Positions 1 to 64,000 of a DNA stretch of 64,000 nucleotides are shown piece by piece. Within the stretch, counting starts at the first letter, position 1. Every line of letters starts with the position of its first letter. A program made the position numbers and the translations under genes. This DNA is from a phage. The notes below the pieces were generated by a model that searched no databases, had not been told where the DNA came from, and saw only the letters and a list, made by a program, of their open reading frames with translations. The stretch lies in the sequence record PQ724394.1; one strand, 5' to 3'.

Positions 1-2
1 AA

Positions 3-212
3 TTTAAATCACACGAACCATTCCAAACATTTGGTCCTGTTGATAGTGTATTACAATCCCTTTACCTTGGGGACGATGTACCAGATTTTCTGGATATGCC
101 TGCCTTTGTTGCTACATGGGCCGACGATATAACTTCTACTGTAGCTATCCCTGGTCCTAATGGTCCTATTAAAGGATTGCTTAAAATCATGGATATCTTA
201 AATGAAGAATGA
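3..212 (+). CDS. 28: 3' end of a gene entering from upstream; baseplate hub distal subunit (gp28-like) by position
   Basis: Open frame from window edge to TGA at 210-212 (..GPNGPIKGLLKIMDILNEE*); lies directly upstream of gene 29 as in T4. Synteny only. Confidence 0.4.
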   Translation, partial: FKSHEPFQTFGPVDSVLQSLYLGDDVPDFLDMPAFVATWADDITSTVAIPGPNGPIKGLLKIMDILNEE

Positions 213-1938
213 ATCTAATCAGAATAGTTTTCGTCGCAATAAACTGATTGAAGAAATGGCTCCTCAGCGTCGTGCTGAGGCGCTAGCCCAAACCCAGAAC
301 GACGAATTAGGAAATATAACAGAAGCTTTATCAGAAACCCAGGCGGCGTCTGAATTGCTCTCTGAAGTTGTTGAAACAAAGTCTAATCAGATTATTAATT
401 CTATAGACAGAGTAGATAAAAGTGTTCAAGATGTTGTCGCCGGAACAGAATTAACAGCCGAAGCTATATCAGAACAAACCCAACAATCTAAAGCTCTTTC
501 GGATGCCTTAAACGAAAAGATTAATAAGCTTTCTAATATGTTGGAGGCTAAATTCTCTGGTATTTCTATTCCGCCGGAAGGGAGCTCATTAAAGGTTATT
601 GAAGACTCTATTCCAGAAGAACCTAAGGCTGAAACTCCTAAAGTCCCGGCAGTTATTGAAGATATTCTTCCGCCTGAAGATAATAAACCTGACGCTGAAT
701 TTGTACCAGAGCCTCCTAAAAATTCAAATGAAGGTAAAGAAGGTGATAAGTCTTCTCTTTCTGATAAAATCGAAGCCCTTACAAAAATAACCGAAAAAGG
801 ATTTAAAGCCTCTGTGGGTGTGGCTGATAGAATTTCAGGTATGCTTTTTAAGTATACTATTACTGCTGCTGCAGAAGCCGCTAAACTGGCTGCAGGCCTA
901 GCCCTTTTAATATTTGGTATAGATGCTATTCGTGTATACTTCCAATATTTCATGGACCAATTTAATGAAGGATGGAAAAAATTTAACGATAAGTTTAAAG
1001 AGTGGGGACCCGTACTTGAAGGCTTAATGACCTGGGCCAAGAATGCTGAAGCTATGTTTAGCGAAAGAAATTGGCTAGGTCTGGCAGAAGCTATTATTCG
1101 CGGTATGGTTAATCTTACCAAAAATATGGCACAACTGCTAATGCTCGGTATTTCTAAATTGATTTCTGCTATTTTAAGTAAAATACCAGGTATGGGTGAT
1201 TTGGCTGAAAACGTAGAGGCATCAGCTTTAATGTCGTATCAACAAAATACTGGAGCCACTTTAGATGACGAAGACCAGACTAAAATAGCCAAGTACCATG
1301 ATAGACGTTCAGCTGAGGCTTTAGAAACAGCCGAGAAAATGAATAAGAAGTATAAGGATAAACCTGAGCTTATAAACCAGGCAGAGAAATACGGTAATCT
1401 TACTAAAGAACAAGCCGACCAATTACGCGCTGGTGGAATTGATACAAGCTTCCGTGACCTCCCTGAAGAAGAACGTTTAGAGTATTTTAAGAAACGTGAT
1501 AAAGCCCAGGCTGATATTATTCGTTTAACTCAAACCGCCGATAATATAATGAAGCCTGATTCTAAAGATATCGAAAATGCCAAGGCATTTAAAGCGGATA
1601 TAGAGAAACAATTGGCTGACCCTATTATGGCTAAAGGTGGAGCACCTAAGGACCTTAATATTCAGCAATTACTTGATAAGATGAATAAATCTTTAGAGAA
1701 ATTTAATGAAGCTGAAAAGCCTAAACCTGCTTCTGTAGCGGAATCTCCTGAAAATACCCAGGTTAAAAAGGTTGACGAGCAAATGAGAGCAAAGGAAAAT
1801 GCTAAATATAGTCAGCAAGCTCCAACTCAAATAAATCAGCAAACGAATATCAAGAAAACGAGTAAGACCAGTTATAATTTACCACCACAGTCTTCCACTC
1901 CTGCTCCTGGTATGCGTCAAGCTACTAAAGTTAATTAG
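202..1938 (+). CDS. 29: Baseplate hub subunit / tail length determinator (gp29-like)
   Basis: 578 aa ORF, T4 gp29-like length, position between 28 and 48; overlaps upstream stop. Confidence 0.75.
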   Translation: MKNESNQNSFRRNKLIEEMAPQRRAEALAQTQNDELGNITEALSETQAASELLSEVVETKSNQIINSIDRVDKSVQDVVAGTELTAEAISEQTQQSKALSDALNEKINKLSNMLEAKFSGISIPPEGSSLKVIEDSIPEEPKAETPKVPAVIEDILPPEDNKPDAEFVPEPPKNSNEGKEGDKSSLSDKIEALTKITEKGFKASVGVADRISGMLFKYTITAAAEAAKLAAGLALLIFGIDAIRVYFQYFMDQFNEGWKKFNDKFKEWGPVLEGLMTWAKNAEAMFSERNWLGLAEAIIRGMVNLTKNMAQLLMLGISKLISAILSKIPGMGDLAENVEASALMSYQQNTGATLDDEDQTKIAKYHDRRSAEALETAEKMNKKYKDKPELINQAEKYGNLTKEQADQLRAGGIDTSFRDLPEEERLEYFKKRDKAQADIIRLTQTADNIMKPDSKDIENAKAFKADIEKQLADPIMAKGGAPKDLNIQQLLDKMNKSLEKFNEAEKPKPASVAESPENTQVKKVDEQMRAKENAKYSQQAPTQINQQTNIKKTSKTSYNLPPQSSTPAPGMRQATKVN

Positions 1939-1940
1939 GA

Positions 1941-3035
1941 TTGATAATGAAAGTAAAAGAAATTGACATTGACGTAGCCTCCTTATTTAAAGGAGGTTCA
2001 AAAACCTCCGCGGGCCAATCTAAAGCTAAACCAGCCCAAACCACGGTAACTGCCCAGTATCCAGCCGAAAGGGCCTCGGGCAATGATACCTCTACAGATA
2101 TGGTGTTAAACGATTTATATAAAAATGGATTACTTTTTACGGCATATAATTTTAGCTCTCGCGTATCACCTGATTTACGTAACGACCGCTCGAGCCAAAT
2201 GACTAAAAAGTTTTCAAAAGCCGCTAGTAAACTTACTGGTAATACCGGTGGGTTCAGCGCGGTTAAAAACTTGTTTAGTAACAACTCTAAAGGAGTTAAA
2301 TTTGATAGCCAGGCTTTAGCCAATATTTTGCTCCCACGTTCTAAATCTGATGTTGATTCGGTTACCCATAAATTTAATGATGTAGGCGAATCATTAATTA
2401 CTAAAGGTGGTGGTACTGCTACAGGTATTTTGAGTAACGTTGCCAGTACTGCTGTATTTGGCGCATTGGAATCTGTAACTAACGGTGTAATGGCCGATTC
2501 TGGTGAGCAAATATACACCACCGCTCGTAGTATGTATGCAGGGCCTGATAACCGTACTAAGGTATTCACTTGGGAAATGACCCCTAGAAACGCCCAAGAC
2601 CTTATTCAGATTATTAAAATATACGAAATCTTTAATTACTATTCTTATGGCGAAACAGGCAACTCTGCCTTTGCCGGTGAATTAAAAGAGAAGATTGATA
2701 CATGGTACCGTTCCACATTTAAAAAAGAAGCTATTGATAACTTTGACGGCAAGCTATTAGGAGAAGGTATCACAAGTTTCCTTTCTAATGTTATTGTGGT
2801 AAGTAACCCAACTATTTGGTATATTCGAAACTTTGGTAATACAAGTTCATATGACGGACGTGAAGATATTTTCGGACCGTGCCAAATCCAAAGTATACGA
2901 TTTGATAAAACTCCCGACGGACATTTTAATGGTTTGGCTATTGCTCCTAACTTACCATCCACGTTTAGTTTAGAAGTTACTTTCCGTGAAATCATTACTT
3001 TGAACCGTGGCTCACTTTATACGGAAGGATTCTAA
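1941..3035 (+). CDS. 48: Baseplate tail tube cap (gp48-like)
   Basis: 364 aa, same length as T4 gp48; synteny 29-48-54. Confidence 0.8.
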   Translation: MIMKVKEIDIDVASLFKGGSKTSAGQSKAKPAQTTVTAQYPAERASGNDTSTDMVLNDLYKNGLLFTAYNFSSRVSPDLRNDRSSQMTKKFSKAASKLTGNTGGFSAVKNLFSNNSKGVKFDSQALANILLPRSKSDVDSVTHKFNDVGESLITKGGGTATGILSNVASTAVFGALESVTNGVMADSGEQIYTTARSMYAGPDNRTKVFTWEMTPRNAQDLIQIIKIYEIFNYYSYGETGNSAFAGELKEKIDTWYRSTFKKEAIDNFDGKLLGEGITSFLSNVIVVSNPTIWYIRNFGNTSSYDGREDIFGPCQIQSIRFDKTPDGHFNGLAIAPNLPSTFSLEVTFREIITLNRGSLYTEGF

Positions 3036-3988
3036 TGTATACTTTACAAGAATTTCAAAACCAGGCAATTAATATTGACCTACAAAGGAATAACCTGTTT
3101 AGTGTAGTATTTGCTACAGTTCCTTCTTCTAAATCCCAAGCGCTCCTCGACCAGTTCGGTGGAGCTTTATTTAACAATATCCCGTTGAATACCGATTTGT
3201 TTGGAATTACCCAAGGAGATTTAACCCAAGGTGTTACGACATTAGTGACAGCGGGCACTCAGAAGTTGATTCGTAAGTCCGGCATAAGTAAATATCTGAT
3301 TGGAGCTATGTCATCCAGGGTTGTGCAGAGCTTACTAGGTGAGTTTGAAGTCGGGACTTATCTTATGGATTTTTTCAATATGGCTTATCCTACGGCAGGT
3401 CTTTTAGTCCATGCAGTTAAAATTCCGGATAATACTTTGAACTATGAAATGGATTTGAACCACAACTCGCCTAATATCAAAATTACCGGAAGAGAATATT
3501 CCCCATTGGTATTAAGCTTCCGTATGGATTCTGAAGCTGCTAACTACCGTGCTTTTAATGATTGGGTCAATAGTGTCCAAGACCCTATTACACAATTAAG
3601 AGCATTGCCTGAAGATGTTGAAGCTGACATCCAAGTCAACCTTCATTCTCGTAATGGATTGCCACATACGGTGGTAATGCTTAATGGATGTGTTCCTGTT
3701 AGTGTTTCATCGCCGGAATTATCCTATGATGGTGATAACCAAATTGCTTCGTTTGATGTTACATTTGCTTATAGAAGTGTGCAGACAGGTGCAGTTGGTA
3801 AACAAGCTGCTTATGAATGGCTGGAAGATAAAGTCCTTAAAGGCGTAGCAGGTATAAGTGAGAGTAACTCATTAAGTGCTTCTGTAGCTAAATTAAGCCG
3901 ACTTTCAGGAGCTTCTAGTGGATTGACCGGATTGGTTAATACATTTGGTGGGCGTGCTATTAATAATGGAATATCCAGGTTGTTATAA
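3035..3988 (+). CDS. 54: Baseplate tail tube initiator (gp54-like)
   Basis: 317 aa; start overlaps gene 48 stop; synteny. Confidence 0.8.
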   Translation: MYTLQEFQNQAINIDLQRNNLFSVVFATVPSSKSQALLDQFGGALFNNIPLNTDLFGITQGDLTQGVTTLVTAGTQKLIRKSGISKYLIGAMSSRVVQSLLGEFEVGTYLMDFFNMAYPTAGLLVHAVKIPDNTLNYEMDLNHNSPNIKITGREYSPLVLSFRMDSEAANYRAFNDWVNSVQDPITQLRALPEDVEADIQVNLHSRNGLPHTVVMLNGCVPVSVSSPELSYDGDNQIASFDVTFAYRSVQTGAVGKQAAYEWLEDKVLKGVAGISESNSLSASVAKLSRLSGASSGLTGLVNTFGGRAINNGISRLL

Positions 3989-3994
3989 CAAAAA

Positions 3995-4014
3995 AGGAGA
4001 GCTTACGCTCTCCT
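3995..4014. terminator. Bidirectional hairpin terminator between convergent gene 54 and ORF 4023-4313
   Basis: Perfect inverted repeat AGGAGAGC-ttac-GCTCTCCT, T-run on one side. Confidence 0.6.
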
Positions 4015-4022
4015 TTAGGGGT

Positions 4023-4313
4023 TTATTTACGGAACGAGATAAAACCTGCGGCGGTCATTAATGGCTGCTTTTTAACAAAGACCGTGATAGAAATAGGAGC
4101 TTCAGATTCAAGCTGGCCGGTTACTACACCATTAAAGATATTTTCAGTTTGTTCGGGTTGTGAAAAATTTTCAACCGGGCGTAAGTCAAACTGTTTGTCT
4201 TTGCCGAAAACTCGACGTAATTCATTACCGACTGCACTGTCGAACTCTTCAGAAGCAGGGATAACGTTTTCAACTACCAGCTCTTGACCATTAAAACGGA
4301 ATGCAGATTTCAT
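4023..4313 (-). CDS. Hypothetical protein (96 aa) downstream of alt
   Basis: ORF preceded by GAGGAG RBS and a GTTTAC / TACTAT early-promoter-like cassette at about 4330-4370. Confidence 0.5.
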   Translation of the reverse strand: MKSAFRFNGQELVVENVIPASEEFDSAVGNELRRVFGKDKQFDLRPVENFSQPEQTENIFNGVVTGQLESEAPISITVFVKKQPLMTAAGFISFRK

Positions 4314-4370
4314 AATGTTCTCCTCATGTTTGTGTAAGGTAATAGTACCACATCCTTGTGGCGTTGTAAA

Positions 4371-6494
4371 CTACATTTTGAATTTATTTGATAAAGAAGA
4401 GATGTCCAAAGATGCAGCAAGGATTTCCATAGCCTCATTACTTTCTGAAACAGATTCTGAAACTAGGAATTCTTTAAACCCATTCATCAATTTAACTTCA
4501 CCGGTTTCCATCAGATGGTCGCCATCGTAAACGGATTCGCTGAGTTCTGAAGGAGATGTCACTGTAGCTTCCATAAGGTATTTGTGAGATACTCTATCAT
4601 TCATAGCAAAAGCCGCTACTTTATCAACCTTCAACAATAACCCGCGCGGAAGGATAATTTCCGCTTCTTCGGCATATTCTGTAAGGTCGCCAGGAGCGAT
4701 AACTTTAACTGCTTCAGCACCTCGAATAACCATACCAATTTCAGCAATCCTGTCTGCAGGGCCTTCAGGTGCAATTGGATTACCAAACTCGTCTTCTTCC
4801 CATTCTACCTCTTCGTCATCGACTTCACCTACGTCAGATGAACTACCACTGGCTAATTTAAACAACTCATCAGCGGAGGATAAAGAACCTTCATCACCGA
4901 CAAAAACTGCTTGGTTGTCGAGGGCCATATAATTTTTACCAAATTCGCCAAAGATATTAGGCTTTAATGAAGCGGACACAAAGTTCTTAAAGTAAAAGGT
5001 TTTGTTATCAATATTATGGCGCAGAATTTTGTATGGTAAATCCTGACCACGATACAAAATAGTACCCTTAGGAAGTTTAATACCCTTGGTAAATGCCGAG
5101 TCTAAATCCTTAATCAATTTAATAGCTGTTGTATTGTTTTCGGATTCAGGTTTACCTAAAAGGAATAAGTTCATAGGAGCATATTCAGCCGCACAATATT
5201 CAATAATGGCATTACTTTCGTCTTTGGTCAAGCCCTTAGGTTTAATGAGCTCGCCTGAATAAGCATATGCATCGCTAATAGAATCGTTAATCAGTTTATA
5301 AACGGCTTCCATAGCGAAAGCAATTCGAGATGCTTTCTCTGAAGGAGACCCCTGAAAACGGGCACTCAGGTTATTAACAATTCTCTTAATAATATCCAGA
5401 CTATTGGTAGTATTGATTTGAGAAAGACCGCTTAAAAGTCTATCGACTTCCGTATTAAAAAATGCCATATTATTAGAGTAAATTTCAAACCCTTGTTTAT
5501 CTCTATTAGCATAATTTAGTTTAAATTTACTATCAGTCATTAAAGCGTGCGTGAGAGCAATGGTGTATCTAAAGTTGGCAAGGTCCTCACTCTTAGATTT
5601 AAACTGAGAGGCCTGTCGCATTTTAGTAATAGAACCTTTTTTAAAGTTCTGGCTAATCTGCTCAATACCTTCGTTCTCAGGGCCTTCGGCCGAGTGAACA
5701 GGGACAGAAGCTTCAAACTCGTTATAAATCTGCAATTCTTTAGGTGATAAAGTTTCGGGTTCGGCAGTAGAATACTGCGCCGCTGCAGCCATACGACGGG
5801 AAATCTTAGTACGAGAAATAACAGCCTTATCGGTACGTTTCTCTTCAACCTGTGCAATAGATGCCGCTACGGCTTCTACTTTACTTACGGCCTGGCCGGT
5901 TTTCTTAGAAACATAAACTTCACCGACTTTAGACTCAACCTTGGTATAAAGGTCTGCATCAATTTCAGGCATACCCTTGATATCTTCGATATTAGAACCA
6001 CGACGTACTAAAAGAACGTAGGTATGTTTACCACTAAACTGGAACATATCATCGACAACTTTAAACTTACCACCGGTACGTGCCATCACCAAACGAGCTA
6101 ATACACGCTGAACGGTAGGACCCTTACCTTTCATTTTCTTGGTAGGGAAACGGAACAAAACTGCATCCATTTTAAGTTTGTTTACTTGTTCGTATACGGT
6201 ATCGAAAATAGTATTCAGTGTACCAAGTGGGTCAGAACCAAGCCCACCTTTGAGTTCAGCCGGAGCACCCTTGCTAGACAAACTCATTAAAATAATATGA
6301 ACGTATTTGTCGCCAGGCTTAACCATTTTAATAGCGTCTCCTTGAGACGCATAAGATACCATACGAGCAACCAGGTTATCATTACCTGGTGCTTGGATAG
6401 AGAAAATCTGTGGGATACCTGAGCCTGGCTTAAGATTTGTTACTGGATAGTTTTTAGCTGAATCACTATCAAAAACTTCGTTTAAATTTTCCAT
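4371..6494 (-). CDS. alt: Alt-type ADP-ribosyltransferase, paralog A (707 aa)
   Basis: N-terminal region conserved with the neighbouring paralog (LVARMVSYAS.GDAIK...LKGGLG); C-terminal R (YRGQ), S-x-S (FVSASL) and E-x-E (EEAEIILPRGL) motifs; position next to DNA ligase as T4 alt. Confidence 0.85.
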   Translation of the reverse strand: MENLNEVFDSDSAKNYPVTNLKPGSGIPQIFSIQAPGNDNLVARMVSYASQGDAIKMVKPGDKYVHIILMSLSSKGAPAELKGGLGSDPLGTLNTIFDTVYEQVNKLKMDAVLFRFPTKKMKGKGPTVQRVLARLVMARTGGKFKVVDDMFQFSGKHTYVLLVRRGSNIEDIKGMPEIDADLYTKVESKVGEVYVSKKTGQAVSKVEAVAASIAQVEEKRTDKAVISRTKISRRMAAAAQYSTAEPETLSPKELQIYNEFEASVPVHSAEGPENEGIEQISQNFKKGSITKMRQASQFKSKSEDLANFRYTIALTHALMTDSKFKLNYANRDKQGFEIYSNNMAFFNTEVDRLLSGLSQINTTNSLDIIKRIVNNLSARFQGSPSEKASRIAFAMEAVYKLINDSISDAYAYSGELIKPKGLTKDESNAIIEYCAAEYAPMNLFLLGKPESENNTTAIKLIKDLDSAFTKGIKLPKGTILYRGQDLPYKILRHNIDNKTFYFKNFVSASLKPNIFGEFGKNYMALDNQAVFVGDEGSLSSADELFKLASGSSSDVGEVDDEEVEWEEDEFGNPIAPEGPADRIAEIGMVIRGAEAVKVIAPGDLTEYAEEAEIILPRGLLLKVDKVAAFAMNDRVSHKYLMEATVTSPSELSESVYDGDHLMETGEVKLMNGFKEFLVSESVSESNEAMEILAASLDISSLSNKFKM

Positions 6495-6497
6495 TAT

Positions 6498-8582
6498 TTA
6501 CCCTTGGATGAATTTTTCTGGTATGTCATAGAGGTCTATGCATGAAGCCAAAAGTGGCAGTACGTCAAACCGTGTAGATTTAACAAATGAATCAAAAGAT
6601 ACAGGGCTTTCGGAAGTATCGAAGTCATCTTGGTATACAACCAATTCACCAGTTTCCATTAGTACGTCACCATCATACACCACAGATTCTTGAAGCTCAT
6701 CTGTGGTCATAACTTCGGCTTGAACGAGTTTTGTATTACTAGATGTTGTTCCGTCATTATTAGAGGCATCGGTTATTTTATTAACTTTGACCATCAATCC
6801 ACGCGGTAGAATAACTTCAGCTTCTGTTGCTATTCCGAGACTTCCTGGATATACAACATTAACTTTATGGGCTCCATCAATTGCCCATCCTATTTGAACT
6901 TTAACGTAATCAGGGTTTTCTTTATACGCTCTTATTTCATTAGGATTAATGGTTATTCCTTCTTCATTTTTATCGACTGTCAATTCATTGCGAACTTCCG
7001 GTTCTAAAAGACCGACACCCGCGTGTGTAACACCAAAACGACCAAAAATGATAGGAGTCAGTGAAGTAGATACAAAATTTCTAAAATAAAATACCTTATT
7101 TTTAACTAGTGCTTCGTATATAGGAGCAGTCATACTTTGAGCACGATAAACTGTAATGCCTTCTGGTATACGGTCACCATTTTCAAAAGCTGAATCAAGA
7201 TTATTAACAGCAGATTCAATAGACCTTTCATTCATTACATCATAGTTCTGAGGATTATAACGTCCTAAAAGAAGATTATTGATGTCGGTATAACCTGAGC
7301 CGCAGTATTCTCTGATGCCGCGCTTTTGTGATGGGGTGTATTTAGAACCATCGCGAGCAATAGTAATATCGACCATAATACCACCGCCTACACCAGCAAA
7401 ACTATATACACGTTTTTTAATGAACTTGGTCTTGGCTGCTTTCCACTTGGACTCGGTTAATTCATTCCAGACGTCGTCAGGCTGACCTTTACGAGTTTTG
7501 TTATGTATAGCCAGCCATTCGCCTTTATATTCTTCAAAAACTGTATTAATAACAGAGGCATACTTTTCTAGAGCTTTAACAGATGTCAAAGGTTCGTTTT
7601 TGATGGCTGTAAGAATTCTCTCTTTAATTTTCTCTTGGATTTCACCTATACCGTGAAGAGGAAACATTTTATATTCATAATGCAACTCTTCAGCAGTGCC
7701 TTCAGCTACTATATTAGCAACTTTATTTTTAGCCGCAGGAGAATTGTTATTGGTGACCATTTCCTGTGCCTCAGGGATTAATGGAGCTGTTGCAGGTTTA
7801 TTAAAATCTGCTGCAGTAGCTTCATATTTCTTAAACAGTTCACTTTCATTACGATAAGATTCTAAAGACTGACTTGCTGCAATAGCGCGACGAGAAATCT
7901 TAGTCTTGGTTATAACCATTTTATCAGTGCGACGTTCTTCAACTTTAGCAATACTGCCGGCAATAGCAGTTTCTTTAGTAACCTGCACACCTTCTTTTTT
8001 AGAAATATAAACTTCACCAACATCAGAATCTACCTTAGTATATAATTCGGCATTAATTCCTGGCATACCTTTGATATCTTCAATATCAGCTTGTTTACGA
8101 ACTACTAGGATATAAGTATGTTTACCGGTAAATTGGTACATGGCTGGAACTACTTTAAAACGTCCACCGGTTTTCTGTGCTACCAAACGTTGGATAATCC
8201 GTTGGACGATAGGTCCTTGTCCTTTCATTTTCTTGGTTGGAAAACGGAACATCACAGCATCCATACGAAGCTTTTTAACTTGTTCGAATACTACGTCGAA
8301 AATGGTATTAATAGCATCAATAGGAGTAGGGCCTAAGCCGCCTTTAAGTTCGGCTGGAGAACCTTTAGCTGAAAGGCTCATAAGGATGACGTGGGCGTAT
8401 TTATCACCTAATTTAACCTGTTTAATAGCATCGCCTTCAGAGGCATAAGATACCATACGGGCCACTAATTGGGATTCGGCGTCGCCAATCTTCCAAATCT
8501 GCGGTACTTTAAGTTTTGGGTTTAAGTTTACAGTAGGCAGGGTGCCTTCAGACTCAAACACTTCATTTAATTGTTCGGTCAT
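6498..8582 (-). CDS. alt: Alt-type ADP-ribosyltransferase, paralog B (694 aa)
   Basis: Same architecture as paralog A; YRAQ, FVSTSL, EAEVILPRGL motifs; AAAGAGGA RBS upstream. Confidence 0.85.
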   Translation of the reverse strand: MTEQLNEVFESEGTLPTVNLNPKLKVPQIWKIGDAESQLVARMVSYASEGDAIKQVKLGDKYAHVILMSLSAKGSPAELKGGLGPTPIDAINTIFDVVFEQVKKLRMDAVMFRFPTKKMKGQGPIVQRIIQRLVAQKTGGRFKVVPAMYQFTGKHTYILVVRKQADIEDIKGMPGINAELYTKVDSDVGEVYISKKEGVQVTKETAIAGSIAKVEERRTDKMVITKTKISRRAIAASQSLESYRNESELFKKYEATAADFNKPATAPLIPEAQEMVTNNNSPAAKNKVANIVAEGTAEELHYEYKMFPLHGIGEIQEKIKERILTAIKNEPLTSVKALEKYASVINTVFEEYKGEWLAIHNKTRKGQPDDVWNELTESKWKAAKTKFIKKRVYSFAGVGGGIMVDITIARDGSKYTPSQKRGIREYCGSGYTDINNLLLGRYNPQNYDVMNERSIESAVNNLDSAFENGDRIPEGITVYRAQSMTAPIYEALVKNKVFYFRNFVSTSLTPIIFGRFGVTHAGVGLLEPEVRNELTVDKNEEGITINPNEIRAYKENPDYVKVQIGWAIDGAHKVNVVYPGSLGIATEAEVILPRGLMVKVNKITDASNNDGTTSSNTKLVQAEVMTTDELQESVVYDGDVLMETGELVVYQDDFDTSESPVSFDSFVKSTRFDVLPLLASCIDLYDIPEKFIQG

Positions 8583-8618
8583 AATAATTCCTCTTTAATA
8601 ACCGTATTTATGCCATAA

Positions 8619-8634
8619 AAGGCCCGAAGGCCTT
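8619..8634 (-). terminator. UUCG-tetraloop hairpin (on transcript GGCCUUCGGGCC) followed by UUUUAU
   Basis: Inverted repeat AAGGCC-cgaa-GGCCTT between small ORF stop and alt-B start. Confidence 0.55.
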
Positions 8635-8845
8635 AAAGTGGTAGCAACGTACGATATACTTCGAATGTCGGGCCTTTTTCATAGCCATCAAACATGTCTT
8701 TAAAATCGGCAAAAGCTATTTCATCCTCAAACTCTAGGATGATTTGAGAGGCCGCGGTGGTATTTGTATTTGTTACAACAATTGTTTCTAAATAAGCTTT
8801 CATATTATAGTCCAGTTTGAGACCAATCACCAAATACATCTTCAA
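8633..8845 (-). CDS. Hypothetical small protein (70 aa; may start at internal ATG 8803)
   Basis: ORF between ligase and alt; track start overlaps ligase 3' end, internal ATG follows ligase stop by 1 nt. Confidence 0.35.
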   Translation of the reverse strand: MKMYLVIGLKLDYNMKAYLETIVVTNTNTTAASQIILEFEDEIAFADFKDMFDGYEKGPTFEVYRTLLPL

Positions 8846-10310
8846 ATGTATCAGCTTCTGTTTTATCGAAACGCCAACCTTTAATAGTTGGAAGGAAAAT
8901 ACCTACAGTATCAGTACGTCCTTTAGAATGAACCCAACCATTACATTCACAGTCAGCAATACGTCCAATCAACTTACCTTCACGGGCTTGTTTCATAAGA
9001 AGTTCACGGTCTAAATCAGGACGGTTTTCTAATGGGATTAATACCTTTTTACCGGATTTATCTTTCTTATGGGTGGTATCTTTAAAACCGGAACCACAGT
9101 CAGTTGTAATACGACGGCACCGTGATACTAACTCAATACCACCAATCTTGTTAGGGTCTTTAGAGTGTTCATAATAACCTACTACTTCTAAAGCAATATC
9201 GATTACTTCTTTGAACTTTATAAGATTCTTAGAACGGCGGTTCTCCCAGTAGGAGTCCATGTTCTTAAGGATAATACCTTCCAAGCGTTTGCCGATATAT
9301 TTCTTATAAACTGCTTTAGCTTCGTCCAGGTTATTAACCCACTGCGTTTCGATAGGCTCGACACGTGTAAAACCTTCAGCCATTTGTACTAATGCCGCTA
9401 AACGAACATCGTATTTTTGACCTTTAATTTTGCCTTCAGAATAAACTTCATCCAATGGAACATAGTCCCACGCCTGTAATACCATGCCATCAGCTTCAGC
9501 TGGAGTAATAGTTCCTTGAAGAGCCTTGTTAGCCAAGCCATTTGACGTAGAACGATCGGCTACGGTTTGGAACTCCTTAGCCTTACTTAATTCAGGAAGT
9601 TCTTCATCAAACATACTAAACAAATCATTAGATGCTTTAGGTTCTACTTTAGGTGTATGGTAAACTAATTCACCATCAATCATAACACCATTAGGATGAC
9701 GCTGACGAGCTTCTTCGGTCATTTTAATAAGTTCGGCCGCAAGCTTAGTAAGCCCTTGATATTCGTTCCCACCACGAGTAAGGAATGTTACCCCATCGTT
9801 ACGAACTTCAGCAAAACAACGGGCACCGTCAGCTTTTAATTGGGCGAACGCTGGCCATTTAATATTTTTCTTAATCAGGGCTTCGTCATAAGAACTAGCC
9901 AACATTTGAGGTTGTTCAGGGATTAAACCTTTCCAAACCTTGTTAGCAATAGAAATCGATGCACCACATTCAAGGTCACGCATCATTACTCGACGTAATA
10001 CCTCAGCGTCAGGACCCTTAGCATCGGCAATAATTTGGGCAAGCTCTTCAATAGCCGCATTACCTGTAATCTTACGGGTGGCTAATGTGAACTCAGCGAA
10101 ATCAAGAAGGTCTTCAAGTGTAATCATACCAAAGGATTGAGACGTAAATCCAGGTTCAGGCCACTTTTTAATACCGTAGTTTAAACGACGGGTATAAGCC
10201 ATACGATATACACGTTTCAGAAGCTCGTTATCCTTTTCACGAGCAATAATAGCTTCTTTAGCTTTAGTAGAATCAATAGAAGCAATTTCGTTTAAAATAT
10301 CTAAAATCAT
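8805..10310 (-). CDS. 30: ATP-dependent DNA ligase (gp30)
   Basis: N-terminus MILDILNEIASIDSTK.. and KADGARCF adenylation motif match T4 DNA ligase; 501 aa. Confidence 0.95.
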   Translation of the reverse strand: MILDILNEIASIDSTKAKEAIIAREKDNELLKRVYRMAYTRRLNYGIKKWPEPGFTSQSFGMITLEDLLDFAEFTLATRKITGNAAIEELAQIIADAKGPDAEVLRRVMMRDLECGASISIANKVWKGLIPEQPQMLASSYDEALIKKNIKWPAFAQLKADGARCFAEVRNDGVTFLTRGGNEYQGLTKLAAELIKMTEEARQRHPNGVMIDGELVYHTPKVEPKASNDLFSMFDEELPELSKAKEFQTVADRSTSNGLANKALQGTITPAEADGMVLQAWDYVPLDEVYSEGKIKGQKYDVRLAALVQMAEGFTRVEPIETQWVNNLDEAKAVYKKYIGKRLEGIILKNMDSYWENRRSKNLIKFKEVIDIALEVVGYYEHSKDPNKIGGIELVSRCRRITTDCGSGFKDTTHKKDKSGKKVLIPLENRPDLDRELLMKQAREGKLIGRIADCECNGWVHSKGRTDTVGIFLPTIKGWRFDKTEADTFEDVFGDWSQTGL

Positions 10311-10630
10311 TTTACCGTCCTTACAGTTTGTGTACTTCTATTATAAGCTACTTCATCTAAAAGCTCATTTAAAGTTTTGTGATACGATATAATACGCTTA
10401 TCTTTAATATCATATTCAGTAACATACATAAATCCACGCCGAACACATTGGATAAAGATATCTTCATCTTTGGCTTGGAAATATACAGGGTTCAATCGAA
10501 GGAATTGTCTAACGTTTCCATAATCATGGGATTTAGGGATTCCATCAGTAATAGTATGAACAACAAACATATTAACCTCGTGCAATCCATTCAACGGCTG
10601 CATTATTACGAAGGGATTCGATTGCTGCAA
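10307..10630 (-). CDS. Hypothetical protein (107 aa; start uncertain)
   Basis: ORF overlapping 3' end of upstream gene by 59 nt; true start probably an internal Met. Confidence 0.35.
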   Translation of the reverse strand: MQQSNPFVIMQPLNGLHEVNMFVVHTITDGIPKSHDYGNVRQFLRLNPVYFQAKDEDIFIQCVRRGFMYVTEYDIKDKRIISYHKTLNELLDEVAYNRSTQTVRTVK

Positions 10631-11210
10631 TATCGTCCCATGAATTAACCTTTACGGCTAAATTAGGTTTAAAGTCGCGTTCACCACGGGCTAACCAATA
10701 AACTTGGATATCCATGAGAATATTAGATGCAGCATCACAGTGGTGAGCCAAATCGTCAACATAAAACTTAATGCGTTTACCGTATGTATTTTTAGCTCTT
10801 ATGAACAGGTCTTCTTTTGATTCTGAATGACCACACATCAGAATCTCCTTGAATGCACCAGGGAACAAAGCATTCAAATTGAATTGTCTATTCAGCAGAG
10901 CATCAATTGAGTCGCCTAGCGCAGTCACGGCTACAAAATCGAAGTCTTTTTTGAGCTTGTTGATGTGTTTTAATGCATCCATGTAAGGGGACAGATAACG
11001 AATAAAATCTGACTGGTTATATTTCTCGATTAAACGTGCGCCTAATTCGTCGTCACAATTAAACAGTTCGCCTGGAGATAAGAAACGTTCGTCCTGAATC
11101 ATATTCAAAATATGTTCTAAAGGCAAATTATATTTCTGTGCGAAATAAGGCAAGCCGGACTGCCAACTTAAACATACTCCATCGATATCTGTTAAGATAA
11201 CTGGTTTCAT
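10572..11210 (-). CDS. HAD-superfamily hydrolase-like protein (212 aa)
   Basis: HAD motif I VILTDIDGV near N-terminus, downstream YVDDL acidic motif. Confidence 0.55.
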   Translation of the reverse strand: MKPVILTDIDGVCLSWQSGLPYFAQKYNLPLEHILNMIQDERFLSPGELFNCDDELGARLIEKYNQSDFIRYLSPYMDALKHINKLKKDFDFVAVTALGDSIDALLNRQFNLNALFPGAFKEILMCGHSESKEDLFIRAKNTYGKRIKFYVDDLAHHCDAASNILMDIQVYWLARGERDFKPNLAVKVNSWDDIAAIESLRNNAAVEWIARG

Positions 11211-11674
11211 AATAAATCTCTCAATTTGTTTAGGATGTCGATAAACTCTTTTTCAGTTAGTATTGTATCACATTCTTTGAGGTGGCTTGCCATTGAATGC
11301 TTTAAAACCTTACCTTTAGTGGCTTGTAAAGCTTCTCGGAATCCTTTGTTCTGGAGTGCTGCTTCAAAATACGCACTTTCGTAAAGCTCTTTCCATGCTT
11401 CGGAATATCTTGAAAACGGGGTTCCAAGCCAGAACAACGTGCCACGGTCCTGAGCTCTAGCATAAGCTCGTCCAGCTTTTTGTGCGTCTAACCCGGACAT
11501 CCTAAATATACGTCTTTGTTGTTCAACACTTTTCACCTTACATCCTTGGAGGAATCCTTCGAGTCCACCAAATTGGATACCGTCCATAACGAAAGGCCAT
11601 TTAGCAAAGTTACTTAATGCGCATGATGGCCACGGAAAGTTACTTCTAATTTCTAACTCAGACATCTTTGACAC
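11207..11674 (-). CDS. NADAR/YbiA-like (DUF1768-type) protein (155 aa)
   Basis: LSNFAKWPFVMDGIQF...EGFLQGCKV and LQATKGKVLKHS resemble the YbiA/NADAR signature (FSNFA.WP..DG...EH.FQ..K) as recalled from memory. Confidence 0.5.
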   Translation of the reverse strand: MSKMSELEIRSNFPWPSCALSNFAKWPFVMDGIQFGGLEGFLQGCKVKSVEQQRRIFRMSGLDAQKAGRAYARAQDRGTLFWLGTPFSRYSEAWKELYESAYFEAALQNKGFREALQATKGKVLKHSMASHLKECDTILTEKEFIDILNKLRDLL

Positions 11675-11870
11675 TTATAATCTTGGTAGCGTACCACATA
11701 CCATGGTCCGGTAATCTGGATTTAATTGACCGCCCACGATATGTTTTTCGCATTATAACAGTCTTAATAACATCTTCATCACAAGCATATGGCGGCGATA
11801 AGTCGATAACACGATAAGTCACTTCAACCATTTCTAGGCCAAACAGCTTTTTAAGCCATTTCTTAACCAT
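11658..11870 (-). CDS. Hypothetical protein (70 aa)
   Basis: ORF in 30.x-like accessory block. Confidence 0.4.
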   Translation of the reverse strand: MVKKWLKKLFGLEMVEVTYRVIDLSPPYACDEDVIKTVIMRKTYRGRSIKSRLPDHGMWYATKIISVKDV

Positions 11871-11871
11871 A

Positions 11872-12066
11872 TTATCCTCGCTTCAAACATTTGATTACAG
11901 ATAATTCAGAACCCATACGAACGTCTTCAGTTCCATCGACCCACAGGACGGTGTAGGCTTCTTTAATAGTAGCATTACCTAATTTAAAACCAGGCAAGAC
12001 CTTAGAAATCATTCCAGGAATACCTACACCTTTTAACTGGACGGTTTGTGATAAGAATAGTTGCAT
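11872..12066 (-). CDS. Hypothetical protein (64 aa)
   Basis: ORF in 30.x-like accessory block. Confidence 0.4.
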   Translation of the reverse strand: MQLFLSQTVQLKGVGIPGMISKVLPGFKLGNATIKEAYTVLWVDGTEDVRMGSELSVIKCLKRG

Positions 12067-12353
12067 TAGAACCTCATCTGAAATCCATGTGATTTAACAT
12101 TACCGCCGTAGATGTCAGAAGTATTGACTTCGCGGGCAGCGCTAGGGTCGATGTTAATATCATGGTTGAGCTTAGTGATTGCTAGGGTGTCACGACCATT
12201 GACTGTACGGAATTCTACTGGACAAACCACATCAGCATAAGCCTTAATGGATTCACGAGTAGGCTGTTTGTCGGCAGGAACATCTTTACCTGCCTTAGAG
12301 AAAACAACTTCACAGAAATTTTTACGAGTATCGAAATAAGTGGTCATAAACAT
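12066..12353 (-). CDS. Hypothetical protein (start moved to ATG after hairpin and GAGGA RBS)
   Basis: Track ORF 12066-12386 starts inside a GGAGGC-cgaa-GCCTCC hairpin; the ATG at 12353 has a GAGGA RBS 7 nt upstream. Confidence 0.5.
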   Translation of the reverse strand: MFMTTYFDTRKNFCEVVFSKAGKDVPADKQPTRESIKAYADVVCPVEFRTVNGRDTLAITKLNHDINIDPSAAREVNTSDIYGGNVKSHGFQMRF

Positions 12354-12368
12354 AATATTTTCCTCAAA

Positions 12369-12384
12369 GGAGGCCGAAGCCTCC
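12369..12384 (-). terminator. UUCG-tetraloop hairpin (inter-cistronic)
   Basis: GGAGGC-cgaa-GCCTCC. Confidence 0.5.
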
Positions 12385-12394
12385 ATTTTTAAGA

Positions 12395-12760
12395 TTAGAT
12401 ATCAAATTCATTCAGAACTACATCAAAGATTGCTTCCAGGTGTTCAGGTTTAGCACGGTTGCTCAGGATGTGACGAATCCAGGTTTTAACCAGAAGCTTA
12501 CGATTATCACCGTTCCAGCAAGGATGGGTACCTAAATCACGTTGACGGAAATCATCATCCAAAGCGATTTTAAAAGTAGAACCTTCCATAGTGATTGAAA
12601 CCGTGATACCATTTTCAAAGCGCATATAAACGTAGTTAGGAGTCATGCACTGTTCGATTTCGCACACTGTGCTGTTGTTGTGTTTCCACAGGCAAATAAC
12701 TTCAGAAGAACCAGCAATACCGTTAGAAACATATTTACGTTCGAAGTTGATGTAGTTCAT
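12395..12760 (-). CDS. Hypothetical protein (121 aa)
   Basis: ORF with GGAGA RBS; own early-promoter cassette upstream. Confidence 0.55.
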   Translation of the reverse strand: MNYINFERKYVSNGIAGSSEVICLWKHNNSTVCEIEQCMTPNYVYMRFENGITVSITMEGSTFKIALDDDFRQRDLGTHPCWNGDNRKLLVKTWIRHILSNRAKPEHLEAIFDVVLNEFDI

Positions 12761-12796
12761 TTTATTCTCCAGTTTGTTTTCGTATTATTTGGTACA
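12758..12796. repeat. 39-nt direct repeat copy 1 (5' leader/RBS/start of gene 12395-12760)
   Basis: Identical to 13201-13239. Confidence 0.8.
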
Positions 12797-12830
12797 GGTC
12801 TATAATAACACAACCTGTACCAAAGTAAAC
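12791..12830 (-). promoter_or_regulatory. Early-promoter stem-loop cassette (GTTTAC -35, 17 nt, TATTAT -10; stem GGTACAGG/CCTGTACC)
   Basis: Read on minus strand: GTTTAC at 12830-12825, TATTAT at 12807-12802; -10 sits in loop of an 8-bp inverted repeat. Confidence 0.55.
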
Positions 12831-12834
12831 CGTT

Positions 12835-13203
12835 TTATGCAACTTTAATCCAATTATCTAAATTTAATTCACCTTTGGCTTTCATTTTTTCGATCAGGTC
12901 ATCTGCAGTTATACGACCATTTTGATACCATGTAACATCTTCAGAATAACCAGTTTCTTCATCTTCATAGGTCTTACAACGAATCTTACCGGTTATGATA
13001 GTTTTCAGTTCGTAGGTATCACCGGTAAAAAAGTTTGTTACCAAAATTTTCCAAGAGAAGTCATCAGAAGGACCTTCAGGAGTCATACAACCTACAAATT
13101 CAAATTGTTCTTTGTACAAGCGCCATTGCATCTCTTTAGTTTCAATAGCTTTATAACCGTCGTGGTCTTTACATTTGATATATGAGTTAAGATTGATTTT
13201 CAT
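12835..13203 (-). CDS. Hypothetical protein (122 aa)
   Basis: ORF with GGAGA RBS; own promoter cassette. Confidence 0.55.
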   Translation of the reverse strand: MKINLNSYIKCKDHDGYKAIETKEMQWRLYKEQFEFVGCMTPEGPSDDFSWKILVTNFFTGDTYELKTIITGKIRCKTYEDEETGYSEDVTWYQNGRITADDLIEKMKAKGELNLDNWIKVA

Positions 13204-13239
13204 TTTATTCTCCAGTTTGTTTTCGTATTATTTGGTACA
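13201..13239. repeat. 39-nt direct repeat copy 2 (5' leader/RBS/start of gene 12835-13203)
   Basis: Identical to 12758-12796. Confidence 0.8.
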
Positions 13240-13244
13240 TGTCT

Positions 13245-13273
13245 ATAGTATCATGCCTACCGGAGATGTATAC
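13245..13273 (-). promoter_or_regulatory. Early-promoter-like cassette (GTATAC -35 variant, 17 nt, TACTAT -10)
   Basis: Family member of the repeated cassette; -35 is degenerate. Confidence 0.4.
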
Positions 13274-13299
13274 CCTTTTTTTAAGATTTAGAAACAAAA

Positions 13300-13321
13300 A
13301 TGGGACTCCGAAGAGTCCCAT
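13300..13321 (-). terminator. Rho-independent terminator (UUCG hairpin + U-run) after small ORF 13325-13486
   Basis: ATGGGACTC-cgaa-GAGTCCCAT; on minus transcript followed by UUUUUGUUUC. Confidence 0.65.
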
Positions 13322-13324
13322 AAC

Positions 13325-13486
13325 TTATGCAATAACTTTACCGAAGCAAGCAGCATCTGCACGCAATACTGCACGAGCACGAGCTTGAAGCTTATCAACT
13401 ACCTGATTGATACGCTTGTTAGACGCACGCTTGTAACCAGCGCGTTTAGAGGTTCCGTCAACTACTTTAACTTCTTTCTTAGCCAT
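13325..13486 (-). CDS. Small basic protein (53 aa), not in ORF track
   Basis: ATG at 13486 to TAA at 13325; MAKKEVKVVDGTSKRAGYKRASNKRINQVVDKLQARARAVLRADAACFGKVIA; immediately followed by terminator. RBS weak. Confidence 0.35.
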   Translation of the reverse strand: MAKKEVKVVDGTSKRAGYKRASNKRINQVVDKLQARARAVLRADAACFGKVIA

Positions 13487-13839
13487 TTTTAAATCTCTTA
13501 AATTAGGATGCAGGACTTATTGGCATTGCCTGCGCAAGCCCTCAAGGGGAACATAGGTTTTAGATATTTAACGACAGGATAACCGTAAACCTCGTCATCA
13601 TAGCTCTTATCTGTTGCACACCGTTAGCTTAAAGGTTCCGGGTTCGATTTCTCGAGGATAAGATATATACTGATGGATATATAGGCCTTGAGGCGTACTC
13701 CCGATTGGCCATCACCTCGGGGTAGCATGCACTTGCCGCTATAAAATAACATTCAAGAGGTACACCGTAAAACTGCCGGGGTCTTAAAACTATAATGATT
13801 CGCAAATCATTAATCAGACAGTTCGACGGCTCCTCGATT

Positions 13840-14088
13840 TTACTTCAGGGTAATAATAAAATGACGTACTGCTTTACGAGCTGCTGAAGCCAAAGGCTTA
13901 GCATATTTCAGTTCATCTTTTGCTTCCAATTCAGCGGCCAGAGTAGCCTGAGCAGGATTAAGATGTTTGAAATAACGCAGGATTTCCAGTGCTTCGGCTT
14001 CAACATCAATAGATGCGCCGTAGTTTTCGTGACCGTTGTTCCAAGCGTTGCGTTGCAGTTCAAGAGCGTGATTCAGATGTTTGTTCAT
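13840..14088 (-). CDS. rIII: Lysis inhibition accessory protein rIII-like (82 aa from internal Met)
   Basis: Start taken at the internal Met (MNKHLNHALELQ..) to give 82 aa, T4 rIII length; position next to gene 31. Confidence 0.65.
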   Translation of the reverse strand: MNKHLNHALELQRNAWNNGHENYGASIDVEAEALEILRYFKHLNPAQATLAAELEAKDELKYAKPLASAARKAVRHFIITLK

Positions 14089-14226
14089 TTTAAATTCTCG
14101 ATTCGAGATAAAGATTGGTGGACACGTTCTTCTGAATTTCACTTCCTTTCGGCAAGTCTCTCAGTTGTAGTCCACCGCTTAGGATTCTCCGGTTAACTAA
14201 CTAGTCCGGCAGCCAATCCATATTAT

Positions 14227-14234
14227 TATTTATA
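14227..14234 (-). promoter_or_regulatory. Late-promoter consensus TATAAATA (minus strand)
   Basis: Exact TATAAATA on minus strand just after gene 31 stop, upstream of rIII. Confidence 0.4.
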
Positions 14235-14558
14235 TCACTTATAAAGACACGGAATAGCTTTATAGTGGCAGGTAACGAATTTCTGTTTAATTTCTTTAGG
14301 CTGTTTAATACCAAGCGCAACTAAAGGATGAGGCACGTTAGCAATCTTACCAACAGGAAGTGGAGTCAAATCACCTACTTCACAAAAACCTTCAGGGACA
14401 TCAGGCCCTACAGAATAAATTTCGCAAAGTTCAGGGATTTCACCTTGATGAAGTTTGCCAATAACGATACCAGATGCAGTAGTTTCTTCATCACCAGCTT
14501 GTTTTGGTTCGGAAACGAGAATAACATATTCTCCGACCGCTTTAATAGGAAGTTCCAT
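14235..14558 (-). CDS. 31: Co-chaperonin GroES homolog gp31
   Basis: 107 aa; GroES/gp31-like sequence; synteny. Confidence 0.85.
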
Positions 14559-14589
14559 ATTTAATCCATGTTGTTTTGTTGATAGATTA

Positions 14590-14614
14590 ATAATAACACG
14601 CTATTCTTAAAGCA
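14590..14614 (-). promoter_or_regulatory. MotA-dependent middle promoter candidate for gene 31 (MotA box TGCTTTA, 12 nt, TATTAT)
   Basis: On minus strand: TGCTTTA at 14614-14608, TATTAT at 14595-14590. Confidence 0.5.
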
Positions 14615-14616
14615 TA

Positions 14617-14916
14617 TTACAGGACAAGCAGAGTTTCAGTCTGAAGCCCATTAATAGAAATCAGTTTATCGAAACGGAATGAACGCCAGTCATTAACCTT
14701 GGTATCAAATACACGAATATAATTAACCGGTTCTTTATTAGCTTCTTGGCCCGGGGCTTGAATTTCTTTATACGGGAGGAGGTCCAGGTCGCGAGTACAA
14801 GTCATACGACGAACGCTACCATCCGCCTTTTCAAACAGAACTTCGTGAGTACCCACAGACAGAATAGTCTTGGCTTTTTCACGGAGTCGAATAGTTTCTT
14901 GTTCAGTTAAAATCAT
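14617..14916 (-). CDS. Hypothetical protein (99 aa)
   Basis: ORF in 31.x-like position. Confidence 0.5.
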   Translation of the reverse strand: MILTEQETIRLREKAKTILSVGTHEVLFEKADGSVRRMTCTRDLDLLPYKEIQAPGQEANKEPVNYIRVFDTKVNDWRSFRFDKLISINGLQTETLLVL

Positions 14917-14918
14917 AA

Positions 14919-15152
14919 TTATTCCAGGATAGTTTTAATAGTTGTTGCATTACGCTCTTTTAGAGCACTTAATAGGCTATGGCAATTATCAAGAATAGGC
15001 ACTGTTTTGTATTTCATTTCGGCGCGAACCCACTCGGATTTATAGTATGATTTCCAACGAGAGAAAAAGTACTTTTTATATTCCACTGAATAGGCTACTA
15101 AGCTTTCGCCTTTTGAGTTCAGACCTGAAAACTTCACTAATCGAAATTTCAT
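14919..15152 (-). CDS. Hypothetical protein (77 aa)
   Basis: ORF; tightly packed with neighbours. Confidence 0.45.
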   Translation of the reverse strand: MKFRLVKFSGLNSKGESLVAYSVEYKKYFFSRWKSYYKSEWVRAEMKYKTVPILDNCHSLLSALKERNATTIKTILE

Positions 15153-15697
15153 TATTCACCACAATAGTTTTGAATTGATTCCCAGTTCAGAGAACGGAGA
15201 CCGGTACGGTTATACTGGATAACTTCGATGCCTGATTCACGGAGGATATCATCCCAACCTTCAGGATTTCGGTCATAGAGTTCAGCATAAACCAGAGTTT
15301 TAATTCCGGACTGCGCAATAGACTTAGCACAATCTGCACATGGAGATAGTGTCACATACATTGTAGCACCGTCAATAGAACTTCCTGTACGAGCTGCGAA
15401 CAGAATAGCATTCAGTTCGGCATGGATTTCATTTTTGGATGACCATGCGGCATGAGCCATACGATGTTCTTTAAGAAGAATCGATTTATGGGACATTCGT
15501 GCTGTGTCATACACAACACGAGTCCAGTTCTGTTCTGCCGCGTGGTCACAACAGTTCACACCACCGGAAGGCGAACCATTATACCCTGTAGAAATAATGC
15601 GACCATTCTTTTCAATAACCGCACCCACTTTCCATGAACAACATTTTGATTCTTGAGAAATCAGGTATGCAATCTGAAGGTATGTGCTTGCTTTCAT
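15152..15697 (-). CDS. cd: dCMP deaminase
   Basis: Cytidine/dCMP deaminase zinc motifs HAELNAI and PCADCAK; 181 aa. Confidence 0.9.
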   Translation of the reverse strand: MKASTYLQIAYLISQESKCCSWKVGAVIEKNGRIISTGYNGSPSGGVNCCDHAAEQNWTRVVYDTARMSHKSILLKEHRMAHAAWSSKNEIHAELNAILFAARTGSSIDGATMYVTLSPCADCAKSIAQSGIKTLVYAELYDRNPEGWDDILRESGIEVIQYNRTGLRSLNWESIQNYCGE

Positions 15698-15927
15698 TCC
15701 ACGTACACTCGCTGCGCTTCGACTAGACCATCAGAACCAAGTTTTAACTGGGTAATCTGGTCGCCATTTTTAGGATTAACGATAACCAATACTGCACGTG
15801 GTGATTCCTGAATTACTCGCAGAGTTGCATCAGGAAAACGTACAGAAACCTTATTAATCAGGGCCTGAGCAAATTCTTTAACTTTAACTTGGAACTGCTC
15901 TACAGTAATAGGTTGTTCGCTCAGCAT
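15694..15927 (-). CDS. Hypothetical protein (77 aa)
   Basis: ORF, start overlaps upstream stop. Confidence 0.45.
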   Translation of the reverse strand: MLSEQPITVEQFQVKVKEFAQALINKVSVRFPDATLRVIQESPRAVLVIVNPKNGDQITQLKLGSDGLVEAQRVYVE

Positions 15928-16481
15928 TAGATGGTCTCCAACTTAAGTTGTTTGGTAGTGGTAGCTTGGGTAACGTCGCCTTTAACAATATAACACACCT
16001 GTTGGAACGAACTGGTCAAAAGCTCTTCGGCTTGACGGTCGGCTTGTTCTTTTGTGTTATGGCGAGAATGAACTTCAATCTTACCATTTTTAACGATAAG
16101 CACTTTCCATTCAGCAGTGGCTTTTACCAGCTTAGGTTCATCATTTTCAGGAATACTCACCGAGGCCAGTGGACGTACTACTTCAATAAAGTAATCGAAT
16201 TCATGGCCAAAAAAGCCTGAGGAATTAAAAAGAACAGCATTTGCATCATCAGGATTACCTGTGATTTTGCTCGGGTCGACAAACATCATCTCGTCATATA
16301 CACGAATTCGGCTTACACGTTCACGCCCATTATGGTAATCAATTTCAACTTCAAACGGGTTCATACCTACATACTTGGCAAAAGCTGTATTGAGGCCATA
16401 AGCGCCGTTATTAGTGAATTTGTTTTTAGTGTATTCACTACCGAACTTATAAAACTTACGCTCTTCAAAGAACTTGCTCAT
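15927..16481 (-). CDS. Hypothetical protein (184 aa from internal ATG)
   Basis: Track ORF extends through a promoter-like cassette; ATG at 16481 follows ATGAGGAA RBS. Confidence 0.45.
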   Translation of the reverse strand: MSKFFEERKFYKFGSEYTKNKFTNNGAYGLNTAFAKYVGMNPFEVEIDYHNGRERVSRIRVYDEMMFVDPSKITGNPDDANAVLFNSSGFFGHEFDYFIEVVRPLASVSIPENDEPKLVKATAEWKVLIVKNGKIEVHSRHNTKEQADRQAEELLTSSFQQVCYIVKGDVTQATTTKQLKLETI

Positions 16482-16543
16482 TTCGATTTCCTCATTTGTT
16501 TCGGTAGGACTACTATACCACAGTCCTACCATGATGTAAACAC

Positions 16544-16822
16544 TTAAATTGCTTCGACAACTACCGTTTGTTTCTGGAAGTCCATTTTGCATGAAATAGC
16601 CAAAATGTGGTCATCAATTTTAAATGGAACAATTGCAAATGCTGCACCAGGTGTGAGTTGAACAGTGATTGCATCAACTGCATCCGGGAACATGATTTCC
16701 AGAATAGCAGACAAACGACCATGAACTTTTAGTTCAGTCGACGTGTCGACAGGTTCGTATAGGTAATCAGATACAATCTGACTAAAAACTACTTTAACAA
16801 TTTCAGAATAAGTAGGGAACAT
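16544..16822 (-). CDS. Hypothetical protein (92 aa)
   Basis: ORF. Confidence 0.45.
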   Translation of the reverse strand: MFPTYSEIVKVVFSQIVSDYLYEPVDTSTELKVHGRLSAILEIMFPDAVDAITVQLTPGAAFAIVPFKIDDHILAISCKMDFQKQTVVVEAI

Positions 16823-16829
16823 AATTACC

Positions 16830-17045
16830 TCAGTGTACTGTATGGACCTTCACGTTAACAATAAACCGGTCAACGACTTCAGTCAGAGGAACGAACTCAA
16901 CATAGTACTCACCTTTGTAACGTTCATTCAAATCGTTACGGAGAGCGGCCAGTGAGTTAATGAGGGTAGGAGACATATTAAGCCCTACCAGTTTCTGAAG
17001 CTCTTTATAAGCTTCTTCTTCAACTTCATGGTGTTTGTTATACAT
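16830..17045 (-). CDS. Hypothetical protein (start moved to internal ATG 17045)
   Basis: Track ORF 16830-17150 overlaps the upstream gene by 113 nt; internal ATG has GGAAGAA RBS. Confidence 0.4.
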   Translation of the reverse strand: MYNKHHEVEEEAYKELQKLVGLNMSPTLINSLAALRNDLNERYKGEYYVEFVPLTEVVDRFIVNVKVHTVH

Positions 17046-17234
17046 AATGTTCTTCCAAGAAGGCAAGGAGTTCAGGAGCGGATTTAAAAATACCACCATC
17101 GACCCTGTCTTCATCTCTGTAGTCCATAACATCCAGGCCAATACGTCCATCAGTTAAAGGCCATACGCCGAAGAAAAAGCATTTACGTTTTTCAATTTCT
17201 TCGATTGTACGAAAAATCTTTTCGATATTATTCA

Positions 17235-17235
<1 letters not shown>
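17038..17235 (-). CDS. Hypothetical protein (65 aa)
   Basis: ORF directly downstream of pseT. Confidence 0.45.
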
Positions 17236-18456
<1,221 letters not shown>

Positions 18457-18460
<4 letters not shown>

Positions 18461-18918
18461 ACACCAAGCTCCTTATAAAGTTCTTCACGGCAGGTTTTAA
18501 GGATTTTACCAGTTTCATAAGCCGCACTTTCAGAAACATCACCAAGTGTAGCAGCAGCTTGCATTTGGCCATGGCGCTTAGCCGCATATTCAAAACTTTT
18601 TACCAGCTCACGAATACGTTCTTTTTCTTCGTGAAGTGATTGGTTTTCTTTATAGCACGCCGTAACATCTAAGATTGAATTCCACACATCAGAAGGAATA
18701 GGCTCGGACAATTTCAACACTCGGCTCGGGAAATCATTCCATGGGGCATAGTATTCAACTTCTGTAATAACTCCACCTTTACATTCTGTAATAAAAAATC
18801 GAGCTTTACCTTCCAAAGGTGTTTTACGGCAAGAACCAATTCGGGCCAGCTTTTGGAAGAATTCGTCTTTACACTTCATGATATTATTAGCGTTCTCAAC
18901 ATACCATAATATTTTCAT
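18457..18918 (-). CDS. Hypothetical protein (153 aa from internal ATG)
   Basis: Track start (18954) lies inside the -10 of the promoter cassette; ATG at 18918 has GAGGAA RBS. Confidence 0.5.
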
Positions 18919-18952
18919 GTCCAATTCCTCAATTTTTATAATCCGTAGGAGC

Positions 18953-18982
18953 ATTATACTCTGCTCCCAAGAGTTTGTAAAC
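18953..18982 (-). promoter_or_regulatory. Early promoter (GTTTAC -35, 18 nt, TATAAT -10)
   Basis: Minus strand GTTTAC at 18982-18977 and TATAAT at 18958-18953; -10 within a GGAGCAG/CTGCTCC stem-loop. Confidence 0.55.
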
Positions 18983-19089
18983 TACTTTCCAAAAATACCA
19001 TTCATACACATGCTGAACACGATACCAAAGCAAAAACATGCAGCGCCGAATTTAAAAACATCCCACCCATCGATACAGGCTTCAATCAT
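18982..19089 (-). CDS. Small hydrophobic peptide (35 aa from internal ATG), translationally coupled to o-spanin
   Basis: ATG at 19089 overlaps o-spanin stop (ATGA); MIEACIDGWDVFKFGAACFCFGIVFSMCMNGIFGK. Confidence 0.35.
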   Translation of the reverse strand: MIEACIDGWDVFKFGAACFCFGIVFSMCMNGIFGK

Positions 19090-19376
19090 TTGCACTTCTC
19101 CTCTTTTAGTCCAGAACGATAATAACATAACATAGATTTTTGGTCTTGTACATATCTTTTTACGTCGTTCAACCAAATGCGGTGTTCTTGAGAGTCTTCA
19201 AATGGCATTCCTACCCAAGCCTTACCATCGAGTACCTTAACCTGCCACTTAACATTATGTTCGGCAATAGGTTGTGGCCATGAAGGGTGGAGTTGTTGTT
19301 TAGGCGCTACAGGAACATCCTGGGCACATCCAACTAGCAATCCAATAGATAACATTACAGCAGCCAATTTAATCAT
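19086..19376 (-). CDS. Outer-membrane spanin lipoprotein (Rz1-like; T4 pseT.2 equivalent)
   Basis: Signal peptide with lipobox LLVGC; start overlaps i-spanin stop (ATGA). Confidence 0.65.
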   Translation of the reverse strand: MIKLAAVMLSIGLLVGCAQDVPVAPKQQLHPSWPQPIAEHNVKWQVKVLDGKAWVGMPFEDSQEHRIWLNDVKRYVQDQKSMLCYYRSGLKEEKCK

Positions 19377-19726
19377 TCTGTGATGCTCCTGAAGTCTTCT
19401 GTAAAGGAATCGAAGGACTTGTTGATTTGTTTTTCGACCAATCCTGGTTTACTTGCCACCACGTGCGCCTTCTTCGAATCTTTACGGAGCTTTTCATTTT
19501 CTACCTTAATTTTATCCAGTCTGGCATTCATTTCAGTAGTACGGAATTCAATATCTGAATATTGACCACGAAGGTCATCAACAGCTTCAGCGTTCTGTTT
19601 AGCCGCTTCCTGGGTTGTTTTCAGTTCTTCAGTTAATGTATCGATACGGCTTGATTGATATGAAATCAAACCATAAGCACCTACTGCAAGAGCTCCAGCT
19701 AAAAGGTAAATATTTAATTTAGACAT
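19373..19726 (-). CDS. Inner-membrane spanin (Rz-like; T4 pseT.3 equivalent)
   Basis: N-terminal transmembrane segment (IYLLAGALAVGAYGLI) followed by charged coiled-coil-like region; immediately upstream of lipoprotein. Confidence 0.65.
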   Translation of the reverse strand: MSKLNIYLLAGALAVGAYGLISYQSSRIDTLTEELKTTQEAAKQNAEAVDDLRGQYSDIEFRTTEMNARLDKIKVENEKLRKDSKKAHVVASKPGLVEKQINKSFDSFTEDFRSITE

Positions 19727-20214
19727 TTGGTAATAATCTCGATGATGTCATCACGTGACAGGGAGTTGATAAGAACCGTTTTAGGGTTTTCACACTGGAT
19801 TTTATACGTTTCGAACATCACGCACAATTCTTCAGCGGTATGGTAAGGGCTCGAAATGCCAAGGCGATTAAACTTATCGCTTAATGGGTCGCAAATCAAA
19901 TAGAATGTGATTCCAGCGATTTTGACATTAGGCTGACTGATATTAATGAATACCTCAGCATCATACTTGGAAAGGTTGTTTTGGAGAAACTCAACCATAG
20001 AGTTAACAGCTTCCGGCATGGCTTCACGCTTTTCTTCTGCATAACGGGTAGAGTATTCTTTTTGCTTAATTTTCTTTTTAGCATTTTTAGCTAAAGTAAC
20101 ACGAAGATCGGTTAGGTACCCTACTGCACGAGAACCTTTAAAAACTTGGATACCGTCAGTAGAGTCACCAAAAGCTTTAACAACCATTTCGTTGGTAATC
20201 ATTTGCATATTCAT
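19714..20214 (-). CDS. Hypothetical protein (166 aa); Alc-like by position and length
   Basis: T4 alc sits beside the pseT.x genes and is about this length; no motif support. Confidence 0.4.
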   Translation of the reverse strand: MNMQMITNEMVVKAFGDSTDGIQVFKGSRAVGYLTDLRVTLAKNAKKKIKQKEYSTRYAEEKREAMPEAVNSMVEFLQNNLSKYDAEVFINISQPNVKIAGITFYLICDPLSDKFNRLGISSPYHTAEELCVMFETYKIQCENPKTVLINSLSRDDIIEIITKCLN

Positions 20215-20244
20215 TTTGTTTTCTCCTCATTAGTTGGTAAGTCT

Positions 20245-20273
20245 ATACTAACACATCATGAGGAGATGTAAAC
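20245..20273 (-). promoter_or_regulatory. Early-promoter cassette (GTTTAC -35, 17 nt, TAGTAT -10)
   Basis: Family member upstream of 19714-20214, followed by GAGGAG RBS. Confidence 0.45.
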
Positions 20274-21421
20274 TACTCTATCACAATTTCTTTCAAATAT
20301 TTTTCAGGGATTTGGGCCTTATGATTTTTCAAGAACACAGAGTTAATCTGGTCCACGACTGTATCATAATTAATACCGTCTACGTACGCCTGCATAAGAA
20401 TAGAGAACAGCCCTGGGAAGTCTTTGAGGATTAACTGACCGGTAACAGCGTAGTCTTTACGGTCACGACCCTTGAGCTGAGAATATGCTGCTTCTAACAA
20501 AGCCAAGGACTGTTCTAAGTAGTCTAAATGGATACGTTCAAATGCATTGATTTTCTCGATAGCAAATGAATCGGTGCTGAACAAACCTCGGAGGTCATCA
20601 GTTCCACCAGCCACTACAACTTCAAACAAACGTTCGTTATTGTTAATGGAATCTTTGGTATGATGCAGTGCGCTATACCAAGCGGTTTTGAGTTTAAAGA
20701 ACGTGCCATCTTTAAGTACAAAGATAAAGCCTTCAATACCCTCTTGTTTACGGATATTGTCAACAAAATCACCTTCAGAGAGTTCATAGCTTTTAACCAA
20801 ATGCTTACGCAGAGCGCCATCTTTAAACAGTTCAGCATAAGGGATATACTCACCCGTTTCGTTATTACGAACGTTCAGTAAGATAAGGTTTGTTTCTTGG
20901 TAAGCCAGCACAATACGGTTAGTAGGCGAAACATACTCGAGGTTGCATGTGTAGCCTGCTTTAGTAATTTCTTCTAAACGAGCAGCGAAGGCCTCGTTTT
21001 CAGGGAGTCGAAGGAAACGTAAAGAATCATGTACCATCGACGAATGGATAGAGCCTTTAGATTTAACAGAAAGATATTGTCTGTCCATGAAGGTAGAAAT
21101 CAAGGAACCATCTTCCTTAGCCATTACGAGGTCGATATTTTCTTGTGATAAATCTAAACCAATAGTCAACGGGTTTTCATCGAGATTAAAGAACTTTTGC
21201 ATAGGACGAGCAGCGATACGTACCGGACCATTCTCGTCCATTTCAAACATAATGCCTCGGCACTCTAGTGCGCCGTCTTCCAACCAATCACTGTATGATG
21301 CATAGTTATAACTAAAGATGCGATAGTTGACTCCTAGAGCACTCTGGAAGTCTTTAAAGAAGAACTTAGATTTAGTTGAGTTTTTAACCAAAGTCATCAA
21401 GTTATCATATAATTCAATCAT
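20273..21421 (-). CDS. rnlA: RNA ligase 1
   Basis: Nucleotidyltransferase lysine motif (MAKEDGSLIS, KxDG); 382 aa; position as T4 rnlA. Confidence 0.85.
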   Translation of the reverse strand: MIELYDNLMTLVKNSTKSKFFFKDFQSALGVNYRIFSYNYASYSDWLEDGALECRGIMFEMDENGPVRIAARPMQKFFNLDENPLTIGLDLSQENIDLVMAKEDGSLISTFMDRQYLSVKSKGSIHSSMVHDSLRFLRLPENEAFAARLEEITKAGYTCNLEYVSPTNRIVLAYQETNLILLNVRNNETGEYIPYAELFKDGALRKHLVKSYELSEGDFVDNIRKQEGIEGFIFVLKDGTFFKLKTAWYSALHHTKDSINNNERLFEVVVAGGTDDLRGLFSTDSFAIEKINAFERIHLDYLEQSLALLEAAYSQLKGRDRKDYAVTGQLILKDFPGLFSILMQAYVDGINYDTVVDQINSVFLKNHKAQIPEKYLKEIVIE

Positions 21422-21831
21422 TGCTTTATCCTATGTTGGGTATTCCAAGGTGGATTAAATTTCTTTATGAACATTGGCTCTTCAAGAGACATGGTCTCAA
21501 CTGACATAGTTCCAAGTTCGTTAGTCATCGACAGATTAAAGCACTGTCTAGCATAGAACTCTACCTTTTTACCTGCCATTAATGCTTCATGAATCAGAAT
21601 GGACTTGGTCGAATCCGACGTTTGGTCCTTACGATTAATAGCTGTTCGGTAGTAGTTGATGCGCTTACGAAGATTTTTAGTCTTCCCGATGTAGACTAGT
21701 ATATCATCAACCGCTATAGCATATATGACATTTTGTTTGTTTGGAACCGTGATAGGGGCTATAGTAGCATCTGTTTGGAGCTCCAGTGTAACGTACTTGA
21801 TAAAGCTAAATTCATCTGCGATTTCTTTCAT
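21418..21831 (-). CDS. denA: Endonuclease II (GIY-YIG family)
   Basis: MKEIADEF.. N-terminus, VIYAIAVDDILVYIGKTKNLRKRINYYR GIY-YIG-like motif; 137 aa from ATG 21831 (track start lies inside a hairpin). Confidence 0.85.
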   Translation of the reverse strand: MKEIADEFSFIKYVTLELQTDATIAPITVPNKQNVIYAIAVDDILVYIGKTKNLRKRINYYRTAINRKDQTSDSTKSILIHEALMAGKKVEFYARQCFNLSMTNELGTMSVETMSLEEPMFIKKFNPPWNTQHRIKQ

Positions 21832-21839
21832 AGCAATAA

Positions 21840-21853
21840 GGGGCCGAAGCCCC
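21840..21853 (-). terminator. UUCG-tetraloop hairpin between nrdB and denA
   Basis: GGGGC-cgaa-GCCCC. Confidence 0.5.
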
Positions 21854-21858
21854 ATTCC

Positions 21859-23037
21859 TTAAAAATATTTCTTGTATGACGCCATTACTTTTTCATCGAC
21901 ATCATTATCAATTTGTGCTACAAGGTAAGAACTGATTTCCACTTCCTGAGGAGCAGCCTGTACAGCATCAGAGTTCAGGTATTCACGAATCCAAGGATAT
22001 GGATGGCGAGTAGGGGCATCAGTAATAGGACATGGTAAGCCACATTGCTTCATACGAGAAACTGTCAGGTAATCGACAAAAGCACCCATGTTCTGAGTAT
22101 TTAATCCAGGGCAAGTACCATCTTTGAACAGGTGGGCAGCCCACTCTTTTTCTTGTCGGTTAACTTCCATGAAAATATCAACTGCTTCTTGTTCACACTC
22201 TTGGGCAATTTTAACCCATTCATCACCATCTGTACCAAGCTGGAGTTGACGGATAATGTACTGGGTGCCTTTAAGGTGAAGCTGTTCATCACGTGCAATG
22301 AACTTCATAATCTTAGCATTACCTTCCATGATTTCCATATTCTTATGGAAGTTAAAGGTACATGCGAAAGATACGTAAAAACGAATAGCTTCCAATGCGT
22401 TGATTACATGCAGGCAGAGGTAAAGAGAGCGCATTAGTTCACGTTTCCAATACATTTCATGCTCTATGGCATCTTCAATATCATCTTCGTCTGAGTTAAT
22501 TTCTTTTTGGTACTCAATATCAGCTTTAGCATTCTGCCAATATCTAGTTTTCTCAATAACATCGTCATAATAACGACCAATAGATTCAGCACGTTTCATG
22601 ATAGCTTCATCTAACAGAATTTCATCAAATACCTTAGATGGGTCTGTATAGAGGTTACGCATGATATGGGTATAAGAACGAGAGTGAATGGTTTCACTAA
22701 AGGTCCATGTAGCCACCCAAGTATCAAGGCTAGGGTCTGAAATCAAGGCTTGGAGTGCAGCAGACGGCGCACGTCCCTGGATACTATCCAGAAGTGATTG
22801 ATACTTCAGGTTATTGGTAAAAATATTTTGCTGGAATTGTGGAAGCTTATTAAACTGGGCAGCATCCATCATCAAGTTAACTTCTTCAGGACGCCAGAAG
22901 AAACTCAACTGTTTTTCACAAAGCTCTTCGAATACTTTATGACGTTGGATATCGTAACGAGCAATACCCAATCCTGAACCAAAGAACATCGGTTCGACTA
23001 AAACATCAACTGGGGTAGTATTAAAAACTGTAGACAT
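21859..23037 (-). CDS. nrdB: Ribonucleotide reductase small subunit (class Ia)
   Basis: Start taken at MSTVFNTTPVD.. as in T4 NrdB; one contiguous ORF. Confidence 0.9.
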   Translation of the reverse strand: MSTVFNTTPVDVLVEPMFFGSGLGIARYDIQRHKVFEELCEKQLSFFWRPEEVNLMMDAAQFNKLPQFQQNIFTNNLKYQSLLDSIQGRAPSAALQALISDPSLDTWVATWTFSETIHSRSYTHIMRNLYTDPSKVFDEILLDEAIMKRAESIGRYYDDVIEKTRYWQNAKADIEYQKEINSDEDDIEDAIEHEMYWKRELMRSLYLCLHVINALEAIRFYVSFACTFNFHKNMEIMEGNAKIMKFIARDEQLHLKGTQYIIRQLQLGTDGDEWVKIAQECEQEAVDIFMEVNRQEKEWAAHLFKDGTCPGLNTQNMGAFVDYLTVSRMKQCGLPCPITDAPTRHPYPWIREYLNSDAVQAAPQEVEISSYLVAQIDNDVDEKVMASYKKYF

Positions 23038-23090
23038 GTTATTCTCATTTGTTAGTGACTCATCCATGAGTCAATTATAATCAGATTTTA

Positions 23091-25346
23091 TTAAAGCTTA
23101 CAAGCTGCGCAATCATCGGCTTTAGGAGTTTCGATTTCATAATCGTCAGTACCAGAGCCATCACGGGTATTATGATAATAAAGGTTCTTACCACCAAAGT
23201 ACCAGAAATATAACAGGTCATCAAGCATTACTGACATAGGAACTTTTCCTTTCTCATAATTCTGAGGGTCGTAATACGTATTCGCTGATGCTGATTGGCA
23301 AACCCATTTCAACATAATTGCTACTTGGGTAAGATAAGGTTTATTACCTTTCTTAGCGAGGCTCCAAGCGTAATCATAGAGGCCTTGGTTATGTTCTACA
23401 TTAGGAACTACCTGACGGAAGTTACCTTCTTTAGATTCTTTAATACTTACCGGGCCACGCGGAGGTTCGATACCGTTTGTAGAGTTGGAAACTTGGCTGC
23501 TTGACTCGCATGGCATAAGTGCTGATAATGTGCTATTACGGATGCCATGTTTAGCCAAGTCTTCCCGCAACGACGACCAGTCACAAACATAGTTTGGGGC
23601 TGCGATTTGGTCAATCTTTTTATTGTACCAGTCGATAGGAAGCTCGCCTCGAGACCATTTAGTGTCTGAATAATACTCGCAAGGTCCTTTTTCTTCGGCC
23701 AACTTGATTGATGCTCGGATAAGTCCATACTGTAATCTCTCAAACAGTTCATGAGTTAAATCGTTTGCGTCTTCATAAGAAGCAAAGTTGCTTGCCAGCC
23801 ATGCTGCGTAGTTAGTAACACCCACACCAAGGTTACGACGTTTCTTAGCCTTCAGAGCTTCAGGAACAGGATAGCTTTGATAATCTAATAGGTTATCAAG
23901 TGCACGTACCTGTACTTCAGCGAGTTCGTTGATTTTGTCTTGGTCTTGCCAATCAAAGTTATCCAACACGAATGCAGACAGCGTACACAACCCGATTTCA
24001 GCGTCCGGACTATTCACATCTGTAGTCGGGATAGCAATTTCACAGCATAGGTTACTCTGGCGAATAGGAGCCTTTTCACGAATAAATGGTGTGAAGTTGT
24101 TAGTGTTATCAACAAACTGAGGATAAATTCGTGCAGTGCCTGAACGTTCGGTCATGAACAATTCAAAGAGGTCACGTGCTTTAATACGTTTCTTGCGAAT
24201 GCTAGGGTCCTTTTCAGCCGCTTCATACAATTCACGGAAACGTTCTTGGTCTTCAAAATAAGAATAATAAAGCTCGCCGCCCATTTCATGAGGACTGAAC
24301 AGCGTGATGTAATCATTTTTACCGAAACGTTCCATCATAAGGTCATTCAACTGGATTCCGTAGTCCATATGACGAATACGGTTCTCATCGACACCTTTGT
24401 TGTTTTTCAGAACGAGCAGATTTTCAACTTCCAAATGCCAAATAGGATAATAAGCAGTAGCAGCGCCGCCACGGATTCCACCTTGTGAACATGATTTAAC
24501 AGCAGTCTGGAAATGTTTCCAGAATGGAATAACACCGGTATGCTTGACTTCACCCATGCCAATACGAGAACCTTCAGCACGAATCATACCAACGTTGATA
24601 CCAATACCTGCACGTTTAGAAATGTATTCAATTATTGAGTTAGCGGTTTTGTTAATAGATTTCAGCGAGTCGCCTGCTTCAATAACCACACAAGAACTAA
24701 ATTGACGGGTTGGAGTACGTGCTCCTGCCATAATAGGAGTAGGCAACGAAACCTGACGAGTACTTACAGCGTCATAAAAACGAATAATATGTGCCAAACG
24801 GTTACCTGGCTCGTCTTGGTGTAAGGCCATACCAATACACATAATAGCGAACTGAGGGGTTTCGTAGATTTTACCGGTTGTTTTATCTTTAACCAGATAT
24901 TTCTCTTTCAGCTGCATTGCACCCGCATAGGTCAATTCAAAATCGCGTTCATGCTTGATATGAGATTCTAAGAAAGTAATTTCTTCTGCAGAATATCGAG
25001 ACAGCAATTCGGGGTCATATTTACCTTCGTTAACACAATAGGAAATATGGTCAATAAAACTGCGTGGTTCAAACTGACCGTAAACTTCTTTACGCAGTGC
25101 AAACATCAATTGCTTTGCAGCAACATACTGATAGTCAGGCTCTTCAACCGAGATAAGGTTAGCCGCCACCTTAACAGTCAGATTTTGGATATCTTTGGTG
25201 GTCATACCATCACGAAGGTGGGTTTTGATTTCTTCGTATAATTCATAGGGGTCGATTTGGGTTCCTTCACAGCCCCAAGTCAGAACTTTAATAATTTTTT
25301 GTGCGTCAAAATCTTGGGATACACCACTACTCTTTTGTACTTGCAT
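23091..25346 (-). CDS. nrdA: Ribonucleotide reductase large subunit (class Ia)
   Basis: 751 aa; C-terminal CAACKL tail; T4 NrdA-like. Confidence 0.95.
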   Translation of the reverse strand: MQVQKSSGVSQDFDAQKIIKVLTWGCEGTQIDPYELYEEIKTHLRDGMTTKDIQNLTVKVAANLISVEEPDYQYVAAKQLMFALRKEVYGQFEPRSFIDHISYCVNEGKYDPELLSRYSAEEITFLESHIKHERDFELTYAGAMQLKEKYLVKDKTTGKIYETPQFAIMCIGMALHQDEPGNRLAHIIRFYDAVSTRQVSLPTPIMAGARTPTRQFSSCVVIEAGDSLKSINKTANSIIEYISKRAGIGINVGMIRAEGSRIGMGEVKHTGVIPFWKHFQTAVKSCSQGGIRGGAATAYYPIWHLEVENLLVLKNNKGVDENRIRHMDYGIQLNDLMMERFGKNDYITLFSPHEMGGELYYSYFEDQERFRELYEAAEKDPSIRKKRIKARDLFELFMTERSGTARIYPQFVDNTNNFTPFIREKAPIRQSNLCCEIAIPTTDVNSPDAEIGLCTLSAFVLDNFDWQDQDKINELAEVQVRALDNLLDYQSYPVPEALKAKKRRNLGVGVTNYAAWLASNFASYEDANDLTHELFERLQYGLIRASIKLAEEKGPCEYYSDTKWSRGELPIDWYNKKIDQIAAPNYVCDWSSLREDLAKHGIRNSTLSALMPCESSSQVSNSTNGIEPPRGPVSIKESKEGNFRQVVPNVEHNQGLYDYAWSLAKKGNKPYLTQVAIMLKWVCQSASANTYYDPQNYEKGKVPMSVMLDDLLYFWYFGGKNLYYHNTRDGSGTDDYEIETPKADDCAACKL

Positions 25347-25412
25347 AATTTCCTCAATATGTTAGGTTCTACATCTATAATAACATAGAACCTGTTAAGC
25401 ATGGACTGATAT

Positions 25413-25706
25413 TTATAGGTCTTCTAATGAGAACGTATCTTTGAAAAGTTTGTTAACAACCAGGGCTATCACATCCCCATAACAGTCCTTAGGTTTACAG
25501 GTGCACGCTATTCGCATACCTCTAAGGGTTTCAAGGTGTTCTCTTTTAATTTCACCCGATTTTATTTTAGCAATAAAGTATTCTTTAAAGTTCTTGATGT
25601 TTTCCTCGCGGGTACCGTCTTTAAATGGATTACCCCACATGGTTCCACGCTGGATATTGACATCAAAATCTTCTTTATACTTGTTAACAACTCTACAGAC
25701 TCTCAT
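25413..25706 (-). CDS. Hypothetical protein with WGNPF motif and Cys cluster (start uncertain)
   Basis: MRVCRVVNKYKEDFDVNIQRGTMWGNPFKDG...ACTCKPKDC; track start is TTG overlapping td 3' end, internal ATG used. Confidence 0.4.
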   Translation of the reverse strand: MRVCRVVNKYKEDFDVNIQRGTMWGNPFKDGTREENIKNFKEYFIAKIKSGEIKREHLETLRGMRIACTCKPKDCYGDVIALVVNKLFKDTFSLEDL

Positions 25707-25767
25707 TATAGCACCAAATTCAGCCCAATCATAATAACCAAAAATAAGGTACCAGCGATTTGAATTT

Positions 25768-26624
25768 TCATACAGCCATCTTAGCCTTAATAGTAGGGTG
25801 CGATTCGTAACCTTTAAGAACAAAATCAGACGGCTTCATTGAATCAATCCAAGACAGTTGTGTCTTAGTGTCCCAAAGAATAAATTCTTCCGGTAAATTA
25901 ATTTCAAGTTCACAAAGCTCTTTAGGTTCGCGACGAAGAACTTCTTGGCATTGTTCAACGTGATTAGAATAGATATGCGTATTGCCGCCTGAAAACACTA
26001 AATCGCCAGGAATAAGATTACACATCTTAGCTACAATATGCACAAGAGCGGCGTAAGAGGCGATATTAAATGGTAATCCTAAGAACACGTCAACAGAACG
26101 TTGATACCACTGGAGGTCAAGATGACCGTTACGAACGTTGAACTGATAAAAACAATGACATGGTGGAAGAGCCATCTGGTCGATTTCAGCCGGGTTCCAT
26201 GCGGATACGATTTGACGTCGGTCATTAGGCATCTTTTTAATACGGTTGATAATTTCTACAACCTGGTCGACACCACCAAAATCTCGCCATTGTTTCCCAT
26301 ATACAGGACCGAGTTCACCGCTATGATAACCTAAATCTTTGGCCTGATTTTCATAATTCTCGTCCCAAATAGTTTTACCGTCAATTAATGAACCGTGAGT
26401 ACGGAAACGAAGGTCATTAACGTTAGTTGAACCCGAAAGGAACCAAAGGAGCTCAGCAATACAGGCTTTCCATGCTAATTTTTTAGTTGTTACTGCAGGA
26501 AAGCCTTTAGTTAAATCAAAACGTAATTTAGTACCGAACAGCGCAATTGTACCGGTACCGGTACGGTCGTCAGTTTCGTAGCCATTTTCCAGGATATCTT
26601 TAATTAAAAATTGATATTGTTTCA

Positions 26625-26625
<1 letters not shown>
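25768..26625 (-). CDS. td: Thymidylate synthase
   Basis: MKQYQFLIKDILENGYETDDRTGTGT.. matches T4 Td; one contiguous ORF (track start is an upstream TTG). Confidence 0.95.
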
Positions 26626-27747
<1,122 letters not shown>

Positions 27748-27757
27748 TATATTTTCC

Positions 27758-27997
27758 TCACGCTTTCTTAGCAACTTTCCAGTCGGCTTTAAATTGGTCA
27801 ACATCAGAATGGTGAATCCAGAAACCAGACGAGCTACCATCTTCATAAAGAGGACAACCATCACACTCATCTTTCCAGCCCATTTCACACAAAGCTTGTT
27901 CGGCTTTTTCCAGAGCTTCCGGATTGTTACCTTGGATTGTGAAGTACCATTTGCCTTTAACTTCAGAATCTTTAATTGATTCGCGTTGTAATTTCAT
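27758..27997 (-). CDS. Hypothetical protein (79 aa), Cys-containing
   Basis: ORF with RBS and promoter-like cassette upstream. Confidence 0.5.
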   Translation of the reverse strand: MKLQRESIKDSEVKGKWYFTIQGNNPEALEKAEQALCEMGWKDECDGCPLYEDGSSSGFWIHHSDVDQFKADWKVAKKA

Positions 27998-28055
27998 TTT
28001 ATTCTCCTCAAGTTGATAAGGCTATGGTAGTGATACTATAGCCTTAGGTAAACAC

Positions 28056-28283
28056 TTATTTTTGAATTAAGCCCATATAAAATTCAGCGTCTTCAGCATG
28101 CATACCATCGCAATATTCATCAGCCATAAAGCGGGTAAGGTCTTCAAGAGGACCTTGAACTTCAATTTGCATACTAAAGAATTGCGTATCTTTAATATAG
28201 GTCATAACTAAAGAAGGATAACGATTACGGATAACTTCGTAAGTGTATTCAAAATCAACGATATCAATATTAACTTTAGCCAT
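28056..28283 (-). CDS. Hypothetical protein (75 aa)
   Basis: ORF with ATGAGGAAAATAAA RBS and canonical cassette upstream. Confidence 0.5.
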
Positions 28284-28307
28284 TTTATTTTCCTCATGTA
28301 GTTGATA

Positions 28308-28341
28308 GGTCTATAGTATCATGCCTATAGACCTTGTAAAC
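28308..28341 (-). promoter_or_regulatory. Canonical early-promoter stem-loop cassette (GTTTAC -35, 17 nt, TACTAT -10; stem GGTCTATAG/CTATAGACC)
   Basis: Minus strand GTTTAC at 28341-28336, TACTAT at 28318-28313; 9-bp inverted repeat with 8-nt loop. Confidence 0.55.
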
Positions 28342-28343
28342 AT

Positions 28344-28604
28344 TTATTTTTGAATTTTATCAAGCCATTTACCAAGCTTAATCATTTCTTTGGTAGCTTT
28401 TTCCATACTTCTGAATTTAACCAGTAAGGGTTGAGCATCAACACCCATAACTAAAGTGGTTACAAGGCTATGTTCACCTACAAGCCATAATGAATACGTT
28501 TGGACATCGAGGCCGTAATTTCGGTCTTTATGAACTCGTATACCCATCACTTCAAATTTCTCACTGGCTTTTTCTACTGCATCCAGGAAATCATCTTTAG
28601 TCAT
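28344..28604 (-). CDS. Hypothetical protein (86 aa from internal ATG)
   Basis: Track ORF overlaps upstream gene; ATG at 28604 follows upstream stop by 1 nt. Confidence 0.4.
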   Translation of the reverse strand: MTKDDFLDAVEKASEKFEVMGIRVHKDRNYGLDVQTYSLWLVGEHSLVTTLVMGVDAQPLLVKFRSMEKATKEMIKLGKWLDKIQK

Positions 28605-28605
28605 G

Positions 28606-28986
28606 TTAGGCCTTAAAAGTTTTTTGCAAAAGTTCAATAATTTGGTCGACGTTCTGTTCAGTGACAATGCAATGGATTTGGGTCACGCCGGTCTTAGTAA
28701 CAGGTTTGTCAACTTCATCTTCGTCATATTCACGGAAGCAATAGAACTCATCTTCATGCAATTCAAAATATTCCTTTAGTGTCCCGTCCGAACTAAAAAT
28801 CTCACCATTCGCACATTTGATTTTAGTTACAAATTTATCCCCATCCGAGGTCATTGTATCCTTTACTTCAAACCATCCACCGTTTTCTTGGATAATATCG
28901 ACCATATCATTATTATTGATAGGGCTGATATTAATAAAGGCTTTGATACGCTCACGGCGAAGTTCATATTTTTTACCGATTTCCAT
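28606..28986 (-). CDS. Hypothetical protein, tandem paralog 1 (126 aa)
   Basis: Shares ME.GK.Y...NGG.F.V.D......D..V.K.....G ... YFEL.E.EF pattern with the adjacent ORF. Confidence 0.5.
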   Translation of the reverse strand: MEIGKKYELRRERIKAFINISPINNNDMVDIIQENGGWFEVKDTMTSDGDKFVTKIKCANGEIFSSDGTLKEYFELHEDEFYCFREYDEDEVDKPVTKTGVTQIHCIVTEQNVDQIIELLQKTFKA

Positions 28987-28988
28987 TT

Positions 28989-29357
28989 TTAAATTCCAAA
29001 GGTAGTTTTAATCAAGGCAACAACTTCTGCCGCATTTTTATGATTTACCTGCACATGAATGGTTTGGGTATCAACAGCAGGAGCATCGCCATCAACTTCT
29101 ATGAAGTGTTTGAATTCCCATTCAGCGAGTTCAAAATACTCGTCAGCATTATCATAAACAGACTTCAGGATGGTACCATCTTTCATTTCAACTTTTTCGA
29201 CAAAATAATCACCGTCGATATAACACATGTCCAGGACTTTAAAGGAATTGCCATGTTGTTCCATAATCTTAATCATACGCGAATTGTTAGCAGGACTACA
29301 AGCGATGAATTGTTTTTTGGCAGCAGGGTCTAATACGTAAAATTTACCAGTTTCCAT
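28989..29357 (-). CDS. Hypothetical protein, tandem paralog 2 (122 aa)
   Basis: Paralog of 28606-28986; own promoter cassette upstream. Confidence 0.5.
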   Translation of the reverse strand: METGKFYVLDPAAKKQFIACSPANNSRMIKIMEQHGNSFKVLDMCYIDGDYFVEKVEMKDGTILKSVYDNADEYFELAEWEFKHFIEVDGDAPAVDTQTIHVQVNHKNAAEVVALIKTTFGI

Positions 29358-29431
29358 TTTTATTTCCTCATGTAGTTGATAAGTCTATAGTATCATGTTT
29401 AAAGGAGTTGTAAACCATTAAATGCCAAAAA

Positions 29432-29449
29432 GGAAGACCGAAGTCTTCC
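29432..29449 (-). terminator. Rho-independent terminator after gene 32 (UUCG hairpin + U-run)
   Basis: GGAAGAC-cgaa-GTCTTCC; on minus transcript followed by UUUUUGG. Confidence 0.65.
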
Positions 29450-29466
29450 CATTATAAATCAATAAC

Positions 29467-30372
29467 TTATAGACCAGCTAACAGGTCGTCCAGACCATCG
29501 TCATCAGAAGGACTTACTGATGGTTCAGGAGTAGTGGAACGGGTCGGTGTAGACGGTTTGGAATCATATGCATCAAGGTCTGCACTGAATGCGTCCAGGT
29601 CATCACCAATCTTATCTGCAGCTGCAGAAGCTTTAGCGGCAGCACCACCAAGAGCAGCAGTACCAACAACTTTCTTAAACTTAGCTTCGTTAGTTTCAAA
29701 GGATTTGAACTCGAGCAGTTTAGAAAGGTCGTGCATTTCTTCCATCAATTTAGCTTGGTAAGCTTCATCATTGATGTTAGGAATTTCAGACTGACCCATG
29801 AATTTGGAATCGTCGTAGTTTTTGAAGTCACCAACTTTCTTAGATTTCAGTACGAAGTTAGCACCATCAAACGGACATGTTACGTCAACCGGCACTTCAC
29901 CAATATCAGTATCAACTTCAACCATCTGGTTGATTTTATCCATAATTTTCTGACCAAAACGGAATTTAAACACTTTACCTTCGTTAGCAGGCACTGCACT
30001 ATCCTTAATAACAAGGATGTTAGCCCAGAAGGAAGTTTTACGTTTCATCAGTTTGTATTCGGCGTTATTAGTATTATACGTATCGTTCTGGTTCATGTAT
30101 TTACATACAGGACAAGAATCGAAATCACCGTGAGTAGACGTACAGTTTTCAATGTACCATTGACCATTTTTCTTAAAGCCGTGGTTAACGAGCTTAACGA
30201 ATGGAGATGGATTTTCTTCGTTTTTCGAAGGTAGGAAACGAATTACCGCAGTACCAACACCATTGTCATCTTTCAATTTCCATTCAGCTTTATCATCGGA
30301 AGAGAAAGAAGAACCACCTTTCATTGCAGACAGTTGAGCAGCCAGTTGGGAAGGGTCTTTACGTTTGAACAT
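29467..30372 (-). CDS. 32: Single-stranded DNA-binding protein gp32
   Basis: 301 aa, T4 gp32-like N-terminus ([14 protein letters not shown]..), zinc-site Cys/His, acidic C-terminus ..DDLLAGL. Confidence 0.95.
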
Positions 30373-30462
30373 ATTATTTACCTTAGCAGATTTTAGCAGT
30401 TGTATTTTATTAACAGTTTTTAACAGATTGAGTTAGTATATTAACACATTTAATATGAAGCA
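30373..30462 (-). promoter_or_regulatory. Gene 32 5' leader (candidate autoregulatory translational operator)
   Basis: About 90 nt AU-rich leader with repeated UUAA(A/U) elements upstream of the gene 32 start. Confidence 0.4.
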
Positions 30463-31116
30463 TTAAAACTTACAAGATTTGATAGTTTCAATGAACAATT
30501 TACGAGCTTCTAAATTATCGATTATAAGAATTTTCTTATAAGCATTTAATTTAGTCGAATACTTAGACCACACTAAATCGTTGGTCTGTTCATCATGTTT
30601 ATTTATTATATCCATAAATGAATCAAGCAAAATAAACGTTTCGAACGAAATAACATTCGATTGAAGGAGCTTAAAAATATAGCTCGAGTTAACTTTTTTA
30701 TTATACTCAAAAATTTCAGAAAGCGCTTGAACTTCCACTTTCTTACTGAAATAATAGATGTTTTTGATATCATCCTCAAAAACTTGTTTTATTCTTTTAA
30801 GTCTACCGATATATTCCCGGTAAAAGACTAAGGCGTCAGCATCACTGATGTCGCCAATCCATGCGTCTTGGTTAGCCACCAAGTTACTCATGAAGATAAG
30901 AGCAAGCTCTTTCAAAGTGTATTTATCACTCAATTTCTCGAAGAAATATTTGTCACGACGTTTTTGGTAAGCCGTATCAGAGATTCGCATGACCCAGTTA
31001 TATTTTATAACGTCGTATTTGGCGTTGAAGTGATGTTTGAGCATTAAGTATAGTGAATATACGCTCTTACCATTCACCATACGATTATTGTTTGGTGGCA
31101 TGCGAATCTTAATCAT
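30463..31116 (-). CDS. 59: Helicase loader gp59
   Basis: 217 aa; N-terminus MIKIRMP...KSVYSLYLM..KYDVIKYNW matches T4 gp59. Confidence 0.95.
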   Translation of the reverse strand: MIKIRMPPNNNRMVNGKSVYSLYLMLKHHFNAKYDVIKYNWVMRISDTAYQKRRDKYFFEKLSDKYTLKELALIFMSNLVANQDAWIGDISDADALVFYREYIGRLKRIKQVFEDDIKNIYYFSKKVEVQALSEIFEYNKKVNSSYIFKLLQSNVISFETFILLDSFMDIINKHDEQTNDLVWSKYSTKLNAYKKILIIDNLEARKLFIETIKSCKF

Positions 31117-31415
31117 AACAAGAAATCCAGGGTATTAGTTTTTTGCGTTCGTGCCATTGAAGGACGAAGCAAGTTATCATCAATGGCCTCGTTCATAATT
31201 TTATCAATAATTCCTGCAGGCAAATAACGAGCAAAGTTACCTTCAGGGATGCTGTTCTCTTCCAACCATGCGGTAGCCGCTTCGAGGTAACTACAACCTT
31301 CAGCCTCAACAAAGGCCTCAATATCAAGGCCATTCTGTTGTTTATTTACCAATACATGGACAGGTTCAGAAGCGGTATTAACCGCTCCATCAAAATCATT
31401 CAAAGATTGTGTCAT
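31113..31415 (-). CDS. 33: Late transcription co-activator gp33-like
   Basis: 100 aa acidic protein in gp33 position between 59 and dsbA. Confidence 0.7.
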   Translation of the reverse strand: MTQSLNDFDGAVNTASEPVHVLVNKQQNGLDIEAFVEAEGCSYLEAATAWLEENSIPEGNFARYLPAGIIDKIMNEAIDDNLLRPSMARTQKTNTLDFLL

Positions 31416-31674
31416 ACAGTTCTACCACTTCAGTTTTTTCGTCTTCGAAACGTTCACGGGTGCCTTTATGATACAGGGAGAACAGCTGGTTAAACATTTT
31501 ACCGTCTACACCAAGTTCAGTCTTAGCACGGTCTTTGATATCTTTAATTTCGTCACCATATGCTTCCATTTTTAATTTGGTATCGGAAGCAGTTTTAATC
31601 AACTGGGCCAGGGTATTACCATGTTCTTCTTGATTGAATTCAACTTTCACTTTTTCTTTAGCCATTATATTCAC
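31396..31674 (-). CDS. dsbA: dsDNA-binding protein DsbA-like
   Basis: 92 aa; position between rnh and 33. Confidence 0.65.
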   Translation of the reverse strand: MNIMAKEKVKVEFNQEEHGNTLAQLIKTASDTKLKMEAYGDEIKDIKDRAKTELGVDGKMFNQLFSLYHKGTRERFEDEKTEVVELYDTIFE

Positions 31675-31675
31675 C

Positions 31676-32623
31676 TTAATAAAAATCAGCTACTGTAGCA
31701 GTTAGTTTAGACAAACCTGATTTAACGAAATAAGGATAAACTTTAGATTTCGAAGGTTTGTTATACGTATTATATCTTTCAGTAATTAAAGCAACAATAT
31801 CATCTGGAATAAAGTCCATATCAATTAAGATTTGGTTTTCACAGAAACGTTCATATTGTTCCTCAGTAAGAAGTGTTTTAATTATATCATGGTCATAATA
31901 ATTCAGAGCAATTGCTTCAAGTTCCTTAGCACGAGTGCTAGGAGTACGTTCACCTTCAACCATTGTCAACCAATAATCACCACGAACTTTAATACTTGCA
32001 ACGTTATCCTTGCGGTCACCTTTAATAACCTTAGTCACACAATCAAGCAGAGCATCACCAGATTTTGTTTTGACGAATTTTTTCTGCATTGGAGACCATT
32101 GTTTTACGCCAGGGAATTTATGAAGTTGGGTAAAGTCACCATCAGAAGAACCAATCATAACCGGATGGCCTTTAGCTGTAAGGATACGAGTCAATACAGC
32201 AATATGGTCATCAGCCTCGATTGTATCGATATTCATAACAATATAAGGCATGTTTTGTTCAAGCTCATCCACAATAATATGCATTGCAGTGAATAAGCCT
32301 TCCCAATCAAATGGTGATTCGTCACGTGCCTTGGCACGGTTTTTCTTATAATAAGAAGAATAACGACGACGCCAATAACCTGATTTAGAGTTATCAACAC
32401 AAATGATTAGTTGGTTGTAACCTTGTTTTTTAAAGTCTTTAATGTTTTTCTTGATTGAATTCAACACGAGGTGTCGAAGCATTGCTGTGGTTACTTTAGG
32501 AAATCCAGCGTTTTCACCAAATTCTTGGAAGGCTGCCGCCATAATGATTTGGCTGAAATCCAGGAGTAAAAATCCGTCTTTTTGTTGGTCTTCTTCAGGA
32601 AGTAAAAAATCTAAATCGTTCAT
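31676..32623 (-). CDS. rnh: RNase H / 5'-3' exonuclease (FEN family)
   Basis: 315 aa; position and length as T4 rnh; acidic catalytic clusters. Confidence 0.85.
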   Translation of the reverse strand: MNDLDFLLPEEDQQKDGFLLLDFSQIIMAAAFQEFGENAGFPKVTTAMLRHLVLNSIKKNIKDFKKQGYNQLIICVDNSKSGYWRRRYSSYYKKNRAKARDESPFDWEGLFTAMHIIVDELEQNMPYIVMNIDTIEADDHIAVLTRILTAKGHPVMIGSSDGDFTQLHKFPGVKQWSPMQKKFVKTKSGDALLDCVTKVIKGDRKDNVASIKVRGDYWLTMVEGERTPSTRAKELEAIALNYYDHDIIKTLLTEEQYERFCENQILIDMDFIPDDIVALITERYNTYNKPSKSKVYPYFVKSGLSKLTATVADFY

Positions 32624-32654
32624 ATGAACCTCTGTCCAATTAGTGTAGAATGTT

Positions 32655-32683
32655 ATTATATCATGGCCCTGGAAGAAGTAAAC
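32655..32683 (-). promoter_or_regulatory. Early promoter for rnh (GTTTAC -35, 17 nt, TATAAT -10)
   Basis: Minus strand GTTTAC 32683-32678, TATAAT 32660-32655. Confidence 0.6.
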
Positions 32684-32690
32684 ACTTTGC

Positions 32691-32698
32691 TATAAATA
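32691..32698 (+). promoter_or_regulatory. Late promoter TATAAATA for gene 34
   Basis: Exact TATAAATA about 33 nt upstream of the gene 34 ATG. Confidence 0.65.
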
Positions 32699-32730
32699 GT
32701 TCTATACCCTGAAAACGAAAAGGAAATAAA

Positions 32731-35700
32731 ATGGCTGATATTTTAAAACCTGCATTCCGTGCTACATCCGGACTCGATGCTGCGGGCGAGAAAGTTATCA
32801 ATGTTGCCAAAGCCGATTACAATGTACTAGATGATGGCGTCAACGTTGAATTCTTTATAGATGAGAACACCATCCAGGCGTACGACGAGACGCGCGGATA
32901 TAAGAAAGGGTTTGCAGTAATCCATGACCAACGTATTTGGGTTGCTCAACGTGATATCGCTGCACCAGCCGGAACTTTTGTACCTGGTTATTGGACCGCT
33001 ACCCGTACTGACCCTAAATGGATTACAGTAGCATCTCCTACGCGCCAGTTGGCTTCCGGTGAATATATTGCGGTGGACTCAGCTGCTAGCTTTACTACAT
33101 TTACTCTGCCTCCTAACCCTACTGATGGTGATACCATTGTAATCAAGGATATCGGCGGCCGTGTAGGTTATAATGAAATCAAGGTTCAATCTAGTTCTGC
33201 TCCAGGCGGTGGTAATCAGAAAATTGTTCGTTTTGGTAACCAGTTCTCTGAAACTCTGATAACCAAACCTTTTTCTTATAACATGCTTATCTTTGCTAAC
33301 CGCCTTTGGCATTTCTGGGAAGCCGGTAACGAAGAACGTGGTATTCGTGTAGAGCCTAACACTGCACAGTTCCAAGCTCAAGCGGGTGATAACGTTTTAC
33401 GTCGTTATACTTCAGGTGCAGTAATTAAATTTACTCTTCCTAAGTATGCGAACCAAGGTGACATGGTTAAAACCGTAGATATCGATGGTCTTGGAAGTAA
33501 GTTCCACTTAATCGTTGAAACCTTTGATGCATCATCTTCATTGGGTAAGCCTGGTCAGCATAGCATGGAATTCCGTACCTCTGGTGATGGGTTCTTTGTT
33601 TATAACTCTGTTGAAAAAGTGTGGTATGTTTGGGACGGCGACCGTCAAACTCGTCTGCGTGTTATTCGTGATGACGTAGAACTTTTGGCTAACGAAAGTA
33701 TTATTGTTTTTGGTCCTAATAACACAACTCCACAAACTATTAATATCACTTTACCTACTAACGTAGCACAAGGCGATACTATTAAAATCGCATTGAACTA
33801 TCTTCGTAAAGCACAGACAGTAAATATTAAGGCTGCTGTAGGTGATAAAATTGCTTCTTCGGTTCAATTGCTTCAGTTCCCTAAACGTTCCGAATATCCA
33901 CCAGATACTGAATGGGTGTTGAATGATGTATTGACCTTTAATGGCAATATAAGTTATACCCCGGTTATTGAACTGAGTTATATCGAAGACACCACTACAG
34001 GTGCTAAATATTGGGTTGTTGCCCAGAACGTTCCTACGGTAGAACGTGTGGATTCTAAGGATGATTTAACTCGTGCTCGTCTTGGTGTTATTGCCCTTGC
34101 GTCTCAGACCCAGGCTAACGTTGACCATGAAAATAATCCTGAAAAAGAACTTGCAATTACTCCTCAGACCTTAGCCAATCGTGTTGCCACTGAAACTCGT
34201 CGTGGTATTGCTCGTATTGCTACAACTGCTCAGGTAAACCAAGACACCACTTTCGCTTTCCAGGATGATTTGATTATTTCTCCTAAGAAATTAAACGAAC
34301 GTACTGCAACCGAAACTCGTCGTGGTGTAGCTGAAATTGCTACGCAACAGGAAACTGATGCTGGTGTTGACGATACCACCATTATTACTCCTAAGAAGCT
34401 ACAGACGCGCCAGGGCACTGAAAGTCTTTCAGGTATTGTAAAATATACCTCTACGGTAGATACCACTCCTGCGACTGCTAGGGACACTGTAGGTACTAAC
34501 GTTTATAATAAGAACGTAGGCAATTTGGTTATTTCTCCTAAAGCTTTAGACCAATATAAAGCTACTCAAGCCCAACAAGGTACGGTATATCTTTCTACCC
34601 AATCAGAAGTTAATACTGGACAATCTGCTAGTGGATTTGCTAACAGTGCGGTTTCTCCTGAAACGTTGCATGCTCGTGTGGCTCTTGATACTCGTACAGG
34701 GTTAATTGAAATTGCTACGCAACAGGAAACTGATACTGGAACTGATTATACTCGTGCGGTAACGCCTAAGACGTTAAATGATAGGAAAGCTACGGAAGGA
34801 TTGACTGGTATTGCTAGAATTGCAACCCAGGTAGAATTTGATGCAGGCACGTTAGATAATGTTATTTCAACTCCGTTGAAAATTAAAACAAGACTTAATG
34901 ATACTGCTAGAACTTCTGTCTCAGCAGCCAGCGGTTTGATTGAATCAGGAACCTTATGGAACCATTATACACTAGATATTAGAGAAGCAAATGAGACTCA
35001 ACGTGGTACCGCTCGTCTGGCTACCCAGACCGAAGTCAATGTTGGCACTGATGACAAAACCATCATCACTCCTTTGAAATTACACTCTAAAAAATCTACT
35101 GAAAGTTCTGAAGGTATTATTCGTGTTGCAACGAATACCGAAACCACTGCAGGAACTTCTAAAGTTCTGGCTGTAAGCCCTTCTGGTTTAAAATATGTAG
35201 TACAGTCCGAAACCACTTGGGAAGCTACTGCACTTCGTCGTGGATTTGTTAAATTGACCGAAGGTGCTTTGACTTACTCAGGAAATAAAGTTACCGGTTC
35301 CGGTGTTAAATTTAACTCAGGTACAGGCCTTTATGAGAATGACGATACTGTTCTGAATGCGGCCAACTATCCTAAAACAGGTTATGCGGTTTCATCTTAT
35401 GAGATGAATAAAACTTTGCAGAACTTTTTACCTATAAATGCTACGGCTGTGAACTCTGAGAAATTGGATGGTCTGGATTCACTTCAGTTCATTCGTAGAG
35501 ACGTCGACCAAACGGTTAATGGTTCTTTAACCCTGACCAAACAATTGAACCTGGCAGCCCCTCTGGTGTCTTCTAGTACTGCTACATTTACGGATGTTAC
35601 AGCTACTAATTCTACCTTTGGTACAGTGAATGTTGTTAACGGAACCAATAAATGGAAAATAACATCTCCATCTACTGGAACTACATTAACGATTGGCGAT

Positions 35701-36699
35701 ACTACTAACGTATTGACATTAAACACTGCTACGGGTAATGTTGCTGCACTTAACAACCTTAGCGCTGGTAATGATGTTCAAGCCAAAAATAACTTTGTGT
35801 TAAATGGAAGAACTATCGCAACCACCACCGGTGAAGCTTCTGGTGCTACATTGTCTTTAGGCGATAATTCTCAGAACTTGGTACTTAAAACATTAGATGC
35901 AGGAAATATCGTAGCTAATGGTGGCGGTGCATTTAAAGTTCTTACCGAGAAAAACGCAGTAGAAATTGTAGACAGAAACTTTGTTAACCAAGCCGGTGAT
36001 ACAATGTCCGGTGTACTCCGTGTGAATGCTCCGGTTCGTGTATTTGGTACTAAGCCTACATTAGCTTCTCAGGTTCCTACGGCAGAGACAGTTGGCTTCT
36101 GGTCTGTTGATATCAATGACGAGGCCACTTATAGTAAGTTCCCTGGTTATTGGACTATGAAGACCAAACGACAAGTTAATATTGACACGGTCCAAACTAA
36201 ACCTGCTGGTGTTTCTGATGAGGTATGGAATGCTTCCGGTTGGTTAACAGAAACCGGTGCATTTAGTTCTCCGGCTATTCGTTATCGTAACGAAGACGGT
36301 AGTTTTGGTGATGAAGTTCTTGGTACGTCTGGTCAGAAATTACGTGGTGCTTGGTTTGATTATTCTGTTCGTGATAAGGAAGTTAAATATCCTGGTACAT
36401 TAACTCAGTTTGGCAATACGTTAGATTCATGTTATCAGGATTGGGTGTGCTATCCTACAGGACTGAATGGTGGTACTATTCGTTATACACGTACCTGGCA
36501 GAAGAATAAAAACGCATGGACCACGTTCTCTATGGTCTATACAGCAGATAACCCTCCTTCTGCGGAAGATGTTGGTGCACTGCCGGCAGATAACGCCACA
36601 ATGGGTAACATTACAATCCTCGATTGGTTGCGTATTGGTAACGTTCGCATTATTCCTGACCCAGTCACTAAATCCGTTAAGTTTGAGTGGATTGAATAA
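32731..36699 (+). CDS. 34: Long tail fibre proximal subunit gp34
   Basis: 1322 aa; internal repeats; first gene of 34-35-36-37 operon. Confidence 0.9.
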   Translation: MADILKPAFRATSGLDAAGEKVINVAKADYNVLDDGVNVEFFIDENTIQAYDETRGYKKGFAVIHDQRIWVAQRDIAAPAGTFVPGYWTATRTDPKWITVASPTRQLASGEYIAVDSAASFTTFTLPPNPTDGDTIVIKDIGGRVGYNEIKVQSSSAPGGGNQKIVRFGNQFSETLITKPFSYNMLIFANRLWHFWEAGNEERGIRVEPNTAQFQAQAGDNVLRRYTSGAVIKFTLPKYANQGDMVKTVDIDGLGSKFHLIVETFDASSSLGKPGQHSMEFRTSGDGFFVYNSVEKVWYVWDGDRQTRLRVIRDDVELLANESIIVFGPNNTTPQTINITLPTNVAQGDTIKIALNYLRKAQTVNIKAAVGDKIASSVQLLQFPKRSEYPPDTEWVLNDVLTFNGNISYTPVIELSYIEDTTTGAKYWVVAQNVPTVERVDSKDDLTRARLGVIALASQTQANVDHENNPEKELAITPQTLANRVATETRRGIARIATTAQVNQDTTFAFQDDLIISPKKLNERTATETRRGVAEIATQQETDAGVDDTTIITPKKLQTRQGTESLSGIVKYTSTVDTTPATARDTVGTNVYNKNVGNLVISPKALDQYKATQAQQGTVYLSTQSEVNTGQSASGFANSAVSPETLHARVALDTRTGLIEIATQQETDTGTDYTRAVTPKTLNDRKATEGLTGIARIATQVEFDAGTLDNVISTPLKIKTRLNDTARTSVSAASGLIESGTLWNHYTLDIREANETQRGTARLATQTEVNVGTDDKTIITPLKLHSKKSTESSEGIIRVATNTETTAGTSKVLAVSPSGLKYVVQSETTWEATALRRGFVKLTEGALTYSGNKVTGSGVKFNSGTGLYENDDTVLNAANYPKTGYAVSSYEMNKTLQNFLPINATAVNSEKLDGLDSLQFIRRDVDQTVNGSLTLTKQLNLAAPLVSSSTATFTDVTATNSTFGTVNVVNGTNKWKITSPSTGTTLTIGDTTNVLTLNTATGNVAALNNLSAGNDVQAKNNFVLNGRTIATTTGEASGATLSLGDNSQNLVLKTLDAGNIVANGGGAFKVLTEKNAVEIVDRNFVNQAGDTMSGVLRVNAPVRVFGTKPTLASQVPTAETVGFWSVDINDEATYSKFPGYWTMKTKRQVNIDTVQTKPAGVSDEVWNASGWLTETGAFSSPAIRYRNEDGSFGDEVLGTSGQKLRGAWFDYSVRDKEVKYPGTLTQFGNTLDSCYQDWVCYPTGLNGGTIRYTRTWQKNKNAWTTFSMVYTADNPPSAEDVGALPADNATMGNITILDWLRIGNVRIIPDPVTKSVKFEWIE

Positions 36700-36707
36700 G
36701 AGGTATT

Positions 36708-37829
36708 ATGGAAAGATTTATGGCAGAATTTGGACAAGGATATGTCCAGGTTCCTACATTATCTGAAAACAATGCTGTAAGATATAAACTTAGTATAGCT
36801 GGTAGTTGTACTAAGTCTACCACAAAAGCATATGTTAAATTTCAAGATGGGGACTTCGGTCCCCAGAATTTTCAAAATGGACTAAACCTTATAGAAATTG
36901 ATGTTAGTGCCGAACCTAAAGTGGTGGCTAACAAAACTTATAGCTTTACAAAAGATTTTGATGTTATCTCTGAAGCTTTTATTACTTACATAAGTTCAAT
37001 ACCGGCCAATAGAATAGTTTGTTTAGTATCTTCCGGTAGATTAAATGCTTCACAAAATCTTATTGATTGGTTCCGTGCAGCAGGAAGTACCGCATTTCCA
37101 TCTAAATGGCTAATAGACCGCTTCGAGCCGTCTTATTCGGCCTTTTACGTGTCTGGTAGAAATACTATAGTGATGGAACACGTCCTTTATAATGATGGGG
37201 TGTTTGTTGAAGATGTTTCTACACCATTAGAAGTCGTTTTTGACGATATCAGTGATGTAGGCGGGACCGGGTATCCTATAAGAATAGTGGAAGATGAAAA
37301 CACTTATCTAAGTAATGGTGGAGAGGAAATAAAACGTTTCCCTACTGAATCTCCTACTACTCCTTGTGCCGATTATAACATGAAGCCAGGAGAATTCTTT
37401 TATCTTAAATTCCAAATGATGTGTGACCAGGAATTAAAAGATTTAGGGACTTCTCAAATGTCTGTTAGATTTTTTGATGCCTCAGGTGCTTTAACAGGGT
37501 CGGTTAATATGGAAGTTCCGCCTAATGTCCCTGCCGGGTCTTGGATGACTTTTGAGCGGGTAATTGAAGTTCCTGCTAATACGGAAACATTTACATTGTA
37601 TGCAAGAAAAACAGTGGCCGATGGAGTCGGTGGTGTACGTAATGTGATGTTTGGGGAAGTATCAGAGCCAGAATCTCAACCTAAATCGGCTGAATTTGGT
37701 GTAAACGGTATCCGTATGAATTTCGGTACTGAAACTAAGAATATGGGTACTACCATAGCCCAGTTATACGATAAAACAGGTACTAAACCAGGTCAGGTTT
37801 GGGTGTCTGAATTTAGAGAAAAATATTAA
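36708..37829 (+). CDS. 35: Long tail fibre hinge connector gp35
   Basis: 373 aa; synteny. Confidence 0.85.
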   Translation: MERFMAEFGQGYVQVPTLSENNAVRYKLSIAGSCTKSTTKAYVKFQDGDFGPQNFQNGLNLIEIDVSAEPKVVANKTYSFTKDFDVISEAFITYISSIPANRIVCLVSSGRLNASQNLIDWFRAAGSTAFPSKWLIDRFEPSYSAFYVSGRNTIVMEHVLYNDGVFVEDVSTPLEVVFDDISDVGGTGYPIRIVEDENTYLSNGGEEIKRFPTESPTTPCADYNMKPGEFFYLKFQMMCDQELKDLGTSQMSVRFFDASGALTGSVNMEVPPNVPAGSWMTFERVIEVPANTETFTLYARKTVADGVGGVRNVMFGEVSEPESQPKSAEFGVNGIRMNFGTETKNMGTTIAQLYDKTGTKPGQVWVSEFREKY

Positions 37830-37847
37830 GGAACCTTCGGGTTCCTT
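37828..37847 (+). terminator. Rho-independent terminator after gene 35 (UUCG hairpin + U-run)
   Basis: AAGGAACC-ttcg-GGTTCCTT followed by TTTCGTTTT. Confidence 0.65.
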
Positions 37848-37904
37848 TTTCGTTTTCTACGGCCATAAATATATAAAAGGCTATAACTCCCAAAGGAAAC
37901 TCAA

Positions 37905-38552
37905 ATGGCAGATTTAAAATTAGGTTCTACAGCAGGAGGTTCGGTATTATGGCACCAAGGTAATTTTCCTTTAACGCCTGTATCAAATGACCTTCTTTAC
38001 AAAACGTATAAAGTTTACACCGAGTATAATAAACCTCAAGCAGTTGATAACGATTTCGTTTCAAAAGCTAACGGTGGTAATTATCAGAACAACGTGTATT
38101 TTGAAAAAGGTTTGACCTTTAATGATACTAATGGATACGGTATTAAATTAGGAGCAAGAACTGGCGGAGCCCCGTTCACAGCTTCTTTCCGTATTAAAGG
38201 TGCTTTTGGGTATGAAACGGAAGATGGTACTCCGTTTGTGATATTTGACCCAAATACAACAGTTGGTGCTAAACGTCTTACCGTAATGGGTGATTCATTA
38301 TTCCGTCAAGTATATGATGAATCAGGACGCGTATTCAGCCCAGGCAACACCCCTACTAAAGCTCAAGTTGGATTGCCATTAGTAGATAACGCAAAACAGG
38401 TCCAAATAAATAATACTAATATGCAAACAATGACTGGGGTACTTGCGGCTCCTAACTTCATTTCATTAAATCCGGCCTCTGACGCAGGACATGTTCCGCG
38501 TTTTGACCAGATTGTTCAAAAAGATTCTATCCAAGATTTTGGTTATTATTAA
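37905..38552 (+). CDS. 36: Long tail fibre distal connector gp36
   Basis: 215 aa; synteny. Confidence 0.85.
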   Translation: MADLKLGSTAGGSVLWHQGNFPLTPVSNDLLYKTYKVYTEYNKPQAVDNDFVSKANGGNYQNNVYFEKGLTFNDTNGYGIKLGARTGGAPFTASFRIKGAFGYETEDGTPFVIFDPNTTVGAKRLTVMGDSLFRQVYDESGRVFSPGNTPTKAQVGLPLVDNAKQVQINNTNMQTMTGVLAAPNFISLNPASDAGHVPRFDQIVQKDSIQDFGYY

Positions 38553-38560
38553 GAGGCATT

Positions 38561-41500
38561 ATGGCTACTTTAAAACAGATACAATTTAAAAGAAGTAAAG
38601 TAGCTGGTGTACGTCCTACGCCAGCGCAGTTGGCTGAAGGCGAGCTGGCTATTAACTTAAAAGACCGTTTGTTATTTACTAAAGATGATACTGGAGCGAT
38701 TATCGACCTTGGCTTTGCTAAAGGTGGTAATATTGACGGTAACGTTGTTCATAAAGGAAATTATAATCAAACTGGGGATTACACCCTAAATGGTACCTTT
38801 ACCCAAACCGGCGATTTTAATTTAACCGGTATTGCTCGTGTAACTCGTGATATTATTGCCGCAGGTCAGATAATGACCCATGGTGGGGAACTTATTTCCA
38901 AGAGCGCCTCAACTTCTCACCTTCGATTCTTTGATGGCAGTGACCGTGAACGTGGTATTATCTTTTCTCCTAATAATGCAGGAGCAACCAACCAAGTAGT
39001 TAATATTCGCGTACAAGATTATTCTACCGCAGGCGAAAGCACTTATGCATTTTCAGGCAATGGTTTGTTCACTTCACCTGAAGTATCAGCATGGAAATCT
39101 ATTTCGTCTCCACAAATTCTGACCGATAAAGTTATTACAAACGGGAAGAAGACCGGCGATTATGATATCTATTCATTGGCCGATAATACCCCATTGGCAG
39201 AAAGTGAAACAGCTATTAACCATCTCCGTGTTATGCGAAATGCTGTAGGCGCGGGTATATTTCACGAAGTTAAAGATAATGACGGAATAACCTGGTATGC
39301 CGGCGACGGCTTAGAAGCTTATCTTTGGTCATTTACCTGGTCCGGTGGATTGAAAGCAGGCCATTCTATTTCCGTAGGCACCCCAGGTAACTCTAAAGGA
39401 TATTCTGAATTAGGAAATGCTTCAATTGCTCTTGGCGATAATGACACCGGGCTAAAATGGCATCAGGATGGATATTATTTCAGCGTTAATAACGGCACAA
39501 GAACTTTCCTGTACGGCCCAGCAGAAACCACCAGTCTTAGAAAAATGGTTATGGGGTATTCTGTAAACGGTACCGATTTAACCACTCCTCCGGCGGAAAA
39601 CTATGCTTTGGCTACTGTTGTCACTTATCATGATAATAACGCATATGGCGATGGCCAAACTCTTTTAGGTTATTACCAAGGCGGCAATTATCACCACTAT
39701 TTCCGTGGTAAAGGTACTACAAACGTTAACACTGCTGGCGGTTTGTTAGTGACTCCTGGTAATATTGATGTTGTTGGTGGTTCTGTTAATATCGATGGTA
39801 GAAATAATGCTTCTACGCTGATGTTTAGAGGTAACACAACTGGTAGTAGTTCAGTTGATAATATGACAATTTCTGTATGGGGTAATACGTTTACTAATCC
39901 TAGTGTAGGTAATCGTAAAAACGTTATGGAAATTTCTGACGCAACTAGTTGGATGAGTTATATTCAAAGACTTACTACTGGTGAAGTAGAAATGAACGTC
40001 AATGGTTCATTTGAATCATCCGGTGTTACTGCTGGAAATAGAGGAGTTCACACAACAGGCGAAATTTCGTCTGGAGCAGTAAATGCGCTTCGCATTTGGA
40101 ATGCAGATTATGGAGCCATTTTTAGACGTTCAGAAGGCAGTCTTCATATTATTCCAACTGCTTACGGTGAAGGTAAAAATGGTGATATCGGACCACTTCG
40201 TCCATTTAGTTTGGCTTTAGATACCGGTAAGGTTGTTATTCCTGACCTAGATTTGAGTTATGCTTCTTTTGCAGCAAACGGTTATATTAAATTCGGTGGA
40301 CATGGTGCAGGTGCAGGCGGTTACGATATTCAATATGCACAAGCAGCTCCTGTTTTCCAAGAAATTGATGATGACGCGGTAAGTAAATATTATCCTATTG
40401 TTAAGCAGAAATTCTTACAAGGAAAAGCTGTTTGGTCTTTAGGTACTGAAATTAATTCCGGGACTTTTGTTTTACACCATCTTAAAGAAGACGGGACTGA
40501 AGGTCATACCTCAAGATTTAATGCTGATGGTACAGTTAACTTCCCTGATAACGTGCAGGTTGGTGGCGGTGAAGCTACTATTGCTCGAAACGGTAATATC
40601 TGGTCTGATATTTGGAAAACGTTTACTTCAGCAGGCGATGTAACTAATATTCGCGATGCCATTGCTACTCGTGTTTCTAAAGAAGGCGACACGATGACCG
40701 GCCGTTTAACCATCAATGCAAACTCGGATGCTATTGTTATTAACAGTGCTGAAACCCAATCTGGTTATGTGAAAGGACAAAAAGCTGGTGTTGATAACTG
40801 GTATATAGGCAATGGCGGCGCTGATAATGCCCTATCGTTTTATAGTTTCCAAACTAATTCAGGCGTTAATATTCATAATACCGGGGAAATTTCTTTAGCC
40901 CCCCAAGGGTCGGATACTTTTTATTTTAATAGGGACCGTCTTTATATAAAGGGTTCACAATGGGCTGCACATCAGGCTGGCGATTGGGGAAACCAATGGA
41001 AGCAAGAAGCCCCTGTGTTTGTAGATTTTGGTAATGTTGGTAATGATAGTTATTATCCGATTATCAAAGGAAAATCTGGTATTACTAACGAAGGATACGT
41101 ATCCGGTGTAGATTTTGGTATGCGCCGCATCACTAATACATGGGCGCAAGGTATTATTCGTGTAGGTAACCAGGAAAACGGTTCCGACCCGCAAGCTATC
41201 TATGAATTCCACTCTAATGGTACTTTTTATGCTCCGAGCTTACTTAAGAGCAACAGAGTATCGGCCGGCGGTGGAGACCCTGTATGGGGTGGGCCGTGTA
41301 TTGTTATCGGCGATAACGACACCGGATTGGTGTGGGAAGCGGACGGTATTTTCAACGCATATGCAAACGGTCAAGGGGTGTTTAGTTTTAGAGCCGGACT
41401 TGCCCAGACATTTGGTAACGTTAACTTACACTGTAATGCGGGTATGTATGTTCGTGATAACATCGATGTTAACGACGTTTATATTCGTTCTGATATTCGT

Positions 41501-41806
41501 TGTAAGTCGGAAATTAAGCTTATAGAGAATGCCCAAGAGAAATCTAAACTCTTAGGTGGTTATACTTATCTGCTTAAAAACTCTGTCACAGATGAAGTTA
41601 AACCATCTGCAGGTTTAATTGCTCAGGAAGTTCAAGAAGTATTGCCTGAACTTGTGACTGAAGATAAAGAGACCGGCTTACTTCGTTTAAACTATAACGG
41701 TATTATCGGTTTAAATACTGCTACTATCAACGAGCATACTGATGAAATCAAGGAATTGAAATCTGAAATTGCTGAGTTGAAAGCATTAATTAAATCATTA
41801 TTATAA
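38561..41806 (+). CDS. 37: Long tail fibre distal subunit gp37
   Basis: 1081 aa; synteny; C-terminal region resembles an intramolecular chaperone domain. Confidence 0.9.
41489..41803 (+). other. C-terminal intramolecular-chaperone-like domain of gp37 (S74-peptidase-like signature)
   Basis: [14 protein letters not shown] ... GGYTYLL ... [16 protein letters not shown] ... coiled-coil tail; resembles the self-cleaving C-terminal chaperone of phage fibre/endosialidase proteins. Confidence 0.5.
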
Positions 41807-41810
41807 GAAA

Positions 41811-41824
41811 GGGCCTTCGGGCCC
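41811..41824 (+). terminator. UUCG-tetraloop hairpin between genes 37 and 38 (attenuator/stabiliser candidate)
   Basis: GGGCC-ttcg-GGCCC immediately before the GGAGG RBS of gene 38. Confidence 0.45.
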
Positions 41825-41835
41825 TGGAGGTTTTT

Positions 41836-42615
41836 ATGGCAGTAGTAGGAATTCCTGGTTGGATTGGAACTTCGGCCGTTGCGGAAACAGGCCAACGCTG
41901 GATGTCAGCAGCTTCTAGAGAATTACGTCTAGGGAACCCATCTTGGATGTCGCAATTTGCTGGTAGGTCTCGTGAGATTATTCATACCCTTGGAGCGGAC
42001 CACAACTTCAACGGGCAATGGTTTAGAGACCGTTGTTTTGAAGCCGGCGGTGCTCCTATAGTGTTTAATATCACAGGCGACTTAGTATCATATACTAAAG
42101 ATGTTCCGTTGTTCTTTATGTACGGTGATACCCCTAACGAATATGTTACTTTGAATATTCATGGTGGTGTTCATATGTGGGGCCGAGGTGGCAACGGTAC
42201 AGTAAATGGAAGCCCAGGCACTAATGGTGGTGACGTAATCCAAAATGATATTGGTGGACGACTTCGCATTTGGAACTATGGTGTGATAGCCTCCGGCGGT
42301 GGCGGCGGCGGTGGCGTATCATTACAGAATAGTTGGCCTGCAAATTCTACAGCAGGTGGCGGTGGCGGCAGACCATTTGGTCTCGGCGGCGGTGGTGTTA
42401 ATTGGCCAGGCGGCAATGCTAGTTATGTTGGTCCAGGTGGCGGTGGTAATACAAGCCAATTTGGCGCTGGCAATGGTGGTGATGCTGGAGGTTGGGGCGG
42501 AGACGGATGGGGTAGTAACTTATCCAGGTCAGGTGGTGGTGCTCCTGGTAGAGCAGTATTCGGTTCCTCCCCATCATGGGGCGCTACAGGCACTATCTAC
42601 GGCTCTTGGTTATAA
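41836..42615 (+). CDS. 38: Tail fibre adhesin gp38 (T2-type, glycine-rich motifs)
   Basis: N-terminus [63 protein letters not shown] as in T2-type gp38; C-terminal half with poly-Gly tracts. Confidence 0.85.
42286..42570 (+). repeat. Glycine-rich low-complexity repeats within gene 38
   Basis: Runs of GGN codons (GGGGGGG, GGGGG, GGGG, GGGG) separated by short variable segments; locally GC-rich. Confidence 0.8.
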
Positions 42616-42631
42616 TACGAAAGTATTAAAT

Positions 42632-42639
42632 TATAAATA
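42632..42639 (+). promoter_or_regulatory. Late promoter TATAAATA for holin t
   Basis: Exact TATAAATA about 20 nt upstream of AAGGAG RBS and ATG 42658. Confidence 0.6.
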
Positions 42640-42657
42640 TCTTTAAAGGAGAAAAGT

Positions 42658-43311
42658 ATGGAACCAAAAGTAGGATTTTCATTATCAGACCTACTTTTTG
42701 GACTTCTTGATAGAATTTTTAAAGATACTTCTTCCGGGAAAGTAGTTTTTTCCCGGGTCCTAGTCGTAATATTATTGTTCTTTATGGCATTAGTTTGGTA
42801 TAAAGGCGAGCATATTCTAAACTTTTATAAAGAGACAACTTATGCCTCTTATACTGAAATGATTAGACAAGACCAGGACAATAGATTTAAAATTGCGGCT
42901 ATCGAGCAGCTCCGAATAGTGCATTCTTCTTCAGGCGCAGACTTCACAGCAATATATTCTTTTAGGCCGACCAACATGAATTATTTTGTGGACATGGTTG
43001 CTTATGAGGGTAAATTACCGGAAACGGTAGACGCAAAAAATACGGGAGGATTTCCGATTGACAAAACGTCAGTAGAGTATATGGCGGGAGTTAACGGGAA
43101 CTATTTTGAATCATCTACTGAATCTGTGTTTCTCCCTACAAAGGAGAAAACCCATTTCACTTATATGTTTTCATGCCCGTTTTTTAATTTGGATAACATC
43201 TATGCCGGCTCGATATCATTATACTGGTATGACATCAAACCGGATTTAGGATTTCCTAGACTTTCGTCTATGTGTGGTCAGGCCGGGAGGACATTAGGTC
43301 GAACTCGTTAA
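42658..43311 (+). CDS. t: Holin / lysis inhibition sensor T
   Basis: 217 aa; N-terminal TM segment; conserved FSCPFFNLDNIYAGSI and KTHFTYMF blocks as T4 holin T. Confidence 0.9.
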   Translation: MEPKVGFSLSDLLFGLLDRIFKDTSSGKVVFSRVLVVILLFFMALVWYKGEHILNFYKETTYASYTEMIRQDQDNRFKIAAIEQLRIVHSSSGADFTAIYSFRPTNMNYFVDMVAYEGKLPETVDAKNTGGFPIDKTSVEYMAGVNGNYFESSTESVFLPTKEKTHFTYMFSCPFFNLDNIYAGSISLYWYDIKPDLGFPRLSSMCGQAGRTLGRTR

Positions 43312-43583
43312 AAATTGGAGGTATACATCATTAGATAACGGTGTATATCTTCATACCCTTCATTAAATTGCTCAATAAGAGTATCACGTTCATCTTCAGT
43401 TAAAGACTTAAAGAGTTTATTAAAAGATAGGCCATTAAGTTCCTTTCCATGTTCATTACGAATACCTAACTCATTCAAAAAGGCAATAAACTCATCACGA
43501 CGTTGCATGATGTCTTCACAATCCGTTTTAATCAAAATGGAAACAATAGTAGCAATTTCGGAAACGATTTCAATTTTAGTCAT
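43308..43583 (-). CDS. asiA: Anti-sigma-70 factor AsiA
   Basis: 91 aa; ..FIAFLNELGI...LTEDERDTLIEQFNEGYEDIHRYLMMYT matches T4 AsiA. Confidence 0.9.
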   Translation of the reverse strand: MTKIEIVSEIATIVSILIKTDCEDIMQRRDEFIAFLNELGIRNEHGKELNGLSFNKLFKSLTEDERDTLIEQFNEGYEDIHRYLMMYTSNF

Positions 43584-43641
43584 TTTAATTTACTCAAGTA
43601 TTCAATAGGACATTCATTTATTCAGTAAGAATATTGTAACA

Positions 43642-43893
43642 CTATTCTTCTAGATTGTACACATGATTTTTCATCCGTACAACATATTCCTGATACATTT
43701 CTTCAATAGGTTCCTGGAACTTAAAATCAGCTCCTAGGAATTCCTCAAAGCACTCCTGCTCACGTGTACGCATACCTGTTACGGTATTCTCTAAGTTATG
43801 ACTCATAGCCTTTACCCTTATGTTTCTGCTTACGCTTAGACTCTTTAAAATTTTTCTTCTTGTCCTTATGGACCGAAGCCTTATTGAAATCAT
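43642..43893 (-). CDS. Hypothetical protein (83 aa; may start at internal ATG 43806)
   Basis: ORF; first ATG 2 nt after upstream stop, internal ATG has AGGG RBS. Confidence 0.4.
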   Translation of the reverse strand: MISIRLRSIRTRRKILKSLSVSRNIRVKAMSHNLENTVTGMRTREQECFEEFLGADFKFQEPIEEMYQEYVVRMKNHVYNLEE

Positions 43894-43895
43894 GC

Positions 43896-44180
43896 TTAGC
43901 TACAAGATTGTTCATCACGTAATTTCCTTAATTGATATTCAAGAGAACTGATAATTTCTTTATTAGTTGCAATATACATATCACGTAGGAACGGCTTCAA
44001 CCCTTCCATATTCCCATGAATTGTCTTAGAACTAATATTCTTTATATATTCATGGTCTAATGCATCCCAAGCCGGCTGGTTGACATAAGTTCCCCAATTA
44101 TCTTCAACCATAACATTCAGACGTTTAATATGGTTGATATGGGCTTCGATTGCATCAATCTGGAGTTGTTTAAGATTCAT
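43896..44180 (-). CDS. Hypothetical protein (94 aa)
   Basis: ORF in arn-like position. Confidence 0.45.
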   Translation of the reverse strand: MNLKQLQIDAIEAHINHIKRLNVMVEDNWGTYVNQPAWDALDHEYIKNISSKTIHGNMEGLKPFLRDMYIATNKEIISSLEYQLRKLRDEQSCS

Positions 44181-44668
44181 TAGTAAAGGTCCTCAGAGTA
44201 AAGTTCTTTTTCACTACCACCACGTTCAATACGAACTTGATTAGCATATGTTGCAATAATCATTGCTTCTTCGCGAGTCCAATAATTTGAGTATTGGTCG
44301 ATAAATCCTTGGTCATCACCGCAAACATGCTCAGATACAAGTTTATCACTTACTTGGTCAAGCACTTCTGCCATATCTTTAGAATAATGTCGAGCGCCAG
44401 GAATAACCAAAGTCCCACCGTCTTTTAACTTAAAGCGGTTGGCTGCACACACAATTCGTCGCTGATATTTTTCATTGTTATTCCAATGAGCAATCTGCCA
44501 ACAGATTTCAGGAACCTCTTCCAAAACATCCTCTTCCGAATATTCAGTGTAATCACCATAGGCCCGTAATTTGGCCGCTAAGCTTTCAGGCGTCTCGCGA
44601 GAAAGAGCTTTATCTAATAAAGCCATACGGTCTTTAAAAGATAATTCTTTACCTTTTAATGGATTCAT
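44180..44668 (-). CDS. Hypothetical protein (162 aa)
   Basis: ORF, start overlaps upstream stop. Confidence 0.5.
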
Positions 44669-45024
44669 TTCACAATTACCTTATAGCCTTTAACTTTAGA
44701 AAATGATTGGATTTTGGAACCGGTTTCTATCAACATATCTTCATTAGAAGAAGATAGCATGATATCCACAATTTGGCCTTTACCGTATGGGTTGATAGAA
44801 ACTTCTTCCTCGGCAATCATAGCTAAAAATCTATTTAACTGCATACCAAATTCAAGAGTCACTTCATGAATACGAAGGTTAAGCTGGTATACTTTCTTAA
44901 CACCGTTAACTAAGGAAGTCATTTCACCCCATGCATTACGTTGTTCTTCGCGAGGCTCTTCAATCAATTTAAGGGAATGGCCTTCGCCGTCCCAGTTAAG
45001 TTCCATCGGAATCATTTGAACCAT
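44665..45024 (-). CDS. Hypothetical protein (119 aa)
   Basis: ORF. Confidence 0.45.
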
Positions 45025-45341
45025 CCTTTAACACGTTGCCATAAAGTTTTCTGTTGAGCTTTATTAACACCAATTGAACGAATGACCGGTTGTGATTCCT
45101 GGTATTCTTTGTAGTCGGCTTTATAGACTTCATAAGCAGCCGGAACAAAGGTGCTGATGGCCGCCATAAAGTTCTTACGAATTCCCATAGAAGCTTCAGA
45201 ACCACCACGGATGATTAAGTATTTACCCGCTTTAATCTTAACAATAGTTCCAAGATAAGCGCCATGGTACCAAATATCCCAACCTTCTTGAGTAGGTTCT
45301 GCACAACGACGAAGTTCATTAACAATATTCAGCTTGTTCAT
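45012..45341 (-). CDS. Hypothetical protein (109 aa)
   Basis: ORF directly downstream of motA. Confidence 0.45.
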   Translation of the reverse strand: MNKLNIVNELRRCAEPTQEGWDIWYHGAYLGTIVKIKAGKYLIIRGGSEASMGIRKNFMAAISTFVPAAYEVYKADYKEYQESQPVIRSIGVNKAQQKTLWQRVKGWFK

Positions 45342-45359
45342 AATAATTTCCTCAGTCAG

Positions 45360-45992
45360 TTAAATTGCGTTGGTTACGGTTTTGATAACTTCAGATGATA
45401 CGTTTTGGAAGTCGATATAAGTATTCTTACCACCAGTCTTAATCTTAACATCAAGATTCAAGGAAGTAAACACTTGTTTTTCTTTATCAGTCATATTATA
45501 ACCGAAGATACGCATCATTCCGTCACGACGGACTTCGATTTGACGAATACCGTTGGTACGTTTAGCGAATCGAACTTCAAGATTGCTACGGTTTTCAGCG
45601 ATTTCACGAATCTCGATACGGTCTTCTAACAAAGATTTAACTTCATCAGCCAATACCACCATTTCAGGAGTAACACCACGCGAACTGCGAGTTTTACGTT
45701 TTTCCAACATCTCTGGAGCATTTTCAGAAGCGAACAGGTCAGCAGCTTTTTGAACTAGGTCCATTGCTTCACCCGTAGCCACCAGTCCATCACCAGATTT
45801 TTCGATGAATCCTTTCTTAATCAATACACCGATGTTAGAGTTAACTACCGCTGCACTAAATTGTTCACTCAGGGCTTCACGGACTTCGCCTGAAGTGATG
45901 AAGTTATTCTTGATGATATGTACTAAGATAGAAGCCGTTTTTTCATTCAGGACGTCTTCAGAAGCTTTGATGATATAAGTAATTTTAGACAT
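45360..45992 (-). CDS. motA: Middle-transcription activator MotA
   Basis: MSKITYIIKASEDVLNEKTASIL...VVNSNIGVLIKKGF.EKSGDGL matches T4 MotA; ATG at 45992 with GGAG RBS (track start is upstream inside promoter). Confidence 0.9.
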   Translation of the reverse strand: MSKITYIIKASEDVLNEKTASILVHIIKNNFITSGEVREALSEQFSAAVVNSNIGVLIKKGFIEKSGDGLVATGEAMDLVQKAADLFASENAPEMLEKRKTRSSRGVTPEMVVLADEVKSLLEDRIEIREIAENRSNLEVRFAKRTNGIRQIEVRRDGMMRIFGYNMTDKEKQVFTSLNLDVKIKTGGKNTYIDFQNVSSEVIKTVTNAI

Positions 45993-46026
45993 TTTAATCT
46001 CCGATAACCATTTATTTGATAGGTCT

Positions 46027-46055
46027 ATAGTATCATGTTTAAAGCAGAAGTAAAC
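46027..46055 (-). promoter_or_regulatory. Early-promoter cassette for motA (GTTTAC -35, 17 nt, TACTAT -10)
   Basis: Minus strand GTTTAC 46055-46050, TACTAT 46032-46027; TGCTTTA element at 46046-46040. Confidence 0.55.
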
Positions 46056-46093
46056 TTTATTAGAGCTCTTTTTCAAGAGCTCTAATAAAGTAC

Positions 46094-46321
46094 TTACTTA
46101 ATGTTCAGATTACGAACTTCGATTTCGTCTTCAGGGGCAAAATCAAACTGTTTGAATTCTGTGTCACCTTTAAATTTAAAAATCATTGTGAAGAAAGTCA
46201 GAACACCGGGTTTTTCTTCACGAACTCCACAGATATCATATTCAATACCATCTACAACCAGTTTGTTAGCAGTCAGAGCATTTTTAGCTTTAACGATTTC
46301 GTTTTCGATTTTAAATTTCAT
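46094..46321 (-). CDS. Hypothetical protein (75 aa)
   Basis: ORF with GGGAGA RBS and cassette upstream. Confidence 0.5.
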   Translation of the reverse strand: MKFKIENEIVKAKNALTANKLVVDGIEYDICGVREEKPGVLTFFTMIFKFKGDTEFKQFDFAPEDEIEVRNLNIK

Positions 46322-46368
46322 TTTTGTATCTCCCGGTTGTTTGTTTCAGTTCATTTATTTGATAGGTC

Positions 46369-46398
46369 TATAGTATCATGTTTAAAGCAGATGTAAAC
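46369..46398 (-). promoter_or_regulatory. Early-promoter cassette (GTTTAC -35, 18 nt, TACTAT -10)
   Basis: Near-identical copy of the motA cassette. Confidence 0.55.
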
Positions 46399-46422
46399 AC
46401 TTTTTTGCACTAAACCCAAAAA

Positions 46423-46438
46423 GGAACCCGAAGGTTCC
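46423..46438 (-). terminator. Rho-independent terminator (UUCG hairpin + U-run) after small ORF
   Basis: GGAACC-cgaa-GGTTCC; on minus transcript followed by UUUUUGGG. Confidence 0.65.
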
Positions 46439-46543
46439 TTACTTTTTAAAGTGAGCCGCTATTAGACCTATAGCTAAGCCCGTTGCCAGGCCTAGGATAA
46501 CAGCAAAGATACAGAGTAACAAGAACTCAACTCCAAGGCTCAT
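46439..46543 (-). CDS. Small hydrophobic peptide (34 aa), coupled to gene 52 stop
   Basis: ATG overlaps gene 52 TGA (ATGA); MSLGVEFLLLCIFAVILGLATGLAIGLIAAHFKK; not in ORF track. Confidence 0.4.
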   Translation of the reverse strand: MSLGVEFLLLCIFAVILGLATGLAIGLIAAHFKK

Positions 46544-47919
46544 AGAGCCTCCAAATCTTTAATATACTCAGTTACAACATCAGTGGTTTTCCAGTATTGG
46601 TGCTCTTCCTTCTTAGCCTTAGCTTCGAGGGCCAATTTCTTGGCTTCGTCAGAGGTAATATGGAAAATATTCATTGCTACAAGTTTATCAGCATATTCGC
46701 CATAGACTTTGTTACTGGCCAATTCTTCGGTTAAAACCTTACGGGTCTTACCTTGGATAACCACTACGCCATCAATAACATCTTTAATGAATGTAGCTTT
46801 AGCCAGGGCCAGTTTGAAAGCTTCTTCGGTTTCGATGATTTTACCATCAATACGTTTTTGTACAAAGGTCTTACGGACCTCAACGAAATCACGAATCAGT
46901 TCAACTGCATCTTCGTAAACCTTAAGTTTACCTTTCTCATTAATAACGGTCAGGTTTTGCGAACGACGTTCGATTAACCCAAAGTCTTTCATGATTTTTT
47001 CGTGCTTCTTATTTTCTTCAGTAGGCAATTCATATTCTTTACGAATCTTAACCTTGAAGCCGAAACCATTCTCGTCACAGTCGTCATCATACGTGATATA
47101 CCCTTTGTCTTCTAAAGGGTCCAGAACCTTGGCCACATACGTTTCACGGTCATATTTGTACGGGATTTCTGTGATATGCATTTGGGTTCGAGATGTGAAC
47201 TTATAGGTCCCACGAATCTCATAACTTCCAGGTTCAATCTCAACAACTTCACCACGGAATTCCGGATAAGCCACCTTAGGCTTGGTTACGCGTTTTTCTT
47301 GAAGAACCTGCAATACAGCTTTCTTAACAGAATCAAAACTATGAGGAAGGATATTAGTTGCATAACCAGTTGCAATACCGGAAATACCATTAAGAAGAAC
47401 AGTAGGAATAATAGGCAGATAAAAAGCTGGTGGCTTATGTTCGACATCCGCATGAACCGGAGCATATTCTGTATCCTTATAAACCTTTGCGAAATTAGTT
47501 CCAATTCGTGCAAAAATATAACGAGATGCCGCTGCTTTTTGAACCAAACGAGAACCAAAGTTACCTTGTCCATCTAACAGTGGGAAGTTGTTGTTCCATG
47601 TGTTGGCCATCAAAGCCCCTGCTTCCTGAGCAGAACCTTCACCATGGTGGTATCCAAGGTCGGCTACACCACCTGCAATAGAAGCTAGTTTGTGGAATTT
47701 TTCTTTATTACCACGAGCCATATCAAGACAACGAGCAACTACAAAACGTTGTACAGGTTTAAAACCGTCAATCATATTTGGAATGGCGCGGTTTTCGACA
47801 GTATACATTGCGTAAGCCAGCGCTTCGTTGTCGATGATGCTTTTTAAGTCACGACGAGTAAAAGCATCATCGTAAACATCTAAGGATTGTTTAAAAAGGG
47901 TATCAATTACATCAGCCAT
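46540..47919 (-). CDS. 52: DNA topoisomerase II medium subunit gp52 (GyrA-like)
   Basis: 459 aa; GyrA/ParC-like block PNMIDGFKPVQRFV; synteny. Confidence 0.9.
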   Translation of the reverse strand: MADVIDTLFKQSLDVYDDAFTRRDLKSIIDNEALAYAMYTVENRAIPNMIDGFKPVQRFVVARCLDMARGNKEKFHKLASIAGGVADLGYHHGEGSAQEAGALMANTWNNNFPLLDGQGNFGSRLVQKAAASRYIFARIGTNFAKVYKDTEYAPVHADVEHKPPAFYLPIIPTVLLNGISGIATGYATNILPHSFDSVKKAVLQVLQEKRVTKPKVAYPEFRGEVVEIEPGSYEIRGTYKFTSRTQMHITEIPYKYDRETYVAKVLDPLEDKGYITYDDDCDENGFGFKVKIRKEYELPTEENKKHEKIMKDFGLIERRSQNLTVINEKGKLKVYEDAVELIRDFVEVRKTFVQKRIDGKIIETEEAFKLALAKATFIKDVIDGVVVIQGKTRKVLTEELASNKVYGEYADKLVAMNIFHITSDEAKKLALEAKAKKEEHQYWKTTDVVTEYIKDLEAL

Positions 47920-47923
47920 AATT

Positions 47924-48064
47924 TTACCATACTAGTGAATGAATAACCATAATAACATCGGAAATAAAAAGCACAACTTGGATAAGACCGAATATTACTC
48001 CATAATACAGCGCTACTAATAAAGCAGCAAGGGCTACAGAGTAGCCCAGGATTTGTTTAATCAT
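47924..48064 (-). CDS. Small membrane peptide (46 aa), not in ORF track
   Basis: MIKQILGYSVALAALLVALYYGVIFGLIQVVLFISDVIMVIHSLVW; ATG overlaps upstream stop. Confidence 0.4.
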   Translation of the reverse strand: MIKQILGYSVALAALLVALYYGVIFGLIQVVLFISDVIMVIHSLVW

Positions 48065-48225
48065 TTCTTGACCAAGGCTTCCAGAAATTTAACGATTGCA
48101 TCAATTACGAACCAAGTGCAAATAAATCCAACAGCGAAAGGACCTGGAACCCACACACCAGCAGCAAAAAGGGTTACCCACACAATAACAATCACGAGCC
48201 AGATAAAAGTATAAATCGGTTGCAT
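48061..48225 (-). CDS. Small membrane protein (54 aa), Ac-like by position
   Basis: MQPIYTFIWLVIVIVWVTLFAAGVWVPGPFAVGFICTWFVIDAIVKFLEALVKK; two predicted TM segments; position of T4 ac. Confidence 0.4.
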   Translation of the reverse strand: MQPIYTFIWLVIVIVWVTLFAAGVWVPGPFAVGFICTWFVIDAIVKFLEALVKK

Positions 48226-48232
48226 AATTTCC

Positions 48233-48313
48233 TCACAAGCGTCCGAAGACGCCTTTGGTTTTAAGATTGTTACGATAGAACTGCATCACATGTTCGTTAT
48301 GGAAATTACTCAT
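48233..48313 (-). CDS. stp: Stp peptide (26 aa)
   Basis: Translates to [26 protein letters not shown], essentially the T4 Stp sequence as recalled; ATG overlaps ndd stop by 1 nt. Confidence 0.8.
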
Positions 48314-48762
48314 TAGTAAGCCTGCAGAACGAATTTGAAGTTATCGGCCAACATGCGGTTCATTTCTTCCAGAGTCTGAAGGTCGGAACTATGGTTGCGA
48401 GTGAAAGCCATTGCAATTTGACCTTTACCAAAGCCTGTGGTCAGTGGTTTCATTTTAGAAGCTGGCACATAAAGAACTTCGTACAGAACACCATTTACGG
48501 CCATGGTACGAGCTGATTGTGAACGTTTCTTACGAATGTTAGCCACGATACCATCAAGACCTTGAGCTGAACGTTGGTTGCCGACATAAAAACGAGCGGC
48601 TACGACACGAGAATCTGCTTCACCTTTAACAAAGAAGTAGAAGCCGGGCTGAGCCGAGATTTCTTTAGAAGGCTTACCATTTTGGTATTCGCCATTCTTA
48701 ACATAAGCAACAGTAGTAGCACCAGCAGACAGAACGTTACCGCGAGTCATATAAGTATTCAT
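48313..48762 (-). CDS. ndd: Nucleoid disruption protein Ndd
   Basis: 149 aa; ..[12 protein letters not shown]...RKKRSQ.ART.A...[24 protein letters not shown]...[21 protein letters not shown] matches T4 Ndd. Confidence 0.9.
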
Positions 48763-48803
48763 ATCAATTTCCTCAGTAGATTAATGTTTTGTTATCCAGT
48801 CAA

Positions 48804-48840
48804 CGAGAACCATTATAACATGATTCTCGAGGTTGTAAAC
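48804..48840 (-). promoter_or_regulatory. Early promoter for ndd (GTTTAC -35, 17 nt, TATAAT -10 in loop of CGAGAA/TTCTCG stem)
   Basis: Minus strand GTTTAC 48840-48835, TATAAT 48817-48812. Confidence 0.6.
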
Positions 48841-49184
48841 TATTTTTGTAGCTGTTCTAAAATAAATCCGCTTGTATAAAAGGAAGCATTATAAACCTTA
48901 TTCAGCGGGTTCAAAGCACGTCCATAGGTATCACGTAATTCTTCGATAACATTTTCGTAGCTCACATAGTAAGCACTACGATAGTCAGGGTCCATGCTCA
49001 TACGGAATTTGATGAATCGATAAAACCCTGTATCCGGGTCTTGAACGAAAACGAAATCCGCACTTGCCATAGTTTTTGAATCTAACCCAGTAACCAGTTC
49101 TTGATTAAAGGCTGCCAATGCCTCTTTAAGACTGAGTTGCTCAAAGAACATAACCTTAGCATTACCAAAAAATACTTTAGACAT
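48840..49184 (-). CDS. Hypothetical protein (114 aa)
   Basis: ORF upstream of ndd. Confidence 0.5.
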   Translation of the reverse strand: MSKVFFGNAKVMFFEQLSLKEALAAFNQELVTGLDSKTMASADFVFVQDPDTGFYRFIKFRMSMDPDYRSAYYVSYENVIEELRDTYGRALNPLNKVYNASFYTSGFILEQLQK

Positions 49185-49198
49185 AATATTTTCCTCAA

Positions 49199-49423
49199 TT
49201 ATTCAGAGTCGACTTCTTCTGATAATTCCATCAGTTCATCAACCGTGAAACACTCTGTATTATTTTCAATAGCAAAACGCTTTTGATAAAAAGGATAATC
49301 CAAACAGTTTTCAGTACGAATAGGCCGCTCGCTATTATCCATTAAAGGAGAAATACGAATCAATTGTTGACCATTACCTAAGACAAATTTTTCACCAACT
49401 GCGATATCTTTAAAAAGTTTCAT
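49199..49423 (-). CDS. Hypothetical protein (74 aa from internal ATG)
   Basis: ATG 49423 with GAGGAA RBS overlapping upstream stop. Confidence 0.45.
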   Translation of the reverse strand: MKLFKDIAVGEKFVLGNGQQLIRISPLMDNSERPIRTENCLDYPFYQKRFAIENNTECFTVDELMELSEEVDSE

Positions 49424-49439
49424 AATATTTTCCTCGGAA

Positions 49440-49586
49440 TTAAAGAACTTCTTCAATTTGGATGTATTCGCTATATCCTTCCTCGATGAGGATATCACGG
49501 GCGCAGTCAGCGCTGATATAAAAATTAAAACTAACGGTAGTAATCACTTTACCATGCAACTTTACTTTATAAATTCGATTACCCAT
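49440..49586 (-). CDS. Hypothetical protein (48 aa from internal ATG)
   Basis: ATG 49586 with GAGGAA RBS; track start is TTG. Confidence 0.4.
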   Translation of the reverse strand: MGNRIYKVKLHGKVITTVSFNFYISADCARDILIEEGYSEYIQIEEVL

Positions 49587-49596
49587 AATATTTTCC

Positions 49597-49707
49597 TCAG
49601 AAGTTAAAGAATACACGTACATGGTCAATCATAAAAACTATTGGGAAAATGCTCAATACTACTAACAACACAAACATATTCCAAATTGCTTTAAGTAAGT
49701 TTTTCAT
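49597..49707 (-). CDS. Small hydrophobic peptide (36 aa), not in ORF track
   Basis: MKNLLKAIWNMFVLLVVLSIFPIVFMIDHVRVFFNF; GGAGATGATT RBS; directly downstream of cassette 49734-49762. Confidence 0.4.
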   Translation of the reverse strand: MKNLLKAIWNMFVLLVVLSIFPIVFMIDHVRVFFNF

Positions 49708-49733
49708 AATCATCTCCATTAGTTGATAGGTCT

Positions 49734-49762
49734 ATAATATCATGTCTAATGGAGATGTAAAC
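49734..49762 (-). promoter_or_regulatory. Early-promoter cassette (GTTTAC -35, 17 nt, TATTAT -10)
   Basis: Minus strand GTTTAC 49762-49757, TATTAT 49739-49734. Confidence 0.55.
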
Positions 49763-49766
49763 TGAT

Positions 49767-49898
49767 TTATCGTTTTTCGTAGTATTCTATTATACCACCG
49801 TAAGTTCTTTGGGCATTTAAAGCCTGGCACTCAAAAATGTAATCGCGCATAACTAACCAGTTACCGAACTTATCTTTACCAAATTTATGTATATACAT
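49767..49898 (-). CDS. Small ORF (43 aa), not in ORF track
   Basis: MYIHKFGKDKFGNWLVMRDYIFECQALNAQRTYGGIIEYYEKR; GAGGA RBS with short spacer. Confidence 0.3.
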   Translation of the reverse strand: MYIHKFGKDKFGNWLVMRDYIFECQALNAQRTYGGIIEYYEKR

Positions 49899-49987
49899 AA
49901 ATCCTCATTATAAAATTATAATTAAACTAAAACATATACAAATAAATGGAATACAAGTCATCCAAATAAAGCACCAGGTTTTGCTAC

Positions 49988-50254
49988 TCAAAATACAACC
50001 TCTTTTATCTCAATCAAACCACGGTGCAATGCAGTGCGGAGGTCGTAAAGAATATCTATACCATCAACATTATCCAGCTTGCCATCAATAAGCTTTTTTA
50101 AATCTTCCTTTGATGCAATCAACGGGCGAAGAAATTTACATTCAGAAAGAGATAACTCTGTAGTAACATTATCACCTTCACCTGATGCATCATACATAGC
50201 GGCAACAACCATACCCGTAACTTTGTGTTTAGCGTAATATAATTTGATATCCAT
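49988..50254 (-). CDS. Hypothetical protein (88 aa from internal ATG)
   Basis: ATG 50254 with GAGGAG RBS; track start lies in promoter cassette. Confidence 0.45.
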   Translation of the reverse strand: MDIKLYYAKHKVTGMVVAAMYDASGEGDNVTTELSLSECKFLRPLIASKEDLKKLIDGKLDNVDGIDILYDLRTALHRGLIEIKEVVF

Positions 50255-50326
50255 TTTGTTCTCCTCATTAGTTGATAGGAAGATAGTAACACCATCCATG
50301 GCGTATGTAAACACTTATTTTAAAAA

Positions 50327-50803
50327 TTATAAGGCGAGATACCAGCCGTTGTAATTACTCTTACGGACTAGCTTTTTGATGGATTCTCTGTCACCAGAGA
50401 ACTTAGGAGTGAACAGGACGTCGCCTGCCTCATTTACTGAAGTGTCGAATATAATTATACAATCTGCAACTTTATGATTCAAGAGCGGCCCCAGGTTAAT
50501 CCCTGTTCCATAAGGGAAGTCACCCGAGTATCCTGTAGTGCAGGAAATCCACTTAGAATCAGATTGGTGGGTCTTGACCTCTACACGTAGTCCACAGTAC
50601 ATAGGATGGGCTAAAACATCCCAGGCGTAGGTATAAGGGTCGTCATGGTCTTCCAGACCACTGTTGACGTATCCTTTCAACCAATCAGCAACCATGTACT
50701 CTGCATACGTCGCAATAACACACCTAGTCAATACTTCTTTCTTATCTTGGGATGGGTCTTGGCTTAAGGAATATAATACGGTATCCTTAATCTTGACCTT
50801 CAT
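50327..50803 (-). CDS. Hypothetical protein (158 aa from ATG 50803; track ORF 206 aa)
   Basis: Track ORF overlaps upstream gene by 130 nt; chosen start is first ATG after upstream stop. Start is ambiguous. Confidence 0.35.
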   Translation of the reverse strand: MKVKIKDTVLYSLSQDPSQDKKEVLTRCVIATYAEYMVADWLKGYVNSGLEDHDDPYTYAWDVLAHPMYCGLRVEVKTHQSDSKWISCTTGYSGDFPYGTGINLGPLLNHKVADCIIIFDTSVNEAGDVLFTPKFSGDRESIKKLVRKSNYNGWYLAL

Positions 50804-50816
50804 TTCACCCGTTAAA

Positions 50817-51143
50817 TCAGATGTCTTCAGGGTAAATGTCGGCATCTTCGACAGTCGAACTAGTCCCGGATTTGACGGATTCATAATCACCACCAATATA
50901 CAATTCTTCGACGTGAACATTACCAAAATAGATACGAGAGTTTTCACTCAATTTACTGTGGTCTAATTTTTTAAGGTTTTCAACTGAATCGAAAATCACG
51001 TCTGTTGCAAAAAGATGGCCTGTAGCTTTATCAGATTTGATTACATCTACACAATAAACCTTATCGGCCACATGATTACCTTGGAGATAACTATCTTTGA
51101 TATCTTCGTCGCCGACGTTCATGTAATTAATCATTTTACTCAC
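50817..51143 (-). CDS. Hypothetical acidic protein (108 aa)
   Basis: ORF. Confidence 0.4.
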   Translation of the reverse strand: MSKMINYMNVGDEDIKDSYLQGNHVADKVYCVDVIKSDKATGHLFATDVIFDSVENLKKLDHSKLSENSRIYFGNVHVEELYIGGDYESVKSGTSSTVEDADIYPEDI

Positions 51144-51333
51144 CGAAATAAGAAATACGAACCTCTAAACAATGAGCATATGCACCCATCGCATCTAGTT
51201 GTGCAATCAGTAACCCTTGTTGACGGATATCAAGAGTTTCAAAAACACCACCTTTAATAAACTCTTCGAGAGCATTAATTTTCAGGACCAGTTGGTCGTA
51301 TTCTTCAATTACACGTGCTTGGAAACCTAACAT
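51136..51333 (-). CDS. Hypothetical protein (65 aa)
   Basis: ORF with GAGGA RBS right after hairpin. Confidence 0.45.
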   Translation of the reverse strand: MLGFQARVIEEYDQLVLKINALEEFIKGGVFETLDIRQQGLLIAQLDAMGAYAHCLEVRISYFGE

Positions 51334-51345
51334 AATTCCTCATTA

Positions 51346-51361
51346 GGAGGCCGAAGCCTCC
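51346..51361 (-). terminator. UUCG-tetraloop hairpin after rIIB
   Basis: GGAGGC-cgaa-GCCTCC between rIIB stop and next gene RBS. Confidence 0.5.
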
Positions 51362-51371
51362 GTTTATTGGT

Positions 51372-52340
51372 TTAGTATTTGTATTCGTTTGCGAACTGTT
51401 CAGTGACGTCTTCCAGAACTTCATAATAACATACGCGCATTTTAGCATCACCGTAATCGACCGGGATACTAACAACATCACGCGGGTTAACTTTACATGA
51501 AACTACTTTACAGTTAGAGTTACCAAAGTGGCCAATATAGCTACGAGAGCAAACGTGCAGACCACTTGAACAAGTTACTTCGTCGTCATCATTTACACGT
51601 GAACGTGGCATTTTAACAGGTTTGCCTGGTGAGTTATCAAACGTACCGGTACGACAGTCGGTGTAATCGGAGTTAACAACTTTCCATGCGATAAAGTGAC
51701 CGTCTTCAGTGATTTTGATATCGTTTGCAACCAGGAAGTCGAACAGACGCTGTACAGCTTTTTCGCTCGGGTTTTCTAACAGGTTTTCAAGGAACGGCAG
51801 GTAGAATTCAAAATCTTCGCCATTTTCCATTGAGGTGATAATACGGTCAATCAACCCTGAACGCAATTCGATACCTTGATAAACCAGACGCCCACCTTCA
51901 ATACGAACGTTACCTTTAACGAAGGCCTTAACAGCTTCTTTAATGGAAATCAGTTTAATCGCATCATCAAAACGGGATTCTTTAAGAGCCTGTACGATGG
52001 CATCAAAATGTTTGTTCTTATTAGTAGTGTTCCATACTGTACGACCTTCAGTGATGGATACGAATTTAGAACTAGCATTCCAGATAATTTCAGGACGAGA
52101 ACCACCGATAGTAATATCAACCGGAACAAATCGAGGTTCGTTAGGAACAGTTACTTTGACATTTCCGGTAATAACCACTTGAGAACGTTTAACTTCTTCA
52201 GCATTTTTCAGGACTTTACGGACGGTATCAACCGAAACACTATACCAATCGGCTAGTTCCTTCTGAGTATAATTACCAGATGTATATAACTTAACGATTT
52301 CAACTTGCTCGGAGGCGGTCAAACACTTAATATTGTACAT
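51372..52340 (-). CDS. rIIB: rIIB membrane-associated protein
   Basis: MYNIKCLT..EQ.EIVKLY.SGNYTQ.ELADW..VSVDT.R.VLKNAEE and C-terminal ..KVNPRDVVSIPVDY.DAKMR.C.YEV.EDVTEQFAN match T4 rIIB. Confidence 0.9.
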   Translation of the reverse strand: MYNIKCLTASEQVEIVKLYTSGNYTQKELADWYSVSVDTVRKVLKNAEEVKRSQVVITGNVKVTVPNEPRFVPVDITIGGSRPEIIWNASSKFVSITEGRTVWNTTNKNKHFDAIVQALKESRFDDAIKLISIKEAVKAFVKGNVRIEGGRLVYQGIELRSGLIDRIITSMENGEDFEFYLPFLENLLENPSEKAVQRLFDFLVANDIKITEDGHFIAWKVVNSDYTDCRTGTFDNSPGKPVKMPRSRVNDDDEVTCSSGLHVCSRSYIGHFGNSNCKVVSCKVNPRDVVSIPVDYGDAKMRVCYYEVLEDVTEQFANEYKY

Positions 52341-52354
52341 AATATTTCCTTAGA

Positions 52355-54565
52355 TTAAGCCGCTTCCACGGCTTTCATGAATTTAACGATTTGAGCTACA
52401 GAAGCCTCGGTAATGGATGTTCCACGACGATACATGTAGTCCGAAACTAAATGGTAATCAGATTCAAACTGTATAGTCATTTTATCATTGTTACTTGAAG
52501 CATTCTCGGTTAACGTATAGAACGTCGTGTTGCAAATTTTCTTGATAACTGAAAGCTTGTCATCAGTGATATAGCCATGGAAATTCATGTAACGGAATAT
52601 ATCATAGAAATTACTCAGACGAGTATATGCTTCAGTCACCGGCTTATCACTGAAATACTTAGTCATGAAATTAAGTTGAGGGAACTTAGCAATGATTTCA
52701 AGGTAATACCGAGCTCGAGTATTGCTACCAAGGTAGTCGTCAATATCTACAGCATCCAATGCTTCGGCATAAGCTTCTAATGTGGTTTCCATCAAGCATT
52801 CGCATTGGCCTAACTTTTTAATCTTTTTGGCAATCTGAGGGCGAATGATATGGAATTCAGTAGCACCAATCAAATTAGCCATACGACACATAGTAGTGGT
52901 GTTGATGTCAAAGATACCATAAGCTTCGTCCATTCCCATGATATCAGAACGACTACCAAACAATACGTACCCTGTAATTTCTTCTGCTTCGGCAGCAGTT
53001 AAGTACAGGGTCTCTTGTTGCCAACGCCCGTCTTTAATGAACCAACGATAAGCACTTGGTGTTTTAGGACGAGGTTCGGATGAACGAACAGTAACCGGAA
53101 TCCAGGGCTTAACAATTTTATTCAGTTCAGAGACTTTATAAAAATGAATTGTATCGCCTTTAAAAAGTTCTTTAACCTTTTCAAGTTGTTGCATTTGCAA
53201 CATTGAATTCGGGTCGACGAAAATAAGGTCTGTTCTGTATTTAGGAATATTGTGCTCTTTAACAATTTTCTTGGCCGAAGCACTGTTGTCCATTGCTAAG
53301 GCCCAAAGTCCTCGAACTAATGGCACACGACCCTTTTCATCATCATAAACAATATGGATTTCTTTATTATTAATGCCTAATAAACCACTAAGTCCTGCTA
53401 CCGAAGAAGTATTACCACTCGGCTTAATTCGTTTCAAACGTGGGTCCATACAAACTTCGTAAACAACACCTAAATTAATAAGGTCGTTTTGAAGTGTGTA
53501 ACGTTGGTATAATTTCTCATATGTCAATTTTTCTGTAGTAAACAGGCTAGTCCCACCTTTTTTGGTAAGATAGTCACGAGCACTGTAACCAAGGTTAGAA
53601 AGGTCACGATAAACATGACGTGGATTATCAGATTCAACCCATTCCTGTGTATCGTTTTTAAAGACCAATGCATCCAAGGCTTCGATACGAGTTGCGATAT
53701 TTTCCATTGTGCGTTTATCAAGAGACAGCACTTCACGAGATGGAGCAATATCCAGCGAACCCATAGGGAACTTAATATAAACTACATCATGGCGAGTACG
53801 CATCCATGTGCCTTTAATATAAGCTGAATCCAATGGATAAACAATACCGCCATAAACAGCATAAAGTCCTGAACGTTCAAAATCTTTGTAACCTGTATCT
53901 GTTACAGCATAGTAGTCTTCAAATTCAGGGAAATAATCAACTTCGGCCCCATCAACATCACCAAGTCCAATGAACGGACGCATGATATATCGAACTTCAG
54001 TTTCAAACTTACGGAAATCTTCTTCGTCGACAGGAACCGTGATTTCGATACCTGTTTTGTCGCCTGGTTGCATTGGTTCTACGAAAGTAGGTTTAATCTG
54101 CGGCCCATCACCATCCATATAAGCTACATAACCGCGAACTTCACCATTATGCCAGGATGTAATATTAAACGTTTCGGTATAACTGAACGGGGATTTAGAA
54201 CCAAGGCCAAAACCGCCAATGAAATCGTTAGAAGCAGTTTTAGATGATGCGAAATAAGAGTTATACAAACCGGTTTCGTTTTCATCACCACGAATCTGGA
54301 AATCGCTCATGCCTGGTCCGAAATCACGACATACAAAGCGTGGGTCTAGCTTACCAGGAACCTGTACTTTCCAACGTTCTTTATTACCATTCAGAATATG
54401 AGCATCAATCATGTTGGTAATTAGTTCACGAACTACAGCACGTACCTTATTACTATAAAGGTCTGATGAAAGAATTTTAAAGACCTTAGGCGAGGCCTGG
54501 ATAGTAAATCCTGTGGACTTAGAGCCGTTGCCAATGATTTGTTCTTTTTCGGTTTCAATAATCAT
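52355..54565 (-). CDS. rIIA: rIIA protein
   Basis: 736 aa; position upstream of rIIB; T4 rIIA-like length. Confidence 0.85.
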   Translation of the reverse strand: MIIETEKEQIIGNGSKSTGFTIQASPKVFKILSSDLYSNKVRAVVRELITNMIDAHILNGNKERWKVQVPGKLDPRFVCRDFGPGMSDFQIRGDENETGLYNSYFASSKTASNDFIGGFGLGSKSPFSYTETFNITSWHNGEVRGYVAYMDGDGPQIKPTFVEPMQPGDKTGIEITVPVDEEDFRKFETEVRYIMRPFIGLGDVDGAEVDYFPEFEDYYAVTDTGYKDFERSGLYAVYGGIVYPLDSAYIKGTWMRTRHDVVYIKFPMGSLDIAPSREVLSLDKRTMENIATRIEALDALVFKNDTQEWVESDNPRHVYRDLSNLGYSARDYLTKKGGTSLFTTEKLTYEKLYQRYTLQNDLINLGVVYEVCMDPRLKRIKPSGNTSSVAGLSGLLGINNKEIHIVYDDEKGRVPLVRGLWALAMDNSASAKKIVKEHNIPKYRTDLIFVDPNSMLQMQQLEKVKELFKGDTIHFYKVSELNKIVKPWIPVTVRSSEPRPKTPSAYRWFIKDGRWQQETLYLTAAEAEEITGYVLFGSRSDIMGMDEAYGIFDINTTTMCRMANLIGATEFHIIRPQIAKKIKKLGQCECLMETTLEAYAEALDAVDIDDYLGSNTRARYYLEIIAKFPQLNFMTKYFSDKPVTEAYTRLSNFYDIFRYMNFHGYITDDKLSVIKKICNTTFYTLTENASSNNDKMTIQFESDYHLVSDYMYRRGTSITEASVAQIVKFMKAVEAA

Positions 54566-54572
54566 ATTTTTC

Positions 54573-54776
54573 TCAATTCAGGTTACGTTTAAAAATATCT
54601 GCTACTTCAAGGAGCTCTTCCTTAGTAGCGATGTCGTTGAGTATTTTATATCTGATTTCTTTAAAGCGTTCTTTAAAATCTTCAGCTGCATTGATATCAA
54701 AAAATCTCTGGATTAGCCGGAATTCTTTGTGGACAGCTTTATCAAACAAATCAATGTTGACTTTAAAGTTTGTCAT
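54573..54776 (-). CDS. Hypothetical protein (67 aa)
   Basis: ORF directly upstream of rIIA. Confidence 0.45.
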   Translation of the reverse strand: MTNFKVNIDLFDKAVHKEFRLIQRFFDINAAEDFKERFKEIRYKILNDIATKEELLEVADIFKRNLN

Positions 54777-55086
54777 TTTTAACTACCTCATGTTGAACAT
54801 ATTCTCTGGTAGAACCCAGTTCAGCCAGAATTCTTCTCATAGAACCCATTGTACTTTTGTGCTCTCTGTGGCGATACAATATCTCTAAAACCTTTTCCTG
54901 GACAACAGGAGAGAGTGCCTGGTTATCTTTAATCTTTAAGGCAATAGATTTTACAGCCTTGAGATATTCTAGTCCCTTACCGCTCGTAATCACTACTCCT
55001 TCATCTTTACAGTTACGAATGGCAGTCTCCATAAAAGACAAAGCCAAGTTATCAGTATTCACTATACTATTATCTTGCATAATCAT
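54763..55086 (-). CDS. Hypothetical protein (107 aa)
   Basis: ORF. Confidence 0.45.
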   Translation of the reverse strand: MIMQDNSIVNTDNLALSFMETAIRNCKDEGVVITSGKGLEYLKAVKSIALKIKDNQALSPVVQEKVLEILYRHREHKSTMGSMRRILAELGSTREYVQHEVVKNDKL

Positions 55087-55141
55087 ATTCTCACCTCTTA
55101 GAGAATCGTATCACACTTTTAATCTGTTGTAAACCCCGAAA

Positions 55142-55157
55142 AGGGCCTTGCGGCCCT
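55142..55157 (-). terminator. GNRA-tetraloop hairpin + U-run (terminator candidate)
   Basis: AGGGCC-ttgc-GGCCCT; on minus transcript GGGCCGCAAGGCCC then UUUUC. Confidence 0.55.
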
Positions 55158-55160
55158 TAA

Positions 55161-55322
55161 TTAGATGCTTGAATCGACTCTATAAACTTGACCACGGGTT
55201 TGGTAAACTTCGCCGTCCCATGTTTCAACTGTGATAGTAACGTACTCGGCAAAAAGAGGACGTGTATCTGTCCAGAGATAACCATATTCACCTGTGACGA
55301 GCGTAACCCAGTACTTTCTCAT
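55161..55322 (-). CDS. Small protein (53 aa), not in ORF track
   Basis: MRKYWVTLVTGEYGYLWTDTRPLFAEYVTITVETWDGEVYQTRGQVYRVDSSI; strong AAGGAG RBS; followed by terminator. Confidence 0.45.
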   Translation of the reverse strand: MRKYWVTLVTGEYGYLWTDTRPLFAEYVTITVETWDGEVYQTRGQVYRVDSSI

Positions 55323-55364
55323 AAAGTCTCCTTTTATACGGTACTCATGTACCGTACGTATTTA

Positions 55365-57182
55365 TTATGACATCCAAGCCTTACGCAGCTGTGGGTCGTT
55401 TCCAAGGAGCATTTCGAACTGGTCTTTCCAATCTTCAGGTAATTGAACTACATCGAATTTAGGGTCTTGAATCATTCGACGGTATTCAGCCTTCTCAAGA
55501 GAACCGAGACCTTTAATATAACGAATAGAATGTTTTGGTAGAGAGTCCTTAGCTTTGGTATAACTAGGTACATCATAGAACCATTCCTGTTCTTTACCAA
55601 CCTGGGCAATGATTACAGGAGTCTTACAGAAACGAATTCGTCCCTGTTCGAACAATTCCGGCCACTGACTAAAGAAAGCTAATAACGAAGGATAAATCGA
55701 ACCGGTACCATCCACATCGGCGTCAGTCATGATAGCGATATTACGATAGTTGGTTTTATCTGCGGGTTCACCAATAACCAGTCCAGTGATTGCACAGATA
55801 TCAAACAATTCTTTGTTCTTCATGATATCGGCAGCAGTCATACCCCAGGTATTCATAACCTTTCCGCGTAACGGATAACCACCTTGGAGGTCTTTATTAC
55901 GAACTTCAATAAAAGGGCCCATTGCGGAATCACCTTCCGTAAGGAATAAAGTCGTATCAGCATCTTTGCCATACATATTGGCTTTAATATGCTTATGGAC
56001 CTTGGCTTTCAAAGCTTTCTTAGCAGCTTTTGTTTCGGCGGCTTTTTCAGCAGCGAGTTTACGTGCTAAAGCTGCTTCGACAATAGGCATAATCAACCCA
56101 TCGACCTTAAGAATAGCCGTTGCAATTTTCTTAGCATCAATTTGGATATGGTTACGAATCTCACCAAACGGAGAGGTTAATCGCTCTTTAGTCTGTGAAT
56201 CAAAACGCATATTGCTCATATCACGAATGAACATTACCATAGTAAGGCATTCTTTAACACGGGCCTTAGTTACTTCGATTCCTTTATATTTCTTTTTAAT
56301 ACCAGGCAGAAGATGCTCACAGATATCATCAAACACACATTCAACGTGGTGACCACCGTTCTTAGTATGGATATTGTTTACATACGTCAGTTGACGGAAC
56401 CCGTCCGGAGAAGGAGTAAATGCCATCGAAACATTATCAGTTTCTTGGATTACAAAGTCTTCACCAAATTGCTTAGCATACTTTTTAAAGTTACCATCTA
56501 CTTTTTTACCATTAAAAGTAAATTGGATATCTGGATAAATTACGGCCAGTGTTTGAAGGCGGTCTAATGTAATATCCAGATAAATTTGGGACAGGCTATT
56601 TTCTTCGAAATGGTTAAAGTCTGGGGTGAATATAACCGAAGTACCCTTACCTTTAGATTTCTTAGTAGACCAACCTTTGTTTTCCATTCCATTGGAACAG
56701 TTAACAGTAATCTCATTCTCACCATCAGAGGTGATGCCTGTGAACAAAACAGAGAAGATATTAGTTAAACTACTACCAACACCGTTCATGCCGCCCGTCT
56801 TACGCTCAGCGTCATCTCCAAAGTTACCACCGGCCTTTGGAATAGTCCATGCAGCTACAGGACCCGGAATTTGTTCACCATTTTGGTCGGTAACCATTGC
56901 TTGAGGAATACCACGGCCATTATCAGAAACTGAAACCTGATTATTCTTAATTTGGACATCAATTTTATTTGCGAATTTAAAATTGGTACGAATAGCTTCA
57001 TCGACAGAGTTATCAATGATTTCGTCAATTAATTTAACCAGTCCAGGAACATAGTTCACCTGGGTAAAATTACCAAACAGGAATCGACCGTGAGCTTCAT
57101 TAGCACTTGAGCCAATATACATCCCACTACGTTTTTTGATATGTTCAATGTCGGACAGTACTTTAATTTCATTCTTAATCAT
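55365..57182 (-). CDS. 39: DNA topoisomerase II large subunit gp39 (GyrB-like), one contiguous 605-aa ORF
   Basis: GHKL ATPase and TOPRIM-like regions (e.g. EGDSA); single uninterrupted ORF. Confidence 0.9.
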   Translation of the reverse strand: MIKNEIKVLSDIEHIKKRSGMYIGSSANEAHGRFLFGNFTQVNYVPGLVKLIDEIIDNSVDEAIRTNFKFANKIDVQIKNNQVSVSDNGRGIPQAMVTDQNGEQIPGPVAAWTIPKAGGNFGDDAERKTGGMNGVGSSLTNIFSVLFTGITSDGENEITVNCSNGMENKGWSTKKSKGKGTSVIFTPDFNHFEENSLSQIYLDITLDRLQTLAVIYPDIQFTFNGKKVDGNFKKYAKQFGEDFVIQETDNVSMAFTPSPDGFRQLTYVNNIHTKNGGHHVECVFDDICEHLLPGIKKKYKGIEVTKARVKECLTMVMFIRDMSNMRFDSQTKERLTSPFGEIRNHIQIDAKKIATAILKVDGLIMPIVEAALARKLAAEKAAETKAAKKALKAKVHKHIKANMYGKDADTTLFLTEGDSAMGPFIEVRNKDLQGGYPLRGKVMNTWGMTAADIMKNKELFDICAITGLVIGEPADKTNYRNIAIMTDADVDGTGSIYPSLLAFFSQWPELFEQGRIRFCKTPVIIAQVGKEQEWFYDVPSYTKAKDSLPKHSIRYIKGLGSLEKAEYRRMIQDPKFDVVQLPEDWKDQFEMLLGNDPQLRKAWMS

Positions 57183-57206
57183 GTTATTTCCTCATGTAGT
57201 AGGAGA

Positions 57207-57231
57207 ATATTATCCCATTTCACTTAAAGCA
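57207..57231 (-). promoter_or_regulatory. MotA-dependent middle promoter candidate for gene 39 (TGCTTTA, 12 nt, TAATAT)
   Basis: Minus strand TGCTTTA 57231-57225, TAATAT 57212-57207. Confidence 0.5.
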
Positions 57232-57234
57232 TAA

Positions 57235-57250
57235 AAGGGCCGAAGCCCTT
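57235..57250 (-). terminator. Rho-independent terminator (UUCG hairpin + UUUUAU) after lipoprotein gene
   Basis: AAGGGC-cgaa-GCCCTT. Confidence 0.6.
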
Positions 57251-57509
57251 AATCAAATCGAATGGTCGACTTTTTAAAGAATAACCCAGAACAAACTGTT
57301 CCTTCAACCCTTTTACCTGTCGGCCCTACAGCAATAAAGCCTGTACGCTGGAAATCATCTTCAGAACAGCCAAATAAGTTGTATCCTGTGATTTGGATTT
57401 GTTCGTAGCCATTTGCATCCAATACACGGGTGGCATTATCGGCATCAGTACAACCAACCAACGAAACTGCTAGTACAAGAGCTGCAATAGAACGATTAAC
57501 ATATTTCAT
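57249..57509 (-). CDS. Predicted lipoprotein (86 aa)
   Basis: Signal peptide with lipobox LVGC (MKYVNRSIAALVLAVSLVGCTD..). Confidence 0.55.
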   Translation of the reverse strand: MKYVNRSIAALVLAVSLVGCTDADNATRVLDANGYEQIQITGYNLFGCSEDDFQRTGFIAVGPTGKRVEGTVCSGLFFKKSTIRFD

Positions 57510-57515
57510 AATTTC

Positions 57516-57692
57516 TCACTTAGTTAGCAGGTCATAGAACCCGCCGTTAACATGTTTAGGAGCTGAAACTAACCGAACAGCCAGCCGATGGCAATCAGGG
57601 CAAACATCATTATCTCTTTCAGAGATTTTCTTGATTTTTTCGTATTCTTTTGCACAGTCTTCGGATTGGCATTTGTAATCATAAAGCGGCAT
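57516..57692 (-). CDS. Small zinc-ribbon protein, FmdB-like (58 aa), not in ORF track
   Basis: MPLYDYKCQSEDC...CPDC: two CxxC pairs with the Y.YKC N-terminal pattern of FmdB-family zinc ribbons. Confidence 0.5.
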   Translation of the reverse strand: MPLYDYKCQSEDCAKEYEKIKKISERDNDVCPDCHRLAVRLVSAPKHVNGGFYDLLTK

Positions 57693-57693
57693 A

Positions 57694-58131
57694 TTATTCC
57701 TTAAAGTGGGCTTTCAACATCTGGTAAACTGTCCAGGCTTCAGAATTATTAGAGATAGTGATTTTAGTCAAAGGGAAATCACTCGGTTCAGATGGGGCTG
57801 CGTCTTCAGACTGGTCTTCGTCTTCAGAAAAACCATCTTCGGCCCATTCGTCTTCACTGTCAACTACAACCATTTCCGTAAAGAATTTACGCTCGCTTGG
57901 ATATAAAACCATATCAATGTTATCACCATAAGCCAAGTCCACGTTCATCACATAACCTGCCGCTAATCTAACAGGGCAAAAACCTTCAGCATTGACAATA
58001 ATATCGGCTAAGCTAGAATTATCAGGATTCCTAATATTATGGGCATTCAGCTTACGGAATTCAGCTTCTGCCGCGTCATCTTTAAAATAGTACCATTTAC
58101 CTTTTTCAAATTCGAGTTCTTGATTAAGCAT
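57694..58131 (-). CDS. Hypothetical protein with acidic C-terminal tract (146 aa from internal ATG)
   Basis: ATG 58131 with GGAAGGAA RBS; DSEDEWAEDGFSEDEDQSED tract. Confidence 0.45.
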   Translation of the reverse strand: MLNQELEFEKGKWYYFKDDAAEAEFRKLNAHNIRNPDNSSLADIIVNAEGFCPVRLAAGYVMNVDLAYGDNIDMVLYPSERKFFTEMVVVDSEDEWAEDGFSEDEDQSEDAAPSEPSDFPLTKITISNNSEAWTVYQMLKAHFKE

Positions 58132-58342
58132 TGTAAGTTTCCTTCCAGAAGTCGGTGCCTTCAGCAGTGATTTCACGGAACACTGCATAGATAGGATTTT
58201 TATCACCTTGATTTTCGTATACATAAACCGACGATAAATGAGAAAACGTATCAGAATGTTCCTTTTGAACCACGATTAAATCAGGGTTGAACAGAACATC
58301 TTCAAATTCTTCACGAGTCGAGTTCACAGTAACTTTAGCCAT
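58124..58342 (-). CDS. Hypothetical protein (72 aa)
   Basis: ORF with cassette upstream. Confidence 0.45.
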   Translation of the reverse strand: MAKVTVNSTREEFEDVLFNPDLIVVQKEHSDTFSHLSSVYVYENQGDKNPIYAVFREITAEGTDFWKETYNA

Positions 58343-58415
58343 TTTATTTTCCTCTCATTTGTTGATAGGGTAATCTTATCACTACCCTACCGTATTGTAT
58401 ACTGTTTTTTAACCT

Positions 58416-58979
58416 TTATGCACGGTGAATGTTAGCATATTCAACAATAAAGCTTTCAGGAACAACCTTAAAGGTTCCAAGGAACACGATGTTATAGAGC
58501 TTAACGCCACCTTCAACCCACTGGTCTGTGATGTAACCAGACATGCTACTGGTTTCGTAAGTACCAAAAGGTTCGTCAACATATTTGAACGGTTTAGGAG
58601 TATTAAAACACACTCCTCGACCTAATTTCCATTTGAAATCAACGCCAACATGAGACTGGTCGATGGTTTCAACGTCTTGAGCTACTACGCCGCGAATATC
58701 ATTGCTTTCACATACATACCCATCATGGGATTCAACTTCTTCAACCACTGGGGTATGAACAAGTTCAGGAACTATTGGACGCGCTTTCCAGCCCTTAGGA
58801 ATCAAAGTGACATGGCGTTCTTTAACATAACCTACAATTGAAGAAACGAAACCACTGGAACGAAATGCCTGGACTTTAACAAGACCACGAGAGAAATTGA
58901 ATCCAATAATAATACATTTTTTACCAGCAACTTTAGATTTAGAATCTTCGGAAACCGTTACGATATCACCAATTTTCAT
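58416..58979 (-). CDS. Hypothetical protein (187 aa), shares C-terminal domain with next gene
   Basis: C-terminus ..ITDQWVEGGVKLYNIVFLGTFKVVPESFIV similar to 59057-59806 C-terminus. Confidence 0.5.
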   Translation of the reverse strand: MKIGDIVTVSEDSKSKVAGKKCIIIGFNFSRGLVKVQAFRSSGFVSSIVGYVKERHVTLIPKGWKARPIVPELVHTPVVEEVESHDGYVCESNDIRGVVAQDVETIDQSHVGVDFKWKLGRGVCFNTPKPFKYVDEPFGTYETSSMSGYITDQWVEGGVKLYNIVFLGTFKVVPESFIVEYANIHRA

Positions 58980-59056
58980 AATATTACCTTTTGTTTAGGA
59001 ATTAGGTTTATTCTCCATAAGAGCCATTATAACATGGCCCTCGATAAAGTAAACTA

Positions 59057-59806
59057 TTAATTCAATACATTAACCACTGCACTACGAGGTACTACGCTAA
59101 AATCACCAGCATGTACAACGTTCAGCAGCTCAACACCATCTTCAACCCACTGGTCTGTTACCCATCCACAGATAGGATTATCAAAAGGACGACGGATAGC
59201 CACAGCAGCACACAACAGGTCGGTAGGGCCTTGTTCTTCAACTTCTTGGAACAGGATGAACTCATCTTCATAAACCAGGTTTTTCTCTATTTTGTTATTA
59301 TCTAACCGGCGACCGTGGACGACGTAAGATTTGTCAAACCACTCACTTTTGGCGAATTCTTCAACAATAAATTCGCCTTCGCCAAAAACATAAGTCAGAG
59401 TTTTATAACCGGAAATCAAGGCTTTAGTTTTAAATTCAGGTTCAACCAGTTTATAGGTTTTGCCGATTTCGATAGTCTGAGTAGTCATAGTGGGTTCCTT
59501 AATTTCCAGTGGTTTAACAAGAGTGCCGTACATGCTTGCAATGTCAAAATCAATTAGTTGCTTTGGAGCTAAGCTAATAAAAGCATCAATTTCTCGTTGC
59601 GACAATCGAATAGTATGGATATCCGGAACACCGCACTCTTGAACTGTCACAGATTTAATGTTATCAAACTCGTCGGGTTCAATAGAAAGAATACGAAATT
59701 CGTTTCCTTTAGTCATCTTTTTAAGGATGTCATAAGCTTGGTTGTAGAGCTTAAGGTCTGCAAATGGCGTAATAATATATTTGGCATTCGGATCGAAAGT
59801 ATTCAT
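59057..59806 (-). CDS. Hypothetical protein (249 aa), shares C-terminal domain with previous gene
   Basis: C-terminus ..VTDQWVEDGVELLNVVHAGDFSVVPRSAVV. Confidence 0.5.
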   Translation of the reverse strand: MNTFDPNAKYIITPFADLKLYNQAYDILKKMTKGNEFRILSIEPDEFDNIKSVTVQECGVPDIHTIRLSQREIDAFISLAPKQLIDFDIASMYGTLVKPLEIKEPTMTTQTIEIGKTYKLVEPEFKTKALISGYKTLTYVFGEGEFIVEEFAKSEWFDKSYVVHGRRLDNNKIEKNLVYEDEFILFQEVEEQGPTDLLCAAVAIRRPFDNPICGWVTDQWVEDGVELLNVVHAGDFSVVPRSAVVNVLN

Positions 59807-59808
59807 AA

Positions 59809-60312
59809 TTATCTCATTTCAATAAAATCTACGAGTTCAGCATGGGATTTGCGGAACATTACTTGGCGGTCACCAATGACTACCTCATCTTCAGGTATTT
59901 CGTAAACAGCAAGATAGAATCCTTTAGAAGATAATTCTTCGCGCTCTTCATGAGTGAACCAGCGCATCATATCATACTCGCTGGCAAAAGCAAAATGGTA
60001 GAGGTTAACAAACCAACCCGGAATATAATCGTCACAGTCTTCATAATCGGGTCGTTTCCACTTAGTTCTAATGGCTTTATTAGAATTTTCTACCAACAAC
60101 TTATCTTGACTTGGTAGTGGGATATTTTTATTAATGCTATGATGATGTCTAAAAATAGGTCTGTCTAAACCTACTTCCAATAACCAGCCTTCACTCCATG
60201 AGTCTGTTGTACTTCTATACGGGGTCATTTGAGTACAGAGGTCTCGTCGTATTGTGATAGCGTTTCCATCATCTAAGATACTGAACGATGACTCAACTCG
60301 ATAAATTTTCAT
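59809..60312 (-). CDS. Hypothetical protein (167 aa); MotB-like position
   Basis: ORF immediately downstream of dexA; position only. Confidence 0.4.
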   Translation of the reverse strand: MKIYRVESSFSILDDGNAITIRRDLCTQMTPYRSTTDSWSEGWLLEVGLDRPIFRHHHSINKNIPLPSQDKLLVENSNKAIRTKWKRPDYEDCDDYIPGWFVNLYHFAFASEYDMMRWFTHEEREELSSKGFYLAVYEIPEDEVVIGDRQVMFRKSHAELVDFIEMR

Positions 60313-60372
60313 TTTGTTCTCCTCATGTTGATAGGGTAGATAATATCATGTCATGAGGAGAAGTAAACACTT

Positions 60373-61047
60373 TTATCGATTTTTTATACTTAATGGGTCT
60401 GGATTCTCAGGAACATCTTCCAGGTTTAAAGCATATCGTTGGGCATATTTCAGCATCAAGATATCCTTAGCACAGTCATGGATAGAGTCATGAGCAACAA
60501 AACCATTCAATGTTCCGTTAGGCAGAGGGCACATGCTCAATCCGCGCGTCAGTGAATACGCTTCAATAGCTGTACGGATATCACGTTGGTTCCAGAATTT
60601 AACCGGTTCTAATTTACTGGTATCGATTTCGTTCTCAGGAACACCTTCAGAACGATAAGCATCGCGAATAAGGTCCACCAAGATTGGAAAGTCAAAGGAC
60701 ATTCCACGGCACCACATCTGGGATTTCCATTGGTCCACTTCGTTTTTACGACAGTATTCTAGGAAATTACCAAGGCCGATAGAAGTACTCACATCAATTT
60801 CGGACGGAGCCAGGTTTTTACGTGCTTCAGGTCCTTGTTCTTTCCACCACTGCAATGTGCTTTTAGAGAACAGACGTTTATCGCGTTGAGAAGCCAAATC
60901 GAATTTAATACGAAGGCCGCGTTGAGTAAGCTCTTCAAACGATTCTACTACCTCTGGATTAGGGTCGTAAGCAATTACGGCGAGGTCGATAACTGCTGCA
61001 TTTTGGGTAGTGGCAAAGGTTTCAAAGTCAATAATTATATCTTTCAT
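60373..61047 (-). CDS. dexA: Exonuclease A (DEDD 3'-5' exonuclease)
   Basis: 224 aa; N-terminal IIIDFETFA motif; synteny with dda. Confidence 0.85.
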   Translation of the reverse strand: MKDIIIDFETFATTQNAAVIDLAVIAYDPNPEVVESFEELTQRGLRIKFDLASQRDKRLFSKSTLQWWKEQGPEARKNLAPSEIDVSTSIGLGNFLEYCRKNEVDQWKSQMWCRGMSFDFPILVDLIRDAYRSEGVPENEIDTSKLEPVKFWNQRDIRTAIEAYSLTRGLSMCPLPNGTLNGFVAHDSIHDCAKDILMLKYAQRYALNLEDVPENPDPLSIKNR

Positions 61048-61283
61048 TTAACGTACCTCATAAGGTCTCGGATTTGGCCAACGGTGTAGTCTTCAATATA
61101 AACCGAAGAGATATTGTCGTCCATCAGTTTTTGCACCGCAATAAAATCACTTTCAATATCTTTAAGTGAGTGCAAGACCTTATGAGCCTTGCCACGGATA
61201 TTTGTATCGTCTGGGTTGACCTTAATAATATATTCCGTCTCGAATTTCAACTTATAAAATTGGTCTTTAGTTACTTTAATCAT
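61044..61283 (-). CDS. Hypothetical protein (79 aa from internal ATG)
   Basis: ATG 61283 with GAGGAA RBS; track start overlaps dda 3' end. Confidence 0.45.
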   Translation of the reverse strand: MIKVTKDQFYKLKFETEYIIKVNPDDTNIRGKAHKVLHSLKDIESDFIAVQKLMDDNISSVYIEDYTVGQIRDLMRYVK

Positions 61284-61290
61284 ATTTTCC

Positions 61291-62622
61291 TCAAACATAA
61301 TAGGCATCAGTACGAGCACGGGTAATACTAACATAAGCCAGCTGTGAAGCTAAATTGGCATCAGCCATGTGCATGCACGGAGTATAGATGAAACTGTTTT
61401 GGACAGTAAGGCCCTGTGATTTATGAACGGTGCTCACCGGAAGAGCTCTAACCTTAGTGAACATTCGCTTGGCTTTCCAGAAATCAGCCCACTTAGGTTT
61501 CTTACCAGTTCCACGCATAGCCTTGTACTCAGTAGCCACCTTAGCCAAGAAATAATGGAACTTCTCAACTGAAGCCTCATCAATAACTTTCAAGTGTTCT
61601 ACGTAGTACTCGTCATCCTCATCAATAGATTCAACCTGGAGGTCCCAGTAATTAATCATCTGGCGAGTGCCTACATCCTTGGCAGACAAGAACAATGAGG
61701 TATGGTTCACATCTAAAATACGAACCATTTGGCCGTTATTAAAAATGGTTTCAGAGAATTTCTTACCATCGTATTCGAGCTCCTTCATAAAAGGCTCTTG
61801 CATCACGAGGATTTCGCCCTTGATATAAGGCACCTCGGTTTCATAAAGCTTTTTACGAATAATGCTATTCAGCTTTTCAACCGATTTATTCGTATAAGCA
61901 AACATCCTGTTCTCAAACAAGGCATCGGCATCTTTTACGATGGAAAAATAATTCATCATAAAATCTTTTAAAGCCGTTTGAGATTTAAAACCATGGACCC
62001 CATGACCTTCGAATATACAATCTCGGAACCATCCACCGTTACGGATTTCAGTAGCAACCTCAATGATAGGAGCATTACTACGCATTACTTCAGTAAGGTG
62101 TAGCTGTTTAATTTTAGGATGAGTAAAGAATGGAGACAACTGAGGACTTCCATCACTTCCTGGTTCTACAGGTTGTAACTGTGCTCGGTCGCCAATCCCC
62201 AGTACAGTGCACCATGGTGGAACCGATGCTTCGATAATCTTAAACAACTTACCGTCAATCATTGAGCCTTCGTCTACCACAAGAACATTACATTTGCTCA
62301 AGTCAGGAGCTTCACGTTGTTCAAAAATATCCTGGTCTTCGTATGTAGTCGGGTTAATCTTTAGGATTCGGTGAATTGTCGATGCTTCTTGGCCTGCGAG
62401 TTTCGACAATACCTTCTTGGCCGCGTGTGTAGGTGCGGTCAAAATAACTCCGAGTTCGCCATTCTTGACTAAGTGGTCAAGGATAAATTTAGTAAGGGTC
62501 GTTTTACCTGTACCCGCAGGTCCATTCAATGTAATCCATTCGCCCTTACGTCGTTTAATAGCTTCAATGATTTCTTTAAAGGCCGTCCGTTGCCCAATAT
62601 TCAAGTCTTCAAATGTAATCAT
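61291..62622 (-). CDS. dda: DNA helicase Dda (SF1B)
   Basis: 443 aa; Walker A NGPAGTGKTTL; N-terminus like T4 Dda. Confidence 0.95.
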   Translation of the reverse strand: MITFEDLNIGQRTAFKEIIEAIKRRKGEWITLNGPAGTGKTTLTKFILDHLVKNGELGVILTAPTHAAKKVLSKLAGQEASTIHRILKINPTTYEDQDIFEQREAPDLSKCNVLVVDEGSMIDGKLFKIIEASVPPWCTVLGIGDRAQLQPVEPGSDGSPQLSPFFTHPKIKQLHLTEVMRSNAPIIEVATEIRNGGWFRDCIFEGHGVHGFKSQTALKDFMMNYFSIVKDADALFENRMFAYTNKSVEKLNSIIRKKLYETEVPYIKGEILVMQEPFMKELEYDGKKFSETIFNNGQMVRILDVNHTSLFLSAKDVGTRQMINYWDLQVESIDEDDEYYVEHLKVIDEASVEKFHYFLAKVATEYKAMRGTGKKPKWADFWKAKRMFTKVRALPVSTVHKSQGLTVQNSFIYTPCMHMADANLASQLAYVSITRARTDAYYV

Positions 62623-62918
62623 GCCAATTTTACTCGCTTAACATATAAAGTGTCTAAAATCAATTTTAATTCTCGAGCCCGTTCTTTGGTAGGAAAAACT
62701 GTTTTAGTTTCCCACTTATCAAACCACCATTTTCTTGGCGTGCACACTGTTTCAAGGCGTCCAAGCCGAAGATATCTTTTTGTTGAGATTTCATAAGCCT
62801 CTAAAGCAGTGTCGGCTCCAATCTTTGTCGAATACAAAGTCACTTCACCGGCATCTTCTAATGGAATTTCATACCCGTCTTTGTCCTTGTGAACTAATAC
62901 GTATGCATAGTACATCAC
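62619..62918 (-). CDS. Hypothetical protein (99 aa)
   Basis: ORF, start overlaps upstream stop. Confidence 0.5.
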   Translation of the reverse strand: MMYYAYVLVHKDKDGYEIPLEDAGEVTLYSTKIGADTALEAYEISTKRYLRLGRLETVCTPRKWWFDKWETKTVFPTKERARELKLILDTLYVKRVKLA

Positions 62919-62919
62919 G

Positions 62920-63669
62920 TTAACCTCTAATCAGTGAAAAAATTGAAGCATTCAGCGGAAGACCTTTTTTCAACTTCAATTTGTCAATAAAAGAAAGGTG
63001 TTCTAAACGCTCCAGACCTTGAATAATTTTATCATACATATCGTAACGCGTTTCTGCTTCAGACAATTTAAACTTGACACGCCAATCAGGTCCACCAATT
63101 AAAGATTTAAGACCTTTTTCCATAGTACCGATTGAAGCGTTAGAACCATGGATACGGGCCTTAACTGCGATAACAGAAGGGGTCTTATCGGTAGCTCCCG
63201 ATTTAATAAGGTCTTTAAGACGTTTTTCACGTTTTTTAAGACCTCTTTGGGTATCTTTAATATTTTTAACGATTTTACGAATTTTATAATAGTTATCAGG
63301 AGTAACTTTAAAACTATTAGGCATTTTAGAACTACCTGAAATACGAACTGCTAAACGAGTCTGGGCACGTTTCAGTTCATCAAGGGACAAATCGGCACGT
63401 AAGCTGTTATACTTAACTTTAACTGGGATTACATTACCCTCAATATAGCCGATATCGTTGTTAAAACGTTCAAATGAAATCTTATCATTAACTGAATTTT
63501 CATCAAAGTACTCGCCCGAATAAGCGCACACTTTTTGTTCGAGAAGTCTACGAACATACTTACTAGACAGATTGAAGTCCTTACCGCGTTTATAAGCAGA
63601 AGCTTTGGTGTGTTTGCGGCGGTTGTAAACCTTTAACTCAAATTCATCGTTAGTTTTAATAGTAGGCAT
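62920..63669 (-). CDS. Hypothetical basic protein (249 aa); Srd-like by position and length
   Basis: Position upstream of dda as T4 srd and similar length; no motif support. Confidence 0.45.
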   Translation of the reverse strand: MPTIKTNDEFELKVYNRRKHTKASAYKRGKDFNLSSKYVRRLLEQKVCAYSGEYFDENSVNDKISFERFNNDIGYIEGNVIPVKVKYNSLRADLSLDELKRAQTRLAVRISGSSKMPNSFKVTPDNYYKIRKIVKNIKDTQRGLKKREKRLKDLIKSGATDKTPSVIAVKARIHGSNASIGTMEKGLKSLIGGPDWRVKFKLSEAETRYDMYDKIIQGLERLEHLSFIDKLKLKKGLPLNASIFSLIRG

Positions 63670-63807
63670 GATATTTTTCTCATCTTACGGACGATTAGTT
63701 GATAGGTCTATAGTATCATGTTGCTTAATAAAGTAAACACTTTTTTGCTTTAAATTTTCAACGGTATAATGAATCAAGGACTTTGCCTTTCAATTAAACC
63801 GGGTGGT

Positions 63808-64000
63808 TCAGTAAGAAAGAACGGAAAGATTCCAAATAGTGTAATTATTCCATTTAGGATTTCTCTCAATAGAGTCTACGCGTAGCGTAGTTCCCGCAGG
63901 GAACATCATCTCATCTTCATCATTAATTAATTGTAAGTTTGCTACACGGGTAGATTCAGGAAATGCTCCTGGGAACTCTTCAGGGGGAGCAGCACACAAC
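63808..64000 (-). CDS. 3' end of a Mod-like ADP-ribosyltransferase gene (5' part beyond window)
   Basis: C-terminus contains EDEMMFPAGTTLRV, matching the ExE catalytic block of the two Alt paralogs (EAEIILPRGLLLKV / EAEVILPRGLMVKV). Confidence 0.5.
   Translation of the reverse strand, partial: LCAAPPEEFPGAFPESTRVANLQLINDEDEMMFPAGTTLRVDSIERNPKWNNYTIWNLSVLSY

Follow-up and report, generated by a model that had tools for sequence, protein, structure and literature searches.

Putative early-promoter cassettes and their spacer hairpins in a JS98-like phage

Early-promoter units of T4-type phages

Several described elements of T4-type phages combine an early promoter with RNA signals. PeSLs, units of an early promoter, a stem-loop and an RBS, are catalogued for RB49/phi1, PST/T4 and nt-1/KVP40 (Arbiol et al. 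2010, PMC2839356; Comeau et al. 2014, PMC4122927), and the accessible text of the later paper gives TTTACW-N17-TAYWAT as the PST/T4 promoter consensus (Comeau et al. 2014, PMC4122927). Their promoter activity and terminator/attenuator activity were assayed with lacZ fusions, and mini-circle formation was examined by inverse PCR; JS98 enters there only through a mention of 'PeSL-like sequences' close to gene 43 (PMC2839356). The early promoters of T4 have an architecture of UP, -35, TGn and -10 elements (Hinton 2010, PMC2988021), and early genes carry the RegB/S1 cleavage consensus, GG*AGRAYARAA, where their translation is initiated (Durand et al. 2006, cited in PMC3014915). In addition, T4 e, soc, 49 and I-TevI hide their Shine-Dalgarno sequence (SD) by pairing it with a 5' strand located ahead of the proximal promoter's start site; the long read-through transcripts are untranslatable, and the transcripts of the proximal promoter are translated (PMC3014915).

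The stretch of DNA analysed here, 64,000 nucleotides of sequence record PQ724394.1 (the window), comes from a Dhakavirus, a JS98-like T4-type coliphage, and JS98 is ~95% identical to it. Dhakaviruses are a group used in phage therapy work. The window carries 21 cassettes that belong to known element types, PeSLs and T4 early promoters, and extend the PeSL architecture of the RB49, T4 and KVP40 groups to the JS98 group. They share the PeSL layout, in which an AT-rich tract is followed by the -35 and -10, with a stem-loop between these, overlapping the -10 or just upstream, and then by the SD and the start codon. Like T4 early promoters, they combine UP, -35, TGn and -10, with an activity that is predicted here from sequence, and the genes that follow them include immediate-early ones for host takeover (motA, asiA, alc, ndd, motB, srd). 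T4 itself has early-type promoter motifs at matching positions upstream of srd, motB.2 and motB; its GenBank record has no promoter features. The likeness has limits. The ~12 nt conserved after the -10 in about half of the copies (AGACCTATCAAC) exceed what a promoter is known to need, and the stems are not of the GC-rich GN-loop-CN type found in RB49 PeSLs. Moreover, some cassettes of the window use the SD as the 3' arm of the hairpin, a class that is not discussed in the 2010 paper, where the words 'sequester' and 'translation' are absent (PMC2839356), and of which we found no mention in the accessible text of the 2014 paper (PMC4122927).

We consider it very likely that the cassettes are sigma-70 early promoters joined to a short leader and a strong RBS, that is, immediate-early modules of the T4-early-promoter/PeSL kind. 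Host RNA polymerase would bind the AT-rich tract, GTTTAC, TGn and TAnnAT right after DNA entry, and the transcript would start ~7 nt past the -10, leaving a leader of roughly 20-25 nt. Both the promoter activity and the start sites are deduced from homology and consensus.

Copies, leaders and downstream genes

The strict motif GTTTAC-N16-18-TAYWAT has 14 exact matches in the window against 0.28 expected, all 14 on the minus strand. This bears out the recurrence of a GTTTAC-17 nt-TACTAT module reported in a preliminary description of this DNA, whose motif coincides with the PST/T4 consensus in the accessible text of PMC4122927. Named by the G of their -35, the sites listed there are 4371, 12830, 13273, 18982, 20273, 28053, 28341, 29415, 46055, 46398, 48840, 49762, 50312, 58402, 60368 and 63738, and a relaxed scan with the motif recovers all 16. 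Relaxed and profile scans add five (16541, 32683, 43662, 55134 and 59054), so that the family has 21 copies, every one on the minus strand. In a search of the window, a profile made from 20 copies retrieves the 21st at E=2e-5, and the plus strand yields no credible cassette. A generic sigma-70 scan of the region is not enriched over shuffles (62 matches vs 57.6 expected; 56 vs 56.1); enrichment is confined to the phage-specific motif. The terminator scan was not above shuffles either and served only to locate individual terminators, and no family reached its gathering score in an Rfam search of the whole window.

All 21 cassettes have a sigma-70-like -35 and -10 with a spacer of 17 or 18 nt, the SD and start codon of the downstream gene at their 3' end, and a gene start directly downstream. 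The -35 hexamer is GTTTAC in 17, GTATAC in three and GTGTAC in one; the -10 follows TAnnAT in 20, the exception being TATAGT at 16541; and TGn is found in 18. The 20 nt upstream of the -35 are 75% AT, compared with 61% for the window overall, with an A-run in the consensus. Several copies have weak hexamers (GTATAC, GTGTAC, TAAGAT, TACGAT, TACCAT). In the cassette upstream of frd.3 (28281..28341, minus strand), the -35 GTTTAC occupies 28341-28336, TGn and the -10 TACTAT follow (-10 at 28318-28313), the SD GAGGA lies at about 28295-28291 and the ATG at 28283. The cassettes had been described as at least 15 near-identical copies. Their recurrence stands, with 21 copies, but near-identity does not: over the stretch that begins at the -35 and ends 16 nt beyond the -10, pairwise identity averages 56% (range 31-98%), and in the spacer 42%. 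Likewise, only about half of the copies have the sequence CAACTAATGAGGA(G/A)AA proposed to precede the start codon, or one very similar to it, and the block after the -10 (AGACCTATCAAC) is also conserved in about half. Cassette positions are orthologous in all seven relatives, each of which has 19-21 copies.

The genes behind the cassettes come from a list that was curated by comparison with the annotations of JS98, dhaeg and MN04. Half of them are classical early genes (alc, asiA, motA, ndd, motB, srd). The minus-strand placement given in the preliminary description is correct, but the genes are not mainly accessory genes of unknown function: they include alc, asiA, motA, ndd, motB, cef, srd and rnh. 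Nor do cassettes mark the boundaries of nearly every small unknown ORF, since only 18 of the 89 minus-strand junctions carry one; each cassette thus heads a multi-gene unit. The result is a map of 21 putative early transcription-unit starts in Dhakavirus, with several gene starts corrected. In every copy that contains it, the ATG inside ATGAGGA, suspected of producing false N-terminal extensions, stands 14 or 16 nt upstream of the true start and always out of frame, so that it cannot extend the gene. False in-frame starts do occur in five cassettes, at other codons: 16532/16592, 18954 (the ATG of TATAATG), 46076, 49713/49719 and 50299/50314.

The leaders of a subset of cassettes match the 11-nt RegB/S1 consensus known from T4, here a likeness in sequence alone. 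GGAGRAYARAA is exact in five of the 21 cassette genes and matched with at most one mismatch in eight, compared with none of the 70 other minus-strand genes (p = 2e-6); in the other 13 cassettes the fit is poor. The exact matches include the SD of 28053 (GGAGAATAAAA), that of 60368 and that of 50312 (GGAGAACAAAA; 50252..50312, upstream of an unnamed ORF and without a significant hairpin). The motA cassette is in the set with at most one mismatch, and T4 motA mRNA is a known RegB target. JS98 encodes regB, and the gene lies outside the window. Where the RBS of a cassette matches the RegB/S1 consensus, the promoter and a predicted shut-off signal would travel as one unit. RegB with ribosomal protein S1 would cut the GGAGRAYARAA leaders and switch expression off within minutes. 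Such cleavage, like every hairpin role discussed below, is what we infer.

Hairpins formed by the promoter spacer

In ~60% of the copies, the promoter spacer has its complement further downstream. Folds are significant in 10 of the 21 copies at z <= -2.4 and in three more at z between -1.8 and -2.2, and the 5' arm of the significant hairpins (~10-13 copies) lies within the spacer. The preliminary description placed the -10 inside an inverted repeat. This holds for 7-8 copies; elsewhere, 3-4 copies pair the spacer with the SD and 7-8 have no significant repeat. Stem sequences vary among the cassettes.

At 28341, 10-bp arms at 28334-28325 (AGGTCTATAG) and 28316-28307 (CTATAGACCT) give an RNA fold of -15.4 kcal/mol (z = -4.64). 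Hairpins spanning the -10 are found at 12830 (12758..12830, upstream of 30.7; 12-13 bp, 12824-12812 / 12800-12788, z = -3.99), at the unlisted copy 16541 (16479..16541, upstream of orf212, profile E = 1.9e-5; GGTAGGACT / AGTCCTACC, 9-12 bp, z = -2.70), at 18982 (18916..18982, upstream of an unnamed ORF whose true start is probably the ATG at 18918; TGGGAGCA / TGCTCCTA, z = -2.43) and at 28053 (27995..28053, upstream of frd.1, -10 TACCAT; 9 bp, z = -2.46). Others are at 58402 (58340..58402, upstream of cef, GTATAC ... TAAGAT; 11 bp, z = -4.49), at the unlisted copy 59054 (58977..59054, upstream of motB; 9 bp with one G-U pair, z = -3.85) and, with borderline significance, at 48840 (48760..48840, upstream of ndd; CGAGAATCAT / ATGGTTCTCG, 9-10 bp with one G-U pair, z = -1.88). 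Cassette 4371 (4311..4371, upstream of alt.-3) has a small hairpin inside the spacer (GCCACA/TGTGGT, z = -1.78). No U-run follows the hairpins that span the -10, and therefore they are not canonical intrinsic terminators.

In a second class the 3' arm is the SD. It comprises 20273, 49762 and 60368 (9-12 bp, z from -3.8 to -5.5) together with 13273 (8 bp). Cassette 20273 (20212..20273, upstream of alc, z = -3.78) pairs TCTCCTCAT at 20266-20258 with ATGAGGAGA at 20230-20222 over 9 bp; cassette 49762 (49705..49762, upstream of a small ndd.4-like ORF, z = -5.47) pairs CATCTCCATTAG at 49757-49746 with CTAATGGAGATG at 49722-49711 over 12 bp; and cassette 60368 (60310..60368, upstream of motB.2, z = -5.42) pairs TTCTCCTCATG at 60362-60352 with CATGAGGAGAA at 60327-60317 over 11 bp. 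At 13273 (13201..13273, upstream of 30.8, -35 GTATAC), TCTCCGGT pairs with ACTGGAGA through one G-U pair (z = -2.18), and an intrinsic terminator at 13319-13296 precedes the cassette. The JS98 regB and denV cassettes have the same pairing, as do many more in viral contigs. Cassette 60368 is the positional counterpart of a T4 early-type promoter motif at about 8.2 kb.

The hairpins might be incidental, that is, by-products of a biased spacer composition or of recent duplication or gene conversion. Eight copies have no significant hairpin, pyrimidine-rich spacers are common after the -35, so that anti-SD runs could partly reflect composition, and several copies share sequence through common descent. 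However, spacers pair better with their own partner than with swapped partners, a control that keeps composition and shared motifs: in the window, spacer and own downstream region reach -10.0 kcal/mol against -6.8 kcal/mol with those of other cassettes (permutation p = 5e-5), and 77 non-redundant viral-contig cassettes, a sample selected for GAGGAGAA and hence not unbiased for early promoters, give -7.28 against -5.55 kcal/mol (p = 2e-4). Among these 77, 19 spacers contain an anti-SD 5-mer where 2.7 are expected, although a reversed-k-mer control for anti-SD content is uninformative, its k-mers being common to control and test set; SD-complementary runs of at least 10 nt number five against 1.3 expected (p = 0.005, permutation). 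Perfect 13-15 nt examples with covarying flanks exist in the viral contigs. Covariation links the SD flanks to the spacer in at least eight sequence versions, with CATG, CTAAT, CTACA, ACTG, CATAAA, CAACTA, AGAAAA and AACCA each having a match in its own spacer, and motB.2 and alc keep the hairpin in distant phages with different sequences. An incidental origin is, in our judgement, distinctly unlikely.

Alternatively, the inverted repeats could act in DNA, with cruciform or hairpin extrusion at the -10 modulating opening or seeding recombination breaks. The arms bracket the -10 in 7-8 copies, and PeSL stem-loops form in single-stranded DNA during sequencing reactions, with one crossover inside a loop (PMC2839356). 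The predicted stems at 13273, 18982, 48840 and 59054, however, need G-U pairs, which are available to RNA only, there being no G-T pairing in DNA. Furthermore, with loops of 23-27 nt (~42 nt in 13273) the spacer:SD class is ill suited to cruciforms, and its 3' arm tracks the translation signal, the covariation following the SD flank. These features make a role in DNA quite improbable. Still less probable, and close to negligible, is that the repeats are operators at which a dimeric phage or host protein shuts off the early promoters. The repeats do overlap the -10, a classical repressor position, and the shut-off of T4 early promoters is not fully understood (PMC3014915). Yet one third of the copies have no repeat, and both register and arms vary from copy to copy (AGGTCTATAG, TAAGGCTAT, TTTGGTACAGGT, GGTAGGGTAGT, GGTAGGACT, TTCTCCTCATG and others), so that there is no common recognition sequence. 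The operator reading was rejected together with that of a MITE-like mobile element, given arms without a common sequence and positions orthologous in all relatives.

We favour roles for the hairpins in RNA. Since its 5' arm precedes the site where the cassette's own transcript starts, the hairpin could form only in read-through RNA. A hairpin whose 3' arm covers the -10 would attenuate read-through, or else cap the message from upstream at its 3' end. With the SD as the 3' arm, both translation and RegB cleavage would be blocked on read-through RNA. Our tentative proposal, plausible but somewhat less than an even prospect, is that genes of the spacer:SD class are translated only from the mRNA of their own early promoter, and that read-through RNA folds the SD into a helix of 9-15 bp that shields GGAG from RegB. 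The arrangement resembles the gate of T4 e, soc, 49 and I-TevI, in which the SD likewise pairs with a strand upstream of the gene's own start site. There, an internal late promoter delays expression; here, the promoter is early and the effect is predicted from sequence and covariation. With an early instead of a late promoter inside the hairpin, the gate would work as a mirror image and, if it exists, would restrict certain proteins to the opening minutes of infection. The covarying hairpin suggests a simple link of translation to promoter choice, one that could be reused in synthetic circuits. An SD-hiding hairpin at early promoters may be new, as we found none described in the accessible papers.

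An ordinary terminator tends to lie directly upstream of copies without a hairpin. A terminator stands there in five of the 21 copies, namely in four of the eight hairpin-less ones and in one of the 13 with a hairpin, a marginal difference (p = 0.047), and four copies have neither a significant hairpin nor an adjoining terminator. Cassette 29415 (29355..29415, upstream of frd.2a) has no significant promoter hairpin and adjoins an intrinsic terminator at 29449-29427. An intrinsic terminator at 55156-55139 abuts the -35 of the unlisted copy 55134 (55084..55134, upstream of an unnamed ORF, -10 TACGAT, profile E = 1.4e-4). The hairpin at 63738 (63667..63738, upstream of srd) is not significant (z = -1.04). 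Two unlisted copies have hairpins that are plausible by eye or duplex energy and were rejected as no better than shuffles: 43662 (43581..43662, a weak copy upstream of asiA, GTGTAC ... TACAAT, profile E = 5.8e-5; z = +0.89) and 32683 (32621..32683, ahead of rnh, where rnh and gene 34 diverge; z = -0.31).

Gene slots and breakpoints between relatives

The two most similar cassette pairs, with identical runs of 40 nt and 39 nt, each flank one gene. Cassettes 12830 and 13273 have a 39-nt identical 5'UTR in common, and cassettes 46055 (45990..46055, upstream of motA, with a 17-bp hairpin at 46091-46054 abutting the -35) and 46398 (46319..46398, ahead of the orf253 slot, with an intrinsic terminator before it at 46440-46418) have a 40-nt identical block in common. 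30.8 and orf253 are thus single-gene slots, each flanked by identical cassette repeats of 39-40 nt. Both are replaced in relatives, one by an allele 39% identical in protein and the other by an unrelated ORF, and homology resumes exactly at the cassette edges. In the orf253 slot, the crossover with JS98 falls after the -10 and before the SD of cassette 46398. As in PeSLs, then, some copies flank genes exchanged between close relatives. Repeated homologies of 40-100 nt would also make the cassettes occasional crossover points for a gene between two copies.

A stronger form of the PeSL model holds that the cassettes are mainly mobile recombination modules, whose repeats are there to promote the excision and insertion, as mini-circles, of the genes between them, and that this drives most of the change in early-region gene content. 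The two replaced slots agree with this, and the crossover in the orf253 slot falls in the same zone as mapped PeSL mini-circle junctions (PMC2839356). In addition, one relative has a chimeric alc cassette that joins two cassette types, and the same hairpin cassette occurs at non-orthologous loci, before different genes, in different phages. Nine breakpoint clusters fall in cassette intervals, where a uniform model predicts 1.6 (p = 2e-5), and nine of 18 cassette junctions have a breakpoint compared with 13 of 71 others (p=0.009). However, cassette junctions are larger, and for that reason the excess vanishes: after size correction, cassettes account for 39% of breakpoints against 29% expected (p = 0.2), no stronger an association than at equal-sized other gene junctions. 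Fourteen of the 23 junction breakpoints fall at junctions without a cassette, half of the cassettes are free of breakpoints, and cassette positions are orthologous and stable in seven of seven relatives. Selection on the promoter alone would also make homology resume at the cassette. The breakpoint statistics were computed with and without phage 04086, which is poorly annotated and has many private events, and a gap in dhabil was ignored, as that record ends inside the ligase-to-gene-31 stretch. The sole apparent cassette-to-cassette deletion, 46055 to 46358 in dhaeg, was excluded as a possible assembly artefact because it lies at the linear ends of the record, with two cassette copies 59 nt apart across the join.

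We therefore regard the strong mobile-module model as unlikely. The proposal that cassettes are recombination joints for accessory genes fits two slots exactly, 30.8 and orf253, without a general excess of breakpoints. These data temper the PeSL shuffling model: some swaps occur via cassettes, which are not hotter than other gene boundaries.

Several further likenesses and differences among phages were seen at single copies. The spacer of cassette 4371 recurs in a T4 early-type promoter motif upstream of rIIA.1, and the stem of cassette 16541 also precedes alc in T4-group contigs. Cassette 18982 is a near-copy of the T4 early-type promoter motif before motB, with one compensatory change in the stem. 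At 59054, homology with relatives ends at 59004, within the cassette, and a variable gene slot at 49777-49923 adjoins cassette 49762. Between cassette 58402 and its ATG, relatives have insertions of 77-104 nt.

A family of early-promoter cassettes

The 4-kb stretch around the focal cassette (28281..28341, minus strand, upstream of frd.3) matches Dhakavirus phages in a sequence search, with Escherichia phage dhaeg on top (97.1%) and JS98 and JS10 at ~95%. Gene names were taken from the JS98 annotation. Baseplate genes 29/48/54 open the window. Its two long minus-strand blocks, the first with alt.-3, alt, 30 to 30.9, rIII, 31, cd, pseT, alc, rnlA, denA, nrdB/A, td, frd, 32, 59, 33, dsbA and rnh, the second with asiA, arn, motA, 52, ndd, denB, rIIB, rIIA, 39, cef, motB, dexA, dda and srd, are separated by tail-fibre genes 34-38 and t on the plus strand.

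The focal cassette is built as the preliminary description had claimed, with the -35 at 28341-28336, TACTAT at 28318-28313, ATG at 28283, and a 10-bp inverted repeat, AGGTCTATAG/CTATAGACCT, that encloses the first half of the -10. A strict scan of the window for GTTTAC-N16-18-TAYWAT found 14 matches, all on the minus strand, where shuffles expect 0.28. Relaxing it (one -35 mismatch, any TAnnAT) recovered all 16 sites originally listed and added 32683, 43662, 55134 and 59054, and a profile HMM from 20 copies found one more, 16541 (E = 1.9e-5), so that the family now counts 21 members, each named by the position of its -35 G. The profile found no credible copy on the plus strand of the window. 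Every one of the 21 runs up to the start codon of a gene on the minus strand.

The observation is therefore real, with corrections. The copies had been called near-identical, but pairs of them share on average 56% of positions, and only 42% within the spacer; CAACTAATGAGGAG or a near variant is present in only about half of them. Cassettes do not bound nearly every small ORF, since only 18 of the 89 minus-strand gene junctions carry one, and each cassette therefore heads a several-gene unit. The ATG of ATGAGGA, held responsible for false N-terminal extensions, is always out of frame, 14 or 16 nt 5' of the true start, and thus cannot extend a gene. In-frame false starts within cassettes 16541, 18982, 46055, 49762 and 50312 use other codons. 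Below cassette 18916-18982, the longest ORF would start at ATG 18954, which belongs to the -10 box TATAATG, and dhaeg_37 is the dhaeg annotation of the equivalent 165-aa ORF; ATG 18918 with its GAGGA Shine-Dalgarno (SD), giving 153 aa, is the likelier start. Mechanical ORFs 15927-16592, 45360-46076, 49597-49719 and 49988-50314 cross the four other cassettes and begin at an in-frame ATG, GTG or TTG 5' of an SD-preceded start, which gives orf212, motA, the ndd.4-like ORF and the ORF below 50312 false extensions of 4-37 codons.

In the alignment consensus an A-rich tract precedes GTTTAC; a spacer of 17/18 nt with TGn at its end comes next, then TAyTAT, followed in about half of the copies by AGACCTATCAAC. 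TGn is present in 18/21 copies, and AT content reaches 75% in the 20 nt 5' of the -35 (window, 61%). The cassettes are thus built like T4 early promoters, with UP, -35, TGn and -10 elements (PMC2988021). They also fit TTTACW-N17-TAYWAT, the promoter consensus published for promoter-early stem-loop (PeSL) elements of the PST/T4 pair (PMC4122927). The same motif lies 5' of srd, motB.2 and motB in the T4 genome, and seven Dhakavirus relatives carry cassettes at the same positions as the window, 19-21 per homologous stretch. The genes headed include the classical immediate-early alc, asiA, motA, ndd, motB, cef and srd, beside unnamed ORFs. A generic sigma-70 scan showed no enrichment, and the signal is therefore specific to the phage's own motif. 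Consensus, TGn, AT-rich tract and T4 motif positions all agree with the proposed identity; judged by sequence, these are PeSL-type early-promoter cassettes.

The ~12 nt of AGACCTATCAAC, 3' of the -10 and across the predicted start site, are conserved in ~8-10 copies (e.g. 28312-28301) beyond what -10 or SD function explains. A processing site, a preference in the initial transcribed sequence, or gene conversion that recently took place among cassettes could account for them.

In a subset of cassettes the ribosome-binding part resembles a target of RegB. For strong RegB/S1 sites the published consensus is GG*AGRAYARAA (Durand et al. 2006, cited in PMC3014915). We sought it in the 22 nt that precede the start codons of the 21 cassette genes and of 70 other minus-strand genes. 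It occurs exactly in 5/21 cassette genes (30.7, 30.8, frd.1, the ORF below 50312, motB.2) and with at most one mismatch in 8/21, motA included; none of the other 70 has it in either form (Fisher p = 4e-4 exact, 2e-6 with ≤1 mismatch). Judged by consensus, with this enrichment and with regB encoded by JS98, the cassette seems to join a promoter that is on at once to a signal for rapid shut-off.

Hairpins and their predicted role

Twenty cassettes were folded from -35 to ATG and compared with dinucleotide shuffles. Ten gave z ≤ -2.4 (12830, 16541, 18982, 28053, 28341, 58402, 59054, 20273, 49762, 60368) and three lay between -1.8 and -2.2 (13273, 48840, 4371), while 7/20 were not significant. Cassette 55134, left out of the folding, was counted as hairpin-less because its duplex with its own partner reaches only -1.0 kcal/mol and its best helix is 4 bp. 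In all significant copies except 4371 the 5' arm lies within the promoter spacer. In 7-8 copies the 3' arm overlaps the -10 or comes immediately after it, and the inverted repeat originally described around the -10 is confined to these; across the family the arrangement is not uniform. In 3-4 copies the 3' arm is instead the SD with its 5' flank. These spacer:SD hairpins precede alc (20273; TCTCCTCAT/ATGAGGAGA), the ndd.4-like ORF (49762; CATCTCCATTAG/CTAATGGAGATG), motB.2 (60368; TTCTCCTCATG/CATGAGGAGAA) and 30.8 (13273; TCTCCGGT/ACTGGAGA).

Stem sequences vary between copies. In a control that retains composition and shared motifs, spacers form stronger duplexes with the downstream region of their own cassette than with those of the others (-10.0 vs -6.8 kcal/mol, permutation p = 5e-5). 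In addition, the profile-only copy 16541 has a -10-spanning hairpin, which is independent confirmation. An intrinsic-terminator-like hairpin abuts the -35 of five copies (13273, 29415, 46055, 46398, 55134), four of which belong to the eight hairpin-less ones (Fisher p = 0.047). The terminator hairpin 5' of 46398 (46418-46440; AAGGAACCTTCGGGTTCCTT) scores as terminator-like on both strands.

Pairing is also retained between phages. At motB.2, both arms differ between Dhakavirus and the T4-group (TCCTCGGT(T)AG/CTACTGAGGA), yet they pair in each. Upstream of alc the element itself differs by phage: it is a spacer:SD hairpin, a chimeric cassette keeping that hairpin, a spacer-internal hairpin, a -10-spanning hairpin whose stem is also that of the orf212 cassette in the window, or a terminator type. 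The regB and denV cassettes of JS98 carry another spacer:SD version, TCTCCTGTAG/CTACAGGAGA. In viral contigs, at least 120 stretches fit the pattern GTTTAC-N17/18-TAYWAT-N8-24-GAGGAGAA; this sample was chosen on SD sequence, and its frequencies are therefore not unbiased. Among 77 non-redundant cassettes, 19 have 5 nt or more of anti-SD sequence in the spacer, immediately 3' of the -35 (shuffles: mean 2.7, maximum 10), and own partners again pair better than others (-7.28 vs -5.55 kcal/mol, p = 2e-4). Complementary runs of at least 10 nt number 5 against 1.3 expected (p = 0.005); some reach 13-15 nt uninterrupted, and in these SD flank and spacer covary.

If transcription starts ~7 nt past the -10, the cassette's own transcript would lack the 5' arm, and with -10-spanning hairpins both arms. 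A role in RNA would therefore have to concern read-through transcripts from upstream; T4 early transcripts do run on into downstream genes (PMC2988021). G-U pairs in several stems favour a role in RNA over one in DNA. The -10-spanning hairpins match the description by the PeSL authors, who showed with a reporter that one such stem-loop attenuates or terminates transcription (PMC2839356). In the window no U-run follows these stems, and they might equally well cap the 3' end of the upstream message.

The nearest parallel to the spacer:SD class comes from T4 e, soc, 49 and I-TevI, which are controlled by a late promoter within the 5' strand of an SD-hiding helix (PMC3014915). Here the promoter is early, and translation would come solely from the gene's own early transcript. 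GGAG has been reported as shielded from RegB by RNA structure (PMC3014915). The words "sequester" and "translation" are absent from the 2010 PeSL paper (PMC2839356), no SD-sequestering class was noticed in the available part of the 2014 one (PMC4122927), and the T4 review gives only late-promoter cases of such helices (PMC3014915). The spacer:SD hairpins may form an early-promoter translational gate, with covariation in its support.

Cassettes and gene exchange

The window was aligned and chained to the homologous stretch of seven relatives. Its early regions hold 33 breakpoint clusters without phage 04086 and 62 with it; that record is poorly annotated, and statistics are given both ways. Breakpoints gather at gene junctions generally (p = 4e-11 vs a uniform model). 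They occur at 9/18 cassette and 13/71 other junctions without phage 04086 (p = 0.009), and at 10/18 and 24/71 with it (p = 0.08). Cassette junctions are longer targets than the others. Corrected for size, their share of junction breakpoints is 39% vs 29% expected (p = 0.2); against spacers of 40 nt or more that hold no cassette, the counts are 9/18 vs 4/14.

The qualitative evidence for swaps is stronger than these statistics. The two most similar cassette pairs of the window are neighbours flanking one gene each, 46055/46398 around orf253 (40 identical nt) and 12830/13273 around 30.8 (39 nt). Compared with JS98, the flanks of both slots are 100% identical through the cassettes and the ORF between them is replaced, 30.8 by an allele with 39% protein identity and orf253 by an unrelated ORF. 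The left crossover of the orf253 slot falls between -10 and SD, the zone to which PeSL mini-circle junctions were mapped (PMC2839356). Selective conservation of promoters would also make homology resume at cassettes. Similar cassettes also stand at non-orthologous loci: 18982, which has one compensatory change in its stem, resembles the T4 motif 5' of motB, the 4371 spacer the motif 5' of T4 rIIA.1, and 16541 the alc promoter in T4-group contigs. These likenesses point to occasional exchange. The swaps and the shared cassettes indicate that cassettes serve as crossover sites. Their proposed status as recombination joints holds in part, with two cassette-bounded swaps and no significant excess over other gene boundaries after size correction.

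Several further differences were seen at cassettes. The ends of the linear dhaeg record (MN850609.1) fall exactly between the cassettes of motA and the orf253 slot (window 46055-46358). Across the join, two copies of the cassette stand 59 nt from each other and orf253 is absent, owing either to a genuine deletion from cassette to cassette or to a repeat that collapsed in assembly. Beside cassette 49762, a variable slot (49777-49923) holds a 43-aa ORF without its own cassette, missing from JS98 and MN04; dhaeg, CLBP2 and dhabil have a different 314-nt insert there with its own cassette. Phage 04086 (OR842557.1) has ~440 extra nt between frd.3 and frd.1 (window 28007-28074) and a different cassette before frd.1, GTATAC...TACAAT with SD GGAGAATAAAA, on which we do not rely because of the poor annotation.

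Tail-fibre genes 34-38 (35120-42442) are the most divergent part of the window, at ~71% identity to dhaeg, CLBP2 and dhabil or unalignable between flanks of 93-96%, the usual host-range mosaic. Within the second of two tandem alt paralogues (6498-8582), which cross-match at ~71% identity, JS98 and MN04 have other sequence in place of a 482-nt segment (7330-7813). At the motB.1 position, the ORF (59057-59806) has 249 aa, compared with ~183 aa in 7/7 relatives; ~242 nt at its 5' end (59559-59802) have no counterpart in the relatives, which have 41-46 nt at this place. Between 30.9 and rIII, the 354 nt of 13486-13840, without an annotated gene in JS98, dhaeg and MN04, form the longest non-coding gap of the early regions.

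What the first reader, a model, noticed from the sequence alone, without database searches (positions are those of the whole stretch)
37828..37847. Recurrent UUCG/GNRA tetraloop hairpins as terminators and inter-cistronic elements
At least twelve short GC-rich stems closed by cgaa/ttcg (UUCG on the transcript) or GCAA loops occur at gene boundaries: 3995, 8619, 12369, 13300, 21840, 29432, 37828, 41811, 46423, 51346, 55142 and 57235. Most are followed by a U-run and behave as terminators. Some sit between a stop codon and the next RBS inside operons (8619, 12369, 21840, 41811, 51346), where they more likely act as RNA-stability or processing determinants or translational couplers. The hairpin at 41811, between gp37 and the gp38 RBS, could tune adhesin stoichiometry.
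Basis: partly seen in the sequence, partly recalled or inferred. Interest (0 to 1): 0.45.

Follow-up and report, generated by a model that had tools for sequence, protein, structure and literature searches.

The report
UUCG hairpins punctuating T4-type phage genes
The short GC-rich hairpins with UUCG loops are real and conserved, but they are the extra-stable C(UUCG)G hairpins already described in phage T4 messenger RNA: some end transcripts and others sit just before the next gene's ribosome-binding site, so the finding is a correct rediscovery of something ordinary.

Summary
The window is a JS98-like T4-type phage (Dhakavirus). All 12 listed hairpins exist at the stated coordinates. Ten have UUCG on the transcript, one has GCAA and one has GUAA/UUAC. 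Perfect-stem UUCG hairpins number 12, against 0.06 expected from shuffles. Every one has a C-G closing pair and carries UUCG on the transcribed strand.

In relatives, including T4, the hairpins recur at the same gene junctions with different, compensating stems. Their context splits them into two classes.
- **Terminators.** These have a conserved U-tract followed by a new early, middle or late promoter: 3995 (minus strand), 13300, 29432, 37828, 46421, 55142, 57235 and, more weakly, 8619.
- **Non-terminating hairpins.** These lack a U-tract and abut the next Shine-Dalgarno sequence: 12369, 41810, 48239 and 51346. The hairpin at 21840 lies between an SD-like motif and the denA AUG.

This is the C(UUCG)G hairpin phenomenon of T4 (Tuerk 1988), together with PeSL-type terminator-promoter cassettes and split ribosome-binding sites. 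The most interesting by-product is a covarying hairpin inside gene 35.

The parts
37828..37847 (+). Headline hairpin AAGGAACC-UUCG-GGUUCCUU + UUUCGUUUUC. It is the intrinsic terminator after gene 35 and overlaps the stop codon by 2 nt.
   Evidence: the hairpin forms in the MFE fold, -11.6 kcal/mol, z -3.1. In relatives 15/17 sequences keep a hairpin, with 8 different 5' arms, mean 7.3 U in the tail window, and a late-promoter motif after it in 100%.
37864..37871 (+). Late-promoter-like CATAAATA upstream of gene 36. Most relatives outside the JS98 group have TATAAATA.
3993..4016 (.). Shared hairpin between convergent gp54 (+) and alt.-3 (-): AAAGGAGAGC-GUAA-GCUCUCCUUU on the - strand and UUAC on the + strand. 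A strong U-tract exists only for the - strand transcript.
   Evidence: z -6.0 and -4.3. Relatives have 5-8 stem variants and free loop variation including inversion. U-tract mean is 7.8 on the - strand against 5.3 on the + strand.
8619..8634 (-). AAGGCC-UUCG-GGCCUU after alt.1. It has a weak U-tract (UUUUAUGG) and is followed by CATAAATA at 8605-8612, upstream of alt.
   Evidence: In 12 relatives' sequences there are 8 stems and 11 UUCG loops, and the late-promoter motif follows in 100%. T4 has UAAAGGCC-UUCG-GGCCUUUA + TATAAATA.
12369..12384 (-). GGAGGC-UUCG-GCCUCC between the 30.7 stop and the 30.6 SD (GAGGAAAAUAUUAUG, 12351-12365). No U-tract.
   Evidence: Relatives have 7 stems with loops UUCG, GAAA or UACG, and the SD begins within 6 nt in 81%.
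13300..13321 (-). AUGGGACUC-UUCG-GAGUCCCAU + UUUUGUUU: a canonical terminator followed by an early promoter at 13245-13273.
   Evidence: (z -5.0). Relatives have 7 stems, mean 7.8 U, and an early -35 motif follows in 94%.
21840..21853 (-). GGGGC-UUCG-GCCCC lying between UAAGGAAU (nrdB stop plus an SD-like motif, 21854-21861) and the denA AUG (21829-21831). This is a split ribosome-binding-site layout.
   Evidence: Of 12 relatives' sequences, 11 have a UUCG hairpin (6 different stems), preceded by UAAGGA/UAAAGGA and followed by 4-10 nt without an SD before the AUG. T4 has UAA-GGAG-[UGGGCC-GCAA-GGCCCA]-UUUUAUU-AUG.
29431..29450 (-). (G)GGAAGAC-UUCG-GUCUUCC(U) + UUUUGG: the terminator after gene 32, followed by an early promoter at 29387-29414.
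   Evidence: z -3.3. Every gp32 relative has a hairpin plus U-run here with a lineage-specific stem. T4 has GGGGACC-CUAGA-GGUCCCC-U6.
36848..36865 (+). UGGGGAC-UUCG-GUCCCCA inside gene 35 (codons 47-52).
   Evidence: Relatives show four stem variants, all perfectly paired, arising from double substitutions, two of which change amino acids.
41810..41825 (+). AGGGCC-UUCG-GGCCCU, 3 nt after the gene 37 stop and directly before the gene 38 SD (GGAGGUUUUUAUG, 41826-41838). No U-tract.
   Evidence: Relatives have 7 stems, and the SD begins within 6 nt in 92%. T4 has a UUCG hairpin at the same junction, but there the SD lies upstream of it.
46054..46091 (-). 17-bp hairpin with a GAAA loop whose 3' end abuts an early promoter (46027-46054) upstream of motA.
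   Evidence: (-23.6 kcal/mol).
46421..46440 (-). AAGGAACC-UUCG-GGUUCCUU + UUUGGGUU: a terminator followed by an early promoter at 46370-46397. Identical in sequence to the 37828 hairpin.
   Evidence: Relatives keep the U-tract and the early -35 motif in 100%.
48237..48254 (-). (AG)GCGUC-UUCG-GACGC(UU), with two terminal G-U pairs, within the last codons of stp (48233-48313, 26 aa). The stop UGA overlaps the next SD (GAGGAAAUUAUG, 48223-48234).
   Evidence: T4 stp has GGCGUC-UUCG-GACGCC at the same place.
51346..51361 (-). GGAGGC-UUCG-GCCUCC, 10 nt after the rIIB stop and 4 nt before the denB.1 SD (GAGGAAUUAUG, 51331-51341). Identical to the 12369 hairpin.
   Evidence: Relatives show 18 hairpins with 9 stems, 17 of them with UUCG loops, and the SD begins within 6 nt in 78%.
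55141..55158 (-). AAGGGCC-GCAA-GGCCCUU + UUCGGGG: a terminator-like hairpin followed by an early promoter at 55105-55133.
   Evidence: z -3.5. One relative has UUCG in the same stem.
57235..57250 (-). AAGGGC-UUCG-GCCCUU + UUAUGCUUU after 39.1. Its tail overlaps a MotA-box middle-promoter motif (TGCUUUA-N12-TAATAT, 57207-57231) upstream of gene 39.
   Evidence: T4 has AAAGGCC-UUCG-GGCCUUU at the same junction.

Best explanation
These are RNA-level punctuation elements of a T4-type phage genome. Each is a short G-C stem capped by the extra-stable C(UUCG)G tetraloop, or occasionally a GNRA loop, encoded at cistron boundaries so that the stable loop sits on the mRNA strand. They fall into two functional classes.

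**Class T** (3995 for the minus-strand transcript, 13300, 29432, 37828, 46421, 55142, 57235, the missed 46054-46091 hairpin, and weakly 8619). The hairpin is followed directly by a U-tract and acts as an intrinsic, factor-independent terminator or attenuator for host RNA polymerase. It closes one transcription unit immediately before the promoter of the next (early, MotA-dependent middle, or late). The early-promoter cases are PeSL-type terminator-promoter cassettes.

**Class S** (12369, 41810, 48239, 51346 and 21840). The hairpin has no U-tract and lies 0-4 nt upstream of the next gene's Shine-Dalgarno sequence, or, for denA, between the SD and the AUG. The downstream gene has no room for its own promoter, so these hairpins cannot be efficient terminators. 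Most likely they are nuclease-resistant caps. As a 3' hairpin the structure would block 3'-5' exonucleases for the upstream cistron. After cleavage in the AU-rich linker it would form a 5' stem-loop for the downstream cistron. They would also be local structure that sets the geometry of the adjacent ribosome-binding site; at denA the hairpin would bring a distant SD close to the AUG.

Shown here: the existence of the hairpins, their excess over chance, the strand bias, positional conservation with compensatory stem changes, and the two conserved contexts. Inferred: actual termination, RNA stabilisation and translational effects.
For: - **Excess over chance:** 12 perfect UUCG hairpins against 0.063 in shuffles.
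- **Strand bias, which argues for RNA rather than DNA function:** UUCG is on the transcribed strand in 12/12 in the window. Among distinct hairpins in the fetched relatives whose coding strand was clear, the count is 57 sense to 1 antisense.
- **Positional conservation:** 158 of 186 distinct junction sequences from relatives have a hairpin of -7.5 kcal/mol or better within 45 nt of the orthologous stop codon, against 5% of random windows. Of those loops 96 are UUCG and 7 UACG, and each site has 2-9 different stems.
- **Two classes by conserved context:** the mean number of U in the tail window is 7-8 at 3995(-), 13300, 29432, 37828 and 46421, and 2-4 at 12369, 41810, 48239 and 51346. An early -35 motif follows in 91-100% at 13300, 29432 and 46421. 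A late-promoter motif follows in 100% at 37828 and 8619. The SD begins within 6 nt in 78-92% at 12369, 41810 and 51346.
- **T4:** hairpins occupy most of the same junctions.
- **Literature:** CUUCGG hairpins are abundant in T4, mostly intergenic, and block reverse transcriptase (Tuerk 1988 as summarised in PMC8948821). PeSL stem-loops terminate transcription in a lacZ reporter (PMC2839356). A hairpin between the SD and AUG enhances initiation at T4 genes 38 and 25 (PMC3014915). Intergenic UUCG stem-loops that contain GGAG resist RegB (PMC1702504).
Against: - No transcript 3'-end or 5'-end data exist for this phage, and I found no Term-seq-type map for T4 in the searchable library.
- For class S the stabiliser role is an inference from position only.
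- An in-silico test of whether the hairpins keep the neighbouring SD unpaired gave mixed results: accessibility was lower at two sites, higher at two (one of these scored at the wrong AUG) and unchanged at one.
- Sites 8619, 55142 and 57235 have only moderate U-tracts, so their termination efficiency may be low.
- At rIIB/denB.1 some distant genera do have a U-tract after the hairpin, so the class boundary is not absolute.
- Two hairpins lie in coding sequence (stp and gene 35), which does not fit a purely intercistronic role.
Confidence: 0.8

Rival explanations
1. All of the hairpins, including the ones abutting ribosome-binding sites, are transcription terminators or attenuators. The class S hairpins would be leaky terminators that set a step-down in expression of the downstream gene, for example less gp38 than gp37.
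For: The hairpins in both classes are the same kind of structure. Site 21840 has 5 U in 8 after the stem. At rIIB/denB.1 some genera carry a U-tract after the orthologous hairpin. PeSL authors describe such stem-loops as 'terminator/attenuator'.
Against: The tails at 12369, 41810, 48239 and 51346 are UUUGAGGA, GGAGGUUU, (U)UGUGAGGAA and UAAUGAGG. Relatives keep only 2-4 U in the tail window. The SD occupies the position where a U-tract would be. The downstream genes have no intervening promoter, so strong termination would silence them.
Confidence: 0.2
2. The class S hairpins are primarily translational devices rather than RNA-stability elements. They would position or expose the SD (a split or structured ribosome-binding site). 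Alternatively they would couple downstream initiation to termination of the upstream ribosome, which must melt a hairpin lying 3-10 nt past the stop codon.
For: T4 has a UUCG hairpin at the gene 37/38 junction that is part of the experimentally supported split ribosome-binding site. The denA junction keeps the order SD-like motif, hairpin, 4-10 nt, AUG in the four genera sampled, with no SD after the hairpin. The stop-to-hairpin distance is only 3-10 nt.
Against: In the window the gene 38 SD lies after the hairpin at a normal 5-nt spacing, so no bridging is needed. The same holds at 12369, 48239 and 51346. The accessibility modelling was inconsistent.
Confidence: 0.3
3. The elements act at the DNA level, as palindromes that serve as recombination or shuffling sites (the PeSL model) or as targets of a DNA-binding protein. 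On this view the RNA hairpins are incidental.
For: PeSL stem-loops have been mapped as recombination crossover points in RB49/phi1. The window has two pairs of identical hairpins (37828 = 46421 and 12369 = 51346). It also has a small ORF flanked by two near-identical early promoters, each preceded by a hairpin. The loop of the 3995 palindrome is inverted between close relatives.
Against: A DNA palindrome has no reason to orient its loop, yet UUCG is on the sense strand in 12/12 here and 57 to 1 in relatives. The preferred loops (UUCG, UACG, GNRA) are precisely those that stabilise RNA hairpins. The U-tracts and the placement relative to the SD are transcript-level features.
Confidence: 0.08
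4. The hairpins are chance inverted repeats in an AT-rich genome.
For: The generic terminator-like scan is not enriched over shuffles.
Against: There are 12 observed against 0.063 expected for the specific class. The hairpins are conserved and covary at orthologous junctions across genera.
Confidence: 0.01

Closest known systems
C(UUCG)G hairpins of bacteriophage T4 mRNA (Tuerk et al. 1988, PNAS 85:1364; as cited in PMC8948821)
   Same: The motif is the same: (X)n-CUUCGG-(Y)n with a C-G closing pair, abundant and mostly intergenic in T4-type phages. T4 itself has such hairpins at the orthologous junctions alt.1/alt, 30.9, stp, rIIB/denB.1, 39.1/39 and 37/38.
   Different: Nothing essential differs. 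This window is a JS98-like Dhakavirus rather than T4. Some T4 orthologues use other loops (CUAGA after gene 32, GCAA at denA, UUCA at 30.7/30.6).
Intrinsic (rho-independent) terminators of E. coli and T4, e.g. the T4 gene 32 terminator
   Same: The class T sites have a G-C-rich hairpin with an immediately following U-tract at the end of a transcription unit. The hairpin after gene 32 is positionally orthologous to the T4 gene 32 terminator.
   Different: The class S hairpins lack the U-tract. Stems are short (5-9 bp), so termination efficiency is unknown. 3995 is a shared hairpin for convergent transcripts, with a good U-tract on one side only.
PeSL composite terminator-promoter cassettes of T4-like phages (Arbiol et al. 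2010, PMC2839356; Comeau et al. 2014, PMC4122927)
   Same: The window has a stem-loop followed within about 10-50 nt by a strong early promoter matching the T4/PST-type consensus TTTACW-N17-TAYWAT, at 13300, 29432, 46421, 46054 and 55142. It also has a small ORF bracketed by two near-identical promoter copies. Site 57235 resembles the 'PmSL' middle-promoter variant.
   Different: PeSLs were defined as repeated cassettes associated with indels in hyperplastic regions. I did not test indel association here. The hairpins at 37828 and 8619 precede late promoters, and the class S hairpins have no promoter at all.
Split translation-initiation regions of T4 genes 38 and 25 (reviewed in PMC3014915, section 29)
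   Same: Site 21840 has an SD-like motif, then a stable hairpin, then a short spacer and the AUG. The linear spacing is 24 nt, or 10 nt with the hairpin folded. This arrangement is conserved in the four genera sampled. The 41810 hairpin occupies the same junction as the T4 gene 38 hairpin.
   Different: At 41810 the SD (GGAGG) lies downstream of the hairpin at a normal 5-nt spacing, so the bridging mechanism does not apply. gp38 here is the unrelated T2/T6-type adhesin. No mutational data exist for denA.
mRNA-stabilising terminal stem-loops (3' hairpins blocking PNPase/RNase II; 5' stem-loops such as the ompA and T4 gene 32 leaders). This comparison rests on background knowledge plus PMC8948821 and PMC3014915.
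   Same: These are small, very stable hairpins flanked by AU-rich single-stranded linkers at cistron boundaries of polycistronic RNAs that are processed and degraded by host RNase E and exonucleases.
   Different: No processing sites or half-lives are known for this phage. This is a functional analogy only.

Membership tests
C(UUCG)G extra-stable tetraloop hairpin (Tuerk 1988) | Loop UUCG on the RNA (sense) strand | tested here: met
   UUCG is on the transcribed strand at all 12 perfect-stem hairpins. In relatives the count is 57 sense to 1 antisense. Sites 3995, 55142 and 46054 are GNRA or other loops, not UUCG.
C(UUCG)G extra-stable tetraloop hairpin (Tuerk 1988) | C-G closing base pair and a Watson-Crick stem of 2-8 or more bp | tested here: met
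   All 12 have a C before and a G after the loop, with stems of 5-9 perfect pairs.
C(UUCG)G extra-stable tetraloop hairpin (Tuerk 1988) | Predominantly intergenic location in the phage genome | tested here: met
   10 of 12 lie between cistrons. The exceptions are the 3' end of stp and gene 35.
C(UUCG)G extra-stable tetraloop hairpin (Tuerk 1988) | Unusual thermal stability; blocks reverse transcriptase | not testable with these tools
   Only computed energies are available: -8.8 to -14.7 kcal/mol for the bare hairpins. The hairpins form in the MFE folds.
Intrinsic terminator | G-C-rich hairpin immediately followed by a U-tract | tested here: met
   Met at 3995(-), 13300, 29432, 37828 and 46421, with 6-8 U in the 10-nt tail window conserved in relatives. 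Moderate at 8619, 55142 and 57235.
Intrinsic terminator | U-tract after the hairpin, assessed for the class S sites 12369, 41810, 48239, 51346 and the intragenic 36848 | tested here: not met
   The tails are UUUGAGGA, GGAGGUUU, (U)UGUGAGGAA, UAAUGAGG and GAAUUUUC. Relatives average 2-4 U.
Intrinsic terminator | RNA 3' ends generated at the site in vivo or in vitro | not testable with these tools
   No transcript-end data are available, and none were found in the library.
PeSL terminator-promoter cassette | Stem-loop plus sigma-70-type early promoter in one short intergenic element | tested here: met
   Early promoters lie 8-26 nt downstream of the hairpins at 13300, 29432, 46421 and 55142, and directly abut 46054-46091. 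This is conserved in 91-100% of relatives at three sites.
PeSL terminator-promoter cassette | Repeated cassette associated with ORFan insertion, deletion or replacement between close relatives | not tested
   The only relevant observation is anecdotal: a small ORF between two near-identical promoters at 46027-46397.
Split ribosome-binding site (T4 genes 38, 25) | SD upstream and AUG downstream of a stable hairpin, with no SD between the hairpin and the AUG | tested here: met
   Met at 21840 (denA): UAAGGAAU-[14-nt hairpin]-UUAUUGCU-AUG. The same order is found in 11 relatives' sequences and in T4.
Split ribosome-binding site (T4 genes 38, 25) | The same arrangement at the gene 37/38 junction (41810) | tested here: not met
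   The SD GGAGG follows the hairpin, 5 nt before the AUG. T4 has the SD before the hairpin.
Split ribosome-binding site (T4 genes 38, 25) | Stem-destabilising mutations lower translation initiation | not testable with these tools
   This needs reporter or toeprint experiments.

The most novel reading that the evidence does not exclude
On this reading, the hairpin inside gene 35 (36848-36865) and the class S hairpins together form a conserved post-transcriptional punctuation layer in JS98-like phages. They would set the relative dosage of neighbouring cistrons in the same transcript, for example gp34 to gp35 or gp37 to gp38. In gene 35 the selection on RNA structure would be strong enough to override protein sequence, because the stem is maintained by paired substitutions that change two amino acids.
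Probability: 0.2. Interest if true: 0.5.

Novelty: already known. Interest (0 to 1): 0.18.

Why it matters
The finding matters mainly as annotation. The hairpins, together with the promoters that follow them, mark the boundaries of early, middle and late transcription units in a JS98-like phage. That is useful for anyone engineering such phages or interpreting their transcriptomes.

The comparative data also give clean examples of structure conservation with sequence turnover. They correct one probable start-codon annotation (denA). They flag a covarying hairpin inside the gene 35 coding region that I did not find described. None of this changes current understanding of T4-type gene expression.

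Tried and rejected
- **Rfam.** A scan of the whole window at gathering thresholds gave no hits. These hairpins are too small to be curated families.
- **Generic terminator scan.** The terminator-like scan is not enriched over shuffles, so I built a specific tetraloop test instead.
- **'Insulator' idea for class S.** I tested whether the hairpin keeps the adjoining SD unpaired by partition-function folding of native sequences against arm-disrupted sequences. The results were inconsistent, and at 51346 the script picked the wrong AUG. I treat this test as inconclusive.
- **Extended helix around 41810.** The MFE fold pairs the end of gene 37 with the spacer and AUG and bulges out the SD. It consists only of A-U and G-U pairs, its register shifts in relatives and its z-score is -1.4. 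I did not adopt it.
- **Literature.** Tuerk 1988 and Miller 2003 are not held in the library, so I cite them through papers that summarise them. Searches for Term-seq or 3'-end maps of T4 and for a described denA split ribosome-binding site found nothing relevant.
- **More gene 35 relatives.** A further IMG/VR scan returned only genomes already in hand.
- **Adhesin stoichiometry at 41810.** I considered this and rejected it as a specific claim, because the same layout occurs at unrelated early-gene junctions.
Full report
**What the window is.**
- Region 36000-44000 matches JS98-like T4-type phages at 89-94% identity (JS98, NC-G, Ec2-ASingh).
- Using the JS98 and T4 annotations, the window runs through gp29-gp54 on the + strand and alt...rnh on the - strand.
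- It continues with tail-fibre genes 34-38 and t on the + strand (32731-43311), then asiA...rIIB, rIIA, 39...srd on the - strand.
- GC content is about 40%.

**Checking the observation.**
- Ten have CGAA/TTCG in the DNA so that the transcript reads UUCG.
- Site 55142 reads GCAA on the transcript.
- Site 3995 reads GUAA on the minus-strand transcript and UUAC on the plus-strand transcript.
- Among hairpins with a perfect stem of at least 5 bp, at least 3 G-C pairs and a 4-nt loop, 12 of 36 carry UUCG/CGAA.
- The 12 observed compare with a mean of 0.063 and a maximum of 2 in 300 dinucleotide-preserving shuffles.
- Every one has a C-G closing pair, and every one has UUCG on the strand that is transcribed locally.
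- In the MFE folds of short windows around the 13 sites tested, the hairpin forms each time.
- A Rfam scan found nothing.

**Comparative evidence.** I fetched about 80 loci around gp32, rIIB, DNA ligase, gp36 and gp35 relatives from IMG/VR, plus JS98 and T4. In each I located the stop codon orthologous to the one preceding each hairpin and examined the next 110 nt.
- Of 186 distinct junction sequences, 158 have a hairpin of -7.5 kcal/mol or better starting within 45 nt of the stop. Only 5% of random 110-nt windows from the same loci do.
- Of those 158 loops, 96 are UUCG and 7 UACG. A few are GNRA and some are pentaloops.
- Each site shows 2-9 different 5' arms, so the stem sequence turns over while pairing is kept.
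- Examples after gene 32 are GGGAAGAC, AAGGGGACC, AUGGGAGAC, AAAGGGACC and AUGGGAACC, all followed by a U-run.
- After rIIB there are nine different stems, and 17 of 18 loops are UUCG.
- Over all fetched loci, distinct UUCG hairpins whose local coding strand was unambiguous are oriented 57 sense to 1 antisense. This asymmetry is the main argument that the elements work as RNA and not as DNA palindromes.

**Two classes.** The conserved context separates the sites cleanly.

*Class T.*
- The hairpin is followed by a U-tract, with a mean of 7-8 U in the 10-nt tail window at 3995(-), 13300, 29432, 37828 and 46421. A promoter then follows.
- An early promoter of the form TTTAC(A/T)-N-CATGATACTAT follows 13300, 29432, 46421 and 55142, and abuts 46054-46091.
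- The late-promoter motif [T/C]ATAAATA follows 37828 and 8619 in 100% of relatives. T4 has canonical TATAAATA at both places.
- A MotA box plus -10 element (TGCTTTA-N12-TAATAT) follows 57235.
- Site 3995 lies between convergent gp54 and alt.-3 and has a good U-tract only for the minus-strand transcript.
- Several class T hairpins incorporate the AA of the upstream UAA stop codon into the stem base.

*Class S.*
- The hairpin has no U-tract (mean 2-4 U), and the Shine-Dalgarno sequence of the next gene starts within 6 nt. This applies to 12369 (30.7 to 30.6), 41810 (37 to 38), 51346 (rIIB to denB.1) and 48239.
- The hairpin at 48239 lies in the last codons of the 26-aa stp gene. The window encodes [26 protein letters not shown], and T4 has the same hairpin.
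- There is no room for a promoter between hairpin and SD, so these sites must be read through.

**The gene 37/38 hairpin.**
- In T4 the same junction reads UAA-GGAG-[AGGGGC-UUCG-GCCCUU]-CUAAAU-AUG.
- That is the split ribosome-binding site, in which the hairpin brings the SD within reach of the AUG and enhances initiation (PMC3014915).
- In this window the SD follows the hairpin at a normal 5-nt spacing (UAAGAA-[hairpin]-GGAGG-UUUUU-AUG), and gp38 is the unrelated T2/T6-type adhesin.
- Relatives keep the hairpin-SD layout with seven different stems.
- There is no U-tract, so dosage control by termination is unlikely. The same layout at early-gene junctions argues for a generic role rather than an adhesin-specific one.

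**The nrdB/denA hairpin (21840).**
- Every relative, and T4, has UAAGGA (T4: UAA-GGAG), then the hairpin, then 4-10 nt without an SD, then the AUG of denA.
- The linear distance from the SD-like motif to the AUG is 24 nt, or 10 nt with the hairpin folded.
- This meets the sequence-level definition of a split ribosome-binding site. I found no description of it in the searchable library.
- The JS98 and T4 records start denA at an in-frame ATG/GTG at the 5' base of the hairpin. In other genera no in-frame start exists there, and the conserved N-terminus MKEIA begins at the AUG after the hairpin. The downstream AUG is therefore the likely start.

**What is already known.**
[quoted passage not shown] This is Tuerk et al. 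1988 as summarised in PMC8948821. The original paper is not held in the library.
- Stem-loop plus early-promoter cassettes (PeSLs) are described for T4-like phages, with terminator activity shown in a lacZ reporter (PMC2839356; PMC4122927).
- In T4, intergenic stem-loops containing GGAG, often with the UUCG tetraloop, resist RegB (PMC1702504).
- From background knowledge, UUCG and GNRA loops are also over-represented in E. coli intrinsic terminators (d'Aubenton-Carafa et al. 1990). I could not check this reference.

**Mechanism.**
- Class T hairpins are intrinsic terminators or attenuators that close one transcription unit just before the promoter of the next. I put this at about 0.85.
- Class S hairpins cannot be efficient terminators. 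I consider them most likely nuclease barriers for the flanking cistrons and local structure that organises the adjacent ribosome-binding site. I put this at about 0.5, with a purely translational role as the main rival.
- An in-silico SD-accessibility test was inconclusive.
- All functional statements are inferences. What is shown is the excess over chance, the strand bias, the covariation and the conserved context.

**A by-product worth recording.**
- The hairpin inside gene 35 (UGGGGAC-UUCG-GUCCCCA, codons 47-52) is kept in Dhakavirus and VR20-like phages as four perfectly paired variants: GGGGAC/GUCCCC, GGGAAC/GUUCCC, GAGGAC/GUCCUC and GAGGCC/GGCCUC.
- These arise by double substitutions, including Asp to Asn with Pro to Ser.
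- On a protein-anchored alignment, 4 of 7 pairs show changes on both sides. None of 500 shuffles reaches the observed covariation score or percentage of paired cells, and only 3 of 500 reach the observed number of pairs with changes on both sides.
- The hairpin is absent from T4 and VR26.
- It has no conserved U-tract, and its function is unknown.
- BLASTN matches of Tequatrovirus phages to the 5' end of gene 35 (77-80% identity) stop at or just before this hairpin.

**Verdict.** The kind of element is long known in T4-type phages, so overall interest is low.

Noticed in passing
window 36848-36865 (+), inside gene 35: This C(UUCG)G hairpin in coding sequence is maintained in relatives by compensatory double substitutions. 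There are four stem variants, and two of the changes are nonsynonymous (D to N paired with P to S). It is absent in T4 and VR26, has no conserved U-tract, and its function is unknown.
   Followed up: partly
window 36700-36890 (+): The first ~180 nt of gene 35 RNA fold into three hairpins with z = -3.7. Tequatrovirus phages match only the first ~149 nt of this region at 77-80% identity, and similarity stops at the UUCG hairpin. That makes this a possible mosaic boundary.
   Followed up: partly
window 21829-21861 (-), nrdB/denA junction: The conserved order is SD-like UAAGGA, then the hairpin, then 4-10 nt, then the AUG. This looks like a split ribosome-binding site of the T4 gene 38/25 type. 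The JS98 and T4 records start denA at an upstream in-frame ATG/GTG inside the hairpin, but other genera have no start codon there, so the AUG after the hairpin (MKEIA...) is probably the real start.
   Followed up: partly
window 3993-4016: The loop of the palindromic terminator shared by gp54 and alt.-3 is inverted between close relatives. On the + strand the window has TTAC and JS98 has GTAA; other relatives have GTAT or ATAC, or the self-complementary ATAT. This suggests repeated loop inversion by template switching or recombination across the arms.
   Followed up: no
window 48233-48313 (-): This 26-aa [29 protein letters not shown], is Stp, the activator of the host PrrC anticodon nuclease in T4. 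JS98 annotates it only as orf257. Its last codons (GVFGR) are encoded by the UUCG hairpin, and its stop codon overlaps the next SD.
   Followed up: partly
window 37828-37850 and 46418-46440; 12369-12384 and 51346-51361: There are two pairs of identical hairpins at unrelated loci: AAGGAACCTTCGGGTTCCTTTTT (in transcript orientation) and GGAGGCTTCGGCCTCC. This could reflect convergence in a small sequence space or gene conversion between hairpins.
   Followed up: no
window 46027-46440 (-): Two near-identical early promoters (TTTAC(A/T)TCTGCTTTAAACATGATACTAT at 46370-46397 and 46027-46054) are each preceded by a hairpin, and together they bracket a small ORF upstream of motA. This is a PeSL-like cassette arrangement.
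   Followed up: no
window 28307-28334, 48804-48829, 59019-59042, 18946-18969, 58364-58391, 16502-16531 (-): These 8-11 bp inverted repeats have a loop containing the -10 region of an early promoter (for example GTTATA-AT). They resemble the PeSL variant in which the stem-loop overlaps the -10 box.
   Followed up: no
whole window: Early-type promoter matches (TTTACW-N-TAYWAT) lie almost exclusively on the transcribed strand: 18 of the 21 matches are sense, 17 of them on the minus strand. They share an extended consensus, CATGATA(C/T)TAT.
   Followed up: no

Follow-up and report, generated by a model that had tools for sequence, protein, structure and literature searches.

The module analysed here most probably forms the distal long-tail-fibre tip of a Dhakavirus-like T-even phage on the plan known from T2, T6 and S16, in which a self-cleaving gp37 is capped by a separate adhesin, gp38; we give this reading a probability of about 0.9. 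The window is the whole stretch of 64,000 nucleotides taken from sequence record PQ724394.1. The sequence itself shows to which families the proteins belong, which motifs are conserved, how the genes are ordered and that the ancestry is mosaic. The genes of the locus are arranged in the order g34-g35-g36-g37-g38-t, with gene 37 ending at 41806, gene 38 occupying 41836-42615 and t starting at 42658, and gene 38 lies between gene 37 and t in 12 of 12 reference loci as well. The module is an ordinary new allele of the well-studied T2/T6-like coliphage system, and no observation speaks against this assignment. The adhesin gene and its two main regions are located as follows.

41836..42615, + strand: gene 38, T2-type tail-fibre tip adhesin of 259 aa (Pfam GP38 and Gp38_N; PDB 9V85 and 6F45_D)
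41836..41961, + strand: N-terminal attachment domain of gp38, residues 1-42, with Trp9, Trp22 and Trp37 (Pfam Gp38_N)
42181..42555, + strand: glycine-rich specificity region of gp38, residues 116-240, with 39% Gly and poly-G runs, in which conserved motifs alternate with hypervariable loops

A preliminary description of this DNA had named the gene next to gene 37 a T2-type gp38 adhesin, and the two families of such adhesins (PF05268 and PF21721) support this identification. The Pfam GP38 model is matched over its full length (1-218 of 218) by residues 47-259 (E 5.9e-81, 271.9 bits with a cut-off of 25), and the Gp38_N model (1-40 of 40) by residues 1-42 (E 7.1e-21, 74.4 bits with a cut-off of 25). 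The best match among solved structures is the receptor-binding domain of PP01 gp38 (PDB 9V85; 4.4e-76, residues 40-257), with about 65% identity over 218 residues of the crystal structure, and gp38 of S16 (6F45_D) is matched at 2e-51. From these two matches, the fold of gp38 is probably a polyglycine-II sandwich combined with a beta-helix. The term 'T2-type' is to be read as the name of a class: gp38 of T2 itself is only 53% identical overall, and the nearest receptor-binding domains are those of the OmpF-binding group. Residues Trp9, Trp22 and Trp37 of the attachment domain are invariant in all 12 aligned gp38 proteins, and the three tryptophans of this domain have been described as prongs which insert into pockets of gp37 (PMC6851490). 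Neither gp38 nor gp37 has an exact match in a public collection of 15 billion proteins.

The C-terminal half of gp38 was earlier said to alternate poly-glycine tracts with variable segments, and both composition and alignment agree with this. Residues 116-240 contain 39% glycine, compared with 12% in residues 1-115, and the poly-G runs have lengths of 7, 5, 4, 4 and 3. Alignment of gp38 from 12 phages reveals that the glycine tracts are conserved and that the intervening segments are variable across receptor classes. The conserved glycine-rich motifs are located at residues 116-121, 154-160, 174-187, 201-204 and 212-223. Local GC content rises up to 0.50, versus about 0.40 nearby, because of the GGN codons of gp38. 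Further open reading frames are present within gp38 on both strands, which are by-products of the same GGN-rich composition.

Alignment of gp38 with T2, T6 and related adhesins, the check which the preliminary description had proposed, allowed the variable segments to be mapped, and five predicted receptor loops, A to E, were placed by transferring the loop definitions of PP01 gp38 (PMC12892980) through the alignment with 9V85.

42199..42216, + strand: predicted receptor loop A, T122-P127, TVNGSP (PP01 loop A, W119-I124; PMC12892980)
42322..42351, + strand: predicted receptor loop B, L163-T172 (PP01 loop B, Q161-V170; PMC12892980)
42391..42405, + strand: predicted receptor loop C, G186-W190, GGVNW (PP01 loop C, N184-W189)
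42448..42462, + strand: predicted receptor loop D (HVS3), N205-F209, NTSQF (PP01 loop D, N204-Y209)
42505..42525, + strand: predicted receptor loop E, G224-S230, GWGSNLS (PP01 loop E, N225-S231)

Every compared member of the OmpF group has an identical loop C. Loop D retains Gln208, which in the alignment with RB51 is the equivalent of Gln206 of that phage, while loop E carries a Ser227-Asn228 pair seen in no other sequence compared.

The loop sequences lead us to favour OmpF, with modest confidence, as the primary receptor. Overall identity of gp38 is 93% to Bas47, 89% to FL33, 89% to fPS-2 and 85% to RB51, and identity to all four is higher in the receptor-binding half. OmpF dependence has been reported for AlbertHofmann/Bas47 (PMC8594841), FL33 (PMC12032242), fPS-2 (PMC7917993) and RB51 (bioRxiv 10.64898/2026.04.02.716166). 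OmpF is only a prediction because 12 positions in or beside the loops (S126, G160, P168, A169, S171, V198, G199, G203, N205, A211, S227 and N228) differ from at least one OmpF-proven adhesin. One of these, N205, is three residues away from Gln208, the equivalent of the glutamine whose replacement alone moves RB51 from OmpF to OmpW. P168-A169 and G203 form a sub-allele common to NC-G, UGJNEcP3 and the gp38 described here, and our literature search found no receptor data for NC-G and UGJNEcP3, the nearest relatives with this sub-allele. Another Dhakavirus, LHE83, uses OmpA (PMC10987938).

These 12 differences, N205 and S227-N228 included, give some weight to the less likely reading that the module works as set out here and that, through its private loop substitutions, this allele recognises another receptor, such as OmpW, OmpC or an LPS epitope, in place of OmpF. 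It has been reported that the single substitution Q206L in gp38 moves RB51 from OmpF to OmpW (bioRxiv 10.64898/2026.04.02.716166), and host-range point mutants of Ox2, as cited in PMC3157838, are in line with such a shift. However, four or five OmpF users, characterised independently and belonging to three genera, have loops A to E which otherwise hardly differ from those here, Gln208 is kept, and closely related gp38 receptor-binding domains share receptors in published trees (PMC12032242). It is doubtful, yet conceivable, that the private residues N205, S227-N228, V198 and A211, together with the shared sub-allele, could retarget the adhesin to another porin or to a divergent OmpF variant; if so, the retargeted allele would be a natural intermediate of receptor switching within an OmpF-type scaffold. 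OmpF remains our preferred receptor.

Receptor specificity had been assigned to gp38 and not to the gp37 tip. By homology this holds for the primary determinant, as porin specificity has been redirected by gp38 swaps and by point mutations (PMC3157838; bioRxiv 10.64898/2026.04.02.716166). It does not hold for gp38 as the only determinant: LPS and the short fibre gp12 also take part in setting the overall host range (PMC7917993; bioRxiv 10.64898/2026.04.02.716166), and gp38 is therefore the primary and not the sole one.

The fibre subunit to which gp38 would be attached is encoded immediately upstream, and its C-terminal part contains the following features.

38561..41806, + strand: gene 37, distal long tail fibre subunit precursor of 1081 aa (open reading frame; Pfam Gp34_trimer, gp37_trimer and Peptidase_S74)
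41306..41488, + strand: residues 916-976, the last 61 of the predicted mature gp37, a beta-helical tip ending in DVYIR (aligns with 6F45_A)
41489..41803, + strand: intramolecular chaperone/autoprotease domain, Ser977-Leu1081, 105 aa (PF13884, residues 977-1033)
41489..41506, + strand: S-D-I-R-C-K motif, with Ser977 at 41489-41491 and Lys982 at 41504-41506
41609..41632, + strand: AGLIAQEV motif within the chaperone domain (residues 1017-1024; G, A and Q positions invariant in the gp37 alignment)

The preliminary description let a chaperone signature of about 105 C-terminal residues start at 41489, and the codon of Ser977 does begin at this nucleotide, exactly 105 residues being left to the end of gp37. 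Its reading of S-D-x-R-x-K ... AGLIAQEV as the signature of an intramolecular chaperone is confirmed by a full-length S74 match and by the alignment with S16 gp37. Peptidase_S74 (PF13884) is matched by residues 977-1033 with E 3.8e-12 and 46.7 bits (cut-off 22; model 1-58 of 58), and the domain lies at the extreme C-terminus of the protein (residues 977-1081 of 1081). The last 166 residues of gp37 match S16 gp37 (6F45_A) at 6e-30. Scores of the size obtained for gp37 and gp38 lie well outside what chance would give. A profile search with 11 gp37 sequences matches 6F45_A at 7e-38, MYRF at 1.5e-10, the tail fibre 8JOV at 1.3e-7 and the chaperone domain of the GA-1 neck appendage (3GUD) at 0.0085, the matches to 8JOV and 3GUD starting at SD.R.K. 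The segment containing Ser977 and Lys982 aligns with SDRRIK in S16, SDERHK in GA-1 3GUD, SDERLK in 8JOV and ADLRAK in MYRF chain 7DC3, and AGLIAQEV aligns with sAGLIAQEV in S16 and GVIAQEV in MYRF.

Ser977 and Lys982 are placed with the spacing S-x4-K at the N-terminal edge of the domain. We take them, from established knowledge of the S74 family, to be a Ser/Lys dyad, in which Ser977 is the predicted nucleophile and P1' residue and Lys982 the predicted general base. The S, D, R and K of SDIRCK are invariant among 11 aligned gp37 sequences, and VY.RSD.R.K is invariant in gp37 of T2, T6, JS98, NC-G, Bas47, FL33, fPS-2, FL08, Bp7 and UGJNEcP3. The chaperone is predicted to be released by a cut between Arg976 and Ser977 (DVYIR^SDIRCK). 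In S16, the autocleavage site of gp37 is DLNVS^SDRRIKK, and the aligned motif DVYIR^SD has also been described (PMC7917993). Cleavage and capping of gp37 have been described for T2 and T6 (PMC3157838), and that paper cites Drexler 1986 for proteolytic processing of T2 gp37. Residues 916-976, which precede the S74 domain, align with the crystallised beta-helix tip construct of S16 gp37 (6F45_A), and (D)VY(I/V)R is kept in 11 gp37 proteins, T2 and T6 among them. This tip ending in DVYIR is the predicted docking surface for gp38, a role taken from PMC7917993 and PMC6851490.

As the family assignment of the S74 domain comes from its sequence alone, the domain might be a degenerate relic which is kept in the mature fibre, or it might be removed by a host or phage protease. 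Either case is very improbable, because the dyad Ser and Lys and the flanking VY.R and D.R are invariant whereas other tip residues are only 34-39% identical, the Pfam S74 model is matched end to end, and in S16 the homologous domain cuts itself at the bond aligned with this one (PMC7917993).

For gp37 and its cap we infer cleavage, capping, stoichiometry and receptor use from characterised homologues as follows. gp37 would be made as a precursor of 1081 residues, whose intramolecular chaperone (Ser977-Leu1081) would nucleate trimerisation and folding of the beta-helical fibre. The Ser977/Lys982 dyad would then cut the Arg976-Ser977 bond and the chaperone would dissociate, leaving a flat trimeric gp37 tip ending in DVYIR exposed. 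One copy of gp38 would cap this tip, its N-terminal helical bundle inserting Trp9, Trp22 and Trp37 into three equivalent pockets, and the glycine-rich motifs in the C-terminal half of gp38 would form a polyglycine-II sandwich from which the five variable loops face the outer membrane of the host. In the S16 virion, gp38 is present as a single copy which caps the gp37 trimer (PMC6851490).

That gp38 is an assembly chaperone of the T4 type, acting outside the virion while the gp37 tip reads the receptor, is hardly credible even though homologues in many database records still bear the name 'distal long tail fiber assembly catalyst' or 'assembly chaperone', and we reject such an identity on the Pfam and PDB matches: both adhesin families (PF05268 and PF21721) are matched at full length and no chaperone family in Pfam, the crystallised PP01 receptor-binding domain is about 65% identical, gp37 has a removable S74 domain instead of a T4-type needle tip, and a note in the Bp7 record calls the 'gp38' of the T2 subfamily the adhesin, unrelated to T4 gp38.

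Two short elements are located in the intergenic regions before and after gene 38.

41810..41830, + strand: intercistronic GC hairpin AGGGCC-UUCG-GGCCCU (41810-41825), then the gene 38 Shine-Dalgarno sequence GGAGG (41826-41830) (sequence, fold and a terminator-like match)
42632..42639, + strand: T4-type late promoter box TATAAATA, upstream of the holin gene t (42658-43311), at the downstream limit of the fibre operon

A GC-rich hairpin of other sequence is present at the same site in T2, T6, FL33, fPS-2 and FL08. Conservation of the hairpin is positional, judged by eye and without statistical support, because RNAalifold on the alignment of the g37-g38 intergenic region returned a consensus of only 4 pairs and no compensatory pairs, with the hairpins of the lineages out of register, and folding of the single sequence gave a z-score of only -1.5. 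The product of t matches Pfam Phage_holin_T at 1.6e-66, and in fPS-2 a late promoter is annotated at the equivalent place upstream of t. A sigma-70 promoter scan around the module gave matches not above shuffled expectation, and tRNA and Rfam scans of the whole window returned no matches.

Comparison with relatives reveals that the module is a mosaic. JS98 gp37 has 91.4% amino acid identity to the gp37 described here, and the gp37 chaperone and the intergenic region have about 100% nucleotide identity to JS98, whereas JS98 is 62-79% identical to the receptor-binding half of gp38 (over 42126-42605). NC-G matches this half of gp38 and the holin with 88-100% identity, but upstream of about 41400 its gp37 tip falls to 53-75%. 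The module thus joins a gp37 tip and chaperone which are about 100% JS98-like to an NC-G-like receptor-binding half of gp38, and neither relative has both. The join is a further case of the modular exchange already known at the tip locus and opens no new question. What is new here is the OmpF-type likeness of the loops, the mosaic join and the two proteins without an exact public match. Locating the primary host-range determinant is of practical and not of conceptual value; the coordinates of the bond predicted to be cut, of the docking tryptophans and of the five loops, together with the OmpF prediction, are useful for host prediction and for gene 38 swaps.

Among known systems, the gp37-gp38 tip complex of S16 (PDB 6F45; Dunne et al. 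2018, as reported in PMC6851490 and PMC7917993) likewise has a beta-helical gp37 tip followed by a C-terminal self-cleaving chaperone which starts with SD.R.K, and its gp38, with a three-Trp attachment domain, a beta-helix and a polyglycine-II sandwich, follows the same plan as gp38 here. However, the S16 chaperone is 113 residues long and is cut after Ser (DLNVS^S), in contrast to 105 residues and a predicted cut after Arg (DVYIR^S) here, and the host of S16 is Salmonella and its gp38 loops are different. In the OmpF-dependent phages AlbertHofmann/Bas47, RB51, FL33/FL34 and fPS-2 the receptor-binding half is nearly identical, with 1-3 differences in each of loops A, B, D and E. This one receptor-binding domain is found with three types of attachment domain and gp37 tip, namely the Dhakavirus/Mosigvirus type (here and in Bas47), the T6 type (FL33 and fPS-2) and a third type (RB51). 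From PP01 gp38 (9V85), which binds OmpC (PMC12892980), the loop definitions A to E transfer directly, but the loops themselves are unrelated in sequence.

T2 and T6 share the architecture, the order g37-g38-t, the gp37 cleavage motif and the glycine-rich motifs. However, T6 gp38 is 81% identical over the N-terminal 144 residues only and has unrelated loops, and the gp37 tips of T2 and T6 are 34-39% identical to the tip here. The Peptidase S74 domains of endosialidase, the GA-1 neck appendage and MYRF share Ser-x4-Lys at the domain start, G(L/V)IAQE and a C-terminal place after a trimeric beta-helix, but are distant (profile E 0.0085 to 1.5e-10) and have other passenger domains. T4 encodes its gp37 and gp38 at this locus too, and its fibre is homologous in the proximal part; there, however, the C-terminal needle of gp37 binds the receptor and gp38 is an unrelated chaperone outside the virion (PMC6851490, PMC3157838).

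An operon for T-even long tail fibres lies on the + strand of the window, and the genes annotated in this region are as follows.

Genes of the long tail fibre region (window positions)
32731-36699, + strand, gene 34, 1322 aa
36708-37829, + strand, gene 35, 373 aa
37905-38552, + strand, gene 36, 215 aa
38561-41806, + strand, gene 37, 1081 aa
41836-42615, + strand, gene 38, 259 aa
42658-43311, + strand, holin t, 217 aa (Pfam Phage_holin_T, 1.6e-66)

Megablast of positions 30000-50000 returned the Dhakavirus phages NC-G, JS10, JS98 and UGJNEcP3 (~91-95% identity) and no identical record, and no exact match for gp37 or gp38 was present in a collection of 15 billion proteins. The phage is therefore a Dhakavirus-like coliphage. 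Residues 57-130 of the hinge protein gp35 give a marginal match to Pfam ILEI (FAM3 / interleukin-like EMT inducer), at 28.6 bits against a curated threshold of 27 (E 2e-6).

Sliding-window nucleotide identity over 41106-42900 reveals a sharp change of closest relative, from JS98-like through the 5' part of gene 38 to NC-G-like from ~42100 to the end of holin t. Upstream of ~41400, identity to NC-G falls to 53-75% while that to JS98 is still 86-100%. The chaperone domain of gp37 and the intergenic region (41466-41825) are 99-100% identical to JS98; for the receptor-binding half of gp38 (42126-42605) the figures are 62-79% against JS98 and 88-100% against NC-G. The module is therefore a mosaic in which a JS98-like gp37 tip is combined with an adhesin specificity domain of NC-G type. 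The change-over falls within the 5' half of gene 38, which indicates a recombination junction there. Across genera, the OmpF-type specificity domain is found on three types of attachment domain, and the gp37 tip type changes with them: this phage and Bas47 have the Dhakavirus/Mosigvirus type, FL33 and fPS-2 the T6 type, and RB51 and FL08 a third type (RB51 was compared by attachment domain only). Modular shuffling at this locus has been described previously (PMC3157838, PMC12032242).

The nearest gp38 proteins are those of UGJNEcP3 (96.5%) and NC-G (96.1%), followed by a set at 85-93% which includes the OmpF-dependent phages AlbertHofmann/Bas47, FL33, FL34, fPS-2 and RB51. Dependence on OmpF has been established by ompF knockout and complementation for AlbertHofmann/Bas47 (PMC8594841), with ompF and LPS mutants for fPS-2 (PMC7917993) and by experiment for FL33 and FL34 (PMC12032242) and RB51 (bioRxiv 10.64898/2026.04.02.716166). 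Alignment of gp38 with T2, T6 and relatives, as the preliminary description had proposed, reveals conserved glycine motifs and allowed the loop segments to be compared. The loops were placed by carrying the PP01 definitions (PMC12892980) through the PP01/gp38 alignment.

Predicted receptor loops of gp38 (from PP01)
T122-P127, loop A, TVNGSP
L163-T172, loop B, 10 residues
G186-W190, loop C, GGVNW
N205-F209, loop D (HVS3), NTSQF
G224-S230, loop E, GWGSNLS

Segment by segment, loop C is the same as in the OmpF-proven set, from which each of loops A, B, D and E departs by 1-3 residues; the loops of JS98, FL08 (OmpA), T2 and T6 (Tsx) are unrelated. The substitution Q206L in HVS3 of RB51 changes the receptor from OmpF to OmpW (bioRxiv 10.64898/2026.04.02.716166), and the equivalent Gln208 is retained here. 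OmpF is the best receptor prediction for this adhesin, with a probability of about 0.6. A different receptor might be suspected from the positions at which gp38 departs from at least one OmpF-proven adhesin (S126, G160, P168-A169, S171, V198, G199, G203, N205, A211, S227-N228), with G160, V198, A211 and S227-N228 private to this allele among the sequences compared; given the shared loop C, the near-identical other loops and Gln208, we consider it possible but less likely than OmpF. The placing of specificity in gp38 is a supported reading, within the limit that host range is also governed in part by LPS and the short fibre.

Near the 3' end, the annotated gp38 genes of Bp7 (NC_019500, 1401-2192) and FL34 (PP400789, 1201-2013) appear to run out of frame; in Bp7 the divergence sets in around residue 222, and the tblastn match is confined to residues 1-209. 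The GGN-rich tract may thus contain frameshifts in these records, whether from errors in sequencing or because the adhesins are really defective.

The codon for Ser977 of gp37 begins at position 41489, and the 105 residues from there to the C-terminus include SDIRCK (977-982) and AGLIAQEV (1017-1024). The whole Pfam Peptidase_S74 model ('chaperone of endosialidase') is matched by residues 977-1033 (E 3.8e-12, score twice the curated cut-off), in agreement with the chaperone-type domain assigned earlier to the last ~105 residues from an S-D-x-R-x-K ... AGLIAQEV signature. The motif V-Y-x-R-S-D-x-R-x-K is invariant in all 11 aligned gp37 C-termini (this phage, UGJNEcP3, NC-G, AlbertHofmann, FL33, fPS-2, Bp7, JS98, FL08, T2 and T6), although the tips of FL33, fPS-2, T2 and T6 are elsewhere just 34-39% identical to the one here. 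By the established scheme of the S74 family, Ser977 and Lys982 are the predicted catalytic dyad. That the domain is a non-cleaving relic is unlikely, as the dyad residues are invariant while the tips otherwise diverge.

Over its final 166 residues, the protein aligns to the S16 gp37 construct in PDB 6F45 (6.4e-30). A profile built from the 11-phage alignment and searched against PDB chains matched S16 gp37 (6F45_A, 7e-38), the MYRF auto-processing domain (7DC3, 1.5e-10), a phage tail fibre (8JOV, 1.3e-7) and the GA-1 neck-appendage intramolecular chaperone (3GUD, 0.0085), the last two matches starting at S-D-x-R-x-K. In S16, the last 113 residues of gp37 autocleave at DLNVS^SDRRIKK once trimerised, and the aligned DVYIR^SD of other T-even phages is the cleavage site and gp38 docking surface (PMC7917993); proteolytic processing of T2 gp37 was reported by Drexler et al., cited in PMC3157838. 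As gp37 here reads DVYIR^SDIRCK, homology predicts that the Arg976-Ser977 bond (nt 41488/41489) is cut, which would free a 105-residue fragment. The motif GDNDTGL.W..DG is present twice in gp37 (residues ~290-312 and 916-940), the second copy aligned to the beginning of the crystallised S16 tip, and gives the impression of a fibre domain boundary repeated within the protein.

Both Pfam GP38 (5.9e-81) and Gp38_N (7.1e-21) match gp38 over the full length of the models, and this family membership excludes a T4-type chaperone role. Glycine makes up 39% of residues 116-240 vs 12% of residues 1-115, and its uninterrupted tracts are 7, 5, 4, 4 and 3 residues long, bearing out the glycine-rich adhesin recognised next to gp37; 'T2-type' holds as a class name, not as nearest relative. 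This glycine richness accounts for a local GC bump and spurious overlapping ORFs. Among solved structures, gp38 is closest to the receptor-binding domain of PP01 gp38 (9V85, 4.4e-76, residues 40-257) and to S16 gp38 (6F45_D, 2e-51, residues 8-259). Trp9, Trp22 and Trp37 are invariant among 12 aligned sequences, in which the glycine-rich motifs are also conserved; the equivalent Trp residues of S16 are prongs docking into gp37 (PMC6851490).

The stretch at 41810-41835, which separates the stop codon of gene 37 from the Shine-Dalgarno/ATG of gene 38, has a GC-rich UUCG-tetraloop hairpin (41810-41825, AGGGCC-UUCG-GGCCCU) followed by GGAGG and TTTTT. A GC hairpin occupies the equivalent position in T2, T6, FL33, fPS-2 and FL08, with a different sequence in each. 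As the stems do not line up with one another in the alignment, RNAalifold gave no compensatory support, and folding of the single sequence reached a z-score of only -1.5. Speculatively, the hairpin might stabilise the gene 37 message or attenuate read-through, fitting a 3:1 gp37:gp38 stoichiometry. Holin t and gene 34 each have an exact T4 late-promoter box (TATAAATA) a short way upstream (42632-42639 and 32691-32698, respectively), no exact box precedes genes 35, 36, 37 or 38, and a box with one mismatch (CATAAATA) precedes gene 36 at 37864; the whole window holds four exact boxes, which is not above chance.

Taken together, the observation in the preliminary description is confirmed and its interpretation supported, and the useful output consists of annotated coordinates and an easily tested receptor prediction. 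An S74 intramolecular chaperone on T-even gp37, a monomeric polyglycine-II adhesin gp38, hypervariable loops as receptor determinants and recombination at this locus have all been described already, so that a specialist would find nothing surprising in the module; only the allele and its mosaic combination are new (best matches 96.5% for gp38 and 91.4% for gp37).
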